Of a DNA stretch of 64,000 nt, positions 1-64,000 are shown one piece after another; within the stretch, counting starts at the first letter, position 1, and every line of letters begins with the position of its first letter. This DNA comes from a virus (lineage: Duplodnaviria > Caudoviricetes), in IMG/VR virus record IMGVR_UViG_3300032330_001742, positions 52,065 through 116,064 of that record. One strand, 5' to 3'. The position numbers and the translations under genes were made by a program. Below the pieces are notes generated by a model that worked only from the letters and a program-made list of their open reading frames with translations, was not told the origin of the DNA and made no database searches.

Positions 1-2
1 GT

Positions 3-269
3 TTTGATAAACTGGTATCAGGTAATACAGGTGAATTAGACAGGCTTAGCGATTATGTTGGATCCAAGGTTGTCTTAAAGGATATTGAAAAGAGTAAAAA
101 GAAGTACAACGATGGTATAGTATTTCTTGGAGATCCTAACTTATGGAAGACCATTGTGTCTCAAGAGATAGCATCAGAGGTTGCAAAGATATTTCCAGAG
201 TACGATATGGAAACCTACAATCCATCACCTGTAGATGGTGATTGGCTTTTTAAACAACTTCTGGTATAA
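3..269 (+). CDS. 5'-truncated hypothetical protein
   Basis: Open frame from the window edge (FDKLVSG...FKQLLV) to TAA at 267-269. Confidence 0.6.
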   Translation, partial: FDKLVSGNTGELDRLSDYVGSKVVLKDIEKSKKKYNDGIVFLGDPNLWKTIVSQEIASEVAKIFPEYDMETYNPSPVDGDWLFKQLLV

Positions 270-275
270 TATATA

Positions 276-331
276 TACCTGCCTAAAAAGGGGGTACAAA
301 TAACTTATTCGCTTGAAAGGGGAATAATATG
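276..331 (+). promoter_or_regulatory. ROSE-like RNA thermometer 5' UTR of hsp20, after extended -10 TGGTATAAT (262-270)
   Basis: Hairpin TTATTCGCTT/AAGGGGAATAA (305-327) sequesters the SD with a UCGCU motif; second hairpin 276-296. Confidence 0.6.
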
Positions 332-733
332 ATGAAAGCAACACTGGATCTTTTTAATGATCCATTCTTTAATACCTTTAGCACAATTGCAAAGGTTCAA
401 AATACAACAAACTATCCACCTTATAATCAAATTAAAATAAATGACAAAGAGTATATTCTTTCATTTGCTTTGGCTGGTTTTACTAAGGATGATGTTTCTA
501 TTTCGCTAGATAACCGAACGCTCACAATTCGTGGTGATCGAAAGGAAATAGAATTACCAGAGGGTGCAGAGTATCTACATCGTGGAATTGCAGCACGTAA
601 GTTCACCGATATCTTTACCCTTCCTGAGTTTGTTGAAGTTGTGGGTGCGGATTTTAAAGATGGCATTTTAAATGTTAAACTTGAAAAACAAATCCCAGAA
701 GATAAACTACCGAAGATCATTGAAATTCAGTAG
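329..733 (+). CDS. hsp20: Small heat shock protein (Hsp20/IbpA family)
   Basis: YPPYN, ALAGF, YLHRGIAARKF, A.FKDGIL.V.L alpha-crystallin motifs. Confidence 0.95.
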   Translation: MMKATLDLFNDPFFNTFSTIAKVQNTTNYPPYNQIKINDKEYILSFALAGFTKDDVSISLDNRTLTIRGDRKEIELPEGAEYLHRGIAARKFTDIFTLPEFVEVVGADFKDGILNVKLEKQIPEDKLPKIIEIQ

Positions 734-745
734 TACAATGTAATT

Positions 746-862
746 GTCGGGGGAGACAGCGACATTAAATACCTGGTATGCCTCACGTAGGACCTTGGGA
801 TGGATTAGTTACCTATTCTATACGACCTGGGCCATTGTGCTTGAATCGCCTACGTGGGGCTC
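746..862 (+). ncRNA. Putative structured small RNA
   Basis: -10-like TAGTACAAT upstream; GTCG/CGAC hairpin; 12-bp stem GCCTCACGTAGG/CCTACGTGGGGC enclosing internal hairpins; GC-rich intergenic. Confidence 0.45.
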
Positions 863-889
863 TTAATATTTTGCGGTATAATATTATTA

Positions 890-1156
890 ATGACTAACAA
901 AGAGTTAGAGACATATAATAAGCAAGAGTATAAAAGAAAACTTGCTAAGATAAAAGAAGATTCTGGCTGTGTTGATTGTGGTGTATCTAATCATATAGTT
1001 TTAGATTTTGATCACCTTAGAGATAAAAAATATAATATATCAAGAATGATTCATGATGGTTTTTCTTGGAAGGCTATAAAAAAAGAAATAGAAAAGTGTG
1101 AAGTAGTATGTGCAAACTGCCATAGGGTGAGAACTCATAATAGGTTGACAGCGTAA
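890..1156 (+). CDS. HNH-like zinc-binding endonuclease family protein
   Basis: CVDCG...LDFDHL...KCEVVCANCH; leaderless ATG about 7 nt after TATAAT. Confidence 0.75.
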   Translation: MTNKELETYNKQEYKRKLAKIKEDSGCVDCGVSNHIVLDFDHLRDKKYNISRMIHDGFSWKAIKKEIEKCEVVCANCHRVRTHNRLTA

Positions 1157-1418
1157 ACAATTTAGTATACAATTAGAGTATACAAAGGGAGAATTATGAT
1201 ACACGCACTATTTCTTATTCCAGCATTTATAATGGGGTATGTAGCCTGTTATGTTGCAATGACTTATAAAGTAGATCAAAACTAATGCGTTCTGATTTTA
1301 TTGACGCATCTAATAATAATCTTAAAACATGTATGAAATGTTTAGACGATTCTAATGATGAAAATTTTTGGGAAAATCATCAGGAGATGCGTGACAATAT
1401 TATTTGGTGTGTTTCCAA

Positions 1419-1495
1419 AGGGCAGTAGTTCAGTTGGTTAGAGCACCACTCTTATAAGGTGGTTGTCGTGGGTTCAAGTCCCACCTGCCCTACCA
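1419..1495 (+). tRNA. tRNA-Ile(UAU)
   Basis: Acceptor AGGGCAG/CTGCCCT, anticodon arm CCACT-CT TAT AA-GGTGG, T loop TTCAAGT, ACCA end. Confidence 0.92.
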
Positions 1496-1496
1496 G

Positions 1497-1570
1497 TTCC
1501 CCTTCGTATAACGGCAATACGCCACCCTTTGGAGGTGGTCATCGTGGTTCGAATCCATGAGGGGAAGCCA
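1497..1570 (+). tRNA. tRNA-Gln(UUG)
   Basis: TTCCCCT/AGGGGAA acceptor, CCACC-CT TTG GA-GGTGG, TTCGAAT, GCCA end. Confidence 0.93.
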
Positions 1571-1591
1571 ATACTATGGTATAATTTTTAC

Positions 1592-2041
1592 ATGGAGTCA
1601 CTACTAAACATGCTTAAAGTTTTGCTTGCAGATAACATTACCCTTAAACTTAAAGCCCATGGCTATCACTGGAATGTTGAAGGAGATGATTTTCTTCAGT
1701 ATCATGAACTTTTTGAAAACATTTATACAGATTATGATGGTGCAACAGATACTTATGCTGAATGGCTTCGCAAGTTAGATACATATGCACCATTTAAACT
1801 TTCTCGCTTTATTGAACTTAATGAAGTTGGAGAACCAGATGTAACTTCAGATCCAATGATGATGGCAGCAGATTTACTTATGGCTAATGATATGGTTCTT
1901 TCTAAACTTATGGATGCTTTTGATATGGCAACAGCACAACGCCAACAAGCACTTGCAAACTTTTTTGCAGAAAGAATGGATATGCATCAAAGATGGCATT
2001 GGATGCTTTCGGTATCACTAAAAGAAGTAGGTATGGATTAA
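1592..2041 (+). CDS. dps: Dps/ferritin-like DNA protection protein
   Basis: KAHGYHWNVEG..F..YHELFE..Y, D.YAE.LR, H....WML; leaderless start 6 nt after TGGTATAAT (track start 1463 overlaps tRNAs). Confidence 0.9.
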   Translation: MESLLNMLKVLLADNITLKLKAHGYHWNVEGDDFLQYHELFENIYTDYDGATDTYAEWLRKLDTYAPFKLSRFIELNEVGEPDVTSDPMMMAADLLMANDMVLSKLMDAFDMATAQRQQALANFFAERMDMHQRWHWMLSVSLKEVGMD

Positions 2042-2577
2042 TGTCTGATTGCTGTCCAGAAATAATTAGTAAACAAGATCCATGTTGGGATGGTTATGTT
2101 CAGCGTGGCATGAAAGAACAAGGTGGAAAGATGGTTCCTAACTGTGTTCCTTCAGAAAAATCAGATGCACCTATGGATGTTGCTAATAACCCAACTATTA
2201 GTGACCCAACACCTGCAGCACCTAATGGATTAGGAATGAAAAGACCACAATACATGTTAAATCAAGCACGTCCAACAAAGCCCCTTAAAATTCACAATAA
2301 GCCTGGTGTAGATATTTGGGCTGGATCTGCTTTTGGATCAAAAAAGTATGACGAAATTGTAAAAGATAATCCAGTAATGCCAACTGACACATATCAGGTT
2401 CCCGAATATGATGGTTGTGGTTGTGAAACATGCATGGAACTAAATGTAAATTGTAATAATTGTCCTGTCTGTGGACCAACACAAGTAAATGATGTTTCAG
2501 AACTTGGAAAAAGTATTTTTAATTTAGAAACAGCAGCATCATTAATAACTAAACAAACAATAAGATGGGATAAGTAA
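2041..2577 (+). CDS. Cys-rich hypothetical protein with PCWxGY...GKMVPNCV motif
   Basis: ATG overlaps dps stop; motif recalled from large-phage proteins. Confidence 0.65.
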   Translation: MSDCCPEIISKQDPCWDGYVQRGMKEQGGKMVPNCVPSEKSDAPMDVANNPTISDPTPAAPNGLGMKRPQYMLNQARPTKPLKIHNKPGVDIWAGSAFGSKKYDEIVKDNPVMPTDTYQVPEYDGCGCETCMELNVNCNNCPVCGPTQVNDVSELGKSIFNLETAASLITKQTIRWDK

Positions 2578-2723
2578 TGCCAAAAAAGAAAGCGGGATCT
2601 TTTAACGATACTCAAATTAAGGATGGCTGGATAGTTAAGATTCGTAAAGATGGAACTATTAAGTCTAAAGTAGAAAGATACTTTAATAAAACTACACAAC
2701 TAAAACCAAAATCAGAAAGATAA
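2577..2723 (+). CDS. Small basic hypothetical protein (48 aa)
   Basis: TAATG coupling; MPKKKAGSFNDTQIKDGWIVKIRKDG. Confidence 0.55.
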   Translation: MPKKKAGSFNDTQIKDGWIVKIRKDGTIKSKVERYFNKTTQLKPKSER

Positions 2724-2729
2724 CTAGCC

Positions 2730-3749
2730 ATGCGCTTAGATAAAAATGGCATTGGAATTAATGATTCTGGTAAAGAGTATCTTTGGGATTTAACATATCA
2801 GTCAATATCATCTATAACAACTTCTGATTTAGATTTTTTTCATTTAACTTGGGCAAAAGATCCAGAAGGAATAGAAGAAAAATTTAATAATGCTGACAAT
2901 AGCATACATGGTAATACAAATGGTTATCTTCCAACGCTAATAAATTCAAAATATAATTATAGGTTTAAAGATACATATCATGTTTTAGATTGTGTTCCAG
3001 TAGATTGGGCAAAAGATAGAAATAAAGACAGACAAATAGAATATAGGTATAACTCTGATTGGTTTAGATCTGATCATTTTAAAAAAGAACATACAGGTAT
3101 ACACGTTTTGTTTTCTGGATGTTCAAATACAGAGGGTATTGGCGCTAACATTGAAAATACTTGGTCTCATATGTTATATAAAAAGATGTCAGAACAATAT
3201 TATATGGATGGATACTATAACCTTGGTCAAAGTGGTGCAGGAATTGAGTCGATAATTCATAATATAACAAAATATATTAATGAGTATGGAGCACCAAATT
3301 TTATATTTTTACTACTTCCGAATATACTGCGTGGTTGGAAATGGAATGAGGAAGAGTCCAGATGGTACTACCATCAAGATAATCCTTGGGAAGATAACCC
3401 AGTAAAAGAAGAAACAATTAAAAAGCATAGAGATAGGTTTCCTACCTGGCTTTTTACAATGAGTATGTTTTTAAATTATTGTAAGGATAAAGACATTAAG
3501 GTAATTTGGAGTACATGGGATACTTGGGAAACAGATAACTTAAAGTATGTTAAACAATTTGAGAATACCTTTTTGCCAATTTCAAAAATTACCATGGAAG
3601 ATATAGAAACAAAGTACATTGATCTAATAAAAAGAGAAGATGCTATGGAAGCCAGAGATGGACATGATGGATATATAACACAAACACACTGGTATAATCA
3701 TTTTAAGGAACTACTTGTTGCAAGGGGAACACTAAATGATAATAATTGA
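2730..3749 (+). CDS. SGNH/GDSL hydrolase-like protein
   Basis: YNSDWFRS, FSGCSNTEG, NLGQSGAG, C-terminal DGH. Confidence 0.65.
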   Translation: MRLDKNGIGINDSGKEYLWDLTYQSISSITTSDLDFFHLTWAKDPEGIEEKFNNADNSIHGNTNGYLPTLINSKYNYRFKDTYHVLDCVPVDWAKDRNKDRQIEYRYNSDWFRSDHFKKEHTGIHVLFSGCSNTEGIGANIENTWSHMLYKKMSEQYYMDGYYNLGQSGAGIESIIHNITKYINEYGAPNFIFLLLPNILRGWKWNEEESRWYYHQDNPWEDNPVKEETIKKHRDRFPTWLFTMSMFLNYCKDKDIKVIWSTWDTWETDNLKYVKQFENTFLPISKITMEDIETKYIDLIKREDAMEARDGHDGYITQTHWYNHFKELLVARGTLNDNN

Positions 3750-3831
3750 TTCAATAAGAAATATTATAAAAAAAAGAAAATTAAAAAAAATATTAAAAGA
3801 AATTAACAAACCAAGAAAGTATATCTACTAA
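3736..3831 (+). CDS. Small Lys-rich peptide ending in YIY
   Basis: MIIIDSIRNIIKKRKLKKILKEINKPRKYIY*, abuts both neighbours. Confidence 0.5.
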   Translation: MIIIDSIRNIIKKRKLKKILKEINKPRKYIY

Positions 3832-4458
3832 ATGTTAAGGGTAAACTCTTTCCCAAGAACCGCTAATATTTTTGTCTCTGGTTTTTTGCAGCAGTTTTTT
3901 ACAATAGAAGACAAAACATATACACCACAAACTATGCATGACCTAAGTTTGCTTGACAACAAAGAAGTAAAACAAATAGTTATTATAAGAAATCCAAAAG
4001 ACTGCATACCATCTTTTGAAATATTAAAAAAACTAAGTGATGAATATTGTGAAGAGCCAATTTTATATGCCATAAACGAATGGATTCGGTGGCATGAAAA
4101 AGTAATTGAAAATTCAGACCACTTGTTTTTATTTTCTTTTGAGCAAATCATCAATAATCCAGTAGACTGCTTAGTATCTGTTGCTGATATAAATAAAATT
4201 AAATACATGCCAAAATATGAAATGCACAATCACCATGGCAGATGGGTTAATGCAAAAACACAACTGGGACCAGATGATTCAATTAGAAGCACATCAAAAA
4301 ATAGCAAAGAGTATCAATCAAAAGTGGATGAGTATTTCAATCAAGATCCAGAAATTTTGGAAAGAGTAGAATTGCTTTATTCTAAATTAAAAGAAACCAT
4401 CATTATAAATCAAAAATTATTTGGAATAAAAATAAAAGAAATGGGGAAAAATGAATAA
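3832..4458 (+). CDS. Sulfotransferase-like/P-loop hypothetical protein
   Basis: SFPRTAN and IIRNPKDCIPS resemble PAPS-binding motifs. Confidence 0.5.
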   Translation: MLRVNSFPRTANIFVSGFLQQFFTIEDKTYTPQTMHDLSLLDNKEVKQIVIIRNPKDCIPSFEILKKLSDEYCEEPILYAINEWIRWHEKVIENSDHLFLFSFEQIINNPVDCLVSVADINKIKYMPKYEMHNHHGRWVNAKTQLGPDDSIRSTSKNSKEYQSKVDEYFNQDPEILERVELLYSKLKETIIINQKLFGIKIKEMGKNE

Positions 4459-5230
4459 AGGAAAACTTTTTTTAGTAGGAATGCCAATTGGTAATTGGGA
4501 AGATATGTCTGTCAGAGCATACAATTATATTAAAAATGCAAAAAATATTGTTATCGAAAGAGAAGAAGCCTTTAGAGAAATTTGGCCTGCTTTAAATTTA
4601 GATAGAAGTGATGCAAATATAATATCTATTGAGTTTGAATCAAATGAAGGTGAGCCCACAGGGATTCCATATGAACTGCATAATGCAGGAAAGATACTTG
4701 ATTTATTAAACAATGGAGAGGACGTGTTTGTAGTTTCTGATGAAGGAATGCCAGGAGTAGCAGATCCTGGAGCACACATCGTGGCAGAGGCAATTAAAGC
4801 AGGGGTAGAAATAACAGCAACACCTGGTCCTTCAGTAGTAATAGCAGCAGTTTCAGTTACTGGAACAATGCATAATTTTACTTTTGATTCATTTTTACCA
4901 TTTGAAAGAGAAGACAAAAGAGAATTTCTTAAACAAAGAGCAGGACTTGCAACCCCACTTGTTTTAGTATTAAGGACAGTTAAAAATACAGATGGACCTA
5001 ATCCAGTATCTATTTTTAGCAATGAAATTCCAGAGTTTTTAGAGGATGCCTGTGAAATATTTGGATCCAATAGGCATGCAGCACTTTGTTACAATTTAAC
5101 AAGAAAAGATGAAAAGGTAGTAAGAGGAACACTCAAATATCTTAAAGATTATTTTGCTACAGAGGAAAAAAATTTACGTGATCAGATCACTGTAGTTATT
5201 GATAAGAAGTTTGGATCAATGGCTATCTAA
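4451..5230 (+). CDS. rsmI: RsmI-like tetrapyrrole-methylase family SAM methyltransferase
   Basis: LFLVGMPIGNWEDMSVRA, VSDEGMPGVADPG, PGPS, LTR.DE.V.RGT. Confidence 0.8.
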   Translation: MNKGKLFLVGMPIGNWEDMSVRAYNYIKNAKNIVIEREEAFREIWPALNLDRSDANIISIEFESNEGEPTGIPYELHNAGKILDLLNNGEDVFVVSDEGMPGVADPGAHIVAEAIKAGVEITATPGPSVVIAAVSVTGTMHNFTFDSFLPFEREDKREFLKQRAGLATPLVLVLRTVKNTDGPNPVSIFSNEIPEFLEDACEIFGSNRHAALCYNLTRKDEKVVRGTLKYLKDYFATEEKNLRDQITVVIDKKFGSMAI

Positions 5231-6647
5231 TAATAGATTGCTTGTATGTTTTTTCCCATAGTTTAATGTCATTTTCGTCATTGAGCAAAGGCTGCCCCTT
5301 AATGTTTAAACTAGTATTAAGTAAAACTGGTACACCAGTTTCTAGATAAAATTTATTAACTGTTCTCCACAAGCCTCTATGATCATTTCTATTTACTGTT
5401 TGCACTCTAGATGTTCCATCAGCATGAACAACTGAAGGAATTTTTTCTGGTTGTAAACACTTAACAGTGTATTGCATATAAGGAGATGAGAAATCCATAT
5501 CAAACCATTTTGACGCACACTCTTCTAAAACAACTGGAGCAAATGGTCTAAATAGTTCACGTTTCTTAATCATGTTTACTTTATCTTTAATGTTTGGATC
5601 TCTTGGATCAGCCAAAATTGACCTATTGCCAAGTGCACGAGGACCATACTCTGCTCTACCAGTAGCAACAGCAGCAACTCCATCTTTTAATATTGTATCT
5701 ACTATCTTTTGTACTGGGTATTCTCCACCAAGATCATAGCCAAGATAAGGAGTTTCCCAATCAAGGTGCTTGCCATAAAGTGCTGCAGCAGCACCTAAAG
5801 AACTACCAGCATCACCTGGGTTTGGCATAATCCAAATCATATCGAAAAGTTTCCATAGCGCTGTATTAGCAGAAGAGTTGAGTGCACAACCACCCATAAA
5901 AACTAAATTCTTTTTACCAGTGATTGCTTTTGCTTCTGCCATAAACTCCATAAGCCTTGTCTGGTACACAACCTGAACAGCAGCAGCAATATCAAACTTA
6001 TCTTGTTCGCCCTTGATCCATCCCCAGTCAGTTATACCTTTGTGAAAGTTATAAGACTGGCTGCGAAAGTTAGGGAAGTACTCGTCAACTTCCTTATAGT
6101 ATCTACGCCAATCACCGTATGCAGCCATGCCCATCATAATGTACTCTTCTTGGTTTGGCATTAGACCAATCAACTGTGTAAATGCAGAGTAGAACAAACC
6201 AAAACTAACAGGATAGTTTTGCTTATATTTTAATTTAATCTTATCACCTTCGCCTACCCAAACGGTAGATGTATTATATTCTCCAATTGCATCTAAGACT
6301 ACAATTACTGCATCATTAAAAGGACTAGTATAGTATCCTGCAGCAGCATGTGAATAATGATGACCAAAAGATTTTCTAGGTACATTAGGAAGGTCAAAGC
6401 GTGGCTTCCAATCCCCTGAACCACCCTTTATAAGCAGCCTGGAGGCCTTTAGAAGGGGTTTTTCATAGTAGGCTATACGATCTGGTAGGCCATGCTGTAA
6501 AGCATCATTAACTAAACTATCATTAACATACCAATCGTTTTTGTTTTTGCTATATCTTTCAGCATGTCCAGCAAATAATATTTTGCCATCTTCAATTAAT
6601 GATACAGATGCATCATGTGAAGTTTCATTAATCCCTAAAATTCTCAT
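5223..6647 (-). CDS. Carbamoyltransferase (NodU/CmcH family)
   Basis: HDASVS, HHYSHAA, DAIGE, GGCALN, GDAG, EYGPRALGNRS, KKRELFRPFAP, LLNTSLN. Confidence 0.93.
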   Translation of the reverse strand: MRILGINETSHDASVSLIEDGKILFAGHAERYSKNKNDWYVNDSLVNDALQHGLPDRIAYYEKPLLKASRLLIKGGSGDWKPRFDLPNVPRKSFGHHYSHAAAGYYTSPFNDAVIVVLDAIGEYNTSTVWVGEGDKIKLKYKQNYPVSFGLFYSAFTQLIGLMPNQEEYIMMGMAAYGDWRRYYKEVDEYFPNFRSQSYNFHKGITDWGWIKGEQDKFDIAAAVQVVYQTRLMEFMAEAKAITGKKNLVFMGGCALNSSANTALWKLFDMIWIMPNPGDAGSSLGAAAALYGKHLDWETPYLGYDLGGEYPVQKIVDTILKDGVAAVATGRAEYGPRALGNRSILADPRDPNIKDKVNMIKKRELFRPFAPVVLEECASKWFDMDFSSPYMQYTVKCLQPEKIPSVVHADGTSRVQTVNRNDHRGLWRTVNKFYLETGVPVLLNTSLNIKGQPLLNDENDIKLWEKTYKQSIIR

Positions 6648-7312
6648 TCGGCACCAGTAGAATCTCTTTTGTCTTTTAGCGGTATATTGTGATACCAATT
6701 TGGAAGAGCATATCTTGGCCCTTTTGTTACGGGATAGACCTCATGAACATACAAAAAGTTTGATGGGAAGAACAAAACACTTCCAGCCTTTGGCTTAAAC
6801 TTTAATCCAGAGTGTCTAAATTCAATCTCACCACCTTCATAGTCATCATTTAGGTATAGTAGTACAGATAGAACTCTGCTACTTATCCCCTGATCTTGGT
6901 GGGCTGGTAAATGACCACTTTTATCATATTTCAAAAGATGCATTGTATGTTCTCTAGACTTAATATTCTTTTCAGCAAATGGGTATAGTTCTGTGGTGTA
7001 ATGGTTTAATGTTTTATCTAATGCACCAAAAAGTTGTGACGAAATGCTTGCTTGCTCTTCTCTATAAACATCATTGGCTGGTATGTGTTCAACTTGTGGA
7101 ATAAACTTTTGCCAACAAAACATTAATTTATTATCGCCTTCACCATATGTCCAAGCAACCCATGGCTTAACAGATGTTAGTTGAGGCTGTTTATCTTTTT
7201 CATATCTAGCATCTAATTCTTCAATTTGCTTAATCAAGGATGCAGGGTCTTTAATCACATTTGTATAATAGGCAATTCCTAAATCTAAAGTTTCAACATT
7301 AAATTCTTGCAA
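6644..7312 (-). CDS. 2OG-Fe(II) oxygenase (prolyl 4-hydroxylase-like)
   Basis: HQD...LYLNDDYEGGE...HEV..V..G.RY. Confidence 0.88.
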   Translation of the reverse strand: MQEFNVETLDLGIAYYTNVIKDPASLIKQIEELDARYEKDKQPQLTSVKPWVAWTYGEGDNKLMFCWQKFIPQVEHIPANDVYREEQASISSQLFGALDKTLNHYTTELYPFAEKNIKSREHTMHLLKYDKSGHLPAHQDQGISSRVLSVLLYLNDDYEGGEIEFRHSGLKFKPKAGSVLFFPSNFLYVHEVYPVTKGPRYALPNWYHNIPLKDKRDSTGAE

Positions 7313-7892
7313 GAGGGTAATCCTTTGCTTTCCATTTATTTATTCCAGGATGAAATTCTGGATCTACATGCTGTGGCAAAGATGTATGCATGTACAGTCC
7401 AGTATATCTATTACCCCTTGTAACCGTAGTTATACCATGAATGTGTTCTGTTCCAGAACTTGGAAAAAATACTGCAGAATATTGTTTTGGTTTATATTCA
7501 AATCCCTGATTTGGAAAATAAATTATTCCACCATCATAATCTTTTTCATTATTAAGATACATTACTGTACTAAACTCAATCCAAGGCTCTGGTCCTTGTG
7601 CATCAATATGAAGGTCACCTTTTGTTCCAGTTGCCCAATGAGATCCAAACCCTTTAAAAACATATATATCATTTTTAAAGCCGTACAGTTCTTTATGCAT
7701 AAGATTTGCTTTATGACCATACTTAATCATAATATCCATAACCGTTTTGTTATAAGGAAGAGATGTTCCTCCATATCGTTTGCTGTAGTATTCTGGGTAC
7801 GGATTGACCTCAGATGGATTAGTCTGTTCAGCAATCAGTGTTGCTGCATCTTCTGGTGAGATAAAGTTTTCTACTATATGTATTCTATGCAT
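7299..7892 (-). CDS. 2OG-Fe(II) oxygenase (P4H-like)
   Basis: HID...MYLN..YDGG...HGITTV..GNRY. Confidence 0.88.
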   Translation of the reverse strand: MHRIHIVENFISPEDAATLIAEQTNPSEVNPYPEYYSKRYGGTSLPYNKTVMDIMIKYGHKANLMHKELYGFKNDIYVFKGFGSHWATGTKGDLHIDAQGPEPWIEFSTVMYLNNEKDYDGGIIYFPNQGFEYKPKQYSAVFFPSSGTEHIHGITTVTRGNRYTGLYMHTSLPQHVDPEFHPGINKWKAKDYPLARI

Positions 7893-7913
7893 AACTCTAT
7901 TATAGCACTAGCC

Positions 7914-8612
7914 CTATGCTACCCTTTTTATATAAATATCATAAAAGCCTAAATTGTGTAACGCAATTCCGTCTACAATCCAGTTTTTATTTAAAAATAA
8001 AAATTCATTTACTGTTTGAAACGTTCCATATGGCTTTTCTTCAATAACACCATCATAAATAAGATAATCGTTTAAACCAATTATTCCACCAACACGAACT
8101 AACTTTGATGATTCTTTTAAGAGTTCTCTAGTTTGACTTCTTTCATTAGTTATATCAATATAAATAAAATCATATTTTCCATTTAGTTGTTTTGCTACAT
8201 TAATAGCATCACCCTTCATTGTTGCCACATTATCATGATAATTAAACTTATCAATAATATATTGTTGATGATTTTCTGGGGTATAAAGTAATTCATGCTT
8301 AAAGCCTTCACACTGGCAAGAGCCAAACTTACGCCAAGACCAACACTTCAGATCTTGATTGTATAGGTCAACTAAAAGTGCATGAGATGCTTTTGCTGTA
8401 TCAATAAATAGTTGTGCGGAGTAACCCCAGGCTACACCAAATTCTAAATACCTTATACCAAGTGGCAAACTTTTGGCATATTCCTCTCTAGATGAATATA
8501 ATTTAGCCAAATTTAATTGATCTTGAGATATTTTTTCTGAATCTTCAATTTCATCTTCAGCAAAATCTTTAAACTCATCAAACTTTAAACCACGAACTGG
8601 TTTTCTAGCCAT
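7914..8612 (-). CDS. Class I SAM methyltransferase (Methyltransf_24-like)
   Basis: LEFGVAWG, YDFIYID, GGIIGLNDY. Confidence 0.8.
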   Translation of the reverse strand: MARKPVRGLKFDEFKDFAEDEIEDSEKISQDQLNLAKLYSSREEYAKSLPLGIRYLEFGVAWGYSAQLFIDTAKASHALLVDLYNQDLKCWSWRKFGSCQCEGFKHELLYTPENHQQYIIDKFNYHDNVATMKGDAINVAKQLNGKYDFIYIDITNERSQTRELLKESSKLVRVGGIIGLNDYLIYDGVIEEKPYGTFQTVNEFLFLNKNWIVDGIALHNLGFYDIYIKRVA

Positions 8613-8820
8613 TTGAATGAGATCCATCACAAAATGGATAGGATTTTGATTGACCACATACACACAATTTTTTGCGTTTTAGGTTTTCTATTTTTTCAAC
8701 TACTTCTGTTGCATCTTTATAAAGTCTGAGCGTTGCTTCTGATTCATTGATAGAAAGAATTTCTGCTGCTTTATCTTTGTTTTCGCCTTCTAGAATTACT
8801 ACTAGATTACCTTGCTTCAT
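8605..8820 (-). CDS. CDGSH iron-sulfur domain protein
   Basis: LCVCGQSKSYPFCDGSH. Confidence 0.88.
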   Translation of the reverse strand: MKQGNLVVILEGENKDKAAEILSINESEATLRLYKDATEVVEKIENLKRKKLCVCGQSKSYPFCDGSHSNG

Positions 8821-8823
8821 ATA

Positions 8824-9591
8824 TTACCTTTCGAGTGTATTGTTTAGTCGTGCTTCTTCATAAAAATCAAAACGGCACCAATTAGAAAGTGTATACCTTA
8901 TACCTTTTGTAATAGGAGTAACGCCATGCACATAGTAAAGGCTTCCTGGAAACATCACTATTGATCCTCGTTCTGGTTTAAAGTGATAGTCAAAGTCTGG
9001 AAAGTATAACTCTCCGCCTTCAAAGTCGTCATTTATATATGCAAGTATTGCTAAATCACCACTCCACATGTTAGGCCAAGTCTTCAATTGTTCTTCTTGG
9101 CTTGGTCCCTCATCATGATCTGGATCATTATTTACATAATGAATATCTAATATGTCTGTATGTGGTGCTAAATATGTATTCTCTGGATGAACCATCATCA
9201 TACATTTTTGATCTGTAAGATTAGATAGTTTTTCATTCCATTCTTTTGCTGCAAAATCAATCATTCTTTTGCTCATCTTTTGCATAAACTTTTCATACTC
9301 AAAAGTTACTTTTGGCTTGTCATGGAATCCACGTGCCAATGTGAGTGGATAGCAGTGAGTGCGTTCAGACATAACCTCGTACTCTTTTACAATTTCCATA
9401 AACTCTTGAATTTCATCTTCAGTAAGGAAGTTTTTAATATATACAATGTTGTCAATACCCGTTCCATATTTTTCTGTAAATACATCTGCAACCTTTTTAT
9501 CTTGTTGCCCTTCAAAAAAATAAGGTCTTGGCGTATCAATACTTTTAAAAAGTTCATCTAGAACTGGTGTTTGAAATGGATAATTGCTCAT
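8824..9591 (-). CDS. 2OG-Fe(II) oxygenase (P4H-like)
   Basis: HTD...YINDDFEGGE...HGV..I..GIRY. Confidence 0.88.
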   Translation of the reverse strand: MSNYPFQTPVLDELFKSIDTPRPYFFEGQQDKKVADVFTEKYGTGIDNIVYIKNFLTEDEIQEFMEIVKEYEVMSERTHCYPLTLARGFHDKPKVTFEYEKFMQKMSKRMIDFAAKEWNEKLSNLTDQKCMMMVHPENTYLAPHTDILDIHYVNNDPDHDEGPSQEEQLKTWPNMWSGDLAILAYINDDFEGGELYFPDFDYHFKPERGSIVMFPGSLYYVHGVTPITKGIRYTLSNWCRFDFYEEARLNNTLER

Positions 9592-9610
9592 AAAACAATT
9601 ATACCATTAG

Positions 9611-9682
9611 CACCCCCAGTAGGATTCGAACCTACGACTTACTGCTTAGAAGGCAGTTACTCTTCCGCTGAGTTATGGAGGT
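9611..9682 (-). tRNA. tRNA-Arg(UCU)
   Basis: ACCTCCA/TGGGGGT, ACTGC-CT TCT AA-GCAGT, TTCGAAT; CCA not encoded. Confidence 0.92.
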
Positions 9683-9686
9683 AAAG

Positions 9687-9757
9687 TAGGCCTAGAAGGT
9701 AACGCTCCTTCTTCTCAGGATTAAAAGTCCTGAGCATCACTTTAATGCTTTAGGCCC
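9687..9757 (-). tRNA. tRNA-Lys(UUU), atypical T loop
   Basis: GGGCCTA/TAGGCCT, CAGGA-CT TTT AA-TCCTG, T arm GAAGG-AGCGTTA-CCTTC. Confidence 0.75.
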
Positions 9758-9899
9758 ATATGTCAGATCAGTTTATCTTTCACCACACTGTAAGGTTTTG
9801 TAACCGAGTGCTCTGACAACACCGTGTAGGTTGCTCTAGAAACCCCTACATATTAGCGTAAACTTCCAACCAATGAGAAGCCATACTAATGTTACTTTG

Positions 9900-9972
9900 T
9901 GCCCCCAACGGGATTCGAACCCGTGTTACCGCCGTGAAAGGGCGATGTCCTAGGCCTCTAGACGATGGGGAC
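9900..9972 (-). tRNA. tRNA-Glu(UUC)
   Basis: GTCCCCA/TGGGGGC, CT TTC AC loop, TTCGAAT. Confidence 0.93.
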
Positions 9973-9974
9973 CT

Positions 9975-10048
9975 TGGAGCGGATGATGAGAATCGAACTC
10001 ACCCCTTCTGCTTGGAAGGCAGAGGCACTACCAATATGCAACATCCGC
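9975..10048 (-). tRNA. tRNA-Gly(UCC)
   Basis: GCGGATG/CATCCGC, TCTGC-CT TCC AA-GCAGA, TCCA end. Confidence 0.94.
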
Positions 10049-10054
10049 AATACT

Positions 10055-10537
10055 TTAAACTTTTTTATCTTTAATTTTTTTATACATATTTTTGTTTGGA
10101 TATAACTTTTCCATTTCTGCATCAAAATCTTCTGAACCAATCCAAAATATTTTATCTGATACATGCCAACAAAAGTTAATGTTATTAGACAAACAATATG
10201 ATATACCCCAGGATAGCACATCCGAGTCCATTTTTCTACCAGCCTCAACAAGCAATAAATATTCTATTGAGTTAATATCCTTTTTAACAAAAATTGATCC
10301 AACAACAGAAGGCTTTAAAGCAAGTGGTACACGCTCATTAATAAGCCACTCACACTCAAAATTTTTACATGGGTGCTGTGGTCTATCTTCATATTCTTTG
10401 CAGCCTTTTCCAATTTCTAGAAAATGACAATTTTTGCCAGGGTACATCTTATGACCACGAATATCTCCAGCAAGCCAACCTTCACAGCAACGTGTACAGT
10501 CACCGCAAGTACGATTAAGTAATGGTAGTTGTGTCAT
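10055..10537 (-). CDS. YkgJ-like Cys-cluster (Fe-S/Zn) protein
   Basis: CGDCTRCC...CHFL...C..YEDRP..PC..F.C.W. Confidence 0.7.
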   Translation of the reverse strand: MTQLPLLNRTCGDCTRCCEGWLAGDIRGHKMYPGKNCHFLEIGKGCKEYEDRPQHPCKNFECEWLINERVPLALKPSVVGSIFVKKDINSIEYLLLVEAGRKMDSDVLSWGISYCLSNNINFCWHVSDKIFWIGSEDFDAEMEKLYPNKNMYKKIKDKKV

Positions 10538-10545
10538 TGTTCCTC

Positions 10546-10701
10546 TTAGTAATTAGGTATGGATTTAATTCTTTTATTACAGACAGTGCAATTTGTATAT
10601 GTTCTCATTGTGAATGGACATGAGGAATCTATGGTATGTTTATGCCTACATGCTGATTGCTTTAAAAGCATCAGCGTTACCTTAAAAAACTCTTTGATCA
10701 T
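10546..10701 (-). CDS. Small Cys-containing hypothetical protein
   Basis: Leaderless ATG 6 nt after TGCTATACT; C.H...CPFT...C..C. Confidence 0.5.
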   Translation of the reverse strand: MIKEFFKVTLMLLKQSACRHKHTIDSSCPFTMRTYTNCTVCNKRIKSIPNY

Positions 10702-10736
10702 TACTTTAGTATAGCATCACCTGCTATAATTGTAAA

Positions 10737-11288
10737 GTGCAACCATACATCATTAAAAATTTTATTAGCAATGAAGATGCTAATTTAATAATAGAGTTTA
10801 TTGAAAAAAATGATAAACAGGATAGTGATAAAATTAAAAGAAGACTTATTCGTTTTGGAATAGATAATTTTAATGGTACAACAGGAACAGTTGATGAGGC
10901 AGGCCAAATTGGCCAGTTGGTAAAGTCACACGCTCTAAATGTTATTAATCTAATTAAAGATAAGCATGAAGATTCTTCAGAAATTTATCTATCTACACTG
11001 TGGCTATCAAAACAAATACCAGGGTCCAATGTTTTGGCTCACAGAGATACAGATGGTGGTATGAGCATGCACTATAAATATAGCGGAATTATATATTTAA
11101 ATACACAAGAAAATGGTGGAGAAATATCTTTTCCTAAACTTGGTATTGATTATAAACCAGAGGGTTGTGATCTAGTTTTCTTTAATTGCAGAGATAGAAG
11201 GTCTGTGCATAAAGTTAAAGAAACAACTCAAAATAGATATGCAATCCCAATGTGGTTTACTGATGATCCAAAATTTGCAATGGCTTAA
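10737..11288 (+). CDS. 2OG-Fe(II) oxygenase (P4H-like)
   Basis: HRD...IYLN...GGE...HKV...RY; leaderless GTG. Confidence 0.85.
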   Translation: MQPYIIKNFISNEDANLIIEFIEKNDKQDSDKIKRRLIRFGIDNFNGTTGTVDEAGQIGQLVKSHALNVINLIKDKHEDSSEIYLSTLWLSKQIPGSNVLAHRDTDGGMSMHYKYSGIIYLNTQENGGEISFPKLGIDYKPEGCDLVFFNCRDRRSVHKVKETTQNRYAIPMWFTDDPKFAMA

Positions 11289-11685
11289 GGTATCTAACTT
11301 CATCAATAATTTTATGTTTAAGTGCCTGATTAATCATTTGGTCTGAATATGAGTTTGGTTCTGGTGTATCAGAAAAATATACTACATAATACATGTGGCT
11401 GTATATTGTTTTCATAATTGCCCCATTGGCAATTGCTTTTTTTACATTATCTGTTCTTTTTGCTCCAGGCCTTTTCTTTTCGCCCTCTAGGCCACCCTTG
11501 CATTCAACATATTCATATCTTTCACCTTTAGCAAGATAATCAACCTCGCAACCAGTATTTTTCATATAAACATTTTTTTCTATTTCTACAAATCCTCTAG
11601 TAACCAAATCATTAAATACTAAATCTTCAAAAGCATCTCCAGATTTTTTAGATTGAGATTGAAAATTATTTTGATTATAGTTCAT
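11257..11685 (-). CDS. PD-(D/E)XK nuclease-like protein
   Basis: GDAFE...EVDY...YVECKGG. Confidence 0.7.
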   Translation of the reverse strand: MNYNQNNFQSQSKKSGDAFEDLVFNDLVTRGFVEIEKNVYMKNTGCEVDYLAKGERYEYVECKGGLEGEKKRPGAKRTDNVKKAIANGAIMKTIYSHMYYVVYFSDTPEPNSYSDQMINQALKHKIIDEVRYLKPLQILDHQ

Positions 11686-11719
11686 TAAACAATGGTACCA
11701 CATCTGATATAATAATTCA

Positions 11720-12379
11720 ATGACTATTTTTTTTAATCCATTTAGAAATATTGATCACCCCTATATTGAAAACTTAACGATATCTGAGCGTCAACTCAAA
11801 AGGGCAAAAGTTTATGAGAGCAGGTGGGTCTGGCTTTCCTCATTAAATCCTGGCGGTGAGATAATGGAGGTTGGAGTTGCAGCAGGAGATTTTTCGGAAT
11901 CAATAATTAAAAAAGCAATGCCTGAAAAATTATACCTTGTAGACACATACGAGCAAGGAGATATACAGTTAGCAAATTCTGCAAGAAAGCCTAGATATGA
12001 TATTGGTGAAAATTTAGATTATATAAAAAACAAATTTAAAGATAAAAAAGAAGTAGTTATTTTAGAAGGTTTGAGTCAAGACATACTGCCAGTTCTTGCA
12101 CGTGGATCACATAAGTTTGATATGATCTATTTAGATGCAATGCATACATTTGAAGAGGTATGTACTGATATAGAAAACTCAATTCCGCTCTTAAAAAGAG
12201 ATGGTATTTTAGCAATTAATGATTACGTACTTCGTGATGAAAATGGTGAAAACTATGGAGTTGTACAGGCTGTAAATCAATTTCTTTATGCAAATCCTCA
12301 ATGGCAAGTAATAGGCTTGGCACTAGATAATAGAATGTATATGGATATTTATTTACAAAAGTCTTATGCACCGTTGTAG
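11720..12379 (+). CDS. Class I SAM methyltransferase (Methyltransf_24-like)
   Basis: MEVGVAAGDFS, FDMIYLDAMH, GILAINDY, YGVVQAVN. Confidence 0.85.
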   Translation: MTIFFNPFRNIDHPYIENLTISERQLKRAKVYESRWVWLSSLNPGGEIMEVGVAAGDFSESIIKKAMPEKLYLVDTYEQGDIQLANSARKPRYDIGENLDYIKNKFKDKKEVVILEGLSQDILPVLARGSHKFDMIYLDAMHTFEEVCTDIENSIPLLKRDGILAINDYVLRDENGENYGVVQAVNQFLYANPQWQVIGLALDNRMYMDIYLQKSYAPL

Positions 12380-12862
12380 CAAAGAATTATAAAGTTCCCA
12401 AGATTTTTCTAAATTATAATTCTTTGTATTTAGTTCTTGTTCAGGTCCACCTTCAGGCTCATACTTATTTACATGTACATCTGTTTTGTTTATTACATCA
12501 TTACGTAAAGACTCTCTTCCAGTCTTTGTTTTATAATTTTGTTCATCTAAGTTTAACTTATCAAACAAATCAATTATAAAGTAATTAGTTTTATTAACAA
12601 CATCGTCCTCATGATATAGATATTGCGCTTTTGCAGCATCTTCTAGTGTTTTGTTATATAAGGATATAAAAAGTTCTAGAGTTGGATTATCTTGTGCTCT
12701 TCCAATAGATTTAATTGGATCATCAATAATTGCTACAGTAACAACATCTTCTGTCTCACTATTAAACTTAAGAGGTACATGTGGAACTTGAATTCGCTGC
12801 TCAATATGAGCCTCTGCTATATTTTTTGCGGGACCAGGGTAAGAAATTAAGTTAAGATTCAT
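12353..12862 (-). CDS. Hypothetical protein
   Basis: 169-aa ORF with leaderless promoter TGGTATACT. Confidence 0.6.
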   Translation of the reverse strand: MNLNLISYPGPAKNIAEAHIEQRIQVPHVPLKFNSETEDVVTVAIIDDPIKSIGRAQDNPTLELFISLYNKTLEDAAKAQYLYHEDDVVNKTNYFIIDLFDKLNLDEQNYKTKTGRESLRNDVINKTDVHVNKYEPEGGPEQELNTKNYNLEKSWELYNSLLQRCIRLL

Positions 12863-12988
12863 AAGTATTAGTATACCAGAGCAGATTCAAAAGCATCGTC
12901 ATCATTTGTGCATTCAGAGTGGTACATGGCAAAAAATACTTTATCCCGATCTGTCTCATATGGCATTACCTTACCGCATACGCACTCT

Positions 12989-13198
12989 TTATTCATCACG
13001 CTTCCAGTGCATGTATGACCTTATGTAAGTGGCTGCATAAGCCAAGGATGCAAAGATAAAACCATATTGACGGGTAGTTATGGCATAAACCATCCACAAA
13101 CACTCATTAAACAAGAGTACAAACCAACCCCATATGGTCTTACGACCAACAAAGAAGATTCCTGTAACCCCAATCAGGGCTAGTACCCATGACCACAT
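12989..13198 (-). CDS. Small membrane protein, PnuC-like
   Basis: Three hydrophobic helices, K..WGW, W..YAI...QYGF. Confidence 0.55.
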   Translation of the reverse strand: MWSWVLALIGVTGIFFVGRKTIWGWFVLLFNECLWMVYAITTRQYGFIFASLAYAATYIRSYMHWKRDE

Positions 13199-13625
13199 TT
13201 ACTTTGAAGAAGCCAAAGCCATAACTGCGTCACATGGACAAATGATAGATTCTGGTAGTTCATGAACCTTTGTTGTAATTACAATAGATGTCTTGCATTC
13301 TTCACACTTATATGTATTTTTCATATATCAATCATACCATAGTTACGATACTAAGCCAATAACAACGTGGTCTTTACAAACAAGAGACATAAAATAGTCT
13401 GGATCTTCTCCAACTAACTGTGTATAATCACCTGGCTTATCGCAATAGTGACACTTATCTTGGGGTCTATTTTCAATCATTATCTGATTATATCATACTA
13501 GACCTTATTTGTTATGTTCTTCTACCTTATCTTTAGGCACCCAAACTTTTTTACCATCTTTATATACAGGCCAATAACCTAATGAACGCCAGTCCATATT
13601 CATAATTTTTGGATCTTTTGGCATT

Positions 13626-14159
13626 TTACTCGTATACGTTAATAATAATATGAATGCGTGGCTCAGTGCCATCATTTCTTACACCATGATTACGCAAATT
13701 ATCAATTTCCCAAACTGAGTTAAGTGGCATATTGAACTCACCATCTTCAAACCTATAGAAAGCCTGATCATTTGTTAAAATAGGGAAGTGAACACGGTGA
13801 ATATTTTCTAAGAAATCTCCACCATCTTGATGCATTTGAATTCTATGACCAACCCCCAAACGAGCAACAAGTGCAACATATTCACGCATATTTGGAAATT
13901 TGTTCTTTAGATAGTCTAAGTATGGTTGAAGCACTTTTTCATATTTATCAAAAAGTGGCATATTTTCAATAGTGTCGTTTGTATATTTTTTTGAATGTCT
14001 AAGAACAATAGAGTCATAAGAGGACTTGCCGTAATTGTCTACCATAGACTTTCGGTAATCAAGAACTCCCCAGTCCTCTTCATCCATTACGCTCATGAAG
14101 TTGGCAGCAAATTCTGCTGGAACATCTTCCATTCTGATATAAGGTACGTCTAAATGCAT
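13626..14159 (-). CDS. Aspartyl/asparaginyl beta-hydroxylase-like 2OG oxygenase
   Basis: HQD.G...HRVHFPILTN...WEIDN...HGVRN.G...RIHII. Confidence 0.85.
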   Translation of the reverse strand: MHLDVPYIRMEDVPAEFAANFMSVMDEEDWGVLDYRKSMVDNYGKSSYDSIVLRHSKKYTNDTIENMPLFDKYEKVLQPYLDYLKNKFPNMREYVALVARLGVGHRIQMHQDGGDFLENIHRVHFPILTNDQAFYRFEDGEFNMPLNSVWEIDNLRNHGVRNDGTEPRIHIIINVYE

Positions 14160-14244
14160 TTTAATCCTCCATTAATTCTTTTATTATACAGCAAATTTAT
14201 AATATTCCCAATCAATATTATTAATGCTAAGCCAATCTAAATAA

Positions 14245-14610
14245 TTAACTATCATTGCTTAAGGCCCTTGCTTCTGCTTTTCGCATAAAGGTTCTGTGTC
14301 TATGGCAATTGGCACAAACTATCTCACATTTTGCTATCTCAGCATTAACTGAGTCTAGACCTCTGCCTTTAACTCCAGAAGATGATAGAGCAAAAGACTT
14401 CTCAAACTCTGGTAAGTGATCAAAATCCAAAACATGCGGGGGATAATCAATTCCACAATCAACACAGATAGGATTATTAGCCTTATGGTCAGACACATAC
14501 TTTCTAATCCAAGAGACCTTAGATTTTATATCAATTAATCTTGCTTCTTTATTGCGCTGATACCATAAGCGCTGAACACGATTACGCTCTTCTCTATTTT
14601 TAATAGGCAT
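14245..14610 (-). CDS. HNH-like zinc-binding endonuclease family protein
   Basis: CVDCG...LDFDHL...EIAKCEIVCANCHRHRT; paralogue of 890-1156. Confidence 0.75.
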   Translation of the reverse strand: MPIKNREERNRVQRLWYQRNKEARLIDIKSKVSWIRKYVSDHKANNPICVDCGIDYPPHVLDFDHLPEFEKSFALSSSGVKGRGLDSVNAEIAKCEIVCANCHRHRTFMRKAEARALSNDS

Positions 14611-14831
14611 TAATAACCACCCATACACTCATTTCTTGTATGATATAGCCTAATCTTATTCATAATCTTTTTGTTAGGAGCATAGAGTTCTTCTCCACAG
14701 CAAGGTGTAGTTAGATGCCATTCTTTAGCAAAGAAGTCATAGACAAAGCCTTTAGCATTAGCATACTTGTTGGCTACAAAAATCTCAAATGGATCTGGAA
14801 TCTCTAGATTGATCATTGAGGCGGTACACAT
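14610..14831 (-). CDS. Hypothetical protein
   Basis: 73-aa ORF coupled to neighbour. Confidence 0.55.
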   Translation of the reverse strand: MCTASMINLEIPDPFEIFVANKYANAKGFVYDFFAKEWHLTTPCCGEELYAPNKKIMNKIRLYHTRNECMGGY

Positions 14832-15386
14832 TCAGAACAAAATGCTACACCTGTTTTAGCAACACGAGCATTGACAGGATTAACATAGACAGCATCTGCT
14901 TTATCAATATGTCTGCGACATACATAACATTTAGTCATTGGTGCTCTTTCTTAATATGATTAGTTAGAGTATGGTGTGCAAAAGGTGACCTAACCTCAAT
15001 CTCACGTTTACAGTTAGGACAGATAACGATTCTAGTACTCAATGCTAAACCAGAACCATAGGAAGTCTATGCTGAACTGATATCGATCAATACGAAAGCC
15101 TAGACCAAAGCCTTTAGAGTAGCCAATATGAACCCATTTGCCTTTGATATCAAACTCTTTATTCATTGGAGTATTCGTAATCTAATAGGTACTTAATGCT
15201 GTTCAAAAGTGCGAGGGCAATGAATGCACTCTTCCAATAATTAATCTTATCATCCATAAACGATAGTCCAAGAGCCATACCTAGTATAAAAGGCGCTCCG
15301 TTAATAAGGGATCTATATATTTTAGTCATAATACAATTGTATCAGATAGGGTGGTTTGGGTCAAGTGTGTTATACTGAAAATGCAA

Positions 15387-15457
15387 TTCGGGTTCGTATA
15401 ATGGTAGTACTCCAGGTTCCGAACCTGATAACGATGGATCGTAACCATCACCCGAAG
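15387..15457 (+). tRNA. tRNA with CCG anticodon (nominal Arg), atypical body
   Basis: TTCGGGT/ACCCGAA acceptor, CAGG-TT CCG AA-CCTG, T arm GATGG-ATCGTAA-CCATC; own promoter TGTTATACT just upstream. Confidence 0.7.
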
Positions 15458-15655
15458 CAATCTTTAAAGTTCGGCGCAAAATAGAGTTACCAAACCTTTC
15501 TATGCCCTACAAGGGCACTATCGGTTAGTCTTCTCAGTTTTACGCTTTTTCAAGGGGTAAACAAAAAGATACAGTAAACTCTCTATAATCGCTATACTAC
15601 AAACACCTAGCATAAAGTAAATCCAATAGATATATAGAACCCATACATCTTTCAT

Positions 15656-15844
15656 TTATTTACATGCCAAACAATAGTATGGGCTACGAAGGTTATCCAC
15701 ATGTGTTTGTATTCTTTGAGAACATTTAGAGCATGTAGCCAAAACCATGTTTGGATCTTTTTCTGATATTTCTATAGTAAATTGTTTTGTATAGTAGATT
15801 TTTGTAGCATACCATGTTGCTGCCATAAGGATTAAAGTAATCAT
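15656..15844 (-). CDS. Small TM + zinc-ribbon protein
   Basis: N-terminal hydrophobic helix, CSKC...CLAC. Confidence 0.55.
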   Translation of the reverse strand: MITLILMAATWYATKIYYTKQFTIEISEKDPNMVLATCSKCSQRIQTHVDNLRSPYYCLACK

Positions 15845-15876
15845 ATATACATCATATCACATCAAAGTTAACAGGT

Positions 15877-15929
15877 TTATCCACAGTTTAATAGGCTCAA
15901 AAATGTTAGTTATCCACATGTTATCCACA
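15877..15929 (+). promoter_or_regulatory. Three perfect DnaA boxes (TTATCCACA), candidate origin
   Basis: Exact 9-mers at 15877, 15910, 15921 in a 450-bp non-coding region with an AT-rich tract. Confidence 0.7.
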
Positions 15930-16299
15930 TATAAATCTTACTGATTATTTAATTAGATAGTCTAGAAGTGGAGTGTTGTGGAGGATAGTGGAGCATTGAG
16001 CACTTTAAAGAGGGCGTTCGTAATCCCCGCTTTTTTCAAACCTCCATATCCAAACCTTATACCACATATCCAAACCTTTGTCAAACCTTTATATCTGCCA
16101 AATTGGGATGCATTATATATCAAACATTAGTGTTTGTCAACTTTGTTTTGACACAAAACATTATGACATCGTAAAGGATTTTTGGCAAATTTTGAGTTAA
16201 ATCGTAATAAATTTAATTAGATTGTTTTAAATTAAAATATATCAAACAAAATGTTTGAAAACAATTAAATACTATTGTTTGTCTATATAGGAGTGTTTG

Positions 16300-16578
16300 T
16301 TACTCTTCAAAGGATGATAGATTATCAAAGAGATCTATTGGTATCCCCTGGGAAAATTGGTATACCTCTGCGTATGCCTGGCCTAGCGCCTCGGCTGCGT
16401 CTGAGTCCTTGTAGTCTATGGCATCGGCCAGAAAATCGGGGGTAAAAGAAAAGAAACGATTGACTATAGGAACATGCTTCGTAATAGATACAAAACTATT
16501 CCACATAGAGTTAGAAAATGCTTCATATTCTTTTGGTTGTTGCTTTGCATAGTTTGCAAAGTGATGTCTTGGACTCAT
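16300..16578 (-). CDS. Hypothetical protein
   Basis: Leaderless start MSPRHH 6 nt after TGGTATAAT. Confidence 0.55.
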   Translation of the reverse strand: MSPRHHFANYAKQQPKEYEAFSNSMWNSFVSITKHVPIVNRFFSFTPDFLADAIDYKDSDAAEALGQAYAEVYQFSQGIPIDLFDNLSSFEE

Positions 16579-16701
16579 AAAATTATTATACCATTGTTTG
16601 ACAAATAGAAGGTTTGGCGATATAATCCATGGATCGTAATATGGGGATCGTAAAGGTCGGTTCGTAATCCTTTTTAGCCGAAGCCGAGCCGAAACAAGTA
16701 A

Positions 16702-16717
16702 GGGGGCTTTCGCCCCC
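16702..16717. terminator. GC hairpin GGGGGC-TTTC-GCCCCC
   Basis: Perfect stem just downstream of the minus-strand early gene run. Confidence 0.55.
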
Positions 16718-16722
16718 AAACC

Positions 16723-16980
16723 TTATCCTATTGAAAATATCTCATTCAATGTTTCAAACCCTTTATCCTCTAGGCTCATAGCCTCTAGCAATAGGTCAAA
16801 GGATTCATTGATATAAGCCTCAGCCACTACTGTAGACTTTACAATATCCTCATGAATAGCAAAAGCCAAAGACAATCCCAAATCATTATATTCCATATAG
16901 TCTGATAGTTCTGTTTCATCTTTGTATTGCATCCACAGATCAGATAGGATTTCACAACGCTTCTCAATACTTGTATTCAT
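16723..16980 (-). CDS. Hypothetical acidic protein
   Basis: SD GAGAG; MNTSIEKRCEILSDLW. Confidence 0.65.
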   Translation of the reverse strand: MNTSIEKRCEILSDLWMQYKDETELSDYMEYNDLGLSLAFAIHEDIVKSTVVAEAYINESFDLLLEAMSLEDKGFETLNEIFSIG

Positions 16981-17161
16981 TATGGCTCTCTTCCTTTTCA
17001 TACTGTGCTGACTCTGCTACAGTTATAAGTCTATTATACACGACAGTAGGTGATATCTTTGCCAAGTATCTACCCACCATTTCTATATCTAGTCTTAGGT
17101 CTGATAAGATATTATTTAGTTTAATTACCGCTTTTTCTTCCTCTGTTATTCTGTGTCTCAT
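16964..17161 (-). CDS. Hypothetical protein
   Basis: SD AGGAG; MRHRITEEEK. Confidence 0.6.
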   Translation of the reverse strand: MRHRITEEEKAVIKLNNILSDLRLDIEMVGRYLAKISPTVVYNRLITVAESAQYEKEESHNEYKY

Positions 17162-17234
17162 ACTACTCCTAACGCTCCAGTATATCAAAAATAGGAGGAA
17201 GGGGCAAGCCACCCAATAGCCTGCCCCATTCCTA

Positions 17235-17606
17235 TTAGACGCTGAGGAGAGACCCAGTATCCTCAGCCACAGTGGCATATGCCGCCACAAACTTATCCCA
17301 AGTAACAGGGACATTATCAGTAACAGTCTTATTAGTAAAGTCAATGACTACGGTTTGTTCACCTAGGTCATAGTTCTCACCATTAACTGCATAAATTCCA
17401 AACCCTGTCTCATCCAAAACATTATGTTGAATAAGATAACTAATCATCATACGGGTGCCATATGAAGAATCAGACCAACGTGGACGTGCATGCTGCAGGG
17501 CACCTGCAATGTCAGTCTCCCAGCCATCTTGGCCCCAATGGCTGTATAAGACAACGCTAGGACCTGACTCTGAGTCTTTAAATACAAAGTTAATACGTGC
17601 TCCCAT
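17235..17606 (-). CDS. Conserved phage hypothetical protein
   Basis: MGARINFVF...VVLYSHWG...RWSDSSYGTR. Confidence 0.7.
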   Translation of the reverse strand: MGARINFVFKDSESGPSVVLYSHWGQDGWETDIAGALQHARPRWSDSSYGTRMMISYLIQHNVLDETGFGIYAVNGENYDLGEQTVVIDFTNKTVTDNVPVTWDKFVAAYATVAEDTGSLLSV

Positions 17607-17607
17607 T

Positions 17608-17799
17608 TTATTCCTCTTCCTCTTCTTCTTGCTCTTCTACGGATTCTACTTCTATAGGATACCAGTCAATGGCGTATTCTTCAATGTCACCTTCAAGTTC
17701 TAACTGTCTTACTTGATCTTCAGCATCCATCTCATCAGGTGCTTCAATCTCAAACTCGTAGTGGGTTTCTCGTGTTGCAGTAACTGTATATCTAGGCAT
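17608..17799 (-). CDS. Small acidic hypothetical protein
   Basis: ORF in operon; FEIEA.DE.DAE pattern. Confidence 0.6.
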   Translation of the reverse strand: MPRYTVTATRETHYEFEIEAPDEMDAEDQVRQLELEGDIEEYAIDWYPIEVESVEEQEEEEEE

Positions 17800-18223
17800 A
17801 TGCTTTCTCTACTTCCTCTAGTTGTTCGGGGGTTGCACATTCAGGGCAGCATTCGAAGTCATAGAACTTCTCATTAATTAGTTGGCCATCATCTTCAATC
17901 TCAGCACCGCAGCCTTCGCAGTAGTACCAATAGGAACTAACTTTGATTTGAATGGTAGTATCAGCGGGACAAGGGACCTCAGTAATGAAGTAACCAATAC
18001 GATTAACAAAAGACCAACCATTCCAAACATAACTACCACCATCATCGCCATCGCCATAAGTCCAGATATAAGAACCATCTTGCTCCTTTACAAAAGCAAC
18101 TTCGTCGCCATATGTTTCAAACATTGCTCCATCAAATGAGGCATTTGTATCTATATGGTTTTGAATAGGCTTGTATACATCACACCATTCATCAAAATCC
18201 ATTTCAATAAATGTATCAGGCAT
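17792..18223 (-). CDS. Hypothetical protein with C-terminal zinc ribbon
   Basis: MFETYG...IWT...G...VNRIGYFITE; CEGC...CPEC. Confidence 0.7.
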   Translation of the reverse strand: MPDTFIEMDFDEWCDVYKPIQNHIDTNASFDGAMFETYGDEVAFVKEQDGSYIWTYGDGDDGGSYVWNGWSFVNRIGYFITEVPCPADTTIQIKVSSYWYYCEGCGAEIEDDGQLINEKFYDFECCPECATPEQLEEVEKAYA

Positions 18224-18488
18224 TTGCGTATCTGTCCTTTACTTCTAGTAGGATTAGGTCTACATATTCTACAGCACCCTCTAGATAATTATATATTGGG
18301 TCTGCTCCATCTGCAAGTTCAAGGCGTTCTTCTAACTCATTTTTTTCATTCTCAATATAGTTAATGATACCCTCGATAAAATTAATAGCGTCGTCACGTT
18401 CACATGTGCCACATTGGGCTGTTTCATCATTTGTATAAGTTATGCTACAGCCACAACCTGCACACCATGATTCATCATGCATGCCCAT
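18216..18488 (-). CDS. Hypothetical zinc-binding protein
   Basis: CAGC...CGTC. Confidence 0.6.
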   Translation of the reverse strand: MGMHDESWCAGCGCSITYTNDETAQCGTCERDDAINFIEGIINYIENEKNELEERLELADGADPIYNYLEGAVEYVDLILLEVKDRYANA

Positions 18489-18718
18489 TAGAGTTCCTCG
18501 ATATCATTTTGGTCAACAATAGCGATTGGTGGATTGTATGCTTCTCCATATACTATTGCATATGCCATACCTAATCCTTCTGCATACCCTTGCGCTTCTG
18601 TACGTTCCATAGATTTCATTGCGTCTGAGTATCCGTCCTCTGCTTCCTCTGTAGCGATTTCATTAAAATCACTCCAAGCATTGGTAATCATTGTCTGTAG
18701 TGCTTCTTGTGGGTTCAT
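18488..18718 (-). CDS. Hypothetical protein
   Basis: Coupled ORF with SD. Confidence 0.6.
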   Translation of the reverse strand: MNPQEALQTMITNAWSDFNEIATEEAEDGYSDAMKSMERTEAQGYAEGLGMAYAIVYGEAYNPPIAIVDQNDIEEL

Positions 18719-18951
18719 TGGGTCTCCTCTATGTGTTTTCTGTCTATAGATAAATTATATGTCATAGCGTACATATTTGTCAAGGCTTCCATATAACCCT
18801 CAAGGAATCGATCAGGGTTATCTTTCATAGCCTCTTGGCACTCTAGCATTTCTACTTTAAGGTGTCCATGCATTAAATCAATTAATGGGATAGTTATATC
18901 TTCCAAACCTTTTATTAAATGTTCGGGGATGAAGGGATACTTATCGCTCAT
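18715..18951 (-). CDS. Hypothetical protein
   Basis: Coupled ORF with SD AGGAG. Confidence 0.6.
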   Translation of the reverse strand: MSDKYPFIPEHLIKGLEDITIPLIDLMHGHLKVEMLECQEAMKDNPDRFLEGYMEALTNMYAMTYNLSIDRKHIEETQ

Positions 18952-19102
18952 CTAATACTCCTAATATATGATTAAGAGCATACTGTTGTCCATTAAGGTG
19001 GATGATAGAATCTCTATCTCCGTCAGGTACCTTATCATAGTCTTGTTGGACACTGATAAGATGTATTTTTATATATTCTTTTAGTGTGTTTAGGTCCATA
19101 TA

Positions 19103-19318
19103 TTAATTATAGGGGTTTGAGTTGATTTTTACAAGGTTTGAAGGTGTGATACTAATCACAGGAGCCATCTGCTCAGGTTCTACGGCGGTACGGGTAACGA
19201 AGGTATCAATACCACATACACAGCCTGGATCCATCACGGGAGCCTTATTAGTAATAACCTCAATAAGAGAGTCACACTCAGTACATAGATAACTATACTT
19301 AGTCCACATATTATTCAT
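19103..19318 (-). CDS. Hypothetical zinc-ribbon protein
   Basis: Y.CTECD...CVCG. Confidence 0.6.
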   Translation of the reverse strand: MNNMWTKYSYLCTECDSLIEVITNKAPVMDPGCVCGIDTFVTRTAVEPEQMAPVISITPSNLVKINSNPYN

Positions 19319-19621
19319 CCCAATACTTTACAACAGTTCTAATGGTAGTATGGATATGGCAATCACAGTCTTCTGTGGCTTGATCAAAATGTTCTAAATT
19401 ATCCTCATAAATGAGAGTAACTAATTCGTCTATAGTATAAGGTTTGTATGTTTGGGTCATACATTAATTCTACCCTAAACCTGGCAAAAATACAAGTCCA
19501 TCGTAATTAAATTTTGGTTTGACATTTTGGGAAATATATGCCGACCTTCGTAATTGATTTTGATCATGACATTTTTAGCCGACCCGCATTTTTATGCATT
19601 GGCTTGCATATTTATTTATTG

Positions 19622-19695
19622 CGATTCCGACGGGACTTGAACCCGCAACCTCTACCGTGACAGGGTAGCGATCTAACCAATTGATCTACGGAATC
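19622..19695 (-). tRNA. tRNA-Asp(GUC)
   Basis: GATTCCG/CGGAATC, CTACC-CT GTC AC-GGTAG, TTCAAGT. Confidence 0.93.
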
Positions 19696-19731
19696 GTGTG
19701 AGCAGTTTTACATCATGCTCAGGATTTTGTG

Positions 19732-20754
19732 TTATGCGATTTGCATAACGTTTTGTACAACTTTAAGCAAACGATTCTTCTCTGCGTTAATTGCAGGGTC
19801 AAATCCACTTGCAGATGCTAACATGCTTTCATTGTTACCACCACGTGCAGAGCGATACCAATCAAGGCGTTCTGTAAGTGCATTAAATGCACCCCATGCG
19901 TTACCAGCAATCATACCATTAAATTCACCTGTGTAGATGTCGTTAATTGTATCGATTTTGTTTTCCCACTTAGTTAGCGCACCCTTTGCATCTTTTTCAG
20001 GCTTTGGGTATGCAGCGAGAATGATGTCATTGAAAGACTTAGCATTTACTTCTTTTTCAAAAAGTGCTTTAGCCATAACATCGAATTCGTCCATGTAAGC
20101 ATTAGCAAGACCAAGAGTCTCACGTGCAATTTGAACTTTTCCATTTGCTGTCTGTGTGTGGCGAATCTTGAATGATTGCTTGATATTCTTATTCTTCTTG
20201 CGACCAACGCCACCAAGAGCAAGATTAAGAGTATTAGCGCAAACAACACGAACAGGTGTGATGCTTGCTTGAATTGCGATTGAGCCATCGTGTGATGTGT
20301 TGATGAGCAAATAAGTTTTTACCTTATCTGCAACACCGCTAGGGTCTAGAACTGTCTCACGCTCAAGAGCAAGAGAGCCAAATACTACACGCCCACCCTT
20401 GATTGAACCAGCAGTTTCCCAACGTCCACCACCATCGAGAATGTTATCACCAAATGAAAATAAATCTTCATTCTGCAATGGGTGATAGCGTTCACCAACG
20501 ATTCCCAAAATATCTGTCTGGGTGTTATCTGTAGGGTTAGTACGCAAAACGTACTGATACGCCTTGTCGCTTGTTAGATGTGATGGGGCTTCTAAATCTT
20601 CAAGACGAACATTCCAACCATTAAGATTTGCTGCTTCGAGCATTTCTGTGGTAGACTTTTCTTCTGTGAAGACTGTACCCAATCCATGCCATGCAGGCTC
20701 ACGAAATGATGCAAAAGATGCTACGCCATTTTGTGTTTCGAGGTCATGTGCCAT
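19732..20754 (-). CDS. DUF932 / phage-plasmid TIGR03299-like protein
   Basis: REPAWHGLG, WETAGSIKGGR, YLLINTSHDGS, TPVRVVCANTL, IRHT. Confidence 0.88.
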   Translation of the reverse strand: MAHDLETQNGVASFASFREPAWHGLGTVFTEEKSTTEMLEAANLNGWNVRLEDLEAPSHLTSDKAYQYVLRTNPTDNTQTDILGIVGERYHPLQNEDLFSFGDNILDGGGRWETAGSIKGGRVVFGSLALERETVLDPSGVADKVKTYLLINTSHDGSIAIQASITPVRVVCANTLNLALGGVGRKKNKNIKQSFKIRHTQTANGKVQIARETLGLANAYMDEFDVMAKALFEKEVNAKSFNDIILAAYPKPEKDAKGALTKWENKIDTINDIYTGEFNGMIAGNAWGAFNALTERLDWYRSARGGNNESMLASASGFDPAINAEKNRLLKVVQNVMQIA

Positions 20755-20970
20755 GAGTTTCCTTCTTTCTGTTGTTGTTAATATAAGTATACATGCGCCC
20801 ACTGACAATGTCAAATAGGCTACGTAATGATTGGGGCAATTCAGACATTTCTTAAAGGTGATCTTAAACACAGTGTGATATTGATCACATGGGGCCGACT
20901 CAAAATTTTAAGGTTTTTAGAGGGGCCAGTTTTAATTCATGGCCCAGGAATTTGTTTAGTAGTCCCCCTA

Positions 20971-21381
20971 CTAAAAATCAATTCTGTCGACTGTAGCGCT
21001 AAGCCACGTGATGTTGTCAGAATTATAAGATACAGATTCAAAATCGATATCGTTAACAATTGATTCTACATCTTCGTCATATGGCACCTGAACTGTAACG
21101 TTGTAAGTAACTGAGACCTCAACTTCAACTTCCTTGGTAAGTTCAAAGCCCATTATTTCTGCAATTTCATTTGCTTGGTTTTCTGTAATTGCATCACGTT
21201 CTAGTTCTGCTAGCGTCCAGTGTTGCATGCCCTCTACCATACGGTTACGGTCCGCTGAATCAGAATATGAACGTTGGTTTAACCGCTGAATGAATTCATC
21301 CTTAGATGTAATTGACTCCTGCAGTGCAGTGATTTGTGTTTTGAGAAACTCTTCTGTTGCATTTACTATTGTTTGGTCCAT
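20971..21381 (-). CDS. Hypothetical protein (coiled coil + acidic C-terminus)
   Basis: Start MDQTIV after GAAAG SD. Confidence 0.65.
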   Translation of the reverse strand: MDQTIVNATEEFLKTQITALQESITSKDEFIQRLNQRSYSDSADRNRMVEGMQHWTLAELERDAITENQANEIAEIMGFELTKEVEVEVSVTYNVTVQVPYDEDVESIVNDIDFESVSYNSDNITWLSATVDRIDF

Positions 21382-21624
21382 GGGGGGCCTGCTTTCTGTT
21401 AGTTTGTTTATATTAATTGTACTCGTGGCCACTGACATTTGTCAAGGACCCCTTAGGGTGAGCCTTTTTGGATCGTGCTCAGGATGTCTGCTTCTTTAGG
21501 GCTGCAGTACCCTTGCTCTATAGTATTTCTATAATCGCCCTAATCAGCCTGGCGAATAATGAGAGTTCTTACTTACGACATTGGGCGAGAACACTCTCTA
21601 AACTGCCCCTGTTTCGTTATTTAG

Positions 21625-22047
21625 TTATAGGTAACGAGCAACTGCTTGATAAGTAGAAGTCGAAACTGTTTCCTCATCTGTCATCTGCAAGATACGGATT
21701 GCGTTAGAGATTTCCTCTTTTTGCTCACGATAGTTATAGATAGAGATTGACTCAAAATCCTTTACAGGCTCTTTAGGCAATTCCTTTTCTGCAACTGTGA
21801 TGTCGAAGTCAATGTTTAACTGATTGTTCCAAGAACGATAGTTAGTGCGGAAGTTTTCTGCCTTCTTGATGTTTGCTACTGCATAATCAACAAGTTCCTT
21901 CTGCCAAGCCTTACGAGCCTTTTCATACTTAGCCTCGTTTGCTTCTTGTGATGTGTAATCAAGTTCTAACTTTGCTAGTGCGCCTTCTAGTGCCTTGATA
22001 ACCTTTGGTGTTGCCACCTTTACTGAGATTGCTTTGCTTCGTGCCAT
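21625..22047 (-). CDS. Hypothetical protein
   Basis: SD AAGGA; 140 aa. Confidence 0.7.
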   Translation of the reverse strand: MARSKAISVKVATPKVIKALEGALAKLELDYTSQEANEAKYEKARKAWQKELVDYAVANIKKAENFRTNYRSWNNQLNIDFDITVAEKELPKEPVKDFESISIYNYREQKEEISNAIRILQMTDEETVSTSTYQAVARYL

Positions 22048-22126
22048 TTGGGTCTGTTTCCTTTTCTATTAGTTGGGGGGTGAGTGAGTAGTTTAATTAT
22101 CTCATACTCAGGAGATTTTTGTCAAT

Positions 22127-22294
22127 TTACTTTGCTGTCCAAGTTGTGTAACGAGGCTTTCCATCAACATCAAGTTTTACACGAACACTCTGTCCGTTCT
22201 TGTTTGGTGTGATTTCAAGAATTGTTCCTGTTACCTTTGACTTCTGTGTTGTGAACAAGTCGCCAACCTTGTAAGTTGCTGTATTTACTGCCAT
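22127..22294 (-). CDS. Small SH3/KOW-like protein (not in ORF track)
   Basis: MAVNTATYKVGDLFTTQKSKVTGTI...; own promoter and SD. Confidence 0.65.
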   Translation of the reverse strand: MAVNTATYKVGDLFTTQKSKVTGTILEITPNKNGQSVRVKLDVDGKPRYTTWTAK

Positions 22295-22367
22295 TTGTTT
22301 ATTTCCTTTTCTGTTAGGGGTTTTTGCTTACTGTATTAGTTTAACATTTTTTGGGGAAAATGTCAAA

Positions 22368-22538
22368 TTACTTAGAGGTCTTAACCATAGCCAAACGGCG
22401 TGAGCCATTTGCCAAGACTAGGCTAACTCTGGTAACCTTGTTACTGATTGGTGAGAAACCTGCGATACGACCTGTAACGCCTGTTTTGCTTGTTGTGAAC
22501 AAGTCACCAATTTGGTATGTGTATCCTGAGATTGTCAT
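22368..22538 (-). CDS. Small SH3/KOW-like protein, paralogue of 22127-22294
   Basis: MTISGYTYQIGDLFTTSKTGVTGRI... Confidence 0.65.
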   Translation of the reverse strand: MTISGYTYQIGDLFTTSKTGVTGRIAGFSPISNKVTRVSLVLANGSRRLAMVKTSK

Positions 22539-22768
22539 AGGGGTCTTGCCTTTCTGTTTGGGTTATAGTTTAATTCTACACTAAAAATGTCAAAAATACC
22601 AATCTAAGTGGCATTTTTGGGTGTGATAAAACTCACATCTTAAACAGCGTGTCGTAACTTGACAAGATCAAGATTTTGCGCCGACCCCATTTTCGGGGAC
22701 TTATCAAGTCATTGAATTAAAAATAAATAAAATATTAAGAGTGCAAGCATTAACCAGTACATGTTAAC

Positions 22769-23515
22769 TCATTTCTTACTCGCAGAAAATACAATGTCTG
22801 CTTTAGAGTATACACACAATGAACAAAAAACGCAAGCGCTACCTGCAGTGCTAATAAGTGGAATTGCTTTTTTATTTTCAGGACACTTAGCACCAGGCTT
22901 ACCAATCATTTCTTTCATGTCTGCTTGACCTATTGCGAAATTCTTAGCAAGGTATGCAAGGCGAACACCATTTTTAATTTTAAGGTCAACACCTACTTTT
23001 ACATTTTCGCTATCAGTACTAAAATAAAGAGACAGGTTAGGAATGTCTTTTAAGATAAGTGCTGCAGACTTAACACGTGTATATACCCAGAATTGAATAT
23101 CAGGTTGTTCTTCAATAACCATACGCCATGCGTTGGTATAGTCATCGTTAAAGAAATCTCCGTCCCAGTGAATGCGAAATAGCATAGGGGCGTCTTTCTT
23201 TACACAATCAGTTTTAAACTCAGCAATCATTTCTGAAAGTAGAGTGTACATCGTCTGCAGATCTGAATCTTTAAGTAGGTCCCAGTTATGCAATAGGTTA
23301 GTTTTTACACCCTTGAATAGTTTTTCCAATTTGCCTGCATAGCAAACACTTTCGCAGACAGACGTAGCGCCAGGACATGAATAGTCTTTTCCTGCAGGTA
23401 ATCCGAACGTATTAGCAATTGCGGCTTGCTTTCCATTTTTTGTGACAAGGTTAGCCACCTTTCTATCATTAGAGCGTTTTAATTTAAGTGTAAGTGTATT
23501 AGTAGTCAAGGCCAA
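22769..23515 (-). CDS. Gp88-like Cys-cluster (radical-SAM-related) phage protein
   Basis: FGLPAG..SCPGA..VC...CYA, FRIHWDGDFF, FWVYTR, NLSLYFS.D; exact start uncertain. Confidence 0.75.
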   Translation of the reverse strand: MALTTNTLTLKLKRSNDRKVANLVTKNGKQAAIANTFGLPAGKDYSCPGATSVCESVCYAGKLEKLFKGVKTNLLHNWDLLKDSDLQTMYTLLSEMIAEFKTDCVKKDAPMLFRIHWDGDFFNDDYTNAWRMVIEEQPDIQFWVYTRVKSAALILKDIPNLSLYFSTDSENVKVGVDLKIKNGVRLAYLAKNFAIGQADMKEMIGKPGAKCPENKKAIPLISTAGSACVFCSLCVYSKADIVFSASKK

Positions 23516-23675
23516 GACTCATTTCTAGAGCAATGTCTTCATTATAGGTTGCGGACATTTCTTCTAGCAAGCAATGAGTGCACATTTCTTCTACTTCATC
23601 CACAGCATTTTCATGACATGAAGGACAGGTTGTTGCGTAGTATTCGTCATAGAATTCATCTGCGATATTTCCCAT
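23499..23675 (-). CDS. Small zinc-binding acidic protein
   Basis: SD AGGAG; CPSC...CTHC. Confidence 0.55.
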   Translation of the reverse strand: MGNIADEFYDEYYATTCPSCHENAVDEVEEMCTHCLLEEMSATYNEDIALEMSLGLDY

Positions 23676-23679
23676 GGGG

Positions 23680-23838
23680 CTATTCTCCTTTTTGTTGATA
23701 TTTATATTGTAGCATTTGTGACTGACATTTTCTACCCTTGCGAGTATATGCCTTTTTAGAGGGCACAGCGGAAGCAGCGTTAGACCTACGTAACTCCATG
23801 AGTCTACGTAATTCTTCTTCTGTTTTCTTTTGCGTCAT
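23680..23838 (-). CDS. Small basic protein
   Basis: Leaderless after TTGACA...TAGGAT; ELRRSNAA...KKAYTRK. Confidence 0.55.
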   Translation of the reverse strand: MTQKKTEEELRRLMELRRSNAASAVPSKKAYTRKGRKCQSQMLQYKYQQKGE

Positions 23839-23949
23839 ATAACTATCCTAACACATAGGGGAAAAAATGTCAACTTCTTAAATGTGATTAATCTCACATG
23901 CGACACGCCGTCGGAGTCGGCTTGCATTTTTATGCAGAGTGATGAATTT

Positions 23950-24192
23950 TTATTCTTCTATATCTTCATCATGCGGATAGTATAAATTAAATGTTGCGTA
24001 GTCATCAACTTCAATTAAATCTGATTCTTCATAGTTATCTAAATACATTATTGCATAACCATCAGATAGTGGAGTAATGCCAACTACCTGCACAATTTCT
24101 CCATTGACTGAAATAAAATCATCAACTTCTAATTGATCAACGTTGAGTGTATCTACTTTTTTGAAATCCATAGTTTTTATTCTATCACCCAT
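23950..24192 (-). CDS. Hypothetical beta-rich protein
   Basis: ORF in operon. Confidence 0.6.
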   Translation of the reverse strand: MGDRIKTMDFKKVDTLNVDQLEVDDFISVNGEIVQVVGITPLSDGYAIMYLDNYEESDLIEVDDYATFNLYYPHDEDIEE

Positions 24193-24195
24193 TTT

Positions 24196-24486
24196 TTATT
24201 CCTCATCTTCTTCTGGGTTAATAAACCAATCAAGGTGGTGCTGTTCAATAATTGCCCACGCAGGTGCTTGCTTGCTACCCTTATAAGTAATTTGAAATTC
24301 ACCAACCATTGGCATATCAATCATTCGATTAAAGTCTTCTTCATAGGCTGCATCAATAGCATCTATGCAAGGCTTCACCATTTCTGCGGGGACAGGTGGA
24401 TAGTGATTACCTTTAAGGTGATAAAGTAACTGTGTTTCTAAATCAAGGACGCTATCTGCTAATCCAATTGCTGTAACTGAACCCAT
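24196..24486 (-). CDS. Conserved phage hypothetical protein
   Basis: HL.GNHYPPVP...AIIEQHHL. Confidence 0.7.
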   Translation of the reverse strand: MGSVTAIGLADSVLDLETQLLYHLKGNHYPPVPAEMVKPCIDAIDAAYEEDFNRMIDMPMVGEFQITYKGSKQAPAWAIIEQHHLDWFINPEEDEE

Positions 24487-24487
24487 A

Positions 24488-24697
24488 TTATTTCACGCTC
24501 ACATTTCCGTTGCGGTAGAAAGTCTTAGTGTACATCTTGCCAGTAGGGTCTGACAAGTTATAGGTTGCATATTCTTTAGCGTCACCAAAGTCTACACACT
24601 TATTCCATGCAGATACCATTTCAAGCATATCTGCACTTCGTGTTGTTGATACAAGTTCTCCGTCATAGGAGATAGTTAGTGAGTAGTTATATTCCAT
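24488..24697 (-). CDS. Hypothetical protein
   Basis: Coupled ORF. Confidence 0.6.
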   Translation of the reverse strand: MEYNYSLTISYDGELVSTTRSADMLEMVSAWNKCVDFGDAKEYATYNLSDPTGKMYTKTFYRNGNVSVK

Positions 24698-24840
24698 TAG
24701 TTAGCCTCTTTCGTTGTAAATAGTGCACCCTCATTAAGTAAGCCTAATTCTAAATTAAACTTCTCATCTTCATTTGCTTGCGCTAAGTCTATCCAACCTG
24801 CGCCATCGTTGTCAATTCTAAATATTTCTACATATCCCAT
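24697..24840 (-). CDS. Small hypothetical protein
   Basis: SD GGAG; MGYVEIFRIDNDGAGWIDL. Confidence 0.55.
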   Translation of the reverse strand: MGYVEIFRIDNDGAGWIDLAQANEDEKFNLELGLLNEGALFTTKEAN

Positions 24841-24843
24841 TAT

Positions 24844-25044
24844 TTATTCTCCTGTCTTTACTGCAATAGTGCGGAATGCGTATCCACCCATAGGCTTGCG
24901 TACTTCTACAAGATAACTTTCGCAATCTTGATACCAAACTGCATGAGGGTGCTTTTCTGCGGAGATAATTTCTCCTGTTAAAGTATTTGAGTAATACTGA
25001 GTTCCTACTAATAGGGACTCGATAGAGTAGACATTTGCTGACAT
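24844..25044 (-). CDS. Hypothetical protein
   Basis: Start MSANVY after GAAGG SD. Confidence 0.6.
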   Translation of the reverse strand: MSANVYSIESLLVGTQYYSNTLTGEIISAEKHPHAVWYQDCESYLVEVRKPMGGYAFRTIAVKTGE

Positions 25045-25324
25045 AGGGGTTACCTTCTTTTCTTTTGTTGATACTAGTATCCTATCAGATAGGGCTGACA
25101 TTTCCTAAACGACACGCCGTAACGATAGAATCTTTCTTTATTTATTTTTTCTTACTATGTAAGTCTAGCCTATAATGTCAAAAATATCAACTTACTAGCG
25201 AGTATTCTTAAATAATGAGACGCTCAAACTGTGTGAGAAAAATCACATCGTACGTAAACCACGACACGCCCGAGTGCGTCGGCCCCAAAAATGAGCAGTT
25301 TTAGATCATGCTCAGGATTTTATT

Positions 25325-25477
25325 TTATTTTCGGGAATCTAATTCGTTATAGAGTTCATTTAGTTCACGACGCAAATAAAAATTATCTACCATCGCATAA
25401 CTGATAACAACAATTGAACCAATGAGTGCAATTAACACAGCCCATACAGTTCCTAAATCAAAATAGTATTTATCCAT
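25325..25477 (-). CDS. Small membrane protein
   Basis: MDKYYFDLG + TM helix. Confidence 0.5.
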   Translation of the reverse strand: MDKYYFDLGTVWAVLIALIGSIVVISYAMVDNFYLRRELNELYNELDSRK

Positions 25478-25649
25478 TTTTTTCACAAGCCTCTCTGAAT
25501 TTTTCATAGTTAAAGTTTGGATTATCTGCAAAAAACATATCTCCAAAATCAGCGACCAAATCTTCAAAAACAACTTGGTCAATTAGATTTACATAGTCGT
25601 TAAGTAAATCAGCAACAGCGATAAAAGTTTTACGAGTATAAATTGCCAT
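25470..25649 (-). CDS. Small hypothetical protein
   Basis: TRKTFIAVADLL...F.ADNPNF..EKFREAC. Confidence 0.6.
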   Translation of the reverse strand: MAIYTRKTFIAVADLLNDYVNLIDQVVFEDLVADFGDMFFADNPNFNYEKFREACEKNG

Positions 25650-25831
25650 TACTTAGCAACTCCTCTCAAAGTACCACGAACGCCAAGAGCATCGCAGGAC
25701 ATACGAACAGAAATACCAACAGGCAATTGCTGAGGGTATTGTGAAATAAATTGAGCAACTGCACCCTTAGAAGGCAAGTTGATTTTGGAAGTTGAACCTG
25801 TGAAGGTTTCTAGTGTTATAGTGTAAGTCAT
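25649..25831 (-). CDS. Small hypothetical protein, paralogue of 27347-27541
   Basis: Shared I.L.T..G.T...FI..Y...LP.G..V pattern. Confidence 0.6.
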   Translation of the reverse strand: MTYTITLETFTGSTSKINLPSKGAVAQFISQYPQQLPVGISVRMSCDALGVRGTLRGVAK

Positions 25832-25891
25832 TTATTGACTACCTTTCTTTAGTTTGTTTATTAGGATAATTGTATCAGAGGGGACTGACAT

Positions 25892-26047
25892 TTACAAGCA
25901 ATTTATGCAATTGCATTGCTTAGAGCGTAGAAGGTAAGCAAGTACCTCTTTACGAGTGTAAGTATCTAGACCATATGAGGACTTTACTCCTCCGTTATGG
26001 TACTCGTGTACGATAGTAGAGAATAATTCTTCTGTTAGTGTAGTCAT
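25892..26047 (-). CDS. Small hypothetical protein
   Basis: SD GAAAGG; ends CNCINCL. Confidence 0.55.
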   Translation of the reverse strand: MTTLTEELFSTIVHEYHNGGVKSSYGLDTYTRKEVLAYLLRSKQCNCINCL

Positions 26048-26159
26048 TTTAGACCACCTTTCTTTGTTTGTTTATATAATTATATTATAGCAGGGGGGTC
26101 TGACATTTAGGGGGGTACAAAACGGACATATGGGATAAAGGGGATTGTGATGTACGTCA

Positions 26160-26210
26160 TGTGGATAACTTAAGCGTAACTTAAGGGTGTGATGTGCATC
26201 ATGTGGATAA
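26160..26210 (-). promoter_or_regulatory. Two DnaA boxes at the divergent promoter junction
   Basis: TGTGGATAA at 26160-26168 and 26202-26210 in a 42-bp tandem duplication. Confidence 0.55.
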
Positions 26211-26262
26211 CTTGAGTCGGCTTTTTGTGGTGTAGATCACATACAATATACGGCGTGTCGAC

Positions 26263-26546
26263 TTGACTTTTTGACATTTCTGTGCTATACTTCTAGTATA
26301 AAGAAAATAAAGAAAGGAGTTCAAATGAACTCACTGTTTGAAAATAGAAATAACCTAGGCTCTGCCTTTCCTCTCACCCCTTGCGATACCTGCGGAGGTC
26401 TCACAGCATGGACACGATGTGTCATGTGCGGTGGACAATTTGACCTCCATTGTCCACAAGGTAAGAACTATGTGGGCTAAATCACATAGAAAATGTCCGA
26501 ATTGTCCGTGTCTAAACTTGACTTTTTGACATTTCTATGCTATACT
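26263..26546 (+). promoter_or_regulatory. Two near-identical sigma70-type promoters
   Basis: TTGACT-TTTTGACATTTCTRTGC-TATACT at 26263-26291 and 26518-26546. Confidence 0.75.
26325..26480 (+). CDS. Small zinc-ribbon protein
   Basis: SD AAGGAG; CDTC...CVMC. Confidence 0.5.
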   Translation: MNSLFENRNNLGSAFPLTPCDTCGGLTAWTRCVMCGGQFDLHCPQGKNYVG

Positions 26547-26659
26547 TACAGTATTAAATAATTAAATAAGAAATCCTAGTGAGCCCTACATAGTAGGCAA
26601 ATAACCTAGGTCAAGGAAAAAGATAACACAAGGTTATCGAATTAAAGAAAGGTTATCAA

Positions 26660-26875
26660 ATGATAACACTAGATAAAAATAAAATCAAGTCCGCTAAGTA
26701 CGGACATCTAACACTAGATGAGCGAATTCAAGTCGCTGCACAAATGATGGCTGATGGTCATGTCATCTCTTTCAGAGGTGCTAGTGCTGAAACCTATAAA
26801 AAGGTTCAGACTCTTGCTAATCGCATTAAGCAGGAACGAGAGTTCCCATGGTGTCCATGTGAGGAGTGCCTCTAA
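26660..26875 (+). CDS. Hypothetical protein
   Basis: SD GAAAGG; ends CPCEECL. Confidence 0.6.
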   Translation: MITLDKNKIKSAKYGHLTLDERIQVAAQMMADGHVISFRGASAETYKKVQTLANRIKQEREFPWCPCEECL

Positions 26876-27346
26876 TGAATCCTTTTACATATCTAATAGA
26901 CTTACTAGATGAGCATGACTATATGGGTCCTGTAGGTGCATTTATTGGTGTTGCTATTGCTATAGTAGTTGCGGTAGTGACACGCTAATGAACCTCTACC
27001 TATGCCCCTCATGTAACACCCTTGCTATTGTCACCTATGACGGATATACTATTAACATTAACCCATGCACATGTATTAAGGAGAATAAATAAATGAAATG
27101 TATCGTTACTGATTGCGAATCAACAAGCCTAGTCTACTCAGGCACAGACGCCTTTATGTTAGGTGTACCTACAGAGAAGGTATGCTATGCACACGCTAAC
27201 ATCTATGCACAGGTAAGCGCATTAGCGCATGCTTAGTGAATTAGATAGGCGTAGGGCACACCTCGCAAGCGGGGGAACAATAGAAAACTATGATAGAACA
27301 CACTATCCACAATGGTATAAAGACAAATTAGAAAAGAGTATAACAA

Positions 27347-27541
27347 ATGATCAAAGTAAAACTAACATCAACATCAGGAACTACAAAGGAGATGACATTT
27401 GATAGCAAAGAAAATGTGCTTAAATTTATTGAAGAATATCGTGCCATCCTTCCGATTGGAACTGCAGTTTGCATTGACGCACCAATCATTGGAATCCACA
27501 ACGGATGGTTACAAGGTAAAAAAACACTAATGGGTGTGTAG
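27347..27541 (+). CDS. Small hypothetical protein
   Basis: Paralogue of 25649-25831. Confidence 0.6.
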   Translation: MIKVKLTSTSGTTKEMTFDSKENVLKFIEEYRAILPIGTAVCIDAPIIGIHNGWLQGKKTLMGV

Positions 27542-27560
27542 TATTAAACTCTAAGCGGTG

Positions 27561-27596
27561 GGTAGTGGGTGCTATTATGTGCTCACTATCTTTTTG
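27561..27596 (+). terminator. Intrinsic terminator ending the rightward early unit
   Basis: GGTAGTGGG...CTCACTATC stem followed by TTTTT. Confidence 0.65.
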
Positions 27597-27809
27597 CGTT
27601 ATTTGTTTTTAAATCATGTATCATGCATTTGGCAAAAATATTCAGATTTTAGCAAAAGTGAATTTTGAAAATTTTTTCAGATTTGTCGGTATAATAAATA
27701 CATGGCAATATTAGAAAACTTAGAAAATGCATGGGATGAAGAATTTCATTTTGAATCTAAGCCTATGCCTATTACTGACAATATGGGAAAAGAAAAGTTT
27801 TGGGAAGAT

Positions 27810-28127
27810 TTAGGCAGGCCCTAAACTAGCATACATAATTTTGACAAAACTAGGATCACCTATGAAGTGATCTTGATTATTTCGACGGTATGCTAAGTTA
27901 TAACTTTTATCTACAGAATCTGCTATATACCAATCAATCACTTCTTCATTTACTTCTGATCTAAGGTTTGTTAAAACAATATATTTTTGACCTCTACGTA
28001 ATGCTAAAACTCCAGATATCTCTGGTTTAAAATGATCTGGCAGATCAAGGTTTGAAACCCAAGTGCATTTGTTAAATTTTTTACATTCGGGGGGACAAAA
28101 GGTGCAAACCCTACTTAATGAGTCCAT
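27810..28127 (-). CDS. Hypothetical protein resembling C-terminal part of 10055-10537
   Basis: C..F.C.W....LP..FKP; EVIDW.I. Confidence 0.55.
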   Translation of the reverse strand: MDSLSRVCTFCPPECKKFNKCTWVSNLDLPDHFKPEISGVLALRRGQKYIVLTNLRSEVNEEVIDWYIADSVDKSYNLAYRRNNQDHFIGDPSFVKIMYASLGPA

Positions 28128-28308
28128 TTGAGTTCAATGCATCATATAGCAACTCATTAGCATATACCAATTGAGGCATAGCCTGTTCCAACCATGGCTC
28201 AATATCAACATTTTGCTCTGATGCCATCTTCTTATTCCACTCAACGACTGTTTGAGTCATTAAATTAACTACTTCTTGTTTATCCAATTTAATCTCCATT
28301 ATTGACAC
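28111..28308 (-). CDS. Hypothetical protein
   Basis: 65-aa ORF in operon. Confidence 0.55.
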   Translation of the reverse strand: MSIMEIKLDKQEVVNLMTQTVVEWNKKMASEQNVDIEPWLEQAMPQLVYANELLYDALNSNGLIK

Positions 28309-28982
28309 GGACCATTCATCATGGCTGCTTTTGCTCTTGAATTCATTAATAGTTTAGCATACTTTTCTGAGACATCGTTTGAATGGTCATCTCCATCAAG
28401 CCAATGCTCTTCTTCTAAAGGATTATCATCTAGGCTGCTATGTGTTTGACATAAGATAATATCGTAGTAATCTCCCTCTTGAAAATCATAGTCTGGTCTC
28501 CAATGGGCTTGGTGTGTACCGCTAAACCAAATACCCTTGTTTTTCTCCATAGTAAACTTTTCATCTTCTACATAAAAATCCCAATCAATGTTTGTATCTA
28601 GTTCTACAGTAAACATCAAAGCAACATGTGTTTCAGATCTATCTTGGTGTGGCATCAATGAGGGCATTTCACCGCTTTCAAGCGTATATCTTGCCCATAG
28701 TATGCCTATATGCCCTACAGGAGCATTAGCCTCTTTTTCGAATTTCGAACGAATTTTATTTTCGACTTCTTTGGATAATCCAGGTAGTGGACCTTGGCGA
28801 CGCTCCGAAAGAAAAACGACATTAAAACCATTGTTAGTATTTTTGCGGAAATGTTGCCATTTATCTCCCGAATCCTTAATTCCCATTTCCATGGTGTCGT
28901 TAATGGTCTTATAAATGGATGCGTATTCTTCTGTCGTAAAAAAATTTTTTTCTTCACGTGGGACGGTGGGCTCTATTATCAT
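28299..28982 (-). CDS. 2OG-Fe(II) oxygenase-like protein
   Basis: RY......PSL.PHQD...W...F.G..QAHWRP. Confidence 0.75.
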   Translation of the reverse strand: MIIEPTVPREEKNFFTTEEYASIYKTINDTMEMGIKDSGDKWQHFRKNTNNGFNVVFLSERRQGPLPGLSKEVENKIRSKFEKEANAPVGHIGILWARYTLESGEMPSLMPHQDRSETHVALMFTVELDTNIDWDFYVEDEKFTMEKNKGIWFSGTHQAHWRPDYDFQEGDYYDIILCQTHSSLDDNPLEEEHWLDGDDHSNDVSEKYAKLLMNSRAKAAMMNGPCQ

Positions 28983-29026
28983 AAAATCATTATACCACTA
29001 TGCTATAATTATAAAGAACAAAGGAG

Positions 29027-29305
29027 ATGCCAATGGCATTAGAAAAGATGAGTTTTGTAGAAACCGATTGGTATACAACTCAAAATGAAACAAGTCAAGC
29101 AAGAGACTTTATTTTTAAAGACTTTTGTGACTATATTATCGTAGTAAAGACATTTGCTGATAAATCAGACAATACCGTTCTACAGCGCACAGATGTAATT
29201 CACATCGACTCTAACCACGGTGGAGTTAATCACAAGAAGATCTCAGAACTTGATCCTCCGCTAATTGCTGCGTTGGATGCTGCGAACTTCCCTTATATCA
29301 AGTAA
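29027..29305 (+). CDS. Hypothetical protein
   Basis: Promoter TGCTATAAT and SD AAGGAG. Confidence 0.6.
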   Translation: MPMALEKMSFVETDWYTTQNETSQARDFIFKDFCDYIIVVKTFADKSDNTVLQRTDVIHIDSNHGGVNHKKISELDPPLIAALDAANFPYIK

Positions 29306-29921
29306 AAAATTTACTTACATAGAAGTCCGCTTTTGTTTGCATTGTTGCTCTATGAGCATCATCTAACATTAGCGGATTTTCTGTATCCTCATAAACTTGG
29401 CAGACAATGATGTCGTAATAGTCCGAATTGTCGAATTCTATATCTGGTCGCCAATGTATTTGGTGGCTTCCAGAAAATAAGACTGCTTGATTGTATTTCA
29501 AATCAAATTTATTTCCTTCTATATATAAGTCCCAAGGCTTAGTATGTTTTAACTGAATGCTTAGTGTGAATGAAGCCGATACCATACCAACATCATAGTG
29601 AGGCCTTAGAGAAGGCTTAGAACCCGATTCAAGGGTATATCTTGGCATATGGTTGCCGTCTTCTTTTACGTATATAGGAACCCTTTTTGCTATTTCATTT
29701 AAAATTTTTCTTCTAATATTGTATTCAAAAGGGTAAACACATGTTATGTACCCACAAGATGGATCTGTAAAAACATAATCACTTCCATCTCCATTTTTTT
29801 TACCAGGAGCAAGTTCAAACCTTGTTTTATAAATGCTTTCAATTTCTTCTTCGGTAAAAATATTATCTATTAGAATTGGTTTAAAATTAAAAAATGTATC
29901 TTTATTGTTCTGTATGGTCAT
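29298..29921 (-). CDS. 2OG-Fe(II) oxygenase-like protein
   Basis: PSLRPHYD...QAVLFSGSHQIHWRP. Confidence 0.75.
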   Translation of the reverse strand: MTIQNNKDTFFNFKPILIDNIFTEEEIESIYKTRFELAPGKKNGDGSDYVFTDPSCGYITCVYPFEYNIRRKILNEIAKRVPIYVKEDGNHMPRYTLESGSKPSLRPHYDVGMVSASFTLSIQLKHTKPWDLYIEGNKFDLKYNQAVLFSGSHQIHWRPDIEFDNSDYYDIIVCQVYEDTENPLMLDDAHRATMQTKADFYVSKFFT

Positions 29922-30573
29922 GCCATTGCCTCAAATCCATATCACGGTACATAGAATCTTTTTTGTCAAAATATTCTTGATCTATTGGCCATGCCGTAGT
30001 TCCTACAAAATCAAAATGCAAAACCATTATATCGTAAAAGTCTTCTTTGCTAAATTCTACTATTCTTGGTCTCCAGTGAGGGTATAGATTTGCAGAAAAG
30101 AATAAAGCCTGATTATCTTTTAAACTCCACCGATTTTTCTCTACACCTACATCCCATTCAACAGTAGATTTTAATTTTGATGTTAGCGACATTCTATAAT
30201 TTTCTCCAAATTTTGCCTCATCAAGATGTGGTGGCAATCCTGGAAAAAACCCAGACTCTCTAGAATATCTAGCAAAGTATCCACCTAAATTTTTTATTTC
30301 TTTTCCTAAAATATTAGATATTCTATTTCTTAGATCTTGCAAAAGTATATCGACTGTTGCATCATTACCAACATAGCCTTTGCCATCATGTTTGGGAAGA
30401 GGAAGCCTTTGCATACCATTTTGGTGAATAAAAAAGTATTTGTATTTATCACCTTCGGACTCTCCTAAAGTGGTTGTTTCTTCTACTATTGCATATATAT
30501 CTTTTAGATTTTGTTCAGAAAATAAATCATCATGAATTACTGGAGGAGTATTTAAAAGTTCCTTTGCATTCAT
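29902..30573 (-). CDS. 2OG-Fe(II) oxygenase-like protein
   Basis: LPPHLD...QALFFS...PHWRP; tandem paralogue. Confidence 0.75.
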   Translation of the reverse strand: MNAKELLNTPPVIHDDLFSEQNLKDIYAIVEETTTLGESEGDKYKYFFIHQNGMQRLPLPKHDGKGYVGNDATVDILLQDLRNRISNILGKEIKNLGGYFARYSRESGFFPGLPPHLDEAKFGENYRMSLTSKLKSTVEWDVGVEKNRWSLKDNQALFFSANLYPHWRPRIVEFSKEDFYDIMVLHFDFVGTTAWPIDQEYFDKKDSMYRDMDLRQWHDHTEQ

Positions 30574-30576
30574 TTT

Positions 30577-30777
30577 TTACCACTTTCCTATTGGGCATTT
30601 TGCTTGTTTCAGTGTAGATTTTAATTTCATAAAGCATCCACATTTTTTACATTTAATAAGTCTTTTATTAAACCATCCACAATCATTACAAATTGCTAAG
30701 CGAGATTCAATTAGTTCCTTGTCACTTCTTGGTTGACTTGGATCAAATAAATCGGTAAACTTAACATCTTCTGCCAT
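30577..30777 (-). CDS. Small six-Cys protein
   Basis: R..IC..C...C..CGCFM..K......CP.GKW. Confidence 0.75.
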   Translation of the reverse strand: MAEDVKFTDLFDPSQPRSDKELIESRLAICNDCGWFNKRLIKCKKCGCFMKLKSTLKQAKCPIGKW

Positions 30778-30824
30778 ATTTATATAATACCATATTTTAA
30801 ATAATCTAGTTATAATATATCATT

Positions 30825-31079
30825 ATGACACCTGCAGACTGGGCTGGACTTATTGTTAGCGTAACTACTATAGTTGCATCTATTGCATATGGTATTAAGT
30901 GGTTAACAAAACACTATTTGCAAGAATTAAAACCCAATGGTGGTTCAAGTTTAAAAGACTCAGTTAGACGCCTAGAGGAAAAAATATTAGAAGCAGATGA
31001 GCAGCGTTGCCGCATGGATCAAAAATTAGATAAGATGTATGATGTTTTGCTAGAGCATATTGCTTCAAATAATAAATAA
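30825..31079 (+). CDS. Membrane protein with PNGGSS motif (actinophage-type, possibly lysis-associated)
   Basis: N-terminal TM, ELKPNGGSSLKD, coiled coil. Confidence 0.65.
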   Translation: MTPADWAGLIVSVTTIVASIAYGIKWLTKHYLQELKPNGGSSLKDSVRRLEEKILEADEQRCRMDQKLDKMYDVLLEHIASNNK

Positions 31080-31080
31080 A

Positions 31081-31767
31081 TCAATACTGTAGATGGTTGT
31101 TTGGCAATTCATCTACGTGATATTGATGATCTCTATTAAAGAAATATTGAGTAGAATATCTAGATCCACTTTTTACTGGTTCAATGTTATGGTATATGTG
31201 TGAAGGGAAAACAACCATATCTCCAGCAACTGGCTTATACACATATGGTGGCTTTAATACATAAGGATTATTTAGATCTTGTTCTGACATCTCATTTTCT
31301 TGTTCTAGAGTTGGATCAATAAAATTCAACTCCCCACCTTCAAAATCATCATTCCAATAGAATACACACGACATAGTGATAGCAGTCATTCCGCCTTCTA
31401 GTCCAAAGTGTTTGGTATATGTTCCAGTTGGAATATCTCTATGTGTTCCCAACCACATGCCCTCAATTCTTTTATCGACAGTTAGCATTTCTTGTCCATA
31501 TGTTTCTAGATAGTTTGGTTTTTCTAATTTGATGTCATCTTTTTCTAGTTCAAAGTCTCTAGTGATTTTTGGAAGTATTGTGTTATGAGCCATCAAAACT
31601 GCTTTTGCTACTGGCACAGGCAAAAACTCTCTTAGTTGCAAAACTGGAGTATCAGTACAAACACTTTGTGTTAAAATTTCATTTGGGTAAAGTTCAAACA
31701 TTTCCATAGATCTTTTTATGATAGACTGATCTATTGTGTTCTTATAAATTCTAACTTGGTTTTTCAT
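31081..31767 (-). CDS. 2OG-Fe(II) oxygenase (P4H-like)
   Basis: HRD...YWNDDFEGGE...H.IEPV.SG.RY. Confidence 0.85.
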   Translation of the reverse strand: MKNQVRIYKNTIDQSIIKRSMEMFELYPNEILTQSVCTDTPVLQLREFLPVPVAKAVLMAHNTILPKITRDFELEKDDIKLEKPNYLETYGQEMLTVDKRIEGMWLGTHRDIPTGTYTKHFGLEGGMTAITMSCVFYWNDDFEGGELNFIDPTLEQENEMSEQDLNNPYVLKPPYVYKPVAGDMVVFPSHIYHNIEPVKSGSRYSTQYFFNRDHQYHVDELPNNHLQY

Positions 31768-31972
31768 ATTTTGATTATACCATATTTACTATATATAATA
31801 TATATTATATAAACCCTTTAGAGATAGTTCTTTTTCTTATATATATTAAAGTATACACTATTGATAACTGTGACAAATATATCTATAACCTGACAAAATG
31901 GACATTATGAATTGTAACAATTTGGTAAACTTTTATATCAATGTCCAAATAGTCCTGATATGATATACTTTT

Positions 31973-32022
31973 AAAGTACCTAGGATAGTCTCATCATACC
32001 CACCTATCCTAGGTATTTTTTT
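31973..32022 (+). terminator. 12-bp perfect hairpin with T tract (terminator or tiny RNA)
   Basis: TACCTAGGATAG/CTATCCTAGGTA then TTTTTTT; TGATATACT immediately upstream. Confidence 0.65.
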
Positions 32023-32047
32023 GTAATTTAATGGTATAATCAATGTT

Positions 32048-32425
32048 ATGACTATGTGTGGACCTGAAATTTTTGGTGCTAACCCAGTAAAAATTAAATG
32101 GAATGTTGTTAGAGGAGACTCTGCGTCCTTGAGAGTAGAGTTTTTAGAAAATGATGAACAGACTCGTTTTTCTACATCTGGATGGACATATAAAGCAAGT
32201 GCGTATGATCCAAAAGGTGACACAATTGATGAATTAGAAGTTGTCTCACATAATGGATATATTGATATAAAAGCAACTCCAGAAATTACTCAGTATTGGG
32301 GTACTGGATATACAACACAGGTAGCAGAACTAACCTTTGATCTTGAAGTAACAATTGACGAAGTAACTTGGACACCAGTAATTGGAACTGTTCTTGTTTA
32401 TGGTGATATTTCGGGGTCACTATAA
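32048..32425 (+). CDS. Putative virion structural protein (baseplate/adaptor-like)
   Basis: W.VVRGD motif shared with 40909 and (YYKGD) 33258. Confidence 0.6.
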   Translation: MTMCGPEIFGANPVKIKWNVVRGDSASLRVEFLENDEQTRFSTSGWTYKASAYDPKGDTIDELEVVSHNGYIDIKATPEITQYWGTGYTTQVAELTFDLEVTIDEVTWTPVIGTVLVYGDISGSL

Positions 32426-32520
32426 TGGCAGTAGTAAGAGTTACAACACCTAGGCCAGAATTACCACCAGTAATAAAAATTGAAAACAAAACTTATAAAA
32501 TAAATAAGTAGAGGAGAATT

Positions 32521-33240
32521 ATGGTTTCTAAAAGTGTAGATTTTCCTAAAAGTGCATATGCTTCTCAGGTTCTTCAACAACAAACGCCATCTACAGATGT
32601 AGCAACATACATACCAGTACCTGGGCCAGAAGGACCAAGAGGTTTACAAGGGCCAAAGGGGGAGCCAGGAAAAGATGGTGCTCCAGGAAAAGATGGAGAA
32701 CGTGGACCAAAAGGGGATAAAGGGTTTAAAGGTGATCCAGGACAAAGTTCATTATCTTCTTCTGGACAACAAGCAGGTTGGGCTTCTTATACAAATTTAA
32801 ATTCACCAGAAGCAAGGCTTGGTATTTCTAAAGGTGATGATGGATGGGTATCACTTGAACTTGCAGAAAAGGGATCAGTTAAAAATGAAACATTTATGCC
32901 AAGTTCTTCATTTGGAACAAGCCTATACAATTTTAACTCAAAATCTTTAACATTTAAACCATTAGAGATTGGCTCGATTGTAAATGTTACATATAATTTT
33001 GAATTAACCACATATACAAATAATACAGAAGTTTGGTTTAGAACAAATTTCCCACTAGCAAAATCTTCAGCATCTAAACTTGTTGGGTCTTTTAAGTATC
33101 AATACGTTTATGATATTTCTGTAGATCAACAGTTCTTTATTGAAAATCAAGGTATTTGGGGGTCTGGAGGAGTACCACAAATAAGAACAGATTTTGATGC
33201 AATAGCAATTTTAAAAAGCATATATGTTTCTGTTGTCTGA
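32521..33240 (+). CDS. Collagen-like Gly-X-Y repeat tail protein
   Basis: About 14 Gly-X-Y triplets then a beta-rich domain. Confidence 0.8.
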   Translation: MVSKSVDFPKSAYASQVLQQQTPSTDVATYIPVPGPEGPRGLQGPKGEPGKDGAPGKDGERGPKGDKGFKGDPGQSSLSSSGQQAGWASYTNLNSPEARLGISKGDDGWVSLELAEKGSVKNETFMPSSSFGTSLYNFNSKSLTFKPLEIGSIVNVTYNFELTTYTNNTEVWFRTNFPLAKSSASKLVGSFKYQYVYDISVDQQFFIENQGIWGSGGVPQIRTDFDAIAILKSIYVSVV

Positions 33241-33257
33241 CGTGGTATAATAATTCT

Positions 33258-33692
33258 ATGGCATTTCCAGCAACTTATAACTTTTCTTACTATAAAGGTG
33301 ATACCTTAGAGTTTAACATCTACCCTAAAAAGGCAGACGGAACAGTTTTTGATTTATCTCCATTTTTGCCATCCTATGATAATGATAATAATCAATCAAC
33401 GCCAAATATCGTTTATGATACCTCAAAGTTTGTTTTTTCTTTATCTAGGGGCTCTTCTGGCACTTCCTCTCAAGTAACTTGTTTTTCAAAAATATCTAAT
33501 GATGCAACACACATACTGTGTGCAATTAGGCCAGCAGACTCAGTTTCAATGGTTGCAGGAACACAGTATGTTTATGATGTTCAAGTTTCTACAAATACCT
33601 CTTCTAATGGCTATCCAATTGTCCATACACTTTTGACAGGGGTAATAACAGTAACTGATCAAGTGGCAACAGGATATGGAACTCCAAACTAA
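33258..33692 (+). CDS. Putative virion structural protein
   Basis: YYKGDT...YVYDVQV...LLTG.ITV. Confidence 0.6.
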   Translation: MAFPATYNFSYYKGDTLEFNIYPKKADGTVFDLSPFLPSYDNDNNQSTPNIVYDTSKFVFSLSRGSSGTSSQVTCFSKISNDATHILCAIRPADSVSMVAGTQYVYDVQVSTNTSSNGYPIVHTLLTGVITVTDQVATGYGTPN

Positions 33693-34282
33693 TGGTAGAT
33701 GTAATACTTTCCAATGAAGATTTAAGTATTTTGGGTGGTCCAGAAACAGTAAATGTTGAAGTTGATTTTGGTGCAACTGGATCACGAGGAAGCAGAATAT
33801 TTGTTAATTATGGCCAACCAGTAGTAGGGATTGATGGTCTTACATCACTAGCCCCAGACTGCAATCTATTTGACCTCTATATAAATATTCAAAGTACAGA
33901 TGATGAATATCAGTTTGTTTATCAATATCAAAATGTTCTTGGCACATTAACTTGGGTTAAACTTTTTAAACTAGTATCAACTATTCATAGCAAAAATTAT
34001 TCAGATACTTCTTTTGTATCTGGAACATGGACAAAAAATATTCCAGTAATAGATGTTTTGCCTTTAGATTTTGTTGGAACAGCAGAATCTGCCAACTTTA
34101 ATATTCAATATACTATACTAGGTGAAAATCCAATTGCTTCATCTTTATCTATAGCAGAAATATCAACATCTAGCGGAGCACTGGTATTGCCTTTAACTAT
34201 CAAAGCAAAAGAGTTTGTTGATGGGGCCTGGTCTAGTTTGTCTGGTACAAAAACAGTACAACTCTTTATTACTATGGTATAA
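33692..34282 (+). CDS. Putative virion structural protein
   Basis: G..G.RGS motif, structural context. Confidence 0.55.
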   Translation: MVDVILSNEDLSILGGPETVNVEVDFGATGSRGSRIFVNYGQPVVGIDGLTSLAPDCNLFDLYINIQSTDDEYQFVYQYQNVLGTLTWVKLFKLVSTIHSKNYSDTSFVSGTWTKNIPVIDVLPLDFVGTAESANFNIQYTILGENPIASSLSIAEISTSSGALVLPLTIKAKEFVDGAWSSLSGTKTVQLFITMV

Positions 34283-34290
34283 TCTTATGT

Positions 34291-34716
34291 ATGGCTACAG
34301 AAAATATAGGCTCTTTATACCCAACTAAAATCCCTGGATTTGATGAACCAGCCGATATTCAGGCAGCCCTTAAACTTTATCATTATGGAACAACAGAAAC
34401 AGTTTCTACAACAAATGACATTGTTGCTAATTCAGTAACTGGACATTTTAAGGCATTGGATGAAAGAGTTTCTGATCTTGAGTCTGATGGAATTGGATCT
34501 TCTATTTTATCTTCACAGCCAACAGGCGTACACGATGGTTATATTTGGATTGATTCTACAAGTTCTGGAACAAGTCAGGTTCAATATGCACAAGCATCTT
34601 ATCAGACCTCAGAACCAACAACTCCAACAATGGGAGCACTTTGGGTTGATTCAGATAGTACACCATTAACACTTTATGTTTGGTCTGGATCTGCATGGAG
34701 AGAGATTGGTGCATAA
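34291..34716 (+). CDS. Putative tail fibre-associated protein
   Basis: ADIQAALK; P...G.LWVD...LYVW.G..W fibre motif. Confidence 0.6.
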   Translation: MATENIGSLYPTKIPGFDEPADIQAALKLYHYGTTETVSTTNDIVANSVTGHFKALDERVSDLESDGIGSSILSSQPTGVHDGYIWIDSTSSGTSQVQYAQASYQTSEPTTPTMGALWVDSDSTPLTLYVWSGSAWREIGA

Positions 34717-34841
34717 TGGCTAAAGAAAAAACAACAGAAGAACAACTTCGTGAAAGCGGTATAGCAAAATTAATTTCTGCTACACAAATCACAGAAGCAG
34801 AGTTAAGAGCACTGGGGTTGACATCAAATGGCAGCAATTGA
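34716..34841 (+). CDS. Small tail-associated protein
   Basis: TAATG coupling; SGIAKL...TEAELRALG. Confidence 0.45.
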   Translation: MAKEKTTEEQLRESGIAKLISATQITEAELRALGLTSNGSN

Positions 34842-35457
34842 TAATAGCGGAAAAGTAGCATACATTTATAGTCAAGCAGATAATAAATGGTATTCAATTG
34901 CTGGAACAGTTAATCCAAATGCATCTTATACTTGGACAGCAAACCAACAGTTTTCAGCACCAGTAAATTTTGATATGGTAATTAATGCAAAAGCAGGCGT
35001 AAATAATTTTGCTAATCCAACAGCAAGAGATGCAGCACTTACATCTCCTACAAATGGTTTGGTTTGTTTTGTTAGACAAACAAACGCTGGATCAGTAATA
35101 AATCAAATTCAATATTACCACAATGGTGAGTGGAGATGGATAGGAGATTCAGCAGATCTCTCTTTAAAGACATCTAGTTTTACAATTACAAAAGATGATG
35201 CTGGGAAAACATTAAATGTTAGTTCTTCTTCAGACGTTGTAGTAACAATACCAGCAAATAGCACAACACCTTTTATTAATGGACAAAAAGTTGAAATTGT
35301 AAGAACTGGAACAGGTAATGTTTCCATTGAGGGCGCAGTTGGAGTTACAATAAATAGTAAGAATTCAAATAAGAAAATTTCTTCACAATATGTTGGTTGT
35401 GTATTAGTTAAAATAGATACAAATACCTGGTTGCTAATTGGCGATCTGACGGCGTAG
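34828..35457 (+). CDS. Tail fibre-like protein
   Basis: C-terminal domain (VTIP.N...Q.GTG.V...W.L.GDL) shared with 45120-46805. Confidence 0.7.
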   Translation: MAAIDNSGKVAYIYSQADNKWYSIAGTVNPNASYTWTANQQFSAPVNFDMVINAKAGVNNFANPTARDAALTSPTNGLVCFVRQTNAGSVINQIQYYHNGEWRWIGDSADLSLKTSSFTITKDDAGKTLNVSSSSDVVVTIPANSTTPFINGQKVEIVRTGTGNVSIEGAVGVTINSKNSNKKISSQYVGCVLVKIDTNTWLLIGDLTA

Positions 35458-35464
35458 GTAGAAG

Positions 35465-36976
35465 ATGCTAAATTTATTTCAATGGGCATCAAAAGGAATG
35501 GTAGCAGTACCAAATCTATCGACATTGACAATTACTCAAGCACAAACACTACTTACTTCTTTAGGTCTTGGTTTTATAAACTCTGGTTCTTCATCAACAT
35601 ATAATATTAATTTAGATACAACTATTGCAACACAATCAATTTCTGCAAACACCCTTGTTGATTATGGAACAAATATTAGTTTTACTTATTATGCATACGT
35701 AACTCCAGTTCCTACCCCAACTCCTACCCCTACACCTACACCAACGCCTACACCAACGCCTACACCAACGCCTACACCAACGCCTACACCAACCCCAACC
35801 CCTACACCAACTCCAACACCTACACCAAATGGTGTTGAATATTACATAGGAACATCTGCTTGTGCTGGAACAAGTGGGCTTTATTACAGTAGCCCATCAG
35901 TTTCTGGCCCATATTATTCCTCATCAATTCCATCAGATACAAGTTCTTATTCTAATGCAGTTGTAACAAAAACAGTTTATAGATCAACATCTGCAGCAGC
36001 ATTAGAGGCAGCAAAAAATGTTGCATGTGAAAATGTAACGCCTACTCCTACCCCAACTCCTACACCTACACCTACCCCAACACCTACCCCAACACCTACC
36101 CCAACCCCTACCCCAACCCCTACACCTTCACTTCCAACATGTCCAGGAACTCAAACAAAAGCAACATCTTATACATGTAATGAATTAGGTTTGGTATATC
36201 TTGGAGGACCATCGGACTATCAGGTTGGTGTTGGATATCAATGTTGTGGTGGCGCAATTCCTACCCCAACTCCAACGCCTACCCCTACACCTACACCAAC
36301 GCCTACACCAACTCCTACACCAACACCTACACCAACTCCTACACCAACACCTACCCCAACACCTACCCCAACACCTACACCATATTCATTTACAACAACA
36401 GTATATGGAATTAGATGTATTTCTGGTGACACATTTATTAGAGTTTTGCCAGGGGATGGAACTATAAATGTAGATGAAAATAATGGTGTTATTACACTAA
36501 AGGACAAAGATGGTAACACCGTTGCAAAACAGGCTAAAGATATAGTTATTGGTGATGAAATCATGACCACATCTTATTCTGAAATTGATCAAAACTCTCC
36601 AGATTACGAAATGTTCAATTGGAGTTCTGATTCTTTGACCTTTATAGAAAATGCTAAAACAACAATTGTTGATATTCAAGAAGATAATAAGAATCAGATT
36701 GCATACTTTAATAATGATCAATCAGCAAAATTTACACTAGAGCATCCAATTTTAGTTAATAGAAAAATTAATAACATTGATGATTGGAAATTCTTGATGG
36801 TTGCAGAAATTGAAGTAGGAGATATAATTGTTAAGTACGATTCAGAACTGGGAGTTTATAATAATGTGGTCATTGAATCAATTGACTTAATTCCATATGC
36901 AGAAACAGTTTATACATTTAGTGCTGAGCCAGTAGATTTAATTATTGCTGGAGATATCATTACTCACAATAAGTAG
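35465..36976 (+). CDS. PASTA-like + Pro-Thr repeat + C-terminal Hint domain protein
   Basis: VPNL...A...L...GL N-terminus; three (PT)n tracts; Hint from C318 (CISGDT) with FT.EHPIL and terminal HN. Confidence 0.85.
35701..36382 (+). repeat. Three coding (Pro-Thr)n tracts
   Basis: CCN-ACN hexamer repeats at about 35701-35828, 36035-36127, 36260-36382 with synonymous variation. Confidence 0.9.
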
Positions 36977-36981
36977 CGCAA

Positions 36982-37554
36982 ATGATTAAAGATCCTTATT
37001 TGATTCAAAATGTTTTATCTGACCAAGATTTATCAACACTATCTGACTACGCTTTCAAACTTTGGGAAACTGATAAAAGTACATACAATGAAGGTTTTGG
37101 TAGGCACCAATGGGCAATATGGGGAAATGATTTACCAGAAAAACTTCTTCCATTAAAATACATTCATACTAAATTGACAAAATTAGCAAAAAAAGAATTT
37201 GATTCAGAAACGCTTAAGCCTTCTTGGTGCCTGCTAAGTATTTATGAGGGTAAAGAGGCAAAACTTTGGAAGCATAAAGATGATAATGCTTGTACATATC
37301 ATATAAATTTAACTTTAATTTCTAAAACCCCTTGGGATTTTTATGTAGAAGGAGAAAAATTTACACCAGTCCCAAATGAAGCAGTTATTTCTTATGGAAA
37401 TGATCAAGAACACTGGAGAGAACAATTTCCAGATCCAGAAAATAATTTAGTTTGCAATGCATTCTTTTTTTATTGTGAGCCAGAGCATTGGTATTTTACA
37501 AAAGGACCTTCTTATTTATATACAGACATAAGAAAAGAAAAAACAAATGGATAA
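36982..37554 (+). CDS. 2OG-Fe(II) oxygenase
   Basis: L.KHKDDNACTY...W...G..QEHWR. Confidence 0.8.
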   Translation: MIKDPYLIQNVLSDQDLSTLSDYAFKLWETDKSTYNEGFGRHQWAIWGNDLPEKLLPLKYIHTKLTKLAKKEFDSETLKPSWCLLSIYEGKEAKLWKHKDDNACTYHINLTLISKTPWDFYVEGEKFTPVPNEAVISYGNDQEHWREQFPDPENNLVCNAFFFYCEPEHWYFTKGPSYLYTDIRKEKTNG

Positions 37555-38464
37555 AATTTTTATAAGTATTGCAGCCTATAGGGATCCAGATTTAGTAAAT
37601 ACAGTAAAAAGTTTTTATGACAATGCATATAATAGAGATAGTTTATTTTTTTCTTTAGTCTCTCATGAAGAAGAAGATAATATTTTAGATTTTAGTTTTT
37701 TACCAAAAAACCAATATTCTTATCAAAAAATTGATTATCGTTTAGCACAAGGAGTTTGTTCTGGAAGATATTTGGCAAACTCTTTGTTATCATCAGATTA
37801 TAAATATTTTATGCAAACAGATTCACATTCTAGAGTTATTAAAAACTGGGACCTAGAAGTAATCAAATGTTATATAAAATGTAAAAATAAATGGGGAAAT
37901 GATTTTTTATTTACTAAATACCCACACGGATTTAATTTTGATTGGAGCCTAGGTGACTATATAGCAGTTTTACCAGAAAATAATAACACTTTACACAAGG
38001 TTGTACCAGTATGGGATGATTTTGAAAGTTTATACTTACTTGAATGGAAGGAATTAGAAGATACAGAGTTTGGAGATTTAGTTTATGGCTTTGCTGCAAA
38101 CTGTGTATTTGGAAGTGCAGTTGCTATGTTAAAAATACCATATGATCCTTTTTTGTATTTTCATGGAGAAGAAATTACCTTGGGAGTTAGGGCTTATATA
38201 AACGATGTTCCCCTTGTATCGCCACCAATTAATTTTTTATACACAAATTATGATAGAGAAAATGGCAAAAGAAATTTTCACTGGGAAGATGATATAAGTT
38301 GGTCAATAAGGGATAAATATTCAAGAATTAGAATTAACAATATTTTTAAAAAGAAAAATTTGGGAATTTTTGGTTTAAATGATTTAAATAAATATGAAGA
38401 ACTTCAGAAAAATAGTGGAATAGATTTTGAAAATAAAACTCATATTAAAAATATTTATAGGTAA
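37547..38464 (+). CDS. GlcNAc-transferase, Gnt1/GT60-like
   Basis: IFISIAAYRDPDL, QTDSHSR...WD, PYDP.LYF.GEEI.L..R. Confidence 0.8.
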   Translation: MDKIFISIAAYRDPDLVNTVKSFYDNAYNRDSLFFSLVSHEEEDNILDFSFLPKNQYSYQKIDYRLAQGVCSGRYLANSLLSSDYKYFMQTDSHSRVIKNWDLEVIKCYIKCKNKWGNDFLFTKYPHGFNFDWSLGDYIAVLPENNNTLHKVVPVWDDFESLYLLEWKELEDTEFGDLVYGFAANCVFGSAVAMLKIPYDPFLYFHGEEITLGVRAYINDVPLVSPPINFLYTNYDRENGKRNFHWEDDISWSIRDKYSRIRINNIFKKKNLGIFGLNDLNKYEELQKNSGIDFENKTHIKNIYR

Positions 38465-38493
38465 ATATGCTATACTTTTTAAAAGGGGTAAGA

Positions 38494-38697
38494 ATGAACA
38501 AAAAAACAGTTAAGCCTTGGGATTTGCTAAATCCTAATAAGCCAAGATCTAATGATGAGATTGCAAAAGAAAGATATGACATTTGTAATTGGTGCCCAGA
38601 GTTTATTTCACTAACAAAACAATGTGCAAAATGTGGCTGTTTTATGCACCTTAAGGTAAAACTAGAAGAAGCAACATGTCCGTTAGGCAAATGGTAA
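38494..38697 (+). CDS. Small six-Cys protein, paralogue of 30577-30777
   Basis: RY.IC..C...C..CGCFM..K......CPLGKW. Confidence 0.75.
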   Translation: MNKKTVKPWDLLNPNKPRSNDEIAKERYDICNWCPEFISLTKQCAKCGCFMHLKVKLEEATCPLGKW

Positions 38698-38780
38698 TGA
38701 AATTATTTAATAGAATTATATTCAAGTATAAAGAATATAAAAAATATAAAAAAATAAAAAAGGGAACTTGGATATATTAA
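38697..38780 (+). CDS. Small Lys-rich peptide ending in WIY
   Basis: TAATG-coupled on both sides. Confidence 0.5.
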   Translation: MKLFNRIIFKYKEYKKYKKIKKGTWIY

Positions 38781-39727
38781 TGTTTTTTGATATATTTAAA
38801 CCTGGTATCGTACCTCATAATAGACCAAACAGTAATTATAGGTCTAGTGTTCTTGCTACTCATGCAGAGATAGAAAGATCAGAATACAACTATGACTGGA
38901 ATTCTGACGGTATAAGATCTATAGAGTTTTCAGAAAAACCACCAATCGTAACGCTTGGTTGCTCTATTACTCTTGGTCAAGGATTACCTATAGACTTAAT
39001 TTGGCCAGAAATGCTTGCTAAAAAAATCAATTTAAAAGTTGGAAATATATCATATAGTGGTGGATCTATTACTCAAATTATTTCAGGATTTTTTGGAATG
39101 ATTGCTCAATATAAATACAACCCAGAGTATGTAATTTGTAATTTTCCACCTTTTGATAGGTTTTATTTTATAAATGGCAAAGGTGATCAACTTAAAGACT
39201 ACAGGGCTGGTGTAAAAAAAAGAAAAACAAAGGATTCTGCGCCATGGGACTATGGTGCAACTATTCCATATGAATGGGCATATTACAGTAATTTGAATGC
39301 TTTGCAAATGCTTGAATCCTTCTGTGACTCAAATAATATTAAACTTATCTGGAGTACATGGTCAAATGCATTGTCTGAAGATCAAGAAGATTTTCTTATG
39401 GATAATTTTCAACACTATGTTAAAGACCCAGTAAGAAAAGAGTTTGCCCCACATTTTGAGTTCTGGGTTGATTCAAAAACGGTAGATGCGTTAGATGTTT
39501 TTTATAAAATGAAAAACTGGGATAAAGTTCAATGCCATACCAAAGAATTTATGATGCACAAAGAAATTTTTAATTATGCTTATGACTATCACAAAATAGG
39601 AGAAGCCCCAGATAAAGAGAAAGTTATTACTCGAACTCCTCATCCAGGGCTTCACAAGCATATTCATTACGTTGATTTTTATTATAACGAAATGTTAAAA
39701 AATGGTTTTAAAGAGGGAACTTCTTAA
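38780..39727 (+). CDS. SGNH/GDSL hydrolase-like protein
   Basis: WNSDGIRS.EF, TLGCSITLGQG, C-terminal HPG..H. Confidence 0.65.
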   Translation: MFFDIFKPGIVPHNRPNSNYRSSVLATHAEIERSEYNYDWNSDGIRSIEFSEKPPIVTLGCSITLGQGLPIDLIWPEMLAKKINLKVGNISYSGGSITQIISGFFGMIAQYKYNPEYVICNFPPFDRFYFINGKGDQLKDYRAGVKKRKTKDSAPWDYGATIPYEWAYYSNLNALQMLESFCDSNNIKLIWSTWSNALSEDQEDFLMDNFQHYVKDPVRKEFAPHFEFWVDSKTVDALDVFYKMKNWDKVQCHTKEFMMHKEIFNYAYDYHKIGEAPDKEKVITRTPHPGLHKHIHYVDFYYNEMLKNGFKEGTS

Positions 39728-40268
39728 TCCACATCTTTGTTTTAGCAGTAAGTCCATGCCAAGAGGACCAGTCCTGCCCACCGTTAGACATCCAGAACGC
39801 AACCTGTGCATTGATTACTGGATTGAAAAGATCTTGGTTATCACTAAGACCAAACTTTTTAATTCGGTCAGGACCAAGATCTCGGATCATATTAATTTGA
39901 AAGAGACCATATGATTTGTCTCCTGTTTTACCATTTTTGTTAAAAGCATATGGTCTACCATTACTTTCTTTTTTAGACACAGCCCAAGCCTCTTTTAGAT
40001 CTTTTCCTCTAAAACCAACTTGGTACAAAAGGTCTTTTAGTTCCTTGTCTGTCAATGAGTCATGACTAACATATTTTGTTAGTTTACTAAGATTTGCAGT
40101 TCTAGAAACCAAAAAAGCCCCAGAAGGGGCTATCACGGGCTGGACCTGTTCACTCTTAGTATTTGATGTAACTGTTACTGCATTAGCATTATTTGAAAAA
40201 ACGGCAAACATGCCAGTCACCGTAAGTATTCCAATGATTACTTGTTCTTTAAATTTCTCGTTCATCAT
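39708..40268 (-). CDS. Secreted lytic transglycosylase (lysozyme-like fold)
   Basis: Signal-like N-terminus, AV..KESNG, SYGLFQIN, LFNP..NA, W..W; SD AAGGAGG. Confidence 0.85.
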   Translation of the reverse strand: MMNEKFKEQVIIGILTVTGMFAVFSNNANAVTVTSNTKSEQVQPVIAPSGAFLVSRTANLSKLTKYVSHDSLTDKELKDLLYQVGFRGKDLKEAWAVSKKESNGRPYAFNKNGKTGDKSYGLFQINMIRDLGPDRIKKFGLSDNQDLFNPVINAQVAFWMSNGGQDWSSWHGLTAKTKMWIKKFPL

Positions 40269-40382
40269 AGTTTCCTCCTTAGAAAACAATAACACCTTGG
40301 TAGGTGTCTAGTATTAAGTATAACATAATTTTACCCACTTTTAACCTAAAAGTCAAGTTTTACCGTGGTATAATTATTTATT

Positions 40383-40889
40383 ATGGCAACAACTAATGAT
40401 GGATTGTTTAATTTACCTTTTCCAGAGTCAACTGATCCTGTTAATGTTCATGGTGATATAAAGGCTTTAGCAGATAGATTAAGGATTGTTTTACCACCAC
40501 TTGGAGTATCTGCTTTTCAACTTCCAGTAATAAATGATAGTGGACAAACCTTAAATGCTGGAACTCCAGTTTATGCAAAAGGTTTTACAACAAAAACAAC
40601 CATTGACAAATATTTGCCATCAAATACAAAACATGTTTTAGGATTACTTAAACAAGGATTAACAAATGGGTCCGAAGGTATTTGTATTGTTGCTGGAGTT
40701 CTAGAAGGTGTTAATACTTCTTCTTTTGCAAATGGAGATATTTTATATGCAGCCCCATCTGGTGGACTAACGGTAACACCTGACGGAGCAGCAGTTGGCA
40801 TTGTTGCCCATGCAGCATCTTCTGGAATTATTGTTGTGCAAGCAAAAGGCAACGGTACATGGGGAGCATTAAAGGCAGGGCTATCCTAA
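40383..40889 (+). CDS. Putative virion protein
   Basis: LPFP..TDPVNVHGDIKALA; structural context. Confidence 0.6.
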   Translation: MATTNDGLFNLPFPESTDPVNVHGDIKALADRLRIVLPPLGVSAFQLPVINDSGQTLNAGTPVYAKGFTTKTTIDKYLPSNTKHVLGLLKQGLTNGSEGICIVAGVLEGVNTSSFANGDILYAAPSGGLTVTPDGAAVGIVAHAASSGIIVVQAKGNGTWGALKAGLS

Positions 40890-40908
40890 TGAATGGTATA
40901 ATCTAATC

Positions 40909-41307
40909 ATGGCAACAACTCGTGGAGCAGCATCGTCTTATGATATTGGTAATAAACCACCTACAGTTATTTGGACAGTAGTTCGTGGTGATACTTCTGG
41001 TTTTAGAGTATATGCAACTGATGATGCAAAGCAACCATTAAATATTCCTGATTGGGATATATCCATGAAGTTTAAAAGACCAGTATTAAACCCTGGAGTT
41101 ATTTCAGATAATGCAACACTGGTTTTCACACTAACCCCAGCACCAGATGATGATGATCAAATTGGCGAGTTTACTGTATGGTTGACTGCAGCCCAATCTG
41201 CTCAACTTGAAACAGGAGACATTTTCGATATTCAGTTGTCTGACCCAACAAGAGTTTGGACTGTTGCTCAGGGCAGCATGAAGATTCTTGAAGATGTAAC
41301 AGATTAA
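40909..41307 (+). CDS. Putative virion structural protein
   Basis: WTVVRGDT; paralogue of 32048. Confidence 0.6.
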   Translation: MATTRGAASSYDIGNKPPTVIWTVVRGDTSGFRVYATDDAKQPLNIPDWDISMKFKRPVLNPGVISDNATLVFTLTPAPDDDDQIGEFTVWLTAAQSAQLETGDIFDIQLSDPTRVWTVAQGSMKILEDVTD

Positions 41308-41528
41308 TGGCAACAGCAGTAATTATTAATGACTTAAACAACTCAGTAAAGTTTATTGAGCCAAAAAACTATTCAGTAATAACAATTAAAGATCCCCAGC
41401 CTTCAGTAAAGATAGAAGAGATTCTTCCGTTTAGGATTAAATTTACAGCAGTTCAAATCCAAGATATTCGTGGTATGATTCCTGCAATTCCACTTCAGGT
41501 AATTGGCTATAGCAACTATATACTTTAA
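41307..41528 (+). CDS. Hypothetical protein
   Basis: Coupled ORF. Confidence 0.55.
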   Translation: MATAVIINDLNNSVKFIEPKNYSVITIKDPQPSVKIEEILPFRIKFTAVQIQDIRGMIPAIPLQVIGYSNYIL

Positions 41529-41562
41529 TTAAATTAGTTAAAATATATGTTATAATTACAAC

Positions 41563-42009
41563 ATGGCTAAAGTATCAATTGCATCAGTAAAGTCAAAATT
41601 CCAAACAGGTGACCGCCCAACACAGGCTGACTATGAGGATTTAATTGACACACTTGCAGGATCTGGATTTGATCTTGGATCTGCAGGTAATAATGAAAAC
41701 ACAATCAATGGAATTGAGAACCCAACGGTAATTGATAACTTTGATGCTACTGTTTGGCGTATGGTTAAGTATATGGTTTCTATCGCTAAAACATCAGCAG
41801 GGGACAATAAGTTCTATGCTACAGAATTAACAATTTTGGTTGATGGGCAAGATGTGTCTGTCAGCGAATATGGCACTATCGACAATGATGGGAATATTGG
41901 CACCATTAATGTCTCTCGCACTGGAAATACCGTGGCTTTAACAGTCACTCCAGATACTGCGATCAAGCCAGTCACTGTACGTTTTGCACGTATGGGACTT
42001 AAGGCATAA
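41563..42009 (+). CDS. Putative tail protein
   Basis: KFQTGDRPT..DY.DLIDT; SEYG domain shared with 42027 C-terminus. Confidence 0.65.
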   Translation: MAKVSIASVKSKFQTGDRPTQADYEDLIDTLAGSGFDLGSAGNNENTINGIENPTVIDNFDATVWRMVKYMVSIAKTSAGDNKFYATELTILVDGQDVSVSEYGTIDNDGNIGTINVSRTGNTVALTVTPDTAIKPVTVRFARMGLKA

Positions 42010-42026
42010 CTAAGGAGATATAAAAA

Positions 42027-43709
42027 ATGGCAACAGTAAACAAAGATTTTAAAATTAAGAGTGGTCTCGTCGTTGAAGGTACAACAGGTACAATCAACGG
42101 TTATGACATTCTTACAAAGAAGCAAAATGATCAAGATTATATTATTGGTCTTATTGGTGGAGCAGCAGATTCTGCAGCAACACCAGATACAGTAGTACTC
42201 CGTGATGGAGATGCTAACTTTGCTGCTAACAATGTTACAGTAAATGCACTCTATGTTGGTGGTTCAACTAATAATGGTATCGATGTTGTTGATGGAGATA
42301 CAGAAATTGGTTCTAATAATGGAATCGTTCTTACTGCATCAGGAGACATCGCACTTAACTCAGGCAATGGAGACATTGTTCTTAATCCAGATGGAAATTC
42401 ATACTTATGGACAAAGTCTAGTGGAAACCAGATTGCAACTCATGAATATGTAGATGGAGAAATTTCTTCTCTAGACACAGCAGCACAAGGCTATGCAGAT
42501 GCTGCAGAGACCGCTGCAAATGGCTATACAGACTCTGCAATTTCAACCGAAGTTACAAATCGTAACTCTGCAATTGCAACTGCAAAGGGTGAGGCTGAAG
42601 ATTATGCAGATACAGTTTCTGGAAATGCATATACAGATGCAACACAGTATACAGATTCTGCTATTACAAATCTTAATCTTTCTGGTACATACGATGCACT
42701 TGGTGCAGCAACTACAGCAGAAAATAATGCAAAGGCTTATACAGACCAGGAAGTTGCTGCTCTTGTAGATTCAGCACCAGCACTTCTTGACACACTTAAT
42801 GAGTTGGCTGCAGCAATTGCTGATAATCCAAATTATGCAACAGATGTTGCTAATCTTATTGCAGATAAGGCTGATACATCTTATGTAAACCAGGAACTAT
42901 CTGACCTAGATACAGCAGCACAGGGATATGCTTCAGCAGCAGATACTTCTGCTAGAGGATATGCAGATGGACTTATTTCAACAGAAGTTTCAGATCGCAA
43001 CTCAGCAATTTCTACAGCAATCACAAACCTTGATCTTGCTAATACATATGATGCAAAGGGTGCTGCTACAACAGCACAAAATAATGCTGCAACATATACA
43101 GATAACGCAATTAATGCACTCACAACATCTGATATTGAAGAAGGATCAAACCTTTACTTCACAGACTATGCTGCAAAGACATCAGCAGTTGATCTTTTGA
43201 CAAATGCTACAAAAAATAACATTGATATTACTTGGACTAACCAAGGTGGTCTTGTTATTACCGCAGAAAACGGTGTAGCAGATTCTACAACATCTGACCT
43301 TGCAGAAGGTTCACGCCTTTACTTTACAGATCAGAGAGCAGTAGATGCTCTCGAAGCAGTTGTTCCAAACTTCACAGCAGTTGAGTTGAACTCAGTTGCT
43401 AAGCAGGTTGCAGCAACTCTATCAGCACCAACAGCAGGAATTCAGGTAGCACATGCTTTCGCAAAGTCTGACTACCGTTCAGCAGAATACCTTGTAAAGG
43501 TTGCCTACGGAACACACACTGAAATCTCAAAGGTCCTTTTGACACTTGATTCTTCAGACAATATTGCAATTACTGAATACGGAATTGTTGGAACAAATGG
43601 CTCAGCGTCATCAATTTCAGCAGGTATCTTAGGATCAGATGTACAACTTCAGGTAACAACTGTCAACAATAACTCAACAGTTACTGTTGTCGGAACACTT
43701 GTTGCGTAA
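42027..43709 (+). CDS. Tail fibre protein
   Basis: KDFKIKSGL, APALLDTLNELAAAI, EGSNLYFT repeats. Confidence 0.8.
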   Translation: MATVNKDFKIKSGLVVEGTTGTINGYDILTKKQNDQDYIIGLIGGAADSAATPDTVVLRDGDANFAANNVTVNALYVGGSTNNGIDVVDGDTEIGSNNGIVLTASGDIALNSGNGDIVLNPDGNSYLWTKSSGNQIATHEYVDGEISSLDTAAQGYADAAETAANGYTDSAISTEVTNRNSAIATAKGEAEDYADTVSGNAYTDATQYTDSAITNLNLSGTYDALGAATTAENNAKAYTDQEVAALVDSAPALLDTLNELAAAIADNPNYATDVANLIADKADTSYVNQELSDLDTAAQGYASAADTSARGYADGLISTEVSDRNSAISTAITNLDLANTYDAKGAATTAQNNAATYTDNAINALTTSDIEEGSNLYFTDYAAKTSAVDLLTNATKNNIDITWTNQGGLVITAENGVADSTTSDLAEGSRLYFTDQRAVDALEAVVPNFTAVELNSVAKQVAATLSAPTAGIQVAHAFAKSDYRSAEYLVKVAYGTHTEISKVLLTLDSSDNIAITEYGIVGTNGSASSISAGILGSDVQLQVTTVNNNSTVTVVGTLVA

Positions 43710-43742
43710 TAAAAATAAAATAGTTGGAAGAGGGAGAAGTAA

Positions 43743-44201
43743 ATGACAACATCAGTGACAGTCGATAAAGACTTCAGAGTTAAGAATGGCTTAGTCGTAG
43801 CAAACGGCGGTTCATTCGGCGGAGCAGTTGAAGTAGGAACACCTACTATTAATACTCACGCAGCAACCAAGGAGTATGTCGATAATCGCTCAATGGCTGT
43901 CGGAGATACTGCTCCCTCTTCACCAACAAATGGTACACAATGGTTAGATACACTAACAAACAGAATTAACTTTTACTATGAAGGTTCTTGGTACACCCAA
44001 GCAACAATTGAAGATACACATAATATTCCAGATCACATCCACGATACCGCAATTGATGGCAATGGCCTTATTGTAAGTATGTTCGTAGATTCTGGATTTT
44101 TTGATAGTCCAATGACAGCCAGCACAGATTCTGGTAGCGCATTGGACACAGTTTTTACCTCAACCATAGATGGTGGAGTAGCAATAGATAATTTCAATTA
44201 A
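43743..44201 (+). CDS. Tail fibre-associated protein
   Basis: KDFRVKNGL, HAATKEYVD, P.SP.NG..WLD. Confidence 0.7.
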   Translation: MTTSVTVDKDFRVKNGLVVANGGSFGGAVEVGTPTINTHAATKEYVDNRSMAVGDTAPSSPTNGTQWLDTLTNRINFYYEGSWYTQATIEDTHNIPDHIHDTAIDGNGLIVSMFVDSGFFDSPMTASTDSGSALDTVFTSTIDGGVAIDNFN

Positions 44202-44255
44202 TAAATTGATGTTATAATAAGATACATATGGGCAGCACCCATGAGGAGGAAGTAA

Positions 44256-45062
44256 ATGGCAGTTAGACAACAGCAACGTAGAGGTACAGCCTCTCAATGG
44301 GCAACAGCAAACCCAATTCTTGCAGCAGCAGAAATCGGTTTTGAAGTTGATACAAATAAATTTAAGATTGGTGATGGAACAAATCGCTGGGAAGACCTTG
44401 TTTACTTTACCGCAGACGCTGCTCAGGCTATCCAAGACCTTCTTGATGGAGCACCTGGTGTTCTAGATACACTCAATGAACTTGCAGCATCACTTGGAGA
44501 TAATCCAGATTTCATTGGCACAATGACAACAAATCTTGCAGCAAAGGCTCCAATAGCATCACCAACATTTACAGGAACTGTATCTGGTGTAACTAAGGCA
44601 CATGTTGGACTAGGCAATGTTGACAATACATCAGATGCAAATAAGCCAGTTTCAACAGCAACACAGACTGCTCTTGATGCAAAGGCTTCAAACACTGCTC
44701 TTTCAAACCATGAAGCAGATACAACAAATATCCATGGAATCGCTGATACTTCAGCGCTTGCTACAAAGACTTATGCTGACGGAGCAGTAACAACTGCAGT
44801 AGCAGCACTAACAAAGTCTTCAGTAGGACTTGGAAATGTTGACAATACTTCAGATGGAAATAAGCCAATCTCAAGCGCTACACAAACAGCACTTGATGCA
44901 AAGGCACCAAAGAATAGTCCAGAATTTTCTGGTACACCAACAGCACCAACAGCAACTAATGTTACAAACAGCACACAGATTGCAACAACTGCATATGTAA
45001 GATCTGTTATTACAGATATTGCTTCATTTGATCTAGTTCTAGATGGTGGCGGTGTTGCATAA
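44256..45062 (+). CDS. Tail fibre protein with Mtd_N/hyaluronidase-N-like domain
   Basis: QRRGT...W...NP.L...EIG.E.DT..FKIGDG; VGLGNVDNTSD repeats. Confidence 0.8.
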   Translation: MAVRQQQRRGTASQWATANPILAAAEIGFEVDTNKFKIGDGTNRWEDLVYFTADAAQAIQDLLDGAPGVLDTLNELAASLGDNPDFIGTMTTNLAAKAPIASPTFTGTVSGVTKAHVGLGNVDNTSDANKPVSTATQTALDAKASNTALSNHEADTTNIHGIADTSALATKTYADGAVTTAVAALTKSSVGLGNVDNTSDGNKPISSATQTALDAKAPKNSPEFSGTPTAPTATNVTNSTQIATTAYVRSVITDIASFDLVLDGGGVA

Positions 45063-45119
45063 TGCAAAATTTAACACAAATTAGAAAGTCGTACGCAGCC
45101 CGTACAGAGGAGAGATAAC

Positions 45120-46805
45120 ATGACAACAAGAATGCAACAGCGTAGAGGAACCTCTACACAATGGACTACAACAGACCCAGTACTTGCTGCTGGTGAAATT
45201 GGAGTAGAAACAGACACAAACCAATTTAAACTTGGTGATGGCGTGTCAACATGGAGCGATCTCTCATACTTTAAGAATCTTGATGACCTTGGAGCATCTC
45301 TTGATGATTATGTTCCACTATCATCAAAGGCTGCTGCAAATGGTGTAGCATCACTTGATTCTACAGGAAATATTCCTGCATCACAACTTGGTAACATTAT
45401 CGATGGTGCACCTGCAGCATACGATACACTTAAGGAAATTTCAGATATTCTTGGAGACAACGGAAGTCTTTCAGGAAGTATAATCACACATATTTCTGGA
45501 GTAGAGTCTGGTCTAGCAACACACTCACAACTAGATACAAACGTTCACGGAATTGCTTCAACAGCAGCACTTGCAACTAAGACATATTCTGATACAGCAG
45601 CATCTACTGCAGTGTCAACACACAACTCAGCAACAACTTCTGTACACGGAATTGCTGATACTTCAGCACTTGCAACAAAAGCATATGCTGATGGCAAGGT
45701 GTCAACACACGAAGCAGATACAACAGATATTCACGGAATTGCAGATACTTCACTTCTTGCAACAAAGTCTTATGCAGATGGAAAGGCTTCAGATGCACAA
45801 ACAGCAGCAACTGGTGCAGCCACAACAGCAATTGGAACACACAATTCTGCAACAACTTCTGTGCATGGTATTTCAAATACTGCAAACCTTGTGTACACAT
45901 CTGACTCAAGACTTTCAGATACACGTACACCAACAGATTCAACTGTTACAGCAGCAAAGATTGCAGCAGATGCAGTTACAACTGCCAAGATCCTTGATGC
46001 AAATGTTACAACATCAAAGATTAATGATGGAGCAGTTACAACTGCTAAGGTTGCAGACTCTGCAATTACATCAGCAAAAATTGCAGATGCAACAATTGTA
46101 GATGGAGATATTTCTTCATCAGCAGCAATTGCAACATCTAAGATCTCAGGTCTTGATACAGCACTTAGCGCAAAGGCCCCATTGGCTTCACCAGCACTAA
46201 CTGGTACACCAACAGCACCTACTGCTTCTGCTGGTACAGCAACAACTCAGATTGCAACTACTGCATTCGTAGGAACAGCAGTATCAAACCTTGTAGCATC
46301 AGCACCAGCAGCGCTTGACACTCTTAATGAGTTAGCAACTGCTCTTGGAAATGATGCTTCATTCTCAACAACAGTTACAAATGCTCTCGCTGCAAAAGCA
46401 CCACTTGCTTCACCTACATTTACAGGTACAGTAACATTGCCAGCAGCAGGAATTGTTTTCTCTGACGGAACTCAGTCAAAGGAAGGCGTACCATCACGTA
46501 CACCAATTGTTTCAAAGACAGCATCTTACACACTTTCAGCACTTACAGAGCGTGACTCAGTAATTGAAGTTAACTCTGCATCTGCAGTAACAATTACAGT
46601 ACCTACAAACTCAACAATTGCTTATCCAGTCGGAACATCTATTGATATTCTTCAAACTGGAGCGGGACAGATTACTGTCGCAGGAGCATCAGGAGTTACA
46701 GTTAACGCAACACCAGGTTTGAAGTTAAGAACACAATGGTCAGGAGCAACTCTATTCAAGAGAGCAACAGATACATGGGTTCTTTACGGAGACTTGTCAG
46801 CATAA
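45120..46805 (+). CDS. Tail fibre protein with Mtd_N-like domain
   Basis: Same N-terminus; H...TT.VHGIADT and VT.AKI.D repeats. Confidence 0.8.
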   Translation: MTTRMQQRRGTSTQWTTTDPVLAAGEIGVETDTNQFKLGDGVSTWSDLSYFKNLDDLGASLDDYVPLSSKAAANGVASLDSTGNIPASQLGNIIDGAPAAYDTLKEISDILGDNGSLSGSIITHISGVESGLATHSQLDTNVHGIASTAALATKTYSDTAASTAVSTHNSATTSVHGIADTSALATKAYADGKVSTHEADTTDIHGIADTSLLATKSYADGKASDAQTAATGAATTAIGTHNSATTSVHGISNTANLVYTSDSRLSDTRTPTDSTVTAAKIAADAVTTAKILDANVTTSKINDGAVTTAKVADSAITSAKIADATIVDGDISSSAAIATSKISGLDTALSAKAPLASPALTGTPTAPTASAGTATTQIATTAFVGTAVSNLVASAPAALDTLNELATALGNDASFSTTVTNALAAKAPLASPTFTGTVTLPAAGIVFSDGTQSKEGVPSRTPIVSKTASYTLSALTERDSVIEVNSASAVTITVPTNSTIAYPVGTSIDILQTGAGQITVAGASGVTVNATPGLKLRTQWSGATLFKRATDTWVLYGDLSA

Positions 46806-46838
46806 TAAAATTCTATTAGGAATAGGGAGATATAAAAC

Positions 46839-48227
46839 ATGGCAGTAAATAAGAAAATTGGTGGTCACGCACAAGGTGCTAATGACTTTTTGGCACCTTA
46901 TGCACCAACTATTGGAACAGCAACCAACGTTCCATCTGGAAGAGCATTTAATAATGGACGGGCTGATGTAACATTTACACCTGACGCTATAAATGCAGCA
47001 ACATCCTTTACTGTTACATCTTCTCCTGGAGGTTATACAGGAACTGGATCAGCATCTCCTATTACTGTTACTGGTCTTCAATCTAATACATCTTATACAT
47101 TTACTGTAACTGGAGCAAATGCTGCAGGAACATCTGCTGCATCTGCTGCATCTAATAGCATAACTGCTACTACAGTTCCAGATACAGTTGCTACTCCTTC
47201 AGTATCTACAGCAGCATCTGGAGATGCGACGGTCCCTCAGGGAACTGCTAATACTGCAACAGATACAGTTTCATGGTCAGCACCAGCAAATGGTGGATCA
47301 GCAATCACAAACTACCACTGGACTTCGTCTGATGGAAAGTCTGGAGATACAGGTTCTACATCTATCACTGTTGCTCAAGAATCAGGAACAGGACAAACAT
47401 ATTCTGTTTATGCAACCAATACTAATGGAAATGGTGGAACTGGTACATCTGGTTCAATTACATCAGCATTCTCATTTACACCATTCTCAGTATTTGGATT
47501 CTCTCCGTTCTCAGTATTTGGATTCTCACCGTTTGGTGTATTCGGATTCTCACCATTTGGCTTCTCACCATTTGGAGTGTTTGGCTTCTCACCATTTGGA
47601 GTGTTTGGCTTCTCACCATTTGGATTCTCTCCATACGGATTCTCAACAACAGTATACGGAATTCGTTGTATTGATGGAGAAACATTTATTAGAGTTAAGT
47701 CAGGACAAGGAACAGAATCAGTTGATTCCGAAACTGGCAAGGTAACACTTAAAAACTCCGCAGGAGAAGTTGTTGCTAAAAAGGCTAAGGATATTGTTGT
47801 AGGAGATACAGTTCTGTCAGCAAGCATTACAGAAATTGATCCAGCATCACCAGACTACGAAGTATTTACATGGAAGTCAGATTCTTTAACATTTGTTGAA
47901 GATACTGAGACAACAATTGTAGATATTGAAGAACAGTCAAAGATTCAGGCTATTTATTTTAATGGAGATGAGTCCTCACAGTTTACTCTTGAGCACCCTA
48001 TCTTGGTTAAGAAAACAGTTGATGGCGTTTCAGAATATGCATTCTCAATGGTTGCAGAAATTGAAATTGGAAACTCAATTCTAAAGTATAATCCATCTAC
48101 TGACTCATACGATGAAACTGTTATTAACAGCATTGATATTAGTTCTGGAGAAAAGACAGTTTATACATTCAGCGCAGAGCCACACGATCTTATCATCGCT
48201 GGCGATATTATTACTCACAATAAGTAA
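46839..48227 (+). CDS. FN3 domains + FGFSP repeats + C-terminal Hint domain protein
   Basis: VTGL...TSYTFTV...N..G.S and WSAP.NGGS.IT.Y; F(G/S)FSP units; Hint from C277 (CIDGET) ending HN. Confidence 0.85.
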   Translation: MAVNKKIGGHAQGANDFLAPYAPTIGTATNVPSGRAFNNGRADVTFTPDAINAATSFTVTSSPGGYTGTGSASPITVTGLQSNTSYTFTVTGANAAGTSAASAASNSITATTVPDTVATPSVSTAASGDATVPQGTANTATDTVSWSAPANGGSAITNYHWTSSDGKSGDTGSTSITVAQESGTGQTYSVYATNTNGNGGTGTSGSITSAFSFTPFSVFGFSPFSVFGFSPFGVFGFSPFGFSPFGVFGFSPFGVFGFSPFGFSPYGFSTTVYGIRCIDGETFIRVKSGQGTESVDSETGKVTLKNSAGEVVAKKAKDIVVGDTVLSASITEIDPASPDYEVFTWKSDSLTFVEDTETTIVDIEEQSKIQAIYFNGDESSQFTLEHPILVKKTVDGVSEYAFSMVAEIEIGNSILKYNPSTDSYDETVINSIDISSGEKTVYTFSAEPHDLIIAGDIITHNK

Positions 48228-48232
48228 TAAAA

Positions 48233-48904
48233 ATGCGTGGAGATAAACATCCAAAAGCATCTGAATTTTGGCTAAGTACATATGCCATGTCGTTTGCTGA
48301 AATTGTAAACAAAAGCAACTGTAATAGAAACTTTGTTGAATATCAGTATGTGATTGGAAATCCAGATCTTTCTAATTCAATTATAAAACCAGTAAATGAC
48401 TATGCCTATAATCTTTATAAGGCTCCAGAACTAATTAAATATGAAGATGGTTATGTGTTTTTAAGACAAAAAACACATGCTGAAATATGGGTTAAAAGAG
48501 ATTATAAACAAGGTTTTTATTTTTTAGATCGCCCACACATTAGGCAGTTTTATACATCTGACACCATATTTAAAGCAGAAAATACATTCATGATGCCATA
48601 TAGATTTTATGTTCCTTGGTTTATTGATAATGGATCAGAGTTTGAAGTATTACAGGTAAATGATGAGTATTCTCCATTTGTTATAAAAGAAAACTTATAT
48701 GATCCAATTAATACCAACTCAACAATAATTGAGCCTGCTTTTGTTCATTTTTTATTTAAAAAAACTGGGGAGCACATGCTAAATCCAAGTCATGGTAAAA
48801 TTAGTATAGGAACTCCTATGTTTGATATAAAGATAAAGATGGATAAAAGAGAGTTTGTCCAACTAAATGATTTTTATAAAAAGTATAAGTTTTCTAAATT
48901 TTAA
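48233..48904 (+). CDS. Hypothetical protein
   Basis: 223-aa ORF; I..GTPMF motif shared with next two genes. Confidence 0.6.
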   Translation: MRGDKHPKASEFWLSTYAMSFAEIVNKSNCNRNFVEYQYVIGNPDLSNSIIKPVNDYAYNLYKAPELIKYEDGYVFLRQKTHAEIWVKRDYKQGFYFLDRPHIRQFYTSDTIFKAENTFMMPYRFYVPWFIDNGSEFEVLQVNDEYSPFVIKENLYDPINTNSTIIEPAFVHFLFKKTGEHMLNPSHGKISIGTPMFDIKIKMDKREFVQLNDFYKKYKFSKF

Positions 48905-48914
48905 AGGAGAAAAA

Positions 48915-49634
48915 GTGCCAATAATTGAATTTCATCCATGGAGTGATGATACAGAAGGTCTTATAGATAAGCCAACACCAACACATAGAAACGTACCAGA
49001 ATGGTACCGTAAACAACCTGCATATGTCAATAAAGATGAATTTTTGAAGAAGGGTGTTTCTGGATCTACAATTAAGAAGTGCATGCCAGTGTTTGATGCA
49101 ATGACTGCTGGATATACTTTATATTGCCCTGTTGATATATATGTTGACGCAACAAATCCTGCAAAACTTGAATATAATATTCCAGTAGCAGTTGCAGGCC
49201 TAAAGAAAGAACTATTTACTACACATTCTCCAGAACAAATTACTCACTATCCTATGTCACCAAATACACACAAAGATGTATTGAGAATTAATCCTATGTG
49301 GTCAATAAAAACTTCAGATGGCTACAGCACATTATTTACAAAGCCAATGCATCAAGAGCACTATCCTTTTGAAATTGTTCCTGGAGTAATAGATACAGAC
49401 TCTTACATGAGTGAAGGATTTTTATCTTTTAAAATTGATAATACTTTTAAGGGTATTATTGAAAAAGGAACTCCAATTGCACAGTTGATTCCATTTAAAA
49501 GAGAGTCTTGGGAAAGCAAGCATATCGATTACTCAGACTCTAAAACCTTTCAAAGAAAACAAAGAATGCTTATTCGTAGTAAATTCTTTAATTATTATAA
49601 AAAGAACTTTTGGCATAAAAAGGTATGGAATTGA
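48915..49634 (+). CDS. Beta-barrel protein (DUF6065-like)
   Basis: P.WYR...TIKKCMP..DAMTAGY...PG.IDTD...KGTP..Q.IPFKRE.W; GTG after AAGGAG. Confidence 0.65.
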   Translation: MPIIEFHPWSDDTEGLIDKPTPTHRNVPEWYRKQPAYVNKDEFLKKGVSGSTIKKCMPVFDAMTAGYTLYCPVDIYVDATNPAKLEYNIPVAVAGLKKELFTTHSPEQITHYPMSPNTHKDVLRINPMWSIKTSDGYSTLFTKPMHQEHYPFEIVPGVIDTDSYMSEGFLSFKIDNTFKGIIEKGTPIAQLIPFKRESWESKHIDYSDSKTFQRKQRMLIRSKFFNYYKKNFWHKKVWN

Positions 49635-50362
49635 TAAATAAAATAAAGTTTCATCCTACATCTTTAGAGATGTATGATAATTTTGATATATTGCATCCAG
49701 AGCCAGCAATTAAAAATATTCCAGAATGGTATAAAGATCTTGCACAGCACTATGATACCAATGACGTTGAGTTTTTAAACCCTGTAAATGATCGTGGAAC
49801 AGATGGTGCAAATGTTTCAACAAAAATGTGTTATCCTTTTAGAGATGCAATGACAGCGGGTTATGTATATAAACTTACTCAGGATATTCATGTATCTTTA
49901 GATCCAGATGGTAAGCCTCACCTTTCTTGGGAACTAGATAATTTAATGATGCTAGATAAAAGATATATTTTAGATATGGTTCCACCAGAAGGCTGTCATC
50001 CAGTTCATTTTGGCTTAAGAATGCATTGGTACTATGAGACGCCACCAGGCTACTCAGTGTTGATTACACACCCAATGAATCGCTATGACTTGCCATTTGT
50101 TATACCTTCTGGTATTATTGAATCAGATTTAATGGGAATTCCAGTATTTTTGTCATTATTTTTAAAGAAAAATTTTATTGGAACCATACCAAAAGGCACT
50201 CCAATGTTTCAAATTTTTCCTTTTAAGAGAGAAGACTGGGAAATGGAAGTTAGCCTAGATGCAAAAGAAATATTAAAAAAAGAGTATGAGTTAGAAAATA
50301 GAAGAACTAGGCTTTTTGCATATTATAAAAAATTTGCATGGAGAAAGAAAAATTACCTATAG
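49625..50362 (+). CDS. Paralogue of 48915-49634
   Basis: PEWYK...KMC.PF.DAMTAGY...TPPGYS...KGTP..Q.FPFKRE.W. Confidence 0.65.
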   Translation: MELINKIKFHPTSLEMYDNFDILHPEPAIKNIPEWYKDLAQHYDTNDVEFLNPVNDRGTDGANVSTKMCYPFRDAMTAGYVYKLTQDIHVSLDPDGKPHLSWELDNLMMLDKRYILDMVPPEGCHPVHFGLRMHWYYETPPGYSVLITHPMNRYDLPFVIPSGIIESDLMGIPVFLSLFLKKNFIGTIPKGTPMFQIFPFKREDWEMEVSLDAKEILKKEYELENRRTRLFAYYKKFAWRKKNYL

Positions 50363-50391
50363 TGTATAATAGAAAGAAAAAGGGAGCAGTT

Positions 50392-51015
50392 ATGAAAGAC
50401 CATAAATTCTTTGAAAGAATGCTAGACACAGATACAGATCGTCTTGCATTTTATTTAAGCAGACAATATGAAAATATTCAAAATTTAACTTTGCCAGGTA
50501 TTAAAGAAGTGGGCAAACAAGAAATTTGGACAGAGTCTGGAAGTTTATCTACAGTAAAATGGAGAGAGTATAACGTCTTTCAGTTTTTAAATCCAGATAT
50601 TCATAAGTTGTATAAAACTCTTGCAGAAGTAATGCGTGAAGCGTGTGACTACTATGAGATTAACTTTGACGAACAAGAATATATGGTTCAAGGCTGGTTT
50701 AATATTAATCACAAGAAGGCTGGCAAATTAGACTGGCATGACCATGGTGGTCCATATGCCCCACATTTTCATGGATACTATTGTGTTAAGGCTGAGCCAT
50801 CTACAACTCATTACAGACTATTTGGTGATCCAAACAGAGAAGTTGAAAACAAAAACATTGATAATAGAATGATTGTGTCTGAAATGGGTCATCCACATGC
50901 ACAAGCAGACTGGGATTGGGAAGGTCCAAGAATTACAATCGCATATGATATTGTTCCTCTTAAATCTCTTGCACAAGCACGTCAATCAGAACAGCATTGG
51001 ATTCCATTATGCTAA
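50392..51015 (+). CDS. 2OG-Fe(II) oxygenase-like protein
   Basis: GWFN..., WHDH, FHGYYCV.AEPS, GHPH, RITIAYD. Confidence 0.7.
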   Translation: MKDHKFFERMLDTDTDRLAFYLSRQYENIQNLTLPGIKEVGKQEIWTESGSLSTVKWREYNVFQFLNPDIHKLYKTLAEVMREACDYYEINFDEQEYMVQGWFNINHKKAGKLDWHDHGGPYAPHFHGYYCVKAEPSTTHYRLFGDPNREVENKNIDNRMIVSEMGHPHAQADWDWEGPRITIAYDIVPLKSLAQARQSEQHWIPLC

Positions 51016-51638
51016 AAGAACATAAATTTTTTGATAGGTTCTTGCAAAATGATCTAGTTTCTTTATCAAAATTTTTGCAAGAAAAAATGCATGGTTTTGA
51101 AAATGGAACAATTCCAAACGTAACTAAAGAAGATTTTGATTCTTTAGATAATAGATCTCCAGCAACTAATTTGGGTCCAAAATACAATATATTTCAGTTC
51201 CATGATGAATCTATTTTTAATATTTACCGTGCAGTTTCAGAAATGACAAAAGAAGCCTGTGAGTATTATGGCGTTAACTTTAATGATCAGTACTATATGA
51301 TTCAAGGTTGGTTTAATTTTGACAAATATGAAAAGCCAGATCCTCTGCCAGATGATTTCTTGCATGACCACCTTGGAGGAGAGGGTGCTCCAGATTTTCA
51401 CGGTTACTATTGTGTAAATGCAGAACCATCCAATACATATTATAAGATAGGTGGCATTGACGGGGTAAGGTTTACAAATGTAAATAGAAACAACCGTGCA
51501 GTGTTATCAGAAACAGGACATCCACACGGAATTCAAAGTTGGACACAAGATCATTTTAGAATTACTATTGCGTACGATGTAACTCCACTTAGTAAAATTA
51601 GAACAGCACAGGAGCAACATTGGATACCACTAATATAA
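51009..51638 (+). CDS. 2OG-Fe(II) oxygenase-like protein (paralogue)
   Basis: HDH, FHGYYCVNAEPS, GHPH, RITIAYD. Confidence 0.7.
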   Translation: MLKEHKFFDRFLQNDLVSLSKFLQEKMHGFENGTIPNVTKEDFDSLDNRSPATNLGPKYNIFQFHDESIFNIYRAVSEMTKEACEYYGVNFNDQYYMIQGWFNFDKYEKPDPLPDDFLHDHLGGEGAPDFHGYYCVNAEPSNTYYKIGGIDGVRFTNVNRNNRAVLSETGHPHGIQSWTQDHFRITIAYDVTPLSKIRTAQEQHWIPLI

Positions 51639-52489
51639 AAAATATTCTTGTAAATATTTATTCTTATAAAGAAAAAGATCTAATTTCTTTTATTGACTCT
51701 TTGATTGAAAAAAGTTCTAAAAATAATAATATTTATTTTTATATTAATGATCAAAATAACTTAACAAGATTAAGAAAATTTGTTGGGTATAAAAATGTTT
51801 TTTATAATGTAATCTGGTGGGATGAATTACAAAGTCCAAACTATCATATTGCAAAAACAATAGATGAAAACTCAGCAGGAAATTATGATTATGCATTAAT
51901 CATTAAGAGAAGTATTGGGATGCCACAAAATTGGGACCAGGACTTAATAAGTAATTTACCAGAAAACTCTGTTTTATCTGGCATGGGTACCGTAAATCCA
52001 AAAATTAAAAACAATTTTTATATAGATAAAAATATTGGAATAAGCAATACAATAACAAAAACATCTTATGCTGATTCATCTTTTATGTTTGGTAAGTATT
52101 CAGATATTCTTAAAATTGAAAAACCATTATTTATAAAATATTATGGTGAAGATGAATACATCTCAATGTCCTTGTTGAATCAAAAAATTGATATATTGTC
52201 TCTTCCTTCTGGCTATTATACGTATCAAACACCAGAACTTCACAAGCGTGGCTATGTGCCATTTTCATTGCATCATAACTATAATGAGGTAATTAGACTA
52301 CTTCTTGGCAAATCAACTACTAAAATAAAGCCAATATCTCCAAATCAATTTATAGAGTCAAATAATTTAGTTTTGGACGGTCTAAATGAATTACCATTTG
52401 ACTTTAATGATATTGAGTATGATAGATCTTCTCCTTTAGATAATATTGGTGGTAAAAGATATATAGATACATTAAATGAGGTATCATGA
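51620..52489 (+). CDS. Divergent GlcNAc-transferase-like protein
   Basis: ILVNIYSYKEKDL, NWD..L, YYGEDE echo 37547; DSH motif absent. Confidence 0.55.
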   Translation: MDTTNIKNILVNIYSYKEKDLISFIDSLIEKSSKNNNIYFYINDQNNLTRLRKFVGYKNVFYNVIWWDELQSPNYHIAKTIDENSAGNYDYALIIKRSIGMPQNWDQDLISNLPENSVLSGMGTVNPKIKNNFYIDKNIGISNTITKTSYADSSFMFGKYSDILKIEKPLFIKYYGEDEYISMSLLNQKIDILSLPSGYYTYQTPELHKRGYVPFSLHHNYNEVIRLLLGKSTTKIKPISPNQFIESNNLVLDGLNELPFDFNDIEYDRSSPLDNIGGKRYIDTLNEVS

Positions 52490-53139
52490 GTCATAAAATA
52501 TTTGATCGTCATCTATCAATCAATCTAGTTGAATTAACTGAGTATTTAGATTTAAAGCATGATGAGATTCTTTCAAATACAATGAAAGAAGAAAACTATA
52601 TAACAGATCTAATGGTAAAAAGATATACTAGAGAGCACAACCTACCATCTAAACTTAATAAAAAATATAATGTTTTTAAATTTGATAATAGTTTAATTAA
52701 AGAGTTTTATGATGGTGTAAAAGATTGCTTTATGGAAGTTTGCGAGTTTTACAATATTGATTTTAATGATCAAAATTATATGATACGTGGTTGGTTTAAT
52801 TATGATAAAACAAGCAAGAATGGTTTTTCCGTTGATCCAAGAACAAATCCTAGATATTTCCATGATCACTTAGGTGGACATGGTGTTCCAGATTTTCATG
52901 GATACTATTGTGTTAATGCAGAACCTTCAAAAACTTTTTATAAAATGAAAGATGATTCAATATATGAAAATGAAAATAAAAACAATAGGCTTGTAATATG
53001 TTCAAATGGTTTTCCACATGGAAGAGATGACTGGTACTTTGATTCACCAAGAATTACAATTGCCTATGACATTGTTCCATTTAGCAGATTAGTTGCAGAG
53101 CAAGTAGATTCAAATAGTAATTGGTTAAAGTTTTCTTAA
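52486..53139 (+). CDS. 2OG-Fe(II) oxygenase-like protein (paralogue)
   Basis: HDH, FHGYYCVNAEPS, FPH, RITIAYD. Confidence 0.7.
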   Translation: MSHKIFDRHLSINLVELTEYLDLKHDEILSNTMKEENYITDLMVKRYTREHNLPSKLNKKYNVFKFDNSLIKEFYDGVKDCFMEVCEFYNIDFNDQNYMIRGWFNYDKTSKNGFSVDPRTNPRYFHDHLGGHGVPDFHGYYCVNAEPSKTFYKMKDDSIYENENKNNRLVICSNGFPHGRDDWYFDSPRITIAYDIVPFSRLVAEQVDSNSNWLKFS

Positions 53140-53227
53140 CAGTAAAGTAATGCTTTAGGTAAGAGTTTTGCTTTTTACAAAACTCTGCTATAATTAGGTC
53201 TATTCCGTTTTTGAAAGGACGATACAC

Positions 53228-55258
53228 ATGTCAGATTTTTTTAGTTTTAAACTTCCAGAAGATTTTGTAGAGAAGTACTCTTTTGCCCCTAATCCATTTG
53301 GATTTAAAGATGCAGCAGAAAACTCTCTTGGAGAAATTACTTTTATTCGCACATATTCTCGTGTGAAGGAGGATGGAACTAAGGAACGCTGGCATGAAGT
53401 TTGTCGTCGTGTAATTGAGGGTATGTACTCAGTACAGAAAAATCATGCTAAAGAAAATCGTCTTCCATGGAATGACTACAAGGCTCAAAAGTCAGCACAA
53501 GAAGCATTCCAAAGAATGTTTGAACTTAAGTGGACACCACCAGGCAGAGGAATGTGGACATTTGGAACAGCCATGACAATGGAAAAGAAAAACTCTGCAG
53601 CACTTCAAAATTGTGCAATGGTTTCTACCAAGGACCTTGATAAAAATGATCCAGGAGCACTGTTTGCGTGGGTTATGGATGCACTTATGCTTGGTATTGG
53701 TGTAGGCTTTGATACTGTAGGACAGGAAAAGAATTTTCAGATCTATGCCCCTACAGAACCAGCAGCGATCTTCGATATACCAGACACTCGTGAAGGTTGG
53801 GTAGAGTCAGTACGTATTTTGCTAAATTCTTACCTTCGTGCGAATCAGCCAATTCAAAAGTTTAACTATGACCTTATCCGTCCTCTAGGAGCACCAATTA
53901 AGGGCTTTGGTGGGGTCGCTAGCGGTCCAGCGCCACTGATTCAACTACATACACAGATAGACAAAGTAATCGGCGGTAGGGCAGGAGAAACCCTAGACAG
54001 CCGTGCCATTACAGATATTATTAACCTTATTGGAACCTGTGTAGTTTCAGGAAACGTTCGTCGCTCTGCAACACTTGCTTTAGGTGCAGGAGGAGATGAA
54101 GATTTTATTAATCTTAAGAATGCAGAAGTGTTCCCAGATAGAAACTCATTTGATCCAAAAAACCCAGGATGGGCATGGATGTCAAACAACTCAATTTCTG
54201 CAACAGTCGGAATGGACTATGAAAAGTACACCGATCTGATTGTTAATAACGGAGAGCCAGGTTTTATCTGGCTTGATGTTGCTCGTAACTATGGTCGTCT
54301 AGCAGATCCTGCAGATGGAAAAGACTATCGTGTTATGGGCTTCAATCCTTGTGCGGAGCAGCCATTGGAGTCGTACGAACTTTGTACTCTTGTAGAAGTT
54401 CACTTAAACCGACATGAATCCAAGGAGGACTTCCTCAAGACATTGAAGTTTGCTTACCTTTATGGTAAGACTGTTACATTGCTTCCAACACATTGGCAAC
54501 AGACAAACGGTATCATGCAACGCAACCGTCGAATTGGTACATCACTTACAGGTATTGCTTCATTTGCTGATCAAAAAGGCCTTCCTATTGTTCGTGAATG
54601 GATGGACGAAGGATACAACACAATCCGTAAGTATGACCGTCAATACTCAGAATGGCTTTGTGTTCGTGAATCAATTCGTGTAACAACTGTTAAGCCATCA
54701 GGGTCTGTATCAATTCTTTCTGGTGCAACCCCTGGAGTTCACTGGGGTCCTGGAGGAAATTTCTTCCTTCGTGCAATTCGTTTTGGAGATACAGATCCAA
54801 TGCTTCATTTGTTTAAAGCAGCAGGTTACAAGATTGAAAAGGATATTGTATCAGCAAATACCCAGGTAGTATACTTCCCTGTAAAATCTGGACATCCTCG
54901 CTCTGAAAAAGATGTAACACTATTTGAGAAGATTGCCCTTGCAGCAACTGCTCAAAAGTACTGGTCTGATAATGGTGTTTCTGTAACACTTTCATTTGAC
55001 AAGGAAACAGAGTCAAAGCATGTTGCCCCAGCACTTCATATGTACGAGGGACAGTTGAAGGCAGTTTCATTCCTTCCAATGGGAAATACTGTTTATCCTC
55101 AGCAACCTTATACACAGATTACTGAAGAAGAGTATGAATCATATGTTGGAGTTCTGAAGCATATTGATTTTAGTGCTATTTACGATGGCAATGAAAATCT
55201 AGAAGCAATGGGTGAGGCATATTGCACAACAGACTACTGTGAAATAAAGGTAAACTAA
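53228..55258 (+). CDS. nrdJ: Class II (B12-dependent) ribonucleotide reductase
   Basis: RTYSR, PPGRG, LQNC, GNVRRSA, NPCAEQ.L..YELC, TVKPSG, C-terminal C..DYC. Confidence 0.93.
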   Translation: MSDFFSFKLPEDFVEKYSFAPNPFGFKDAAENSLGEITFIRTYSRVKEDGTKERWHEVCRRVIEGMYSVQKNHAKENRLPWNDYKAQKSAQEAFQRMFELKWTPPGRGMWTFGTAMTMEKKNSAALQNCAMVSTKDLDKNDPGALFAWVMDALMLGIGVGFDTVGQEKNFQIYAPTEPAAIFDIPDTREGWVESVRILLNSYLRANQPIQKFNYDLIRPLGAPIKGFGGVASGPAPLIQLHTQIDKVIGGRAGETLDSRAITDIINLIGTCVVSGNVRRSATLALGAGGDEDFINLKNAEVFPDRNSFDPKNPGWAWMSNNSISATVGMDYEKYTDLIVNNGEPGFIWLDVARNYGRLADPADGKDYRVMGFNPCAEQPLESYELCTLVEVHLNRHESKEDFLKTLKFAYLYGKTVTLLPTHWQQTNGIMQRNRRIGTSLTGIASFADQKGLPIVREWMDEGYNTIRKYDRQYSEWLCVRESIRVTTVKPSGSVSILSGATPGVHWGPGGNFFLRAIRFGDTDPMLHLFKAAGYKIEKDIVSANTQVVYFPVKSGHPRSEKDVTLFEKIALAATAQKYWSDNGVSVTLSFDKETESKHVAPALHMYEGQLKAVSFLPMGNTVYPQQPYTQITEEEYESYVGVLKHIDFSAIYDGNENLEAMGEAYCTTDYCEIKVN

Positions 55259-55789
55259 ATGGAGGATTACGTGTCACAAATACATCATATTGAAAATTTT
55301 ATGGATCCAGCAGATGCTGAGATAATCCATCAACATTCTGTTAGGTTTGATAATAGTTTTAATATGCATGGGAATAATGAAAAAGAGTTTAAAGTTTATA
55401 CATATCACGAAATTGAAGCCAATGAAAAGCCAGTTTTAGATATGATGCAAGAATATGCTCTTAAGGTTTATAACCATGTTTTAAAAACTTATGGAGGACC
55501 TTTTGAAGAGTTTAATCCTCACAAAACACATATTGCAAGGTTTGAAGAGGGACATGGCATGCATGACCATTTTGACTCTTCAAGACCAAACGATATTGCA
55601 ACATTAGTATATTTAAATGATAACTATGAGGGTGGAGAAATTTATTTCCCAGATTACAACATTTCTATTAAGCCAAAACCTGGAGACTTGCTTTGTTTTC
55701 CAGATCAGCCAAGATTTGTTCATGGAGTTAAGCCAATTATAAAAGGAACAAGATATACAACACCACGCTGGTTTACTCGCATAGTGTGA
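55259..55789 (+). CDS. 2OG-Fe(II) oxygenase (P4H-like)
   Basis: HFD...YLNDNYEGGE...HGV....GTRY. Confidence 0.88.
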   Translation: MEDYVSQIHHIENFMDPADAEIIHQHSVRFDNSFNMHGNNEKEFKVYTYHEIEANEKPVLDMMQEYALKVYNHVLKTYGGPFEEFNPHKTHIARFEEGHGMHDHFDSSRPNDIATLVYLNDNYEGGEIYFPDYNISIKPKPGDLLCFPDQPRFVHGVKPIIKGTRYTTPRWFTRIV

Positions 55790-55804
55790 TAAAATAGACT
55801 TATA

Positions 55805-58800
55805 ATGTCTACTCCATCAAACCTATATGCAGAGAAAGTGTTTTCTGAACACCCTATTGCTTTGTGGGCTTTAGATGATAAAGTAGACTATGTATCTTTA
55901 ATATCTGAGCAACAAAGGTCTTTGTCTACTTGGACAATAACTAATGGAACAAATTCGGTAGTTACAAATGTAACAGATGAGCCTTTTATTTCAAGTGTTA
56001 TAAATCAAGTTACTGGCAATCCAGTAGATTCAACAAATCAGGCAGTAGAGTGTATTGGTCCAGATATATTTAACTTTACTACTATTAATCAGGATCTAGA
56101 AACATTTTCTTTAGGTGCCTATGTATACTCTTTAACACCATATGTTACTGGTTTTGATATTGGATATGAGTATTATGATTCTACAACTGGTACAAATATA
56201 CAACAATTAAAACACTACGAAACATCTATTTCTGAAAAATGGATCTTTATATCTGAAACTTTTGTTTCACCAAAAGACAATACGACAATGAGACCAGTAC
56301 TCAAGTTCTATTATATTGATGGAGCAAATGATTCAACTCAATATAAATTTTTAGTTAATGGAATAACTATAGGTCAATGGTCAGAAGAATTTAATACTTT
56401 TTCTTTAGGAATTACACCAACAAATCTTCCATCAAATATTAACCTTCCACAGTTAAAGGGTATAGAGGCAAAAGCATATGGACTTCAAGATAACTCTGGA
56501 TACTATATAACTGATGAATCATCTCTTTGTGCAAAAAATTCTGGTGTTCCTATGGTTTATGGAGCAAGCAATACAACTACTATATTCCCAAATGATCTTG
56601 GTGCTCCAGGTATCATTATTCCTGGAAATGGGTTTTTAAATGAATCTGGAAAATTTAATGATTATACTTTTGAAACTTGGTTAAGGGTCGAAGGCGATTC
56701 ATTGCAGCCAAGAAAAATTTTTGGACCAATAGCATCAACTGATGGTATATATGTTGATGGACCATTTTTAACTTTAAAAATAGGAAGGTCCTATGATTCA
56801 TTTTGTGTTGGCGAATGGTCAAAACCAATGCTTATTCAAATTAGATATACAAAGCAATATGCATCTTTAGTTCTTAATGGAGAACAAGTTATCTACATAC
56901 CACTTGACATAAATAGTATTTCTTTTCCAGATCAACTTGTAAATAATAAAAGTAATGACTGGCTTGCATTCTATGCGTATGATGATCTTTCCCCAATTGA
57001 AATTGATTGTGTTGGAATATATTCTTATATAGTTCCAAACATAGTTGCAAAGAAAAGATTTGTTTATGGTCAAGGAGTTCAAATACCAGAAAATATTAAT
57101 AGTGCATACAGTGGCTCTTCTGTTTTTATTGATTATCCATTTGCTAATTATTCCAATAACTATTCTTATCCAGATTTAGCAAAATGGTCTCAGGCAAATA
57201 TTGATAACCTTAAGGTAGAAAATAATTCTTTATCGTTGCCAGATTATGATCTTCCAAGTTTTGTTTCTACAAATAAAACAACAGCAAATTTATGTTTAGA
57301 TAATAACTCAGTTCAAACAAGTTCTAACTTATTTATTAGTTTAAAGCCTACCGCTTCTTGGGCATCTACTGAATCTTATTTGTTTTTTGATAAAATTCCT
57401 AACATCAATAGCAGTTTGGCATGCGTTTACGGTGTTTTTCAATATAACAACTACACCCTAACTCCTCAGACCTTAATACGTATTGAAGACTCTTCTTCAC
57501 AAAACTATTTATCTTTAGATTTAATTGGAGATGTAGTTTTTTATAAGTTAAAATATGGAAATCAAATAAAGACAATTTATGAATCAGATTCTATAATTCT
57601 TGGCGATAAATTTTCTACTGGTTTAAACTTAAACAATTTTTCAAAATATTTTGGTGGTAATGTTTCTTCTTTGTTAGAAAATAGATCTGGACTAAAAGTT
57701 TATGTGGGTGGAAATAAACAACTACAGAATACTTTTTCTGGAAATATATATTCTATAAACTTTTTAACTGATAAAAACTTTTCTTTGGTTTCTGATTTAT
57801 TTGATGATAGCGGAGTTCCACTAGAATATGAAAATGTTTTTAATCAGTATTACCAAACAATAGACTATGATGGTGGATCACCAGCAACAAGTTTTTGGGA
57901 TGATTTAATTGGAGAAGATGGTAGTGATGAAGCAGGCTTGCCAACAACGGTAGATAGATTATCTAGTCATTCACCAAGTTATAGATTTAAGCCATCGAAG
58001 AAATTTAACATATATAAACTTGACGTAGATCTTAATGGAACATGGGAAGATAATATTCCACTTACATATTTTGCTAAATATGAGTTAGATGAATTAGGTA
58101 ATAAAAAATATTCATTAAACTTCTTGCAATTTAATTTAGATTATCCACGTCCAAAAAATTATGAAGAAGCAATTACTTATTCTATATGGAATTATGGAGA
58201 ATTAAAACAAAAATATGCTTCACCAACCCAAAGAGACTACTCTTCATTAGATAATCAACTTTACACTGGATACGCTAACTATTCTGATCTGGCATCAAAC
58301 GTATCTAAAGTTTTTAATTTTGATACGTCCAGGTCTTTGGTAAAGTCATATATTTCTTTTCAGTACACTGCATCAGGAGCAAACACTCCTGCAAATGTTT
58401 TTAAGTATAAGGTTAAGCCTCAAGCAAATGGAATCATAAACCCAGGCTCTTATATTGTGGATAAAAAAATAAATTCAAGTGGTCAAATTGTATTAATCAA
58501 TGACAGCATTATGAATACTAAATATGAAATAGTAAATAATACAATCATCTATCCACCATCTGGAATTGATTTTCAAGATTTGTCAATTGTCATACATATA
58601 GAGTATGATGTTGAGTCTGCAATATCTAAGCCATTATTTATAAAATCACTTCAACTTTGTTCTCAATCATTTAGTTCTGGAATCAATGAAATAGGTACAC
58701 GTTTTGGAAACTCAATATATCCATACAAAAAGAGTGGAATTTATTATGATTATAAAACACAAAATCCTTTTTCAATTTATAAGGGCAGTTCGCCATATTT

Positions 58801-59569
58801 ATACTTAACTGATACAAGTGGAATTCAAGTTCGTGGAACTATAGATCCACAAATAAATAGAGGGGTTGCAGTACCAATAAATAATAAAATGTCTGCTAAT
58901 TATAAAGTAATGGCTATGCAACTTGCAGTTAAGTATACAGATCCAGTGTTTCCATTTTCACCAACATCAATTTTTGAGATTGAAAGCAAAAATGGTACAA
59001 TAAAATTTTTCATAGTTGCAGATAGTCCAAACGGTAAAAGAGGAAAAATATATGCAATAAACGCCAGTACTGGAAAACTTGAAGACGGCATTGTATTTTA
59101 TTTAAATGGTAACCTAGTTAGTGATCCAGTAATCAATACATACGAGTGGGCTTTTATAGGAATTGCATTTTCTAATATATTAAATTTCAATAGTTACGTT
59201 GGTGCCTTTAGGATAAATGGTCCACTTTTAATTAATTTAATATCACATTATAAGTCAACAAACTTACAAGAGGTTCAAAATGTAATTAGTAGGCCATGGT
59301 TTAAGGTTAAATATTCTGGAAACTTAACTCTTGATTGGGATTTTTGGGATGTTGCATATAAGTGGCAGGGCGTACTTGTCCTATCTTCCACATCCTACTA
59401 TGGAGTCAAGCCATCAGATATTTATAAAGCGTATGCAGGAACTAACAAGATCATCGTTGATGATTACAGCCTTTCTGATCAGTTGCCTAAAATTCTTAAT
59501 TTTAAAGACTATGAATATAACATTTATAAAGATATTCAGTGGCAATCTTATGTTCAGAATCCAGTATAA
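55805..59569 (+). CDS. Large virion structural protein (LamG-like segments)
   Basis: 1254 aa, HPIALWALD start, beta-rich, upstream of portal. Confidence 0.6.
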   Translation: MSTPSNLYAEKVFSEHPIALWALDDKVDYVSLISEQQRSLSTWTITNGTNSVVTNVTDEPFISSVINQVTGNPVDSTNQAVECIGPDIFNFTTINQDLETFSLGAYVYSLTPYVTGFDIGYEYYDSTTGTNIQQLKHYETSISEKWIFISETFVSPKDNTTMRPVLKFYYIDGANDSTQYKFLVNGITIGQWSEEFNTFSLGITPTNLPSNINLPQLKGIEAKAYGLQDNSGYYITDESSLCAKNSGVPMVYGASNTTTIFPNDLGAPGIIIPGNGFLNESGKFNDYTFETWLRVEGDSLQPRKIFGPIASTDGIYVDGPFLTLKIGRSYDSFCVGEWSKPMLIQIRYTKQYASLVLNGEQVIYIPLDINSISFPDQLVNNKSNDWLAFYAYDDLSPIEIDCVGIYSYIVPNIVAKKRFVYGQGVQIPENINSAYSGSSVFIDYPFANYSNNYSYPDLAKWSQANIDNLKVENNSLSLPDYDLPSFVSTNKTTANLCLDNNSVQTSSNLFISLKPTASWASTESYLFFDKIPNINSSLACVYGVFQYNNYTLTPQTLIRIEDSSSQNYLSLDLIGDVVFYKLKYGNQIKTIYESDSIILGDKFSTGLNLNNFSKYFGGNVSSLLENRSGLKVYVGGNKQLQNTFSGNIYSINFLTDKNFSLVSDLFDDSGVPLEYENVFNQYYQTIDYDGGSPATSFWDDLIGEDGSDEAGLPTTVDRLSSHSPSYRFKPSKKFNIYKLDVDLNGTWEDNIPLTYFAKYELDELGNKKYSLNFLQFNLDYPRPKNYEEAITYSIWNYGELKQKYASPTQRDYSSLDNQLYTGYANYSDLASNVSKVFNFDTSRSLVKSYISFQYTASGANTPANVFKYKVKPQANGIINPGSYIVDKKINSSGQIVLINDSIMNTKYEIVNNTIIYPPSGIDFQDLSIVIHIEYDVESAISKPLFIKSLQLCSQSFSSGINEIGTRFGNSIYPYKKSGIYYDYKTQNPFSIYKGSSPYLYLTDTSGIQVRGTIDPQINRGVAVPINNKMSANYKVMAMQLAVKYTDPVFPFSPTSIFEIESKNGTIKFFIVADSPNGKRGKIYAINASTGKLEDGIVFYLNGNLVSDPVINTYEWAFIGIAFSNILNFNSYVGAFRINGPLLINLISHYKSTNLQEVQNVISRPWFKVKYSGNLTLDWDFWDVAYKWQGVLVLSSTSYYGVKPSDIYKAYAGTNKIIVDDYSLSDQLPKILNFKDYEYNIYKDIQWQSYVQNPV

Positions 59570-59587
59570 TATGGTATACTAATGGTT

Positions 59588-59992
59588 ATGAACTTAGAGA
59601 ATCCAAATAAAAAGCGTAAAAACCTTCCCAAGATGAAGGGTCAAGTGGGCGAATCACGTGCAAAGATTATTGAAAAGCACTATGATTGGGGCCTATATGT
59701 ATACAAAAAGGCAAATGGAAAATGGTTTACAGATGGATCTGGATCCGTTCTTAACATTGAGTCTATGAAAGGTGATATTTTGCAAATTGCTAAACTCAAA
59801 GATGCAGCAAAATATTATGGGGATGAGGGTGACGGAGAATGTGTTTTTGTTCCAGGACTAACAAGAATTTCAGAAGAAGAGTATTCTGAGCAAAAGCAAA
59901 GAATGGCAGAGGGTTATATTCCATCAATGAATGACCTTGGTGCTTGGAAGGCTGCCCAGGATACAGTTGATAAATATGGAAGTGGCGACTAA
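59588..59992 (+). CDS. Hypothetical protein upstream of portal
   Basis: Leaderless ATG 7 nt after TGGTATACT. Confidence 0.65.
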   Translation: MNLENPNKKRKNLPKMKGQVGESRAKIIEKHYDWGLYVYKKANGKWFTDGSGSVLNIESMKGDILQIAKLKDAAKYYGDEGDGECVFVPGLTRISEEEYSEQKQRMAEGYIPSMNDLGAWKAAQDTVDKYGSGD

Positions 59993-61614
59993 TGTCAGAA
60001 GAAAATGAATATTTGATTCGTGCCTCAATGGATGAGTTTCCTCAAGAAGCAGATGTATTTAAAGAGCAGGATCCGTTTAATAAAACATGGGACGAACTAA
60101 AAACACTTTCTGGTTTAGACAATAACTTTAAACGTCGTGCATCTAGATTTGCAACAACTCCAATTGCTAAAGGTGAAGCAACTCCACAATATATGGATAG
60201 CGCACTTGCTGTAAAAAGCGGTAAAGATGGAACAAAGTCAAAAGAAATTAATCCAGGAACTATATATAGAAATGGCTATGGACTATTTGATGTAATTACT
60301 CCACCTTGGAACCTTTATGAACTTGCAAGTTTTTATGATACATCATTTGCTAATCATGCTGCAATTGATGCAAAGGTAGAAAATATTGTTGGTCTTGGAT
60401 ATGATTTTGAGATCTCTCCTCGTACAATGTTAAAGTTAGAAGCAGCACAAGCAAAGACTGCAGAAAATGCTCGTAAAAGAATTGAACGTGCCAAGGTTGA
60501 ATTAACTGACTGGCTTGAAAGTTTAAACCAAGAAGACTCTTTTACAACAATTATGGAAAAAGTTTATACAGATGTTCAAGCAACAGGTAATGGATACATT
60601 GAAGTTGGTAGAACAGTTAAGGGTCAGATTGGTTATATTGGTCACATCCCAGCAGTAACTATGAGAGTTCGTAGATTGCGTGATGGGTTTGTACAGGTTA
60701 TTGGAAATAAAGTTGTTTACTTCCGTAACTTTGGTGCAAAAAATCCAAACCCAGTGACAGCAGATACACGTCCAAATGAGATTATTCATTTTAGAGAATA
60801 CTCACCACTAAATACATTTTATGGAGTACCAGATATTATCTCTGCAATTACAGCATTGCATGGGGATATGCTTGCATCACAATACAACATTGACTACTTC
60901 AGCAATAAGGCTGTTCCAAGATATGTTGTAACGTTGAAGGGTGCAAAACTTTCTGGAGAAGCAGAAGATAAAATGTTTAGATTTTTGCAAACTGGAATGA
61001 AGGGCCAAAACCATAGAACTCTTTATATTCCATTGCCAGGAGACTCAGATACAAACAAGGTTGAATTTAAAATGGAGCCAATTGAAAATGGTGTACAAGA
61101 GGGTTCATTTGAAAAGTATCGCAAGCAAAACCGTGATGATATTTTAGTAGCACACCAGGTTCCACTTTCAAAACTTGGAGGATCAGATTCATCTGCAATT
61201 GCAGCAGCACTTGCACAAGACAGAACATTTAAAGAACAGGTTGCACGTCCAGCACAAAGAGAACTTGAAAAGCCAATCAATAAAATTATTCGTGAACAAA
61301 CAGATATTCTACAATTTAAGTTTAACGAACTAACATTAACAGATGAAATTGCACAGTCACAAATTCTTGAGCGCTATGTTAAGAATCAAATCATGGTTCC
61401 AAACGAAGCAAGAACAATTTTGCGTATGCCACAGCGTGACGGCGGAGATGAGCCACTAGATCTTAAGCCACAGCAAGCAGCAGATGCAACTACTACAAGA
61501 GCAAGAGATGGTCAAAGAACAAACAATCAGTCTGATGGATCAGCAACAGTTGCTGGAAGAAATCCAAAAGGCGAAGGTCGAAAATCTAATGATCTGTCTG
61601 AATTGTCCGAATAG
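59992..61614 (+). CDS. Portal protein
   Basis: GNGYIEV.R, NEIIHF, FYGVP, YFSN.AVP, IL.AH.VP, PNEAR; position in head module. Confidence 0.9.
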   Translation: MSEENEYLIRASMDEFPQEADVFKEQDPFNKTWDELKTLSGLDNNFKRRASRFATTPIAKGEATPQYMDSALAVKSGKDGTKSKEINPGTIYRNGYGLFDVITPPWNLYELASFYDTSFANHAAIDAKVENIVGLGYDFEISPRTMLKLEAAQAKTAENARKRIERAKVELTDWLESLNQEDSFTTIMEKVYTDVQATGNGYIEVGRTVKGQIGYIGHIPAVTMRVRRLRDGFVQVIGNKVVYFRNFGAKNPNPVTADTRPNEIIHFREYSPLNTFYGVPDIISAITALHGDMLASQYNIDYFSNKAVPRYVVTLKGAKLSGEAEDKMFRFLQTGMKGQNHRTLYIPLPGDSDTNKVEFKMEPIENGVQEGSFEKYRKQNRDDILVAHQVPLSKLGGSDSSAIAAALAQDRTFKEQVARPAQRELEKPINKIIREQTDILQFKFNELTLTDEIAQSQILERYVKNQIMVPNEARTILRMPQRDGGDEPLDLKPQQAADATTTRARDGQRTNNQSDGSATVAGRNPKGEGRKSNDLSELSE

Positions 61615-61646
61615 TAAGATATTGTTAAAAAGGGGTTTATAATATA

Positions 61647-62969
61647 ATGGTGAGCAGCATATCTAAAGCCCATTGGAATTCAGATGGGGAGAATCTTCGT
61701 CTTTCTATGCCTTTTGCCAAGGTAGATAAAGAAAGACGTATTGTATCAGGTTTTGCATCTTTGGATAACATTGATAAGCAAGACGACATTGTAACAGCAG
61801 AAGCATCAATGGATGCCTTTGCACGTTTCCGTGGAAATATTAGAGAAATGCATCAGCCACTTGCAGTAGGCAAGATGGTTTCATTTAAAGAAGATAAGTA
61901 TTTTGATCCAGAATCTAAGAAATTTTATTCTGGTGTTTTTGTTTCTGCCTACGTTTCAAAAGGTGCACAAGATACATGGGAAAAAGTTCTTGATGGTACA
62001 TTGACTGGTTTTTCAATTGGCGGAAGAATGAATAAGTGGGACGATGCTTATGATGAAAAATCAGATAAAGCAATTAGAGTTATTAAGCAATATGATTTAG
62101 TTGAGTTGAGTCTTGTAGATTCCCCAGCAAATCAATTTGCAAATATTGTTTCTGTAGAAAAAGTTGATGGTGTAAATGTTATCAAAGCAGATGAAACAGT
62201 ATTGGAAAATGTTTTTTACGATAAAGAGGCAGGTCTTGTTTTGGTTTCAGAAAATGAATCTGAAAAGAATCCTTTGACTGGCTCCACAATGGAAAATATA
62301 GGTTTCGTTGAAAAAACGGATAATGAAAAAACAGATATGATAAAGTTCTTAGTTGATAGTGCTAAAGGCATTAATACTTCTAAGATTAACAAGGAGGCAA
62401 ATCCTATGAACGAAACAACAAATGAAATAGTAGAAGAGATCGTTGAGAAATCTGACGCTACAGTTGTAGAAACACAGGTCGCAACCGAGGCTATTGTCGA
62501 AGAATCAACAGACGCTGAAAAGGCTATGAAGCCAGCAGCAGATGAAGAAGAATCAGCAGCAGAAGCAGCATCAGAAACTCAAGCAGATGAAGATGCAGAA
62601 GCAGCAAAAGACAAAGCAAAGAAGTCAGATGAAATTGTAGCAGCAGTTGCAACAATTAATGACAATCTTACAACAGCCTTTAGCGATCTATTATCAACAG
62701 TTAAGTCATTGCAGGCAGAAGTAGAACTTCTAAAGTCTACAAAGGTTGACGTTGAAGCAGTACGGTCTTCATTCGAAGATGTTGCAAAAGATATTGCAGC
62801 AGCAAAGGGTGAAGTAAATGAATTTGGAAAGCGTGTTGACGCAGTAGAAGCAGATACCGCATTCCGAAAGTCTGGTGATCTCGGAGAGATTATCCAGGAT
62901 CAGCCTGAAATGGTTGAAAAATCCCTATGGGGCGGACGTTTCCTCAAAACAGCCGATCTATTTAATTAG
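61647..62969 (+). CDS. Prohead protease with C-terminal scaffold-like coiled coil
   Basis: VSGFAS...D.Q.D, IREMH, GFSIGG, ELSLVD.PAN; acidic Ala-rich tail. Confidence 0.88.
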   Translation: MVSSISKAHWNSDGENLRLSMPFAKVDKERRIVSGFASLDNIDKQDDIVTAEASMDAFARFRGNIREMHQPLAVGKMVSFKEDKYFDPESKKFYSGVFVSAYVSKGAQDTWEKVLDGTLTGFSIGGRMNKWDDAYDEKSDKAIRVIKQYDLVELSLVDSPANQFANIVSVEKVDGVNVIKADETVLENVFYDKEAGLVLVSENESEKNPLTGSTMENIGFVEKTDNEKTDMIKFLVDSAKGINTSKINKEANPMNETTNEIVEEIVEKSDATVVETQVATEAIVEESTDAEKAMKPAADEEESAAEAASETQADEDAEAAKDKAKKSDEIVAAVATINDNLTTAFSDLLSTVKSLQAEVELLKSTKVDVEAVRSSFEDVAKDIAAAKGEVNEFGKRVDAVEADTAFRKSGDLGEIIQDQPEMVEKSLWGGRFLKTADLFN

Positions 62970-62993
62970 AAAATCACTTGGAGGTGAACAAAT

Positions 62994-64000
62994 ATGTCAG
63001 AAGAAATTAAGAAGAACCAGCCAGGTACATCTGGTAACATTGGTGGAACTGCGCCAGGACTCTATCAGGGTCAGGGAGCATTTGCATCAGGATCAGACGC
63101 AGCAGCGAACGTACCAGGAAATTACACTGATGGAGGCGTACTAGGAAATATCCCTACAGCACTATCAGGAGTAACAACAGGACCAAATGCAGTCAATCCT
63201 TCAGGTGATGCCGCTAGCGGAATCCTTCGCCCTGAACAAGCACGTCAGTTTATTGACTACGTGTGGGATGCAACAATTCTTGCTCAAGATGGACGTAGAG
63301 TCACAATGAGAGCAAACACAATGGAACTTGAAAAGGTTAACGTTGGAGAACGTGTTATTCGTGCAGCAGCGCAAGCAGTTGGCGATTACACAAACGCAGG
63401 AGCAACCTTCTCAAAGGTTGAACTTACCACAAAGAAGATTCGTCTTGACTGGGAAGTAACTGCAGAAGCACTAGAAGATAACATCGAAGGTGCAGCACTT
63501 GAAGATCACATCGTTCGTCTTATGACAAACGCATTCGGTAATGATATCGAAGATCTTGCAATTAACGGTGATGGATCAACAGGAAACTTCTTGTCTATCA
63601 TGGACGGATTTATCCACCGTGCAAAGACAGAAGGAGACGCTCACGAGTCAGTTGTAACAGTTACAAATGGCGGATGGACTCCAGAAGTTATGCAGAACAT
63701 CATCCTTGCAATGCCACGTAAATATCGTGCACTTAAGAACAACCTAAAGTTCTATGCAGGTACAGACGTATTCCAGGGTATCGTTAAGAACAACGGTACA
63801 CTTGCTGATGCAATCGCAGAAGCATTTGGATCACATGCTGGTGCAGCAGGTACTGCAGCAAACCGTCAGGCATACCTCGATGGTAACGCACAGACATTCG
63901 GTGGAGCACGTACAACTCGTGTCCTCGGAATCGACGTACAAGAAGTTCCTTACTACCCTGCAGGATATGTCGACTTGACATTCCCACAGAACCGTGTATG
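62994..64000 (+). CDS. Major capsid protein (HK97 fold), 3'-truncated; absent from ORF track
   Basis: SD GGAGG; open frame MSEEIKK...GILRPEQARQFID...VELTTKKIRL..EVT.EALEDNIEG...DLAINGD to window end. Confidence 0.9.
   Translation, partial: MSEEIKKNQPGTSGNIGGTAPGLYQGQGAFASGSDAAANVPGNYTDGGVLGNIPTALSGVTTGPNAVNPSGDAASGILRPEQARQFIDYVWDATILAQDGRRVTMRANTMELEKVNVGERVIRAAAQAVGDYTNAGATFSKVELTTKKIRLDWEVTAEALEDNIEGAALEDHIVRLMTNAFGNDIEDLAINGDGSTGNFLSIMDGFIHRAKTEGDAHESVVTVTNGGWTPEVMQNIILAMPRKYRALKNNLKFYAGTDVFQGIVKNNGTLADAIAEAFGSHAGAAGTAANRQAYLDGNAQTFGGARTTRVLGIDVQEVPYYPAGYVDLTFPQNRV

Follow-up and report, generated by a model that had tools for sequence, protein, structure and literature searches.

Two genes share a C-terminal segment

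The window, a 64,000-nucleotide stretch of the 116-kb virus record of an uncultured lake phage, carries two genes in its tail-fibre region whose products (P0001, 503 residues, and P0002, 462 residues, as translated from the ORFs) end in closely similar segments (Table 1). In agreement with the initial annotation, which had described two paralogous terminal Hint domains, the translations show that both domains start with Cys, keep the TLEHP motif and terminate in DIITHN-K followed by a stop codon. A proline-containing low-complexity repeat immediately precedes the junction in both proteins, a general layout that they have in common.

Table 1. Features of the two Hint-bearing genes and of the genes directly upstream (positions in the window)
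Feature	Position	Strand	Basis
Fibre-like gene directly upstream of gene 1	34828..35457	+	
Gene 1 (P0001): PASTA, Pro-Thr repeats with Cys-rich inserts, junction, Hint, Lys, stop	35465..36976	+	
PASTA domain, aa 13-74 of P0001	35501..35686	+	Pfam PF03793, 24.5 bits (cutoff 23.2)
Gene 1 conserved junction, residues -12 to -1	36380..36415	+	
Hint domain 1, Cys318 to Asn502	36416..36970	+	
Hint domain 1 TLEHP, Thr424/His427	36734-36745	+	
Hint domain 1 His501-Asn502	36965-36970	+	
Gene 1 Lys503 (+1 residue), TAG stop	36971..36976	+	
Tail fibre gene, Mtd_N start, directly upstream of gene 2	45120..46805	+	
Gene 2 (P0002): two Fn3 domains, FSPFG(V)FG repeats, junction, Hint, Lys, double stop	46839..48227	+	
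Two Fn3-like beta-sandwich domains, about aa 40-205	46956..47453	+	Pfam fn3, E 1.2e-7; model strands
Gene 2 aromatic/proline FSPFG(V)FG repeats, aa 211-275	47469..47663	+	Predicted disordered, pLDDT about 30
Gene 2 conserved junction PYGFSTTVYGIR	47631..47666	+	
Hint domain 2, Cys277 to Asn461	47667..48221	+	
Hint domain 2 Thr383/His386	47985-47996	+	
Hint domain 2 conserved Asp450	48186-48188	+	
Hint domain 2 His460-Asn461	48216-48221	+	
Gene 2 Lys462 (+1 residue), TAA TAA	48222..48230	+	

BLASTP aligned P0001 and P0002 without gaps over 199 aa (59% identity, E 1e-83), the similarity being confined to the last 199 residues and the remainder giving no significant match. The N-terminal parts are indeed unrelated, as had been noticed at the outset: Pfam recognized a PASTA domain in P0001 and fn3 in P0002, whose Fn3 region consists of ordered strands in the full-length model. 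By contrast, the 12 residues that precede the Cys, initially described as nearly identical, coincide at 10 of 12 positions between gene 1 and gene 2 (PYGFSTTVYGIR).

The virus record contains exactly two copies of the Hint segment. These are 66% identical as DNA and 53% identical at third codon positions, and synonymous differences occur within the junction itself (e.g. AGA versus CGT for the Arg codon), which argues for selection on the shared segment at the protein level. Recent duplication or gene conversion, considered as the origin of the matching junction, is ruled out by the third-position and synonymous divergence. Judging from their sequences, the two copies are old paralogues, and the Hint domain is under strong purifying selection in both paralogue clades.

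The terminal domain is predicted to adopt a Hint fold

Sequence searches with the window proteins remained at the margin: all Pfam matches to Intein_splicing (17.6 and 13.6 bits for a cutoff of 35.8) and Hint_2 were sub-threshold, PF07591 gave no Pfam match at E<=1, and searches of the PDB by single sequence or profile returned marginal mini-intein matches only (E 0.007-0.13). Weak sequence matches to Pyrococcus PolII mini-inteins were also observed. It is the fold comparison, and not the sequence searches, that gave clear matches and thus settled the Hint assignment. The AF2 model of the Hint region (pLDDT 85, pTM 0.81) retrieved only Hint domains as top Foldseek matches in the PDB, the best being a Clostridium thermocellum BIL (2lwy, E 8e-6), and VIA-align superposed it on the RecA mini-intein and Hedgehog with Z scores of 16.4-16.0 and rmsd values of 2.1-2.4 Å over 134-139 residues (best figure: Z 16.4, rmsd 2.1 Å over 134 residues). 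In these superpositions, Cys13 of the model falls on intein residue 1 and on Hedgehog Cys258, and Asn197 on the final intein residue; Cys277 of P0002 and Cys318 of P0001 are the residues that correspond to intein residue 1. As judged from the model, the terminal domain of both proteins is therefore a genuine Hint fold, and on this point the initial annotation is upheld by Foldseek and VIA-align alike.

The domain combines the features that define the Hint superfamily, namely a horseshoe-like all-beta Hint fold, a position-1 nucleophile and the Thr-x-x-His of block B. In near relatives (23 in one comparison, 12 in another), Cys1, Thr-x-Glu-His-Pro (TLEHP) and the terminal His-Asn-Lys-stop are invariant; that is, both the thioester set (Cys1, Thr-x-x-His) and the Asn-cyclisation set (His-Asn) are conserved. 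Asp450 of gene 2 was not equated with the intein block F Asp, as it lies by eye nearer the block F His position. In the model, residues -4 to -1 of the gene 2 junction form a beta-strand that runs on into the Hint domain. Residues -12 to -5 are conserved as well, at a pLDDT of 42, and the fold gives no reason for their conservation.

A phage-wide family with a lysine after the terminal asparagine

The domain belongs to a family of 220 representatives (clustered at 50% identity, E<=1e-3), all matched at the very C-terminus and nearly always preceded by aromatic/proline repeats, while the N-terminal partners vary (fn3, PASTA, Flg_new, Laminin_G_3, DUF642). Cys1 was found in 112/112 family sequences inspected (the four sequences missed by the regular expression likewise show Cys1) and the block B Ser/Thr in 81/81; the block B His, present in both window proteins, gives way to Gln or Glu in about 45% of distant members. 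In the 114 representatives ending in His-Asn, the tail that follows the Hint domain comprises 1-19 residues and contains Lys in every case. Lys occupies position +1 or +2 in 105 of them, and only five of the 114 tails have Cys, Ser or Thr at +1. On this comparison, the Lys after the Asn is a hallmark of the family and not a leftover. The initial annotation had missed this trait, the most informative of all.

Active-site states are coupled: 140 of 204 distinct domains combine Cys1, a terminal His-Asn and Lys at +1/+2, another 33 combine Ser/Thr1 with a terminal x-Asp and have no such Lys, and no mixed state was encountered among the 204. The two types may simply be two clades, in which case the split would count as a single evolutionary event.

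Atlas neighbours often have PF07591 matches, and no PHROGs family covers the Hint part. Neither megablast of the region nor tblastn of the domain gave a match in 50,697 records of isolated phages; the portal protein of the phage shares 46% identity with the portal of Streptomyces phages. A full-text search of the literature for phage appendage proteins with a C-terminal Hint domain turned up no paper, and this large family is without a description in the literature searched.

Genomic neighbourhood and Hint-less orthologues

Each Hint gene directly follows a fibre or fibre-like gene, and the fibre-like protein upstream of gene 1 shares homology, over its last ~100 aa, with the end of the fibre encoded upstream of gene 2. 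The pairing of this fibre with gene 2 is kept in related phages, where close orthologues of the Fn3 protein occur at the same syntenic position without a Hint domain and end right after the repeats. Many alternative C-termini are found in the Fn3 protein family. Searches for Hint-less orthologues of the PASTA-type protein retrieved only close Hint-bearing relatives.

The downstream genes at 48233-48904 and two DUF6065-like paralogues appeared to be Hint-specific in 7 loci; over 80 loci, they also lie beside Hint-less forms and are missing from some Hint-bearing loci. Sequence searches of the PDB gave no informative match for these genes or for the ORF at 36982-37554. Genes for a 2OG-oxygenase and a GlcNAc-transferase lie nearby.

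Trans-splicing and readthrough were ruled out by the frame (the ORF that follows the Hint gene is in a different one), by the double stop, and by the N-termini of the neighbouring proteins, none of which has a Cys, Ser or Thr after the Met of the kind suggesting trans-ligation.

Proposed mechanism and alternatives

Since the C-extein is reduced to one Lys and there is no Cys, Ser or Thr at +1, canonical splicing of two protein parts is impossible, which bears out the initial remark that no usable C-extein is present. With such splicing excluded, the domain is most naturally read as an autoprocessing module that the two proteins share. This part of the tag proposed in the initial annotation stands; for the other part, coupling to a common partner or to an external acceptor, we found nothing.

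Both proteins are probably appendage or adhesin-type proteins whose Hint region is a pro-domain, similar to type A BILs, that removes itself at the Arg-Cys junction. Sequence and predicted model show the fold, the domain boundaries to the residue and the conservation of the catalytic residues; the reaction steps are those that we infer. In each protein, a PASTA or Fn3 binding domain would be joined through a disordered, proline-containing repeat linker to the self-removing pro-domain. An N-S acyl shift, with Cys1 attacking the peptide bond between Arg and Cys, would produce a thioester, cyclisation at His-Asn would break the Asn-Lys bond, and the thioester would then be resolved by water or by the amine of the tail Lys. 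Of these two outcomes, we hold the Lys amine to be the likelier because the Lys is invariant; such a route would resemble the isopeptide reaction of Tetrahymena BIL2 or the amine route of A-type BILs. On either route, a Hint domain of ~20 kDa would be released and the mature protein would end in ...TTVYGIR, with or without a lysine cap, much like the natural Hint-less orthologues. These orthologues apparently cope without the domain, so the gain from mere self-removal seems puzzling. We tentatively consider, as a possible but less than probable outcome, that the epsilon-amine of the tail Lys, or alternatively a partner lysine or a cell-wall amine, captures the Cys1 thioester, with Asn cyclisation freeing the Hint domain.

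A related but rather unlikely explanation is covalent coupling, in which an outside nucleophile attacks the Arg-Cys thioester and anchors the appendage in the manner of Hedgehog or BUBL; a lysine of a virion protein such as the fibre encoded upstream, or a host cell-wall amine, could play this part. The residues required for thioester chemistry are intact, the ~100-aa C-terminal domain common to the adjoining fibres could be the partner, the PASTA domain of gene 1 suggests peptidoglycan as a target, and the conservation of residues -12 to -5, which the fold does not explain, would also fit. BIL2 indeed passes its N-extein to lysines of other proteins (PMC8616854). However, we found no sign of a common partner or of an external acceptor: no neighbouring N-terminus suggests trans-ligation, the Hint domain is not followed by an adduct-recognition region, and the invariant His-Asn and tail Lys would be superfluous for a Hedgehog-type transfer. 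Moreover, as Fn3 orthologues without Hint exist at the same site, coupling via the Hint domain is not essential to the appendage.

It is more doubtful still that the Hint domain is a permanent, non-cleaving appendage tip with a structural or binding function, in which the catalytic-looking residues are kept for stability. Fibre tips are commonly swapped modules, in line with the alternative C-termini of the Fn3 family, and the block B His varies in distant members; against this, all members have a position-1 nucleophile, be it Cys or Ser/Thr, the terminal Asn/Asp tracks its type, and the Lys tail is hard to account for in a mere binding domain. Finally, it is highly improbable that the 3' ends of the two genes have picked up a selfish mini-intein or the remains of a decaying intein, despite the intein-like motifs and the weak matches to Pyrococcus PolII mini-inteins, given the lack of a C-extein, +1 nucleophile and homing endonuclease, the invariably terminal position across 220 representatives, the strong purifying selection in two old clades, and the location behind low-complexity repeats and not at a conserved position within an essential protein.

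If the self-removing pro-domain merely cleaves, it would represent a second, chemically unrelated route to self-removing C-terminal fibre domains, beside chaperones of the endosialidase type. If the conserved Lys is the nucleophile, the domain would be a natural isopeptide-forming tag that needs no enzyme, and the C-termini of appendages would become isopeptide-capped or covalently anchored with no need for ATP or an enzyme. Such Lys-directed ligation would, to our knowledge, be a new post-translational chemistry for virions, and it would bear on virion assembly, virion stability and protein-ligation technology. The proline-repeat linkers and the nearby 2OG-oxygenase and GlcNAc-transferase genes point to heavily modified, mucin-like appendages of abundant lake phages.

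Comparison with known systems

Hint domains have been described in inteins, Hedgehog, bacterial BILs and polymorphic toxins, and phage tailspikes and fibres are known to carry C-terminal intramolecular chaperone domains that cleave themselves off (endosialidase/K1F type, T5 pb1). The latter share the logic proposed here, a C-terminal fibre domain that removes itself after doing its job, but have an unrelated fold and use a Ser-Lys dyad peptidase instead of a Hint acyl shift; a chaperone role of the phage Hint domain is putative, by analogy with them. PT-HINT domains of polymorphic toxins are likewise autoprocessing modules of secreted or surface multidomain proteins, but they precede a toxin domain, which they release, whereas nothing comes after the phage Hint domain.

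With canonical class 1 inteins, the phage domain shares the terminal His-Asn (block G), its Asn falling on the last intein residue; it differs from them in not being inserted within a protein with a functional C-extein and in lacking the +1 Cys, Ser or Thr. The Hog domain of Hedgehog (1at0, 6tyy; Z 16.1, rmsd 2.3-2.4 Å, 139 residues) is also C-terminal, and its Cys1 thioester releases an N-terminal protein of extracellular type. By contrast with Hedgehog, the phage proteins have no sterol- or adduct-recognition region and end one residue after the Hint domain, they possess a terminal His-Asn, which has no role in Hedgehog, and their residue -1 is Arg or Lys instead of Gly.

BIL2 of the Tetrahymena BUBL1 polyubiquitin-like locus (6tmm, 6y75) has the same fold (Z 15.4-15.6), and its lysine-resolved thioester is the chemistry that, by analogy, may apply to the phage tail Lys. 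BIL2 is flanked on either side by a ubiquitin-like domain and joins one of the two to its counterpart or to a different protein, whereas the phage family has only a short Lys-bearing tail after the Hint domain and its lysine reaction is putative. In the BIL2 reaction, an isopeptide bond links the C-terminus to the epsilon-amine of a Lys (PMC8616854, section 2.4).

The type A BILs share with the phage domain the Hint fold (2lwy, Z 15.6), Cys1, the C-terminal His-Asn and the absence of Cys, Ser or Thr at +1, and their host proteins are likewise variable and of surface type, not conserved enzymes. The phage domain differs in being always at the extreme C-terminus, with a tail of 1-19 residues; furthermore, we know of no description in BILs of the Lys hallmark at +1/+2 or of a preceding aromatic/proline repeat. 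Traits of the type, i.e. Cys1, His-Asn, no +1 nucleophile and variable host proteins, are nonetheless found in the phage proteins, for which autocleavage at one or both ends would be expected. A-type BILs retain the His-Asn, and their cleavage does not depend on a +1 nucleophile (PMC7765530, which summarises the work of Amitai 2003 and Dassa 2004).

Two fibre-region proteins share a C-terminal Hint segment

The virus record of 116,064 bp, of which the window is the final 64 kb, is rated complete by CheckV and contains exactly two copies of the Hint segment, one at the end of the PASTA-type protein P0001 and one at the end of the Fn3-type protein P0002. According to the initial annotation, both segments start at a cysteine (36416 and 47667), contain TxEHP, end in DIITHN-Lys-stop and follow a nearly identical 12-residue junction. 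Translation of the ORFs bore this out for both proteins, with TxEHP reading TLEHP in each and 10 of the 12 junction residues the same, and the N-terminal parts are unrelated, as had been claimed: PASTA and long Pro-Thr runs in P0001 versus fn3 domains and FSPFG(V)FG repeats in P0002. The BLASTP alignment of the two proteins (59% identity, gapless, E 1e-83) is confined to their last 199 residues.

At the DNA level, the Hint segments are 66% identical (53% at third positions), with synonymous differences within the junction. The maximum-likelihood tree unites PASTA-type domains across phages, P0001 among them, in a single clade (support 90/87), and P0002 clusters with the Fn3-type domains. From this divergence and these type-wise clades, we infer that the two copies are old paralogues maintained by selection; a recent duplication or conversion is ruled out by the same DNA divergence and tree placement. 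A related contig (L004 and L009) retains both Hint genes, ~11 kb apart as in the window.

Both genes lie within the tail-fibre region, separated by further fibre genes; the genes for portal and prohead protease follow downstream. The fibres encoded directly upstream of each have in common a homologous C-terminal domain of ~100 residues, ending ...W.L.GDL[ST]A. The arrangement reads as two parallel modules, each made of a fibre and a Hint protein, that are conserved in related contigs; the gene order of the region is kept in ten related viral contigs.

Features around the two Hint genes (positions in the window)
Feature	Position	Strand	Remarks
Fibre-type gene	34828-35457	+	directly upstream of the P0001 gene
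P0001	35465-36976	+	ORF, 503 aa
190-aa ORF	within 36982-38464		after the P0001 gene; PHROG 2954 (labelled 'ferrochelatase'); no Pfam match
Gnt1-type GlcNAc transferase	within 36982-38464		after the P0001 gene; PF11397, E 2e-33
Fibre gene with Mtd_N start	45120-46805	+	directly upstream of the P0002 gene
P0002	46839-48227	+	ORF, 462 aa
Two tandem paralogues	48867-50362		after the P0002 gene; PHROG 7084; weak DUF6065 matches
Three paralogous ~215-aa genes (50338-53139)	50338-51015, 50997-51638, 52486-53139		downstream of the P0002 gene
ORF among the ~215-aa paralogues	51620-52489		weakly GlcNAc-transferase-like
1,254-aa ORF	55805-59569		between ribonucleotide reductase and portal; no PHROG match

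The portal is 46% identical to Streptomyces phage portals, and a TATAAT box immediately precedes the start of many genes. Note that the structural-region genes at 32048, 33258, 34291, 40383, 40909 and 41563 start right after TATAAT, with no space for a ribosome-binding site, and look like leaderless, actinobacterial-style transcripts. In locus L013, the genes after a very distant Hint protein include a PF13640 2OG-Fe(II) oxygenase and a homologue, at 40% identity, of the 190-aa ORF, and PF13640 genes flank the Hint protein P0049; the pattern suggests that Pro-repeat Hint proteins are recurrently associated with prolyl-hydroxylase-like and glycosylation genes. The PHROG 7084 paralogues are not Hint-specific: they adjoin Hint-bearing and Hint-less orthologues alike. 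Counterparts of the 1,254-aa ORF (1,185-1,225 aa) occupy the same place in the phage contigs L016 and L017.

The predicted fold is that of a Hint domain

Sequence methods by themselves give weak support for a Hint domain: Pfam Intein_splicing scores the two proteins at 17.6 and 13.6 bits, below its cutoff of 35.8, and the PDB sequence matches are Pyrococcus PolII mini-inteins at E 0.007-0.13. The predicted structure settles the matter. For the AlphaFold2 domain model (12-sequence domain alignment; mean pLDDT 85, pTM 0.81), all significant Foldseek matches in the PDB are Hint domains, headed by the Clostridium thermocellum bacterial intein-like (BIL) domain 2lwy; next come the BIL2 domain of Tetrahymena, Hedgehog and a large number of mini-inteins. 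VIA-align fitted the model to the Mtu RecA mini-intein and Hedgehog over 134-139 residues (Z 16.4 to 16.0, rmsd 2.1-2.4 A), with the cysteine (model residue 13) superposed on intein residue 1 and Hedgehog Cys258 and the asparagine (model residue 197) on the last intein residue. The Hint identity proposed from the sequence thus agrees with the predicted fold, and the proposed boundaries prove exactly right, Cys and Asn falling on the terminal catalytic positions of inteins.

In the model, junction residues -4 to -1 (YGIR) form a beta-strand running on into the Hint domain; residues -12 to -5 are conserved, yet predicted with low confidence (pLDDT 42). The full-length P0002 model consists of two ordered Fn3-like sandwiches and the ordered, C-terminal Hint domain, joined by a disordered repeat linker (aa 211-275, pLDDT about 30).

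A family of C-terminal phage domains

A word-based search returned 44 close relatives of both architectures, all of them metagenomic 'hypothetical proteins' ending in THNK-stop, in which Cys, Thr-x-Glu-His-Pro and His-Asn-Lys are invariant. When 1.84 billion representatives were searched exhaustively with a profile, 220 matched at E<=1e-3, 106 of them at E<=1e-10. In family members, the match lies at the extreme C-terminus; the domain measures 155-185 residues and is almost always preceded by a low-complexity aromatic/proline or Pro-Thr repeat (FSPFG, FFPPS, PTPT, PIIAT, YSFTP). Cys1 is present in 112/112 inspected sequences (four were missed by the regular expression and are visible in the printed sequence), and block B has Ser/Thr in 81/81, its His position being occupied by His (43), Gln (27) or Glu (10). 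The 114 representatives ending in His-Asn carry a tail of 1-19 residues that in every case includes a Lys (background frequency 5.9%), at +1 in 56 (47 with Lys-stop alone) and at +2 in 49; the tail begins with Cys/Ser/Thr in only five.

N-terminal partners include fn3, PASTA, Listeria-Bacteroides repeats, Laminin_G_3 and DUF642. ESM-Atlas neighbours are nearly all Uroviricota clusters, the best BFVD matches are proteins of uncultured Caudovirales that carry the automatic names 'Fibronectin type III', 'Hint domain containing protein' or 'PASTA_pknB domain containing protein', and distant members are located in phage-like contigs. The distant members P0049, P0050, P0058 and P0087 begin with short Trp/Lys-rich repeats (G.WK....W.VKVNG.WK type), followed by proline repeats and the Hint domain; the Trp/Lys-rich repeats may be cell-wall-binding.

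The domain is facultative and its active-site ends are coupled

Using only the Fn3 N-terminal half as query, we recovered orthologues (50-90% identical) of three kinds, with a His-Asn-Lys Hint domain, a variant Hint domain or none. The Hint domain is facultative on the Fn3 protein: among 75 complete orthologues (80 viral loci, redundancy kept), 40 carry it and at least 15 end in repeats. Hint-less orthologues stop just after the FSPFG repeats, with short tails such as ...PGGPTFSAAY and ...FAPFTAWT. Two of them (L016:10001-11149 and L017:10001-11116, on phage contigs of 118 and 98 kb) occupy the same syntenic site, between the Mtd_N fibre on one side and ribonucleotide reductase and portal on the other, and have just two of the three ~215-aa paralogous genes after them. 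Many Hint-bearing forms have an N-extein end (FSPAAYGIK before Cys1) that looks like the Hint-less tail F-S/T-A-A-Y/F, a likeness between low-complexity sequences that is suggestive only of part of the 'conserved junction' being the appendage's own conserved C-terminal tail.

Of the 204 distinct domains compared, 140 have Cys1 together with terminal His-Asn and Lys at +1/+2, and in four more the Lys comes a little further on. In another 33, Ser/Thr1 stands in a block A context (S-[ILV]-x-x-x-T) and the terminus is x-Asp, with Gly/Arg after it and no Lys. None shows a mixed active site. This sister form (Ser1, terminal Phe/Tyr/His/Lys-Asp then Gly/Arg, no Lys tail) is found on the same Fn3/repeat protein (P0200, P0206, P0223 and P0288; loci L019, L021-L023, L029-L031 and L045-L049). 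The co-variation may reflect just two clades; even so, it shows that position 1 is always a nucleophile and that the C-terminal residues are part of the same functional unit.

Proposed self-removal of the Hint domain

The residues for N-S acyl shift and Asn cyclisation are conserved, and the lack of a usable C-extein was confirmed: none is present, nor is a +1 hydroxyl or thiol. We consider self-removal at the Arg-Cys bond fairly probable: the bond would be converted to a thioester and then broken, which would set the Hint domain free. In Hedgehog-type Hint domains, which perform the N-terminal reaction only, the terminal His-Asn is not kept. It is retained in A-type BILs, which cleave at their C-terminal junction although they have no +1 nucleophile (PMC7765530), and in Tetrahymena BIL2 a lysine epsilon-amine resolves the thioester into an isopeptide bond (PMC8616854). 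Given these precedents and the conserved His-Asn-Lys, the Asn-Lys bond would be cut too, and the thioester may be attacked by the lysine amine, with a lysine-capped C-terminus as the outcome. Any form of lysine-directed ligation, whether the protein is joined to its own tail or to a partner, is conceivable but doubtful; simple hydrolysis of the thioester is fully possible.

The coupling of appendage proteins to an external partner through the thioester, as proposed in the initial annotation, is chemically plausible, with the C-terminal domain common to the two upstream fibres as candidate partner, but an acceptor was not found and coupling is not essential, since Hint-less orthologues occur; we regard it as unlikely. 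Less probable still is a permanent, non-catalytic tip domain, which is at odds with a nucleophile that is universal at position 1 and with active-site termini that are coupled. A selfish intein is excluded in practice.

Comparison with known Hint systems

Full-text literature searches found no paper on a C-terminal Hint module of phage fibre-module proteins; UniProt auto-annotation already names some members 'Hint domain containing protein'. Four traits appear new: in phage fibre-module proteins the domain is strictly terminal, its mini-tail carries Lys, it is associated with aromatic/proline repeats, and it has an alternative Ser1/x-Asp form. The self-removing module proposed here differs from a canonical intein, a Hedgehog autoprocessing (Hog) domain and a pretoxin-HINT (PT-HINT) domain because it lacks, respectively, a C-extein and +1 nucleophile, a sterol-recognition region, and a toxin after it. 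It is closest to the type A BIL domains, like which it would work, the likeness lying in the fold and terminal residues.

Follow-up and report, generated by a model that had tools for sequence, protein, structure and literature searches.

The region from 46839 to 53139 of the window (the whole 64,000-nucleotide stretch of DNA that was analysed) was read, with a probability of about 0.5, as a composite of a tail-module appendage, a fibre-partner protein (D65a) and an accessory enzyme block. The original prediction had treated the appendage gene and the seven genes behind it as one repeat-specific cassette. This unity was lost, because D65 proved general to fibre genes and the remaining genes travel as a block that lies 40 to 60 kb away elsewhere. 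Of the wider interpretation, the oxygenase fold, the relation to GT60, the layout resembling the PT cassette and a covariation between repeat and enzymes were retained, while the single cassette, the tailoring role of the DUF6065-like genes and the RiPP-like precursor found no support. The genes and domains of this region are all on the + strand.

The FN3-aromatic repeat-Hint protein

The gene at 46839-48227 is one uninterrupted open reading frame of 462 amino acids, carried by an uncultured phage of 116 kb. Directly upstream is a tail fibre gene (45120-46805) that matches 45 PHROG families, the majority of them tail fibre (best E value 2e-30); of 79 related loci, 56 have a homologue of it ahead of the FN3 gene. 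Pfam detected a single FN3 domain at residues 44 to 105 (46968-47153; E 1.2e-7, with 32 bits where the cut-off is 25), and the predicted FN3 character holds for one domain; a second, at about residues 115 to 205, is probable from reading by eye only. The aromatic repeat covers residues 211 to 270 (47469-47648), with eight F-x-F-[ST]-P units (one FSFTP and seven FGFSP), five F[SG]V spacers and a degenerate ninth unit, YGFST, at the end. Phe makes up 33% of these residues versus 7% of the whole protein, and Tandem Repeats Finder reported periods of 15, 24, 39 and 63 with a top score of 199. The seven FGFSP units vary at four nucleotide positions, all four of them third-codon and synonymous, and thus the peptide itself is conserved. 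The predicted order of FN3, eight Phe-rich units and a C-terminal Hint domain was confirmed. Across the 79 related loci the N-terminal part of about 200 amino acids is conserved and the C-terminal part is variable: the tails are swapped among FGFSP, FGFTP, FGA, PFFPP, FSVFGF, YSFVP and Gly-rich types, and the cap is a Cys-Hint domain, a Ser-Hint domain or none.

The Hint domain (47667-48224) begins with Cys277, carries T383-L-E-H386 and ends with H460-N461 followed by a Lys and the stop codon. It is 59% identical over 197 amino acids to the C terminus of the PT protein of this phage (35465-36976). The junction before the Cys, TVYGIR (47649-47666), follows a conserved Y-G-[IV]-[RK]-then-C pattern that recurs in the PT paralogue and in loci L002, L003 and L006. 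Inteins and a BIL domain made up the best six PDB matches of the Hint profile (E 0.006 to 0.4), and some family members matched the Intein_splicing, Hint_2, PT-HINT and Hint models, with the similarity to known Hint families falling under the Pfam cut-offs. Because the domain is without a usable +1 nucleophile, cleavage and not splicing is expected: it would form a thioester at Cys277 and cut itself off after Arg276, acting as a removable cap over a sticky hydrophobic tail. The uncapped Phe-rich tail might then self-associate or adhere to the host envelope. Alternatively, the Cys277 thioester could pass the protein to another nucleophile.

With BIL/Hedgehog-type Hint domains the phage domain shares the N-terminal Cys (Ser in relatives), the TxxH block, the terminal His-Asn and a place in a hypervariable extracellular-type protein, and the BIL domain 2lwy was among the best PDB matches. 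It differs from them in its position at the extreme C terminus of a tail-module protein, right after an aromatic low-complexity repeat, in a C-extein of a single Lys and in an activity that is putative. Peptidase_S74-type C-terminal intramolecular chaperones of phage tailspikes and fibres cleave themselves through a Ser-Lys dyad. The Hint domain likewise stands at the C terminus of a fibre-type protein and would be expected to remove itself after folding or assembly; however, it is an unrelated fold that would work through a Hint thioester, and it shows no sign of a trimerisation role. The repeat resembles nucleoporin FG repeats, by composition only, in that the Phe-Gly dipeptide recurs within a low-complexity segment, and this analogy suggests cohesive, multivalent hydrophobic contacts. 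In contrast to nucleoporins, its spacing is 3 to 5 residues, with no long hydrophilic spacers and a viral extracellular context. Our literature search found no paper joining FG repeats with phage tail fibres.

D65a and the accessory enzyme block

The seven downstream genes were found where they had been predicted (48233-48904 through 52486-53139). They are co-directional and abut or overlap, and no + strand terminator-like site was detected between them, the sole + strand site lying inside GT289. A class II ribonucleotide reductase (RNR) follows (53228-55258; Pfam RNR_Alpha E 2e-30, RNR-II_ins_dom E 9e-15); with 81 to 96% identity in 23 related loci, it is the conserved right-hand border of a variable island. 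Next to it is a PF13640 (P4H-type) 2OG-Fe(II) oxygenase gene (55259-55789; 2OG-FeII_Oxy_3 E 2.8e-12).

Two of the seven genes, D65a (48867-49634; phrog_7084 E 4e-49) and D65b (49625-50362; phrog_7084 E 2e-34), had been described as DUF6065-like paralogues with a putative tailoring function. The pair is real, but DUF6065 scored 16.9 and 13.5 bits against a Pfam cut-off of 26.6, and the fold is that of a dUTPase, with no obvious peptide-tailoring fold. For the D65a model (AF2, pLDDT 89), dUTPases headed the results of Foldseek and of VIA-align alike (Z about 10). The top 22 VIA-align rows held only dUTPases or dCTP deaminases, and Z was down to 4.5 at the next unrelated row. Of the dUTPase motifs, motif 3 (G-I/V-I/V-D-T/S-D) and motif 4 (..A-Q..) survive in part, motif 5 is absent, and a PF00692 search gave no match to the D65 genes. 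Set beside the dUTPase motifs, D65 also lacks the arginines of motifs 2 and 4 and the Asp of motif 1. The invariant residues of the family are W46, C72, G82, P203, P209 and Y244. Compared with trimeric dUTPases, D65 shares the beta-barrel fold, as do the non-enzymatic herpesvirus dUTPase-related proteins pp71 and ORF10 in its VIA-align list; unlike dUTPases, it is without the motif 5 arm, has extra N- and C-terminal elements and is encoded in a fibre module, not among nucleotide metabolism genes.

The two D65 copies have different histories. D65a belongs to a 'resident' clade with fibre-module copies (SH-aLRT 96) and is their orthologue, and D65b belongs to a 'block' clade with the D65 of distant blocks (SH-aLRT 96 to 97), of which it is the orthologue. 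Among 53 distinct other phage loci chosen by D65 alone, many of them in unrelated phages, 48 had D65 directly behind an ORF of fibre type (an FN3, Gly-rich or tail-fibre homologue), as did 10 of 25 Gly-rich loci chosen by FN3, and this position is independent of the tail type of the fibre. D65a is more likely to act together with the fibre, as a trimeric partner in assembly or one that binds a ligand, than to be a nucleotide hydrolase.

The remaining genes, hyp223, D65b, HDH1 to HDH3 and GT289, form a block separate from the widespread fibre partner. The gene originally left as hypothetical, hyp223 (48233-48904), had no match in Pfam or PHROG and was re-annotated as a remote, degenerate D65 relative, on an hhalign alignment (A4 versus A2) of 50% probability and E 1.6e-4 over 107 columns that include a GTP-x-x-Q-like motif. 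The oxygenase assignment of the HDH genes was upheld at the level of fold: HDH1 (50338-51015; AF2 pLDDT 85.5) has a 2OG-oxygenase fold with residues 1 to 17 disordered, and translation may in fact begin at Met18 (50389). HDH2 (50997-51638) and HDH3 (52486-53139) are 43% and 38% identical to HDH1 and share its invariant residues H134, H136, H145, H187, R198 and T200, which give the pattern H-[DE]-H...H...R-x-T. None of 19 HDH members reached any Pfam model. The family counts at least 1,304 proteins, most of them from metagenome contigs that range up to the size of a phage genome, and the 120 that were listed carried neither a name nor a Pfam annotation. The language-model look-alike clusters of HDH were 79 to 90% PF13759 (2OG-FeII_Oxy_5), a type of oxygenase that occurs in aquatic phages. 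GT289 (51620-52489), predicted as a divergent GlcNAc-transferase, is a remote GT60/PF11397 relative (hhalign A5 against the GT60 of the window, 93%, E 3.7e-7, 227 columns) with a degenerate metal motif. Six of 26 family members matched PF11397, and GT289 itself did so over 40 residues only (E 0.016). At the place of the GT60 TDSH it has IKRS, whereas GDD or DGA stands there in relatives; the clade of the window has thus lost the metal-motif Asp.

The order hyp223-D65-HDH-GT289-2OG was found in other phages without an FN3 gene nearby. In sister phages of about 110 kb the block is roughly 40 to 60 kb from the FN3-repeat-Hint gene (in G006, two HDH genes and GT289 are about 50 kb from it), and it is retained in genomes whose tail repeat is pure FGA. 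In the sister phages it is flanked by a gene for a secreted protein of about 300 amino acids on one side and by carbamoyltransferase, GDSL hydrolase and CHAP endolysin genes on the other.

Repeat type and possible substrates of the block

The downstream enzymes could tailor the FGFSP repeat, for example with HDH1 to HDH3 hydroxylating Pro or Phe before a sugar is added. Hint cleavage would then expose an aromatic fibre segment that is modified and self-assembling. Among loci chosen by FN3 homology alone, HDH was adjacent in 8 of 8 with FxF[ST]P or FSVFGF repeats versus 0 of 21 with other aromatic repeats. On the FN3 tree this amounts to about 4 to 5 independent contrasts, of which 3 to 4 (3.7) agree and none is opposite (sign test, p 0.125). 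PFFPP repeats stood beside 3 to 7 PF13640 (P4H-type) oxygenase genes in 8 of 11 loci. A 2x2 table of adjacent HDH and Ser/Thr-bearing Phe repeats in 90 proteins (36, 50, 2 and 2) is inflated because its second locus set was selected on HDH. Some covariation is present and supports the prediction, but linkage may explain it, since tail and downstream genes lie on one stretch and a single recombination event moves both. Also against tailoring, L004 and L008 have 5 to 7 FxF[ST]P units and no adjacent HDH, the block persists with pure FGA tails and far from the FN3 gene, D65 is not repeat-specific, and GT289 has lost its metal-motif Asp. In favour of tailoring, the genes look translationally coupled, GT289 falls within the GT60 family, and prolyl hydroxylases are the nearest Foldseek matches of HDH1 after two uncharacterised proteins, 3bvc and 2rg4, which we take to be PF13759 members. 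In the Skp1 pathway, prolyl hydroxylation by the P4H PhyA is followed by GlcNAc addition by Gnt1 (GT60). The phage region likewise has 2OG-oxygenase-fold and GT60/PF11397-family genes beside a Pro- or Ser/Thr-bearing repeat protein, and Dictyostelium PhyA (6t8m) was among the HDH structural matches. However, HDH has H-[DE]-H in place of the usual HxD and no Pfam oxygenase match. A second parallel is the O-glycosylation of virions in mycobacteriophages, whose glycosyltransferase genes are linked to capsid glycosylation in one report (PMC11256854); compared with both systems, GT289 is without the Asp of the DxD/DxH site, the repeat is Phe-rich and not Pro-Thr, and modification is putative. Tailoring of the repeat as the function of these genes is possible but doubtful, and that the repeat is modified at all is only slightly less so.

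Less probable is a target outside the virion, such as host envelope glycans, peptidoglycan or a small molecule, with roles in superinfection exclusion, receptor masking or lysis control; the block would then stand behind fibre genes only because the site tolerates inserted genes. The highly variable gene content between FN3 and RNR, the sulfotransferases and short-chain dehydrogenases of related islands and the neighbours of the block in sister phages favour this, but it would leave the covariation to linkage alone. We regard a nucleotide or DNA modification module, in which dUTPase-fold proteins beside RNR would make or decorate a modified base with the oxygenases and the transferase, as very unlikely. 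About 20 related loci, and also the haloviruses HF1 and HF2, do have D65 abutting RNR, a canonical dUTPase was not found in this genome, leaving room for a nucleotide role, and 2OG176 weakly matched Tet_JBP (E 0.005). However, phages of about 39 kb place D65 after fibre genes with no RNR nearby, D65 is without phosphate-binding motifs, and HDH has its structural neighbours among protein hydroxylases and PF13759-type proteins rather than TET/JBP. The predicted RiPP-like multi-core precursor, freed by Hint cleavage and matured downstream, is scarcely credible. Only short-peptide repetition beside oxygenase-like genes speaks for it; the repeat belongs to the C-terminal part of a 462-amino-acid FN3 tail-module protein, cleavage would free the Hint domain and not single units, Gly-rich domains replace the repeat in homologues, and among the seven genes Pfam and PHROG revealed no family of maturases, proteases, cyclases, recognition elements or exporters.

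Besides the covariation, a layout that, as predicted, echoes the PT cassette speaks against the composite reading: both Hint proteins of this phage precede oxygenase-like and GT60-family genes, whereas in sister phages such enzymes sit together in one distant island, a pattern that fits placement beside substrates. The product of 46839-48227 would be a tail-module appendage with a conserved FN3 N-terminal part and a fast-evolving C-terminal end, here a Phe-rich low-complexity (FGFSP/FGV)n tail under a Hint cap. The accessory block would most likely tailor linker regions of the virion, or else envelope glycans, by reactions of the hydroxylation or glycosylation type, with the FGFSP repeat as a possible substrate.

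The FN3 protein and its aromatic repeat

The 64-kb window makes up the right-hand part of a 116,064-bp virus record with a completeness rating of 100%, and the FN3-repeat-Hint locus closes a run of fiber-like genes. Directly upstream of the FN3 gene is a tail-fiber gene (45120-46805) that matched 45 PHROG families, mostly tail fiber, and 3' of the locus are a class II RNR, a PF13640 oxygenase, a 1,254-aa protein, and the portal and prohead protease genes. The FN3 gene itself (46839-48227) is a single open frame of 462 aa with one FN3 domain recognized by Pfam (residues 44-105, E 1.2e-7). An aromatic repeat had been predicted directly ahead of the Hint domain, and this was borne out: residues 211-270 comprise eight F-x-F-[ST]-P units (one FSFTP ahead of seven FGFSP) and five F[SG]V spacers, after which come a degenerate YGFST unit and the TVYGIR junction. 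The phenylalanine content of this segment is 33%, and Tandem Repeats Finder reported periods of 15, 24, 39, and 63, with a top score of 199. Three of the FGFSP units have the same DNA sequence, and all four nucleotide positions that vary among the seven are synonymous third positions; the array is therefore young, although its peptide sequence has been kept. The repeat alone, used as a query in an Atlas search, gave no usable match. Additionally, the G+C content falls from ~0.41 in the fiber and FN3 genes to ~0.32 in the seven downstream genes (48000-54000), which may be a mere composition effect, given the high Gly, Ala, and Thr content of the fiber genes; a promoter and terminator scan gave no signal beyond shuffled expectation.

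A scan of viral contigs identified 79 loci related to the FN3 protein. The N-terminal ~200 residues of these relatives were 40 to 85% identical, and the remainder was extremely variable: the tails consisted of FGFSP/FGFTP, long (FGA)n, PFFPPFF, FSVFGF, or YSFVP repeats or of glycine-rich domains of 250 to 400 residues, and they ended in a Cys-type Hint domain, in a homologous Ser-type domain with F-D replacing the C-terminal His-Asn, or in nothing. In a sister phage (L244:1501-3279), three Cys-rich modules with Pro-Thr/Ala linkers stand between two FGA arrays of the FN3 protein, and a Ser-type Hint-like domain follows the second array. A homologue of the upstream tail-fiber gene preceded the FN3 gene in 56 of the 79 loci. 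The family behaves as a tail-region host-interaction module, and, from gene position, we infer that the FN3 protein is a virion component. In DNA and protein searches of cultured phage genomes, neither the FN3 protein nor the locus as a whole had a match; the only gene with matches there was D65, in haloviruses and one cyanophage.

The Hint domain occupies the last 186 residues, starting at Cys277 right behind a conserved Y-G-I-R. Its similarity to known families was weak: the window domain matched Intein_splicing at E 0.004 to 0.06 (13.6 to 17.3 bits, below the 35.8 cutoff), individual members of the family matched Intein_splicing (best E 7e-6), Hint_2, PT-HINT, and Hint, and a profile of 15 domains searched against the PDB returned inteins or a bacterial intein-like (BIL) domain for all of its best six matches, at a weak E of 0.006 to 0.4. 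The motif positions pointed the same way. Of the 15 aligned homologues, 6 begin with Cys and 7 with Ser, the block B TxxH is present as T383-L-E-H386 with its His kept in 13 of the 15, and the C-terminal His-Asn is present as H460-N461, followed by Lys and the stop, as it also is in the Pro-Thr (PT) paralogue and in three related loci (L002, L003, and L006). Thus, we assigned the domain on weak but convergent similarity together with all three motif positions. It is 59% identical to the C terminus of the PT protein (35465-36976), its Hint-bearing paralogue.

Unlike a canonical splicing intein, which needs Cys, Ser, or Thr at position +1, the window protein has Lys462 and then a stop. Both Hint genes of the window have a one-residue C-extein, with His-Asn, a single Lys, and the stop (48222-48227 and 36971-36976), and this ending is conserved in every Cys-type Hint copy that keeps the His-Asn end. 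Judged from the motifs, the FN3 protein most likely cleaves itself after Arg276 via a Cys277 thioester, and this would free the hydrophobic tail for adhesion or self-association. Simple N-terminal cleavage does not require the conserved single Lys, which leaves room for odder chemistry.

Folds and families of the downstream genes

D65a (48867-49634) and D65b (49625-50362) matched phrog_7084 with E values of 4e-49 and 2e-34. Their description as DUF6065-like paralogues held in part: at 16.9 and 13.5 bits they fall under the 26.6 gathering threshold of DUF6065 (PF19541), but they align with a paralogous family in PFFPP-type loci that passes it (94 bits). An AlphaFold model of D65a based on 49 homologues (pLDDT 89) resembled the dUTPase beta-barrel in Foldseek (E 1.5e-4, TM by target 0.64 to 0.71), and an independent all-against-representatives search with VIA-align agreed, with dUTPases and dCTP deaminases ranking first in both and with Z values of 8 to 10.4 for 11 dUTPases and 4.5 for the first unrelated row. 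The D65 profile found no match among PDB sequences at E up to 1. dUTPases have five conserved motifs, of which the motif 1 Asp, the motif 2 and 4 Arg residues, and the Gly-rich motif 5 are the phosphate-handling parts. In the alignment of 49 D65 sequences, motifs 3 and 4 were recognizable but not invariant (D176 in 36/49 and Q206 in 40/49), position 84 was not Asp, motif 2 read S-x-L-x-x-x-P-x-H/N, and the motif 1 Asp, the motif 2/4 arginines, and the entire motif 5 were missing. Because the phosphate-handling motifs are absent, we did not file D65 as a dUTPase. The gene ahead of D65a, hyp223 (48233-48904), is remotely related to the D65 family (hhalign probability 50%, E 1.6e-4).

The position of D65 next to the RNR, here and in Halorubrum phage HF2, brought a role in nucleotide metabolism into consideration. 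This idea was dropped, as ~39-kb phages have a fiber-adjacent D65 without an RNR. A nucleotide role is unlikely, and it keeps some standing because the complete 116-kb genome of the window phage, which has a class II RNR, gave zero matches to the dUTPase family PF00692. That genome holds no HDH or D65 gene beyond the three and two, respectively, of this locus. The HF2 homologue (record 48119-49003) is about 31% identical (E 1e-27), and in the haloarchaeal myoviruses HF1 and HF2 and about 45 relatives D65 lies between the tail module and the RNR, as it does in the window phage.

HDH1 (50338-51015), HDH2 (50997-51638), and HDH3 (52486-53139) have no Pfam match. They had been predicted to be oxygenase paralogues, and the structural evidence agreed. 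The AF2 model of HDH1 is a double-stranded beta-helix (pLDDT 85.5, pTM 0.85) with 158 PDB matches at E below 1e-3, and those listed were almost exclusively 2OG oxygenases or related DSBH/cupin proteins; the best were the uncharacterized marine proteins 3bvc and 2rg4 (TM 0.62 to 0.68), followed by the prolyl hydroxylases P. putida P4H, Dictyostelium PhyA, and PHD2. Among 19 members, H134, H136, H145, H187, R198, and T200 were invariant. The candidate iron triad, H134-[D/E]-H136 plus H187, has canonical spacing (53 residues), with His replacing the usual Asp/Glu. In 2OG oxygenases an Arg or Lys and a Ser or Thr about 10 residues beyond the distal His bind the 2OG C5 carboxylate, and HDH has this RxS/T motif as the invariant R198-I-T200, 11 residues past H187. 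At the sequence level, the 19 members matched no Pfam oxygenase model at E up to 1 (noise only), hhalign found no relationship to the two other oxygenase-like genes of the window, and the HDH profile had no match among PDB sequences at E up to 1. Language-model look-alikes bear PF13759. At least 1,304 proteins belong to the family, and those listed all lack a name. The first 17 residues of HDH1 (50338-50389) were unaligned and disordered in the model, and Met18 (50389) may be its true start because family members begin near a conserved HKFF.

GT289 (51620-52489), predicted to be a divergent GlcNAc-transferase, is indeed a remote relative of the true PF11397/GT60 gene of the window: the profile of its family aligned with that protein over 227 columns (hhalign probability 93%, E 3.7e-7), PF11397 was matched by 6 of 26 family members, and 5 of 33 homologues carried a precomputed PF11397 label. 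There was no match for its profile among PDB sequences at E up to 1. Its acidic DxD/DxH site is lost, reading I-K-R-S versus T-D-S-H in GT60; the four closest relatives also are without Asp, and more distant ones keep one (GDD, GDG, DGA, or SDN). With Asp missing from the metal site, the activity of GT289 in the window phage is doubtful.

Linkage of the enzymes to the repeat

The original prediction treated the seven downstream genes as a single tailoring cassette, and three lines of evidence show that they are not one. The D65 family is general to fiber genes. A D65 homologue as the sole query gave 80 loci, of which 53 were distinct and had enough upstream DNA, and in 48 of these a fiber-type ORF (FN3, Gly-rich, or tail fiber) ended within 2.6 kb upstream of D65. 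The typical order was c11, an FN3/Gly_rich_2 protein, c3, and D65, in ~39-kb phages with no RNR nearby; D65 further occurred in 10 of the 25 FN3-selected loci with Gly-rich tails and at the end of the tail module in the haloviruses HF1 and HF2. The two window copies also differ in history, being parted in the D65 tree, a quick search with SH-aLRT support only (96 to 97): D65a grouped with the single resident copies found behind the FN3 gene in relatives, and D65b grouped with those that accompany hyp223, HDH, and GT289. Finally, the block relocates. Loci found with the HDH profile often had hyp223-D65-HDH-GT289-2OG without a nearby FN3 gene, flanked instead by a proteasome-like gene, a putatively secreted ~300-aa protein, and the genes for a carbamoyltransferase, a GDSL protein, and a CHAP protein, and in ~110-kb genomes of this kind the FN3-aromatic-Hint gene, followed by a single D65, was roughly 40 to 60 kb away. 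In the genome whose FN3 N terminus is closest to that of the window (85%), some 50 kb separates the FN3 gene from its two HDH genes and GT289. The enzymes are thus independent of the repeat protein in position, but these sister genomes still have an FN3-aromatic-Hint gene. We take the region to be three adjoining parts: a hypervariable tail appendage whose Phe-rich tail is Hint capped, a widespread dUTPase-fold partner of it, D65a, and a relocatable enzyme block of hyp223, D65b, HDH1-3, and GT289.

Several neighborhoods had further features. The ~39-kb contigs, which are unrelated to the window phage (L161-L240, e.g., L166:5773-11674), shared a conserved module in which a ~100-aa protein, an FN3/Gly_rich_2 fiber, and a ~60- to 130-aa protein come ahead of D65; in some, a GT2 glycosyltransferase and a ~750-aa protein come next. 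Ahead of the enzyme block in sister phages (L122:2260-3927 and L129:3830-5496) were a 174-aa proteasome-like (Ntn) protein and the ~300-aa protein, whose N terminus appeared signal peptide-like by eye, and farther upstream was a 570- to 660-aa protein with long Pro/Glu/Thr linkers.

Some covariation of repeat and enzymes favors the original prediction. In distinct FN3-selected loci, HDH was adjacent in 8/8 with FxF[ST]P or FSVFGF tails and in 0/21 with FGA, PFFPP, or YSFVP tails. Many contigs are fragments, in which gene absence is weak evidence. Downstream of PFFPP tails, 8 of 11 loci had three to seven PF13640 (P4H-type) genes and a true DUF6065 gene, often joined by a short-chain dehydrogenase; FGA tails had no adjacent run of PF13640 oxygenases. 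In the PFFPPFF loci (L017-L036, L066, and L080; e.g., L020:10886-17678), these three to seven paralogues stand in a row between the FN3 gene and the RNR, the loci also hold D65 beside the true DUF6065 gene and the dehydrogenase, and one (L030) has two sulfotransferases. The HDH/repeat-type adjacency is not random. A tree of 90 FN3 N termini had 6 changes of repeat class and 7 of HDH adjacency, and of five independent pairs three to four were concordant and none opposite, giving a sign test P of 0.125; with so few pairs the test cannot reach 0.05. The contingency table is inflated, as its second set of loci had been selected through HDH. Moreover, fiber-gene ends are usual sites of gene insertion, and a single recombination event would alter the tail and the physically linked downstream genes together.

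Possible substrates of the block and implications

The repeat had been read either as a modified aromatic fiber or as a RiPP-like precursor. The latter has nothing in its favor except the repetition: the repeat sits inside a 462-aa FN3 protein instead of a short leader/core precursor, and no RiPP-type family, including a maturase, protease, or exporter, was found among the Pfam and PHROG matches of the seven genes. We favor a tailoring role for the block, acting on envelope glycans or on the linker regions of virion proteins. The FGFSP repeat itself could be a substrate, although this is rather unlikely; several ~110-kb genomes have pure FGA tails without Pro, Ser, or Thr and nevertheless retain HDH. 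A point in favor of the repeat as a substrate is that, in the window phage, oxygenase-like and GT60-family genes lie behind both Hint proteins, and in sister phages such enzymes form one distant island.

At a probability of roughly one in four, these phages adjust the chemistry of a sticky tail: a Phe-rich FG-type repeat on a tail appendage would be hydroxylated by phage oxygenases and in some lineages glycosylated. The oxygenase family would track the chemistry of the repeat, with HDH accompanying F-x-F-[ST]-P, P4H-type enzymes PFFPP, and none FGA, and the Hint thioester might then expose the tail or pass it covalently to another molecule. If true, this tuning would constitute a virion posttranslational modification system without a described counterpart.

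The components are of known kinds, namely, Hint/BIL autoprocessing, 2OG oxygenases, GT-A transferases, and a dUTPase fold. Their combination, with an FG-type repeat and Hint on a phage tail protein, a fiber-tied dUTPase-fold family, and repeat-tracking oxygenases, appears to be undescribed: the papers searched did not describe the design of an appendage with aromatic repeats and a Hint cap, and among them searches for DUF6065 and for FG repeats combined with tail fibers found nothing. The analysis gives a first fold-level annotation of three large unnamed phage families, namely, DUF6065/phrog_7084 as dUTPase-fold partners of fiber genes, HDH, whose 1,300 or more members have a 2OG-oxygenase fold, and an offshoot of GT60, and it shows that relocation of the enzyme block does not depend on the repeat protein. 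The fiber tips of phages determine host range, and here an uncultured phage group rebuilds the appendage tip with aromatic low-complexity repeats and a predicted self-cleaving Hint cap. Should the oxygenases indeed modify the repeat, virion chemistry of a new kind would be at work.
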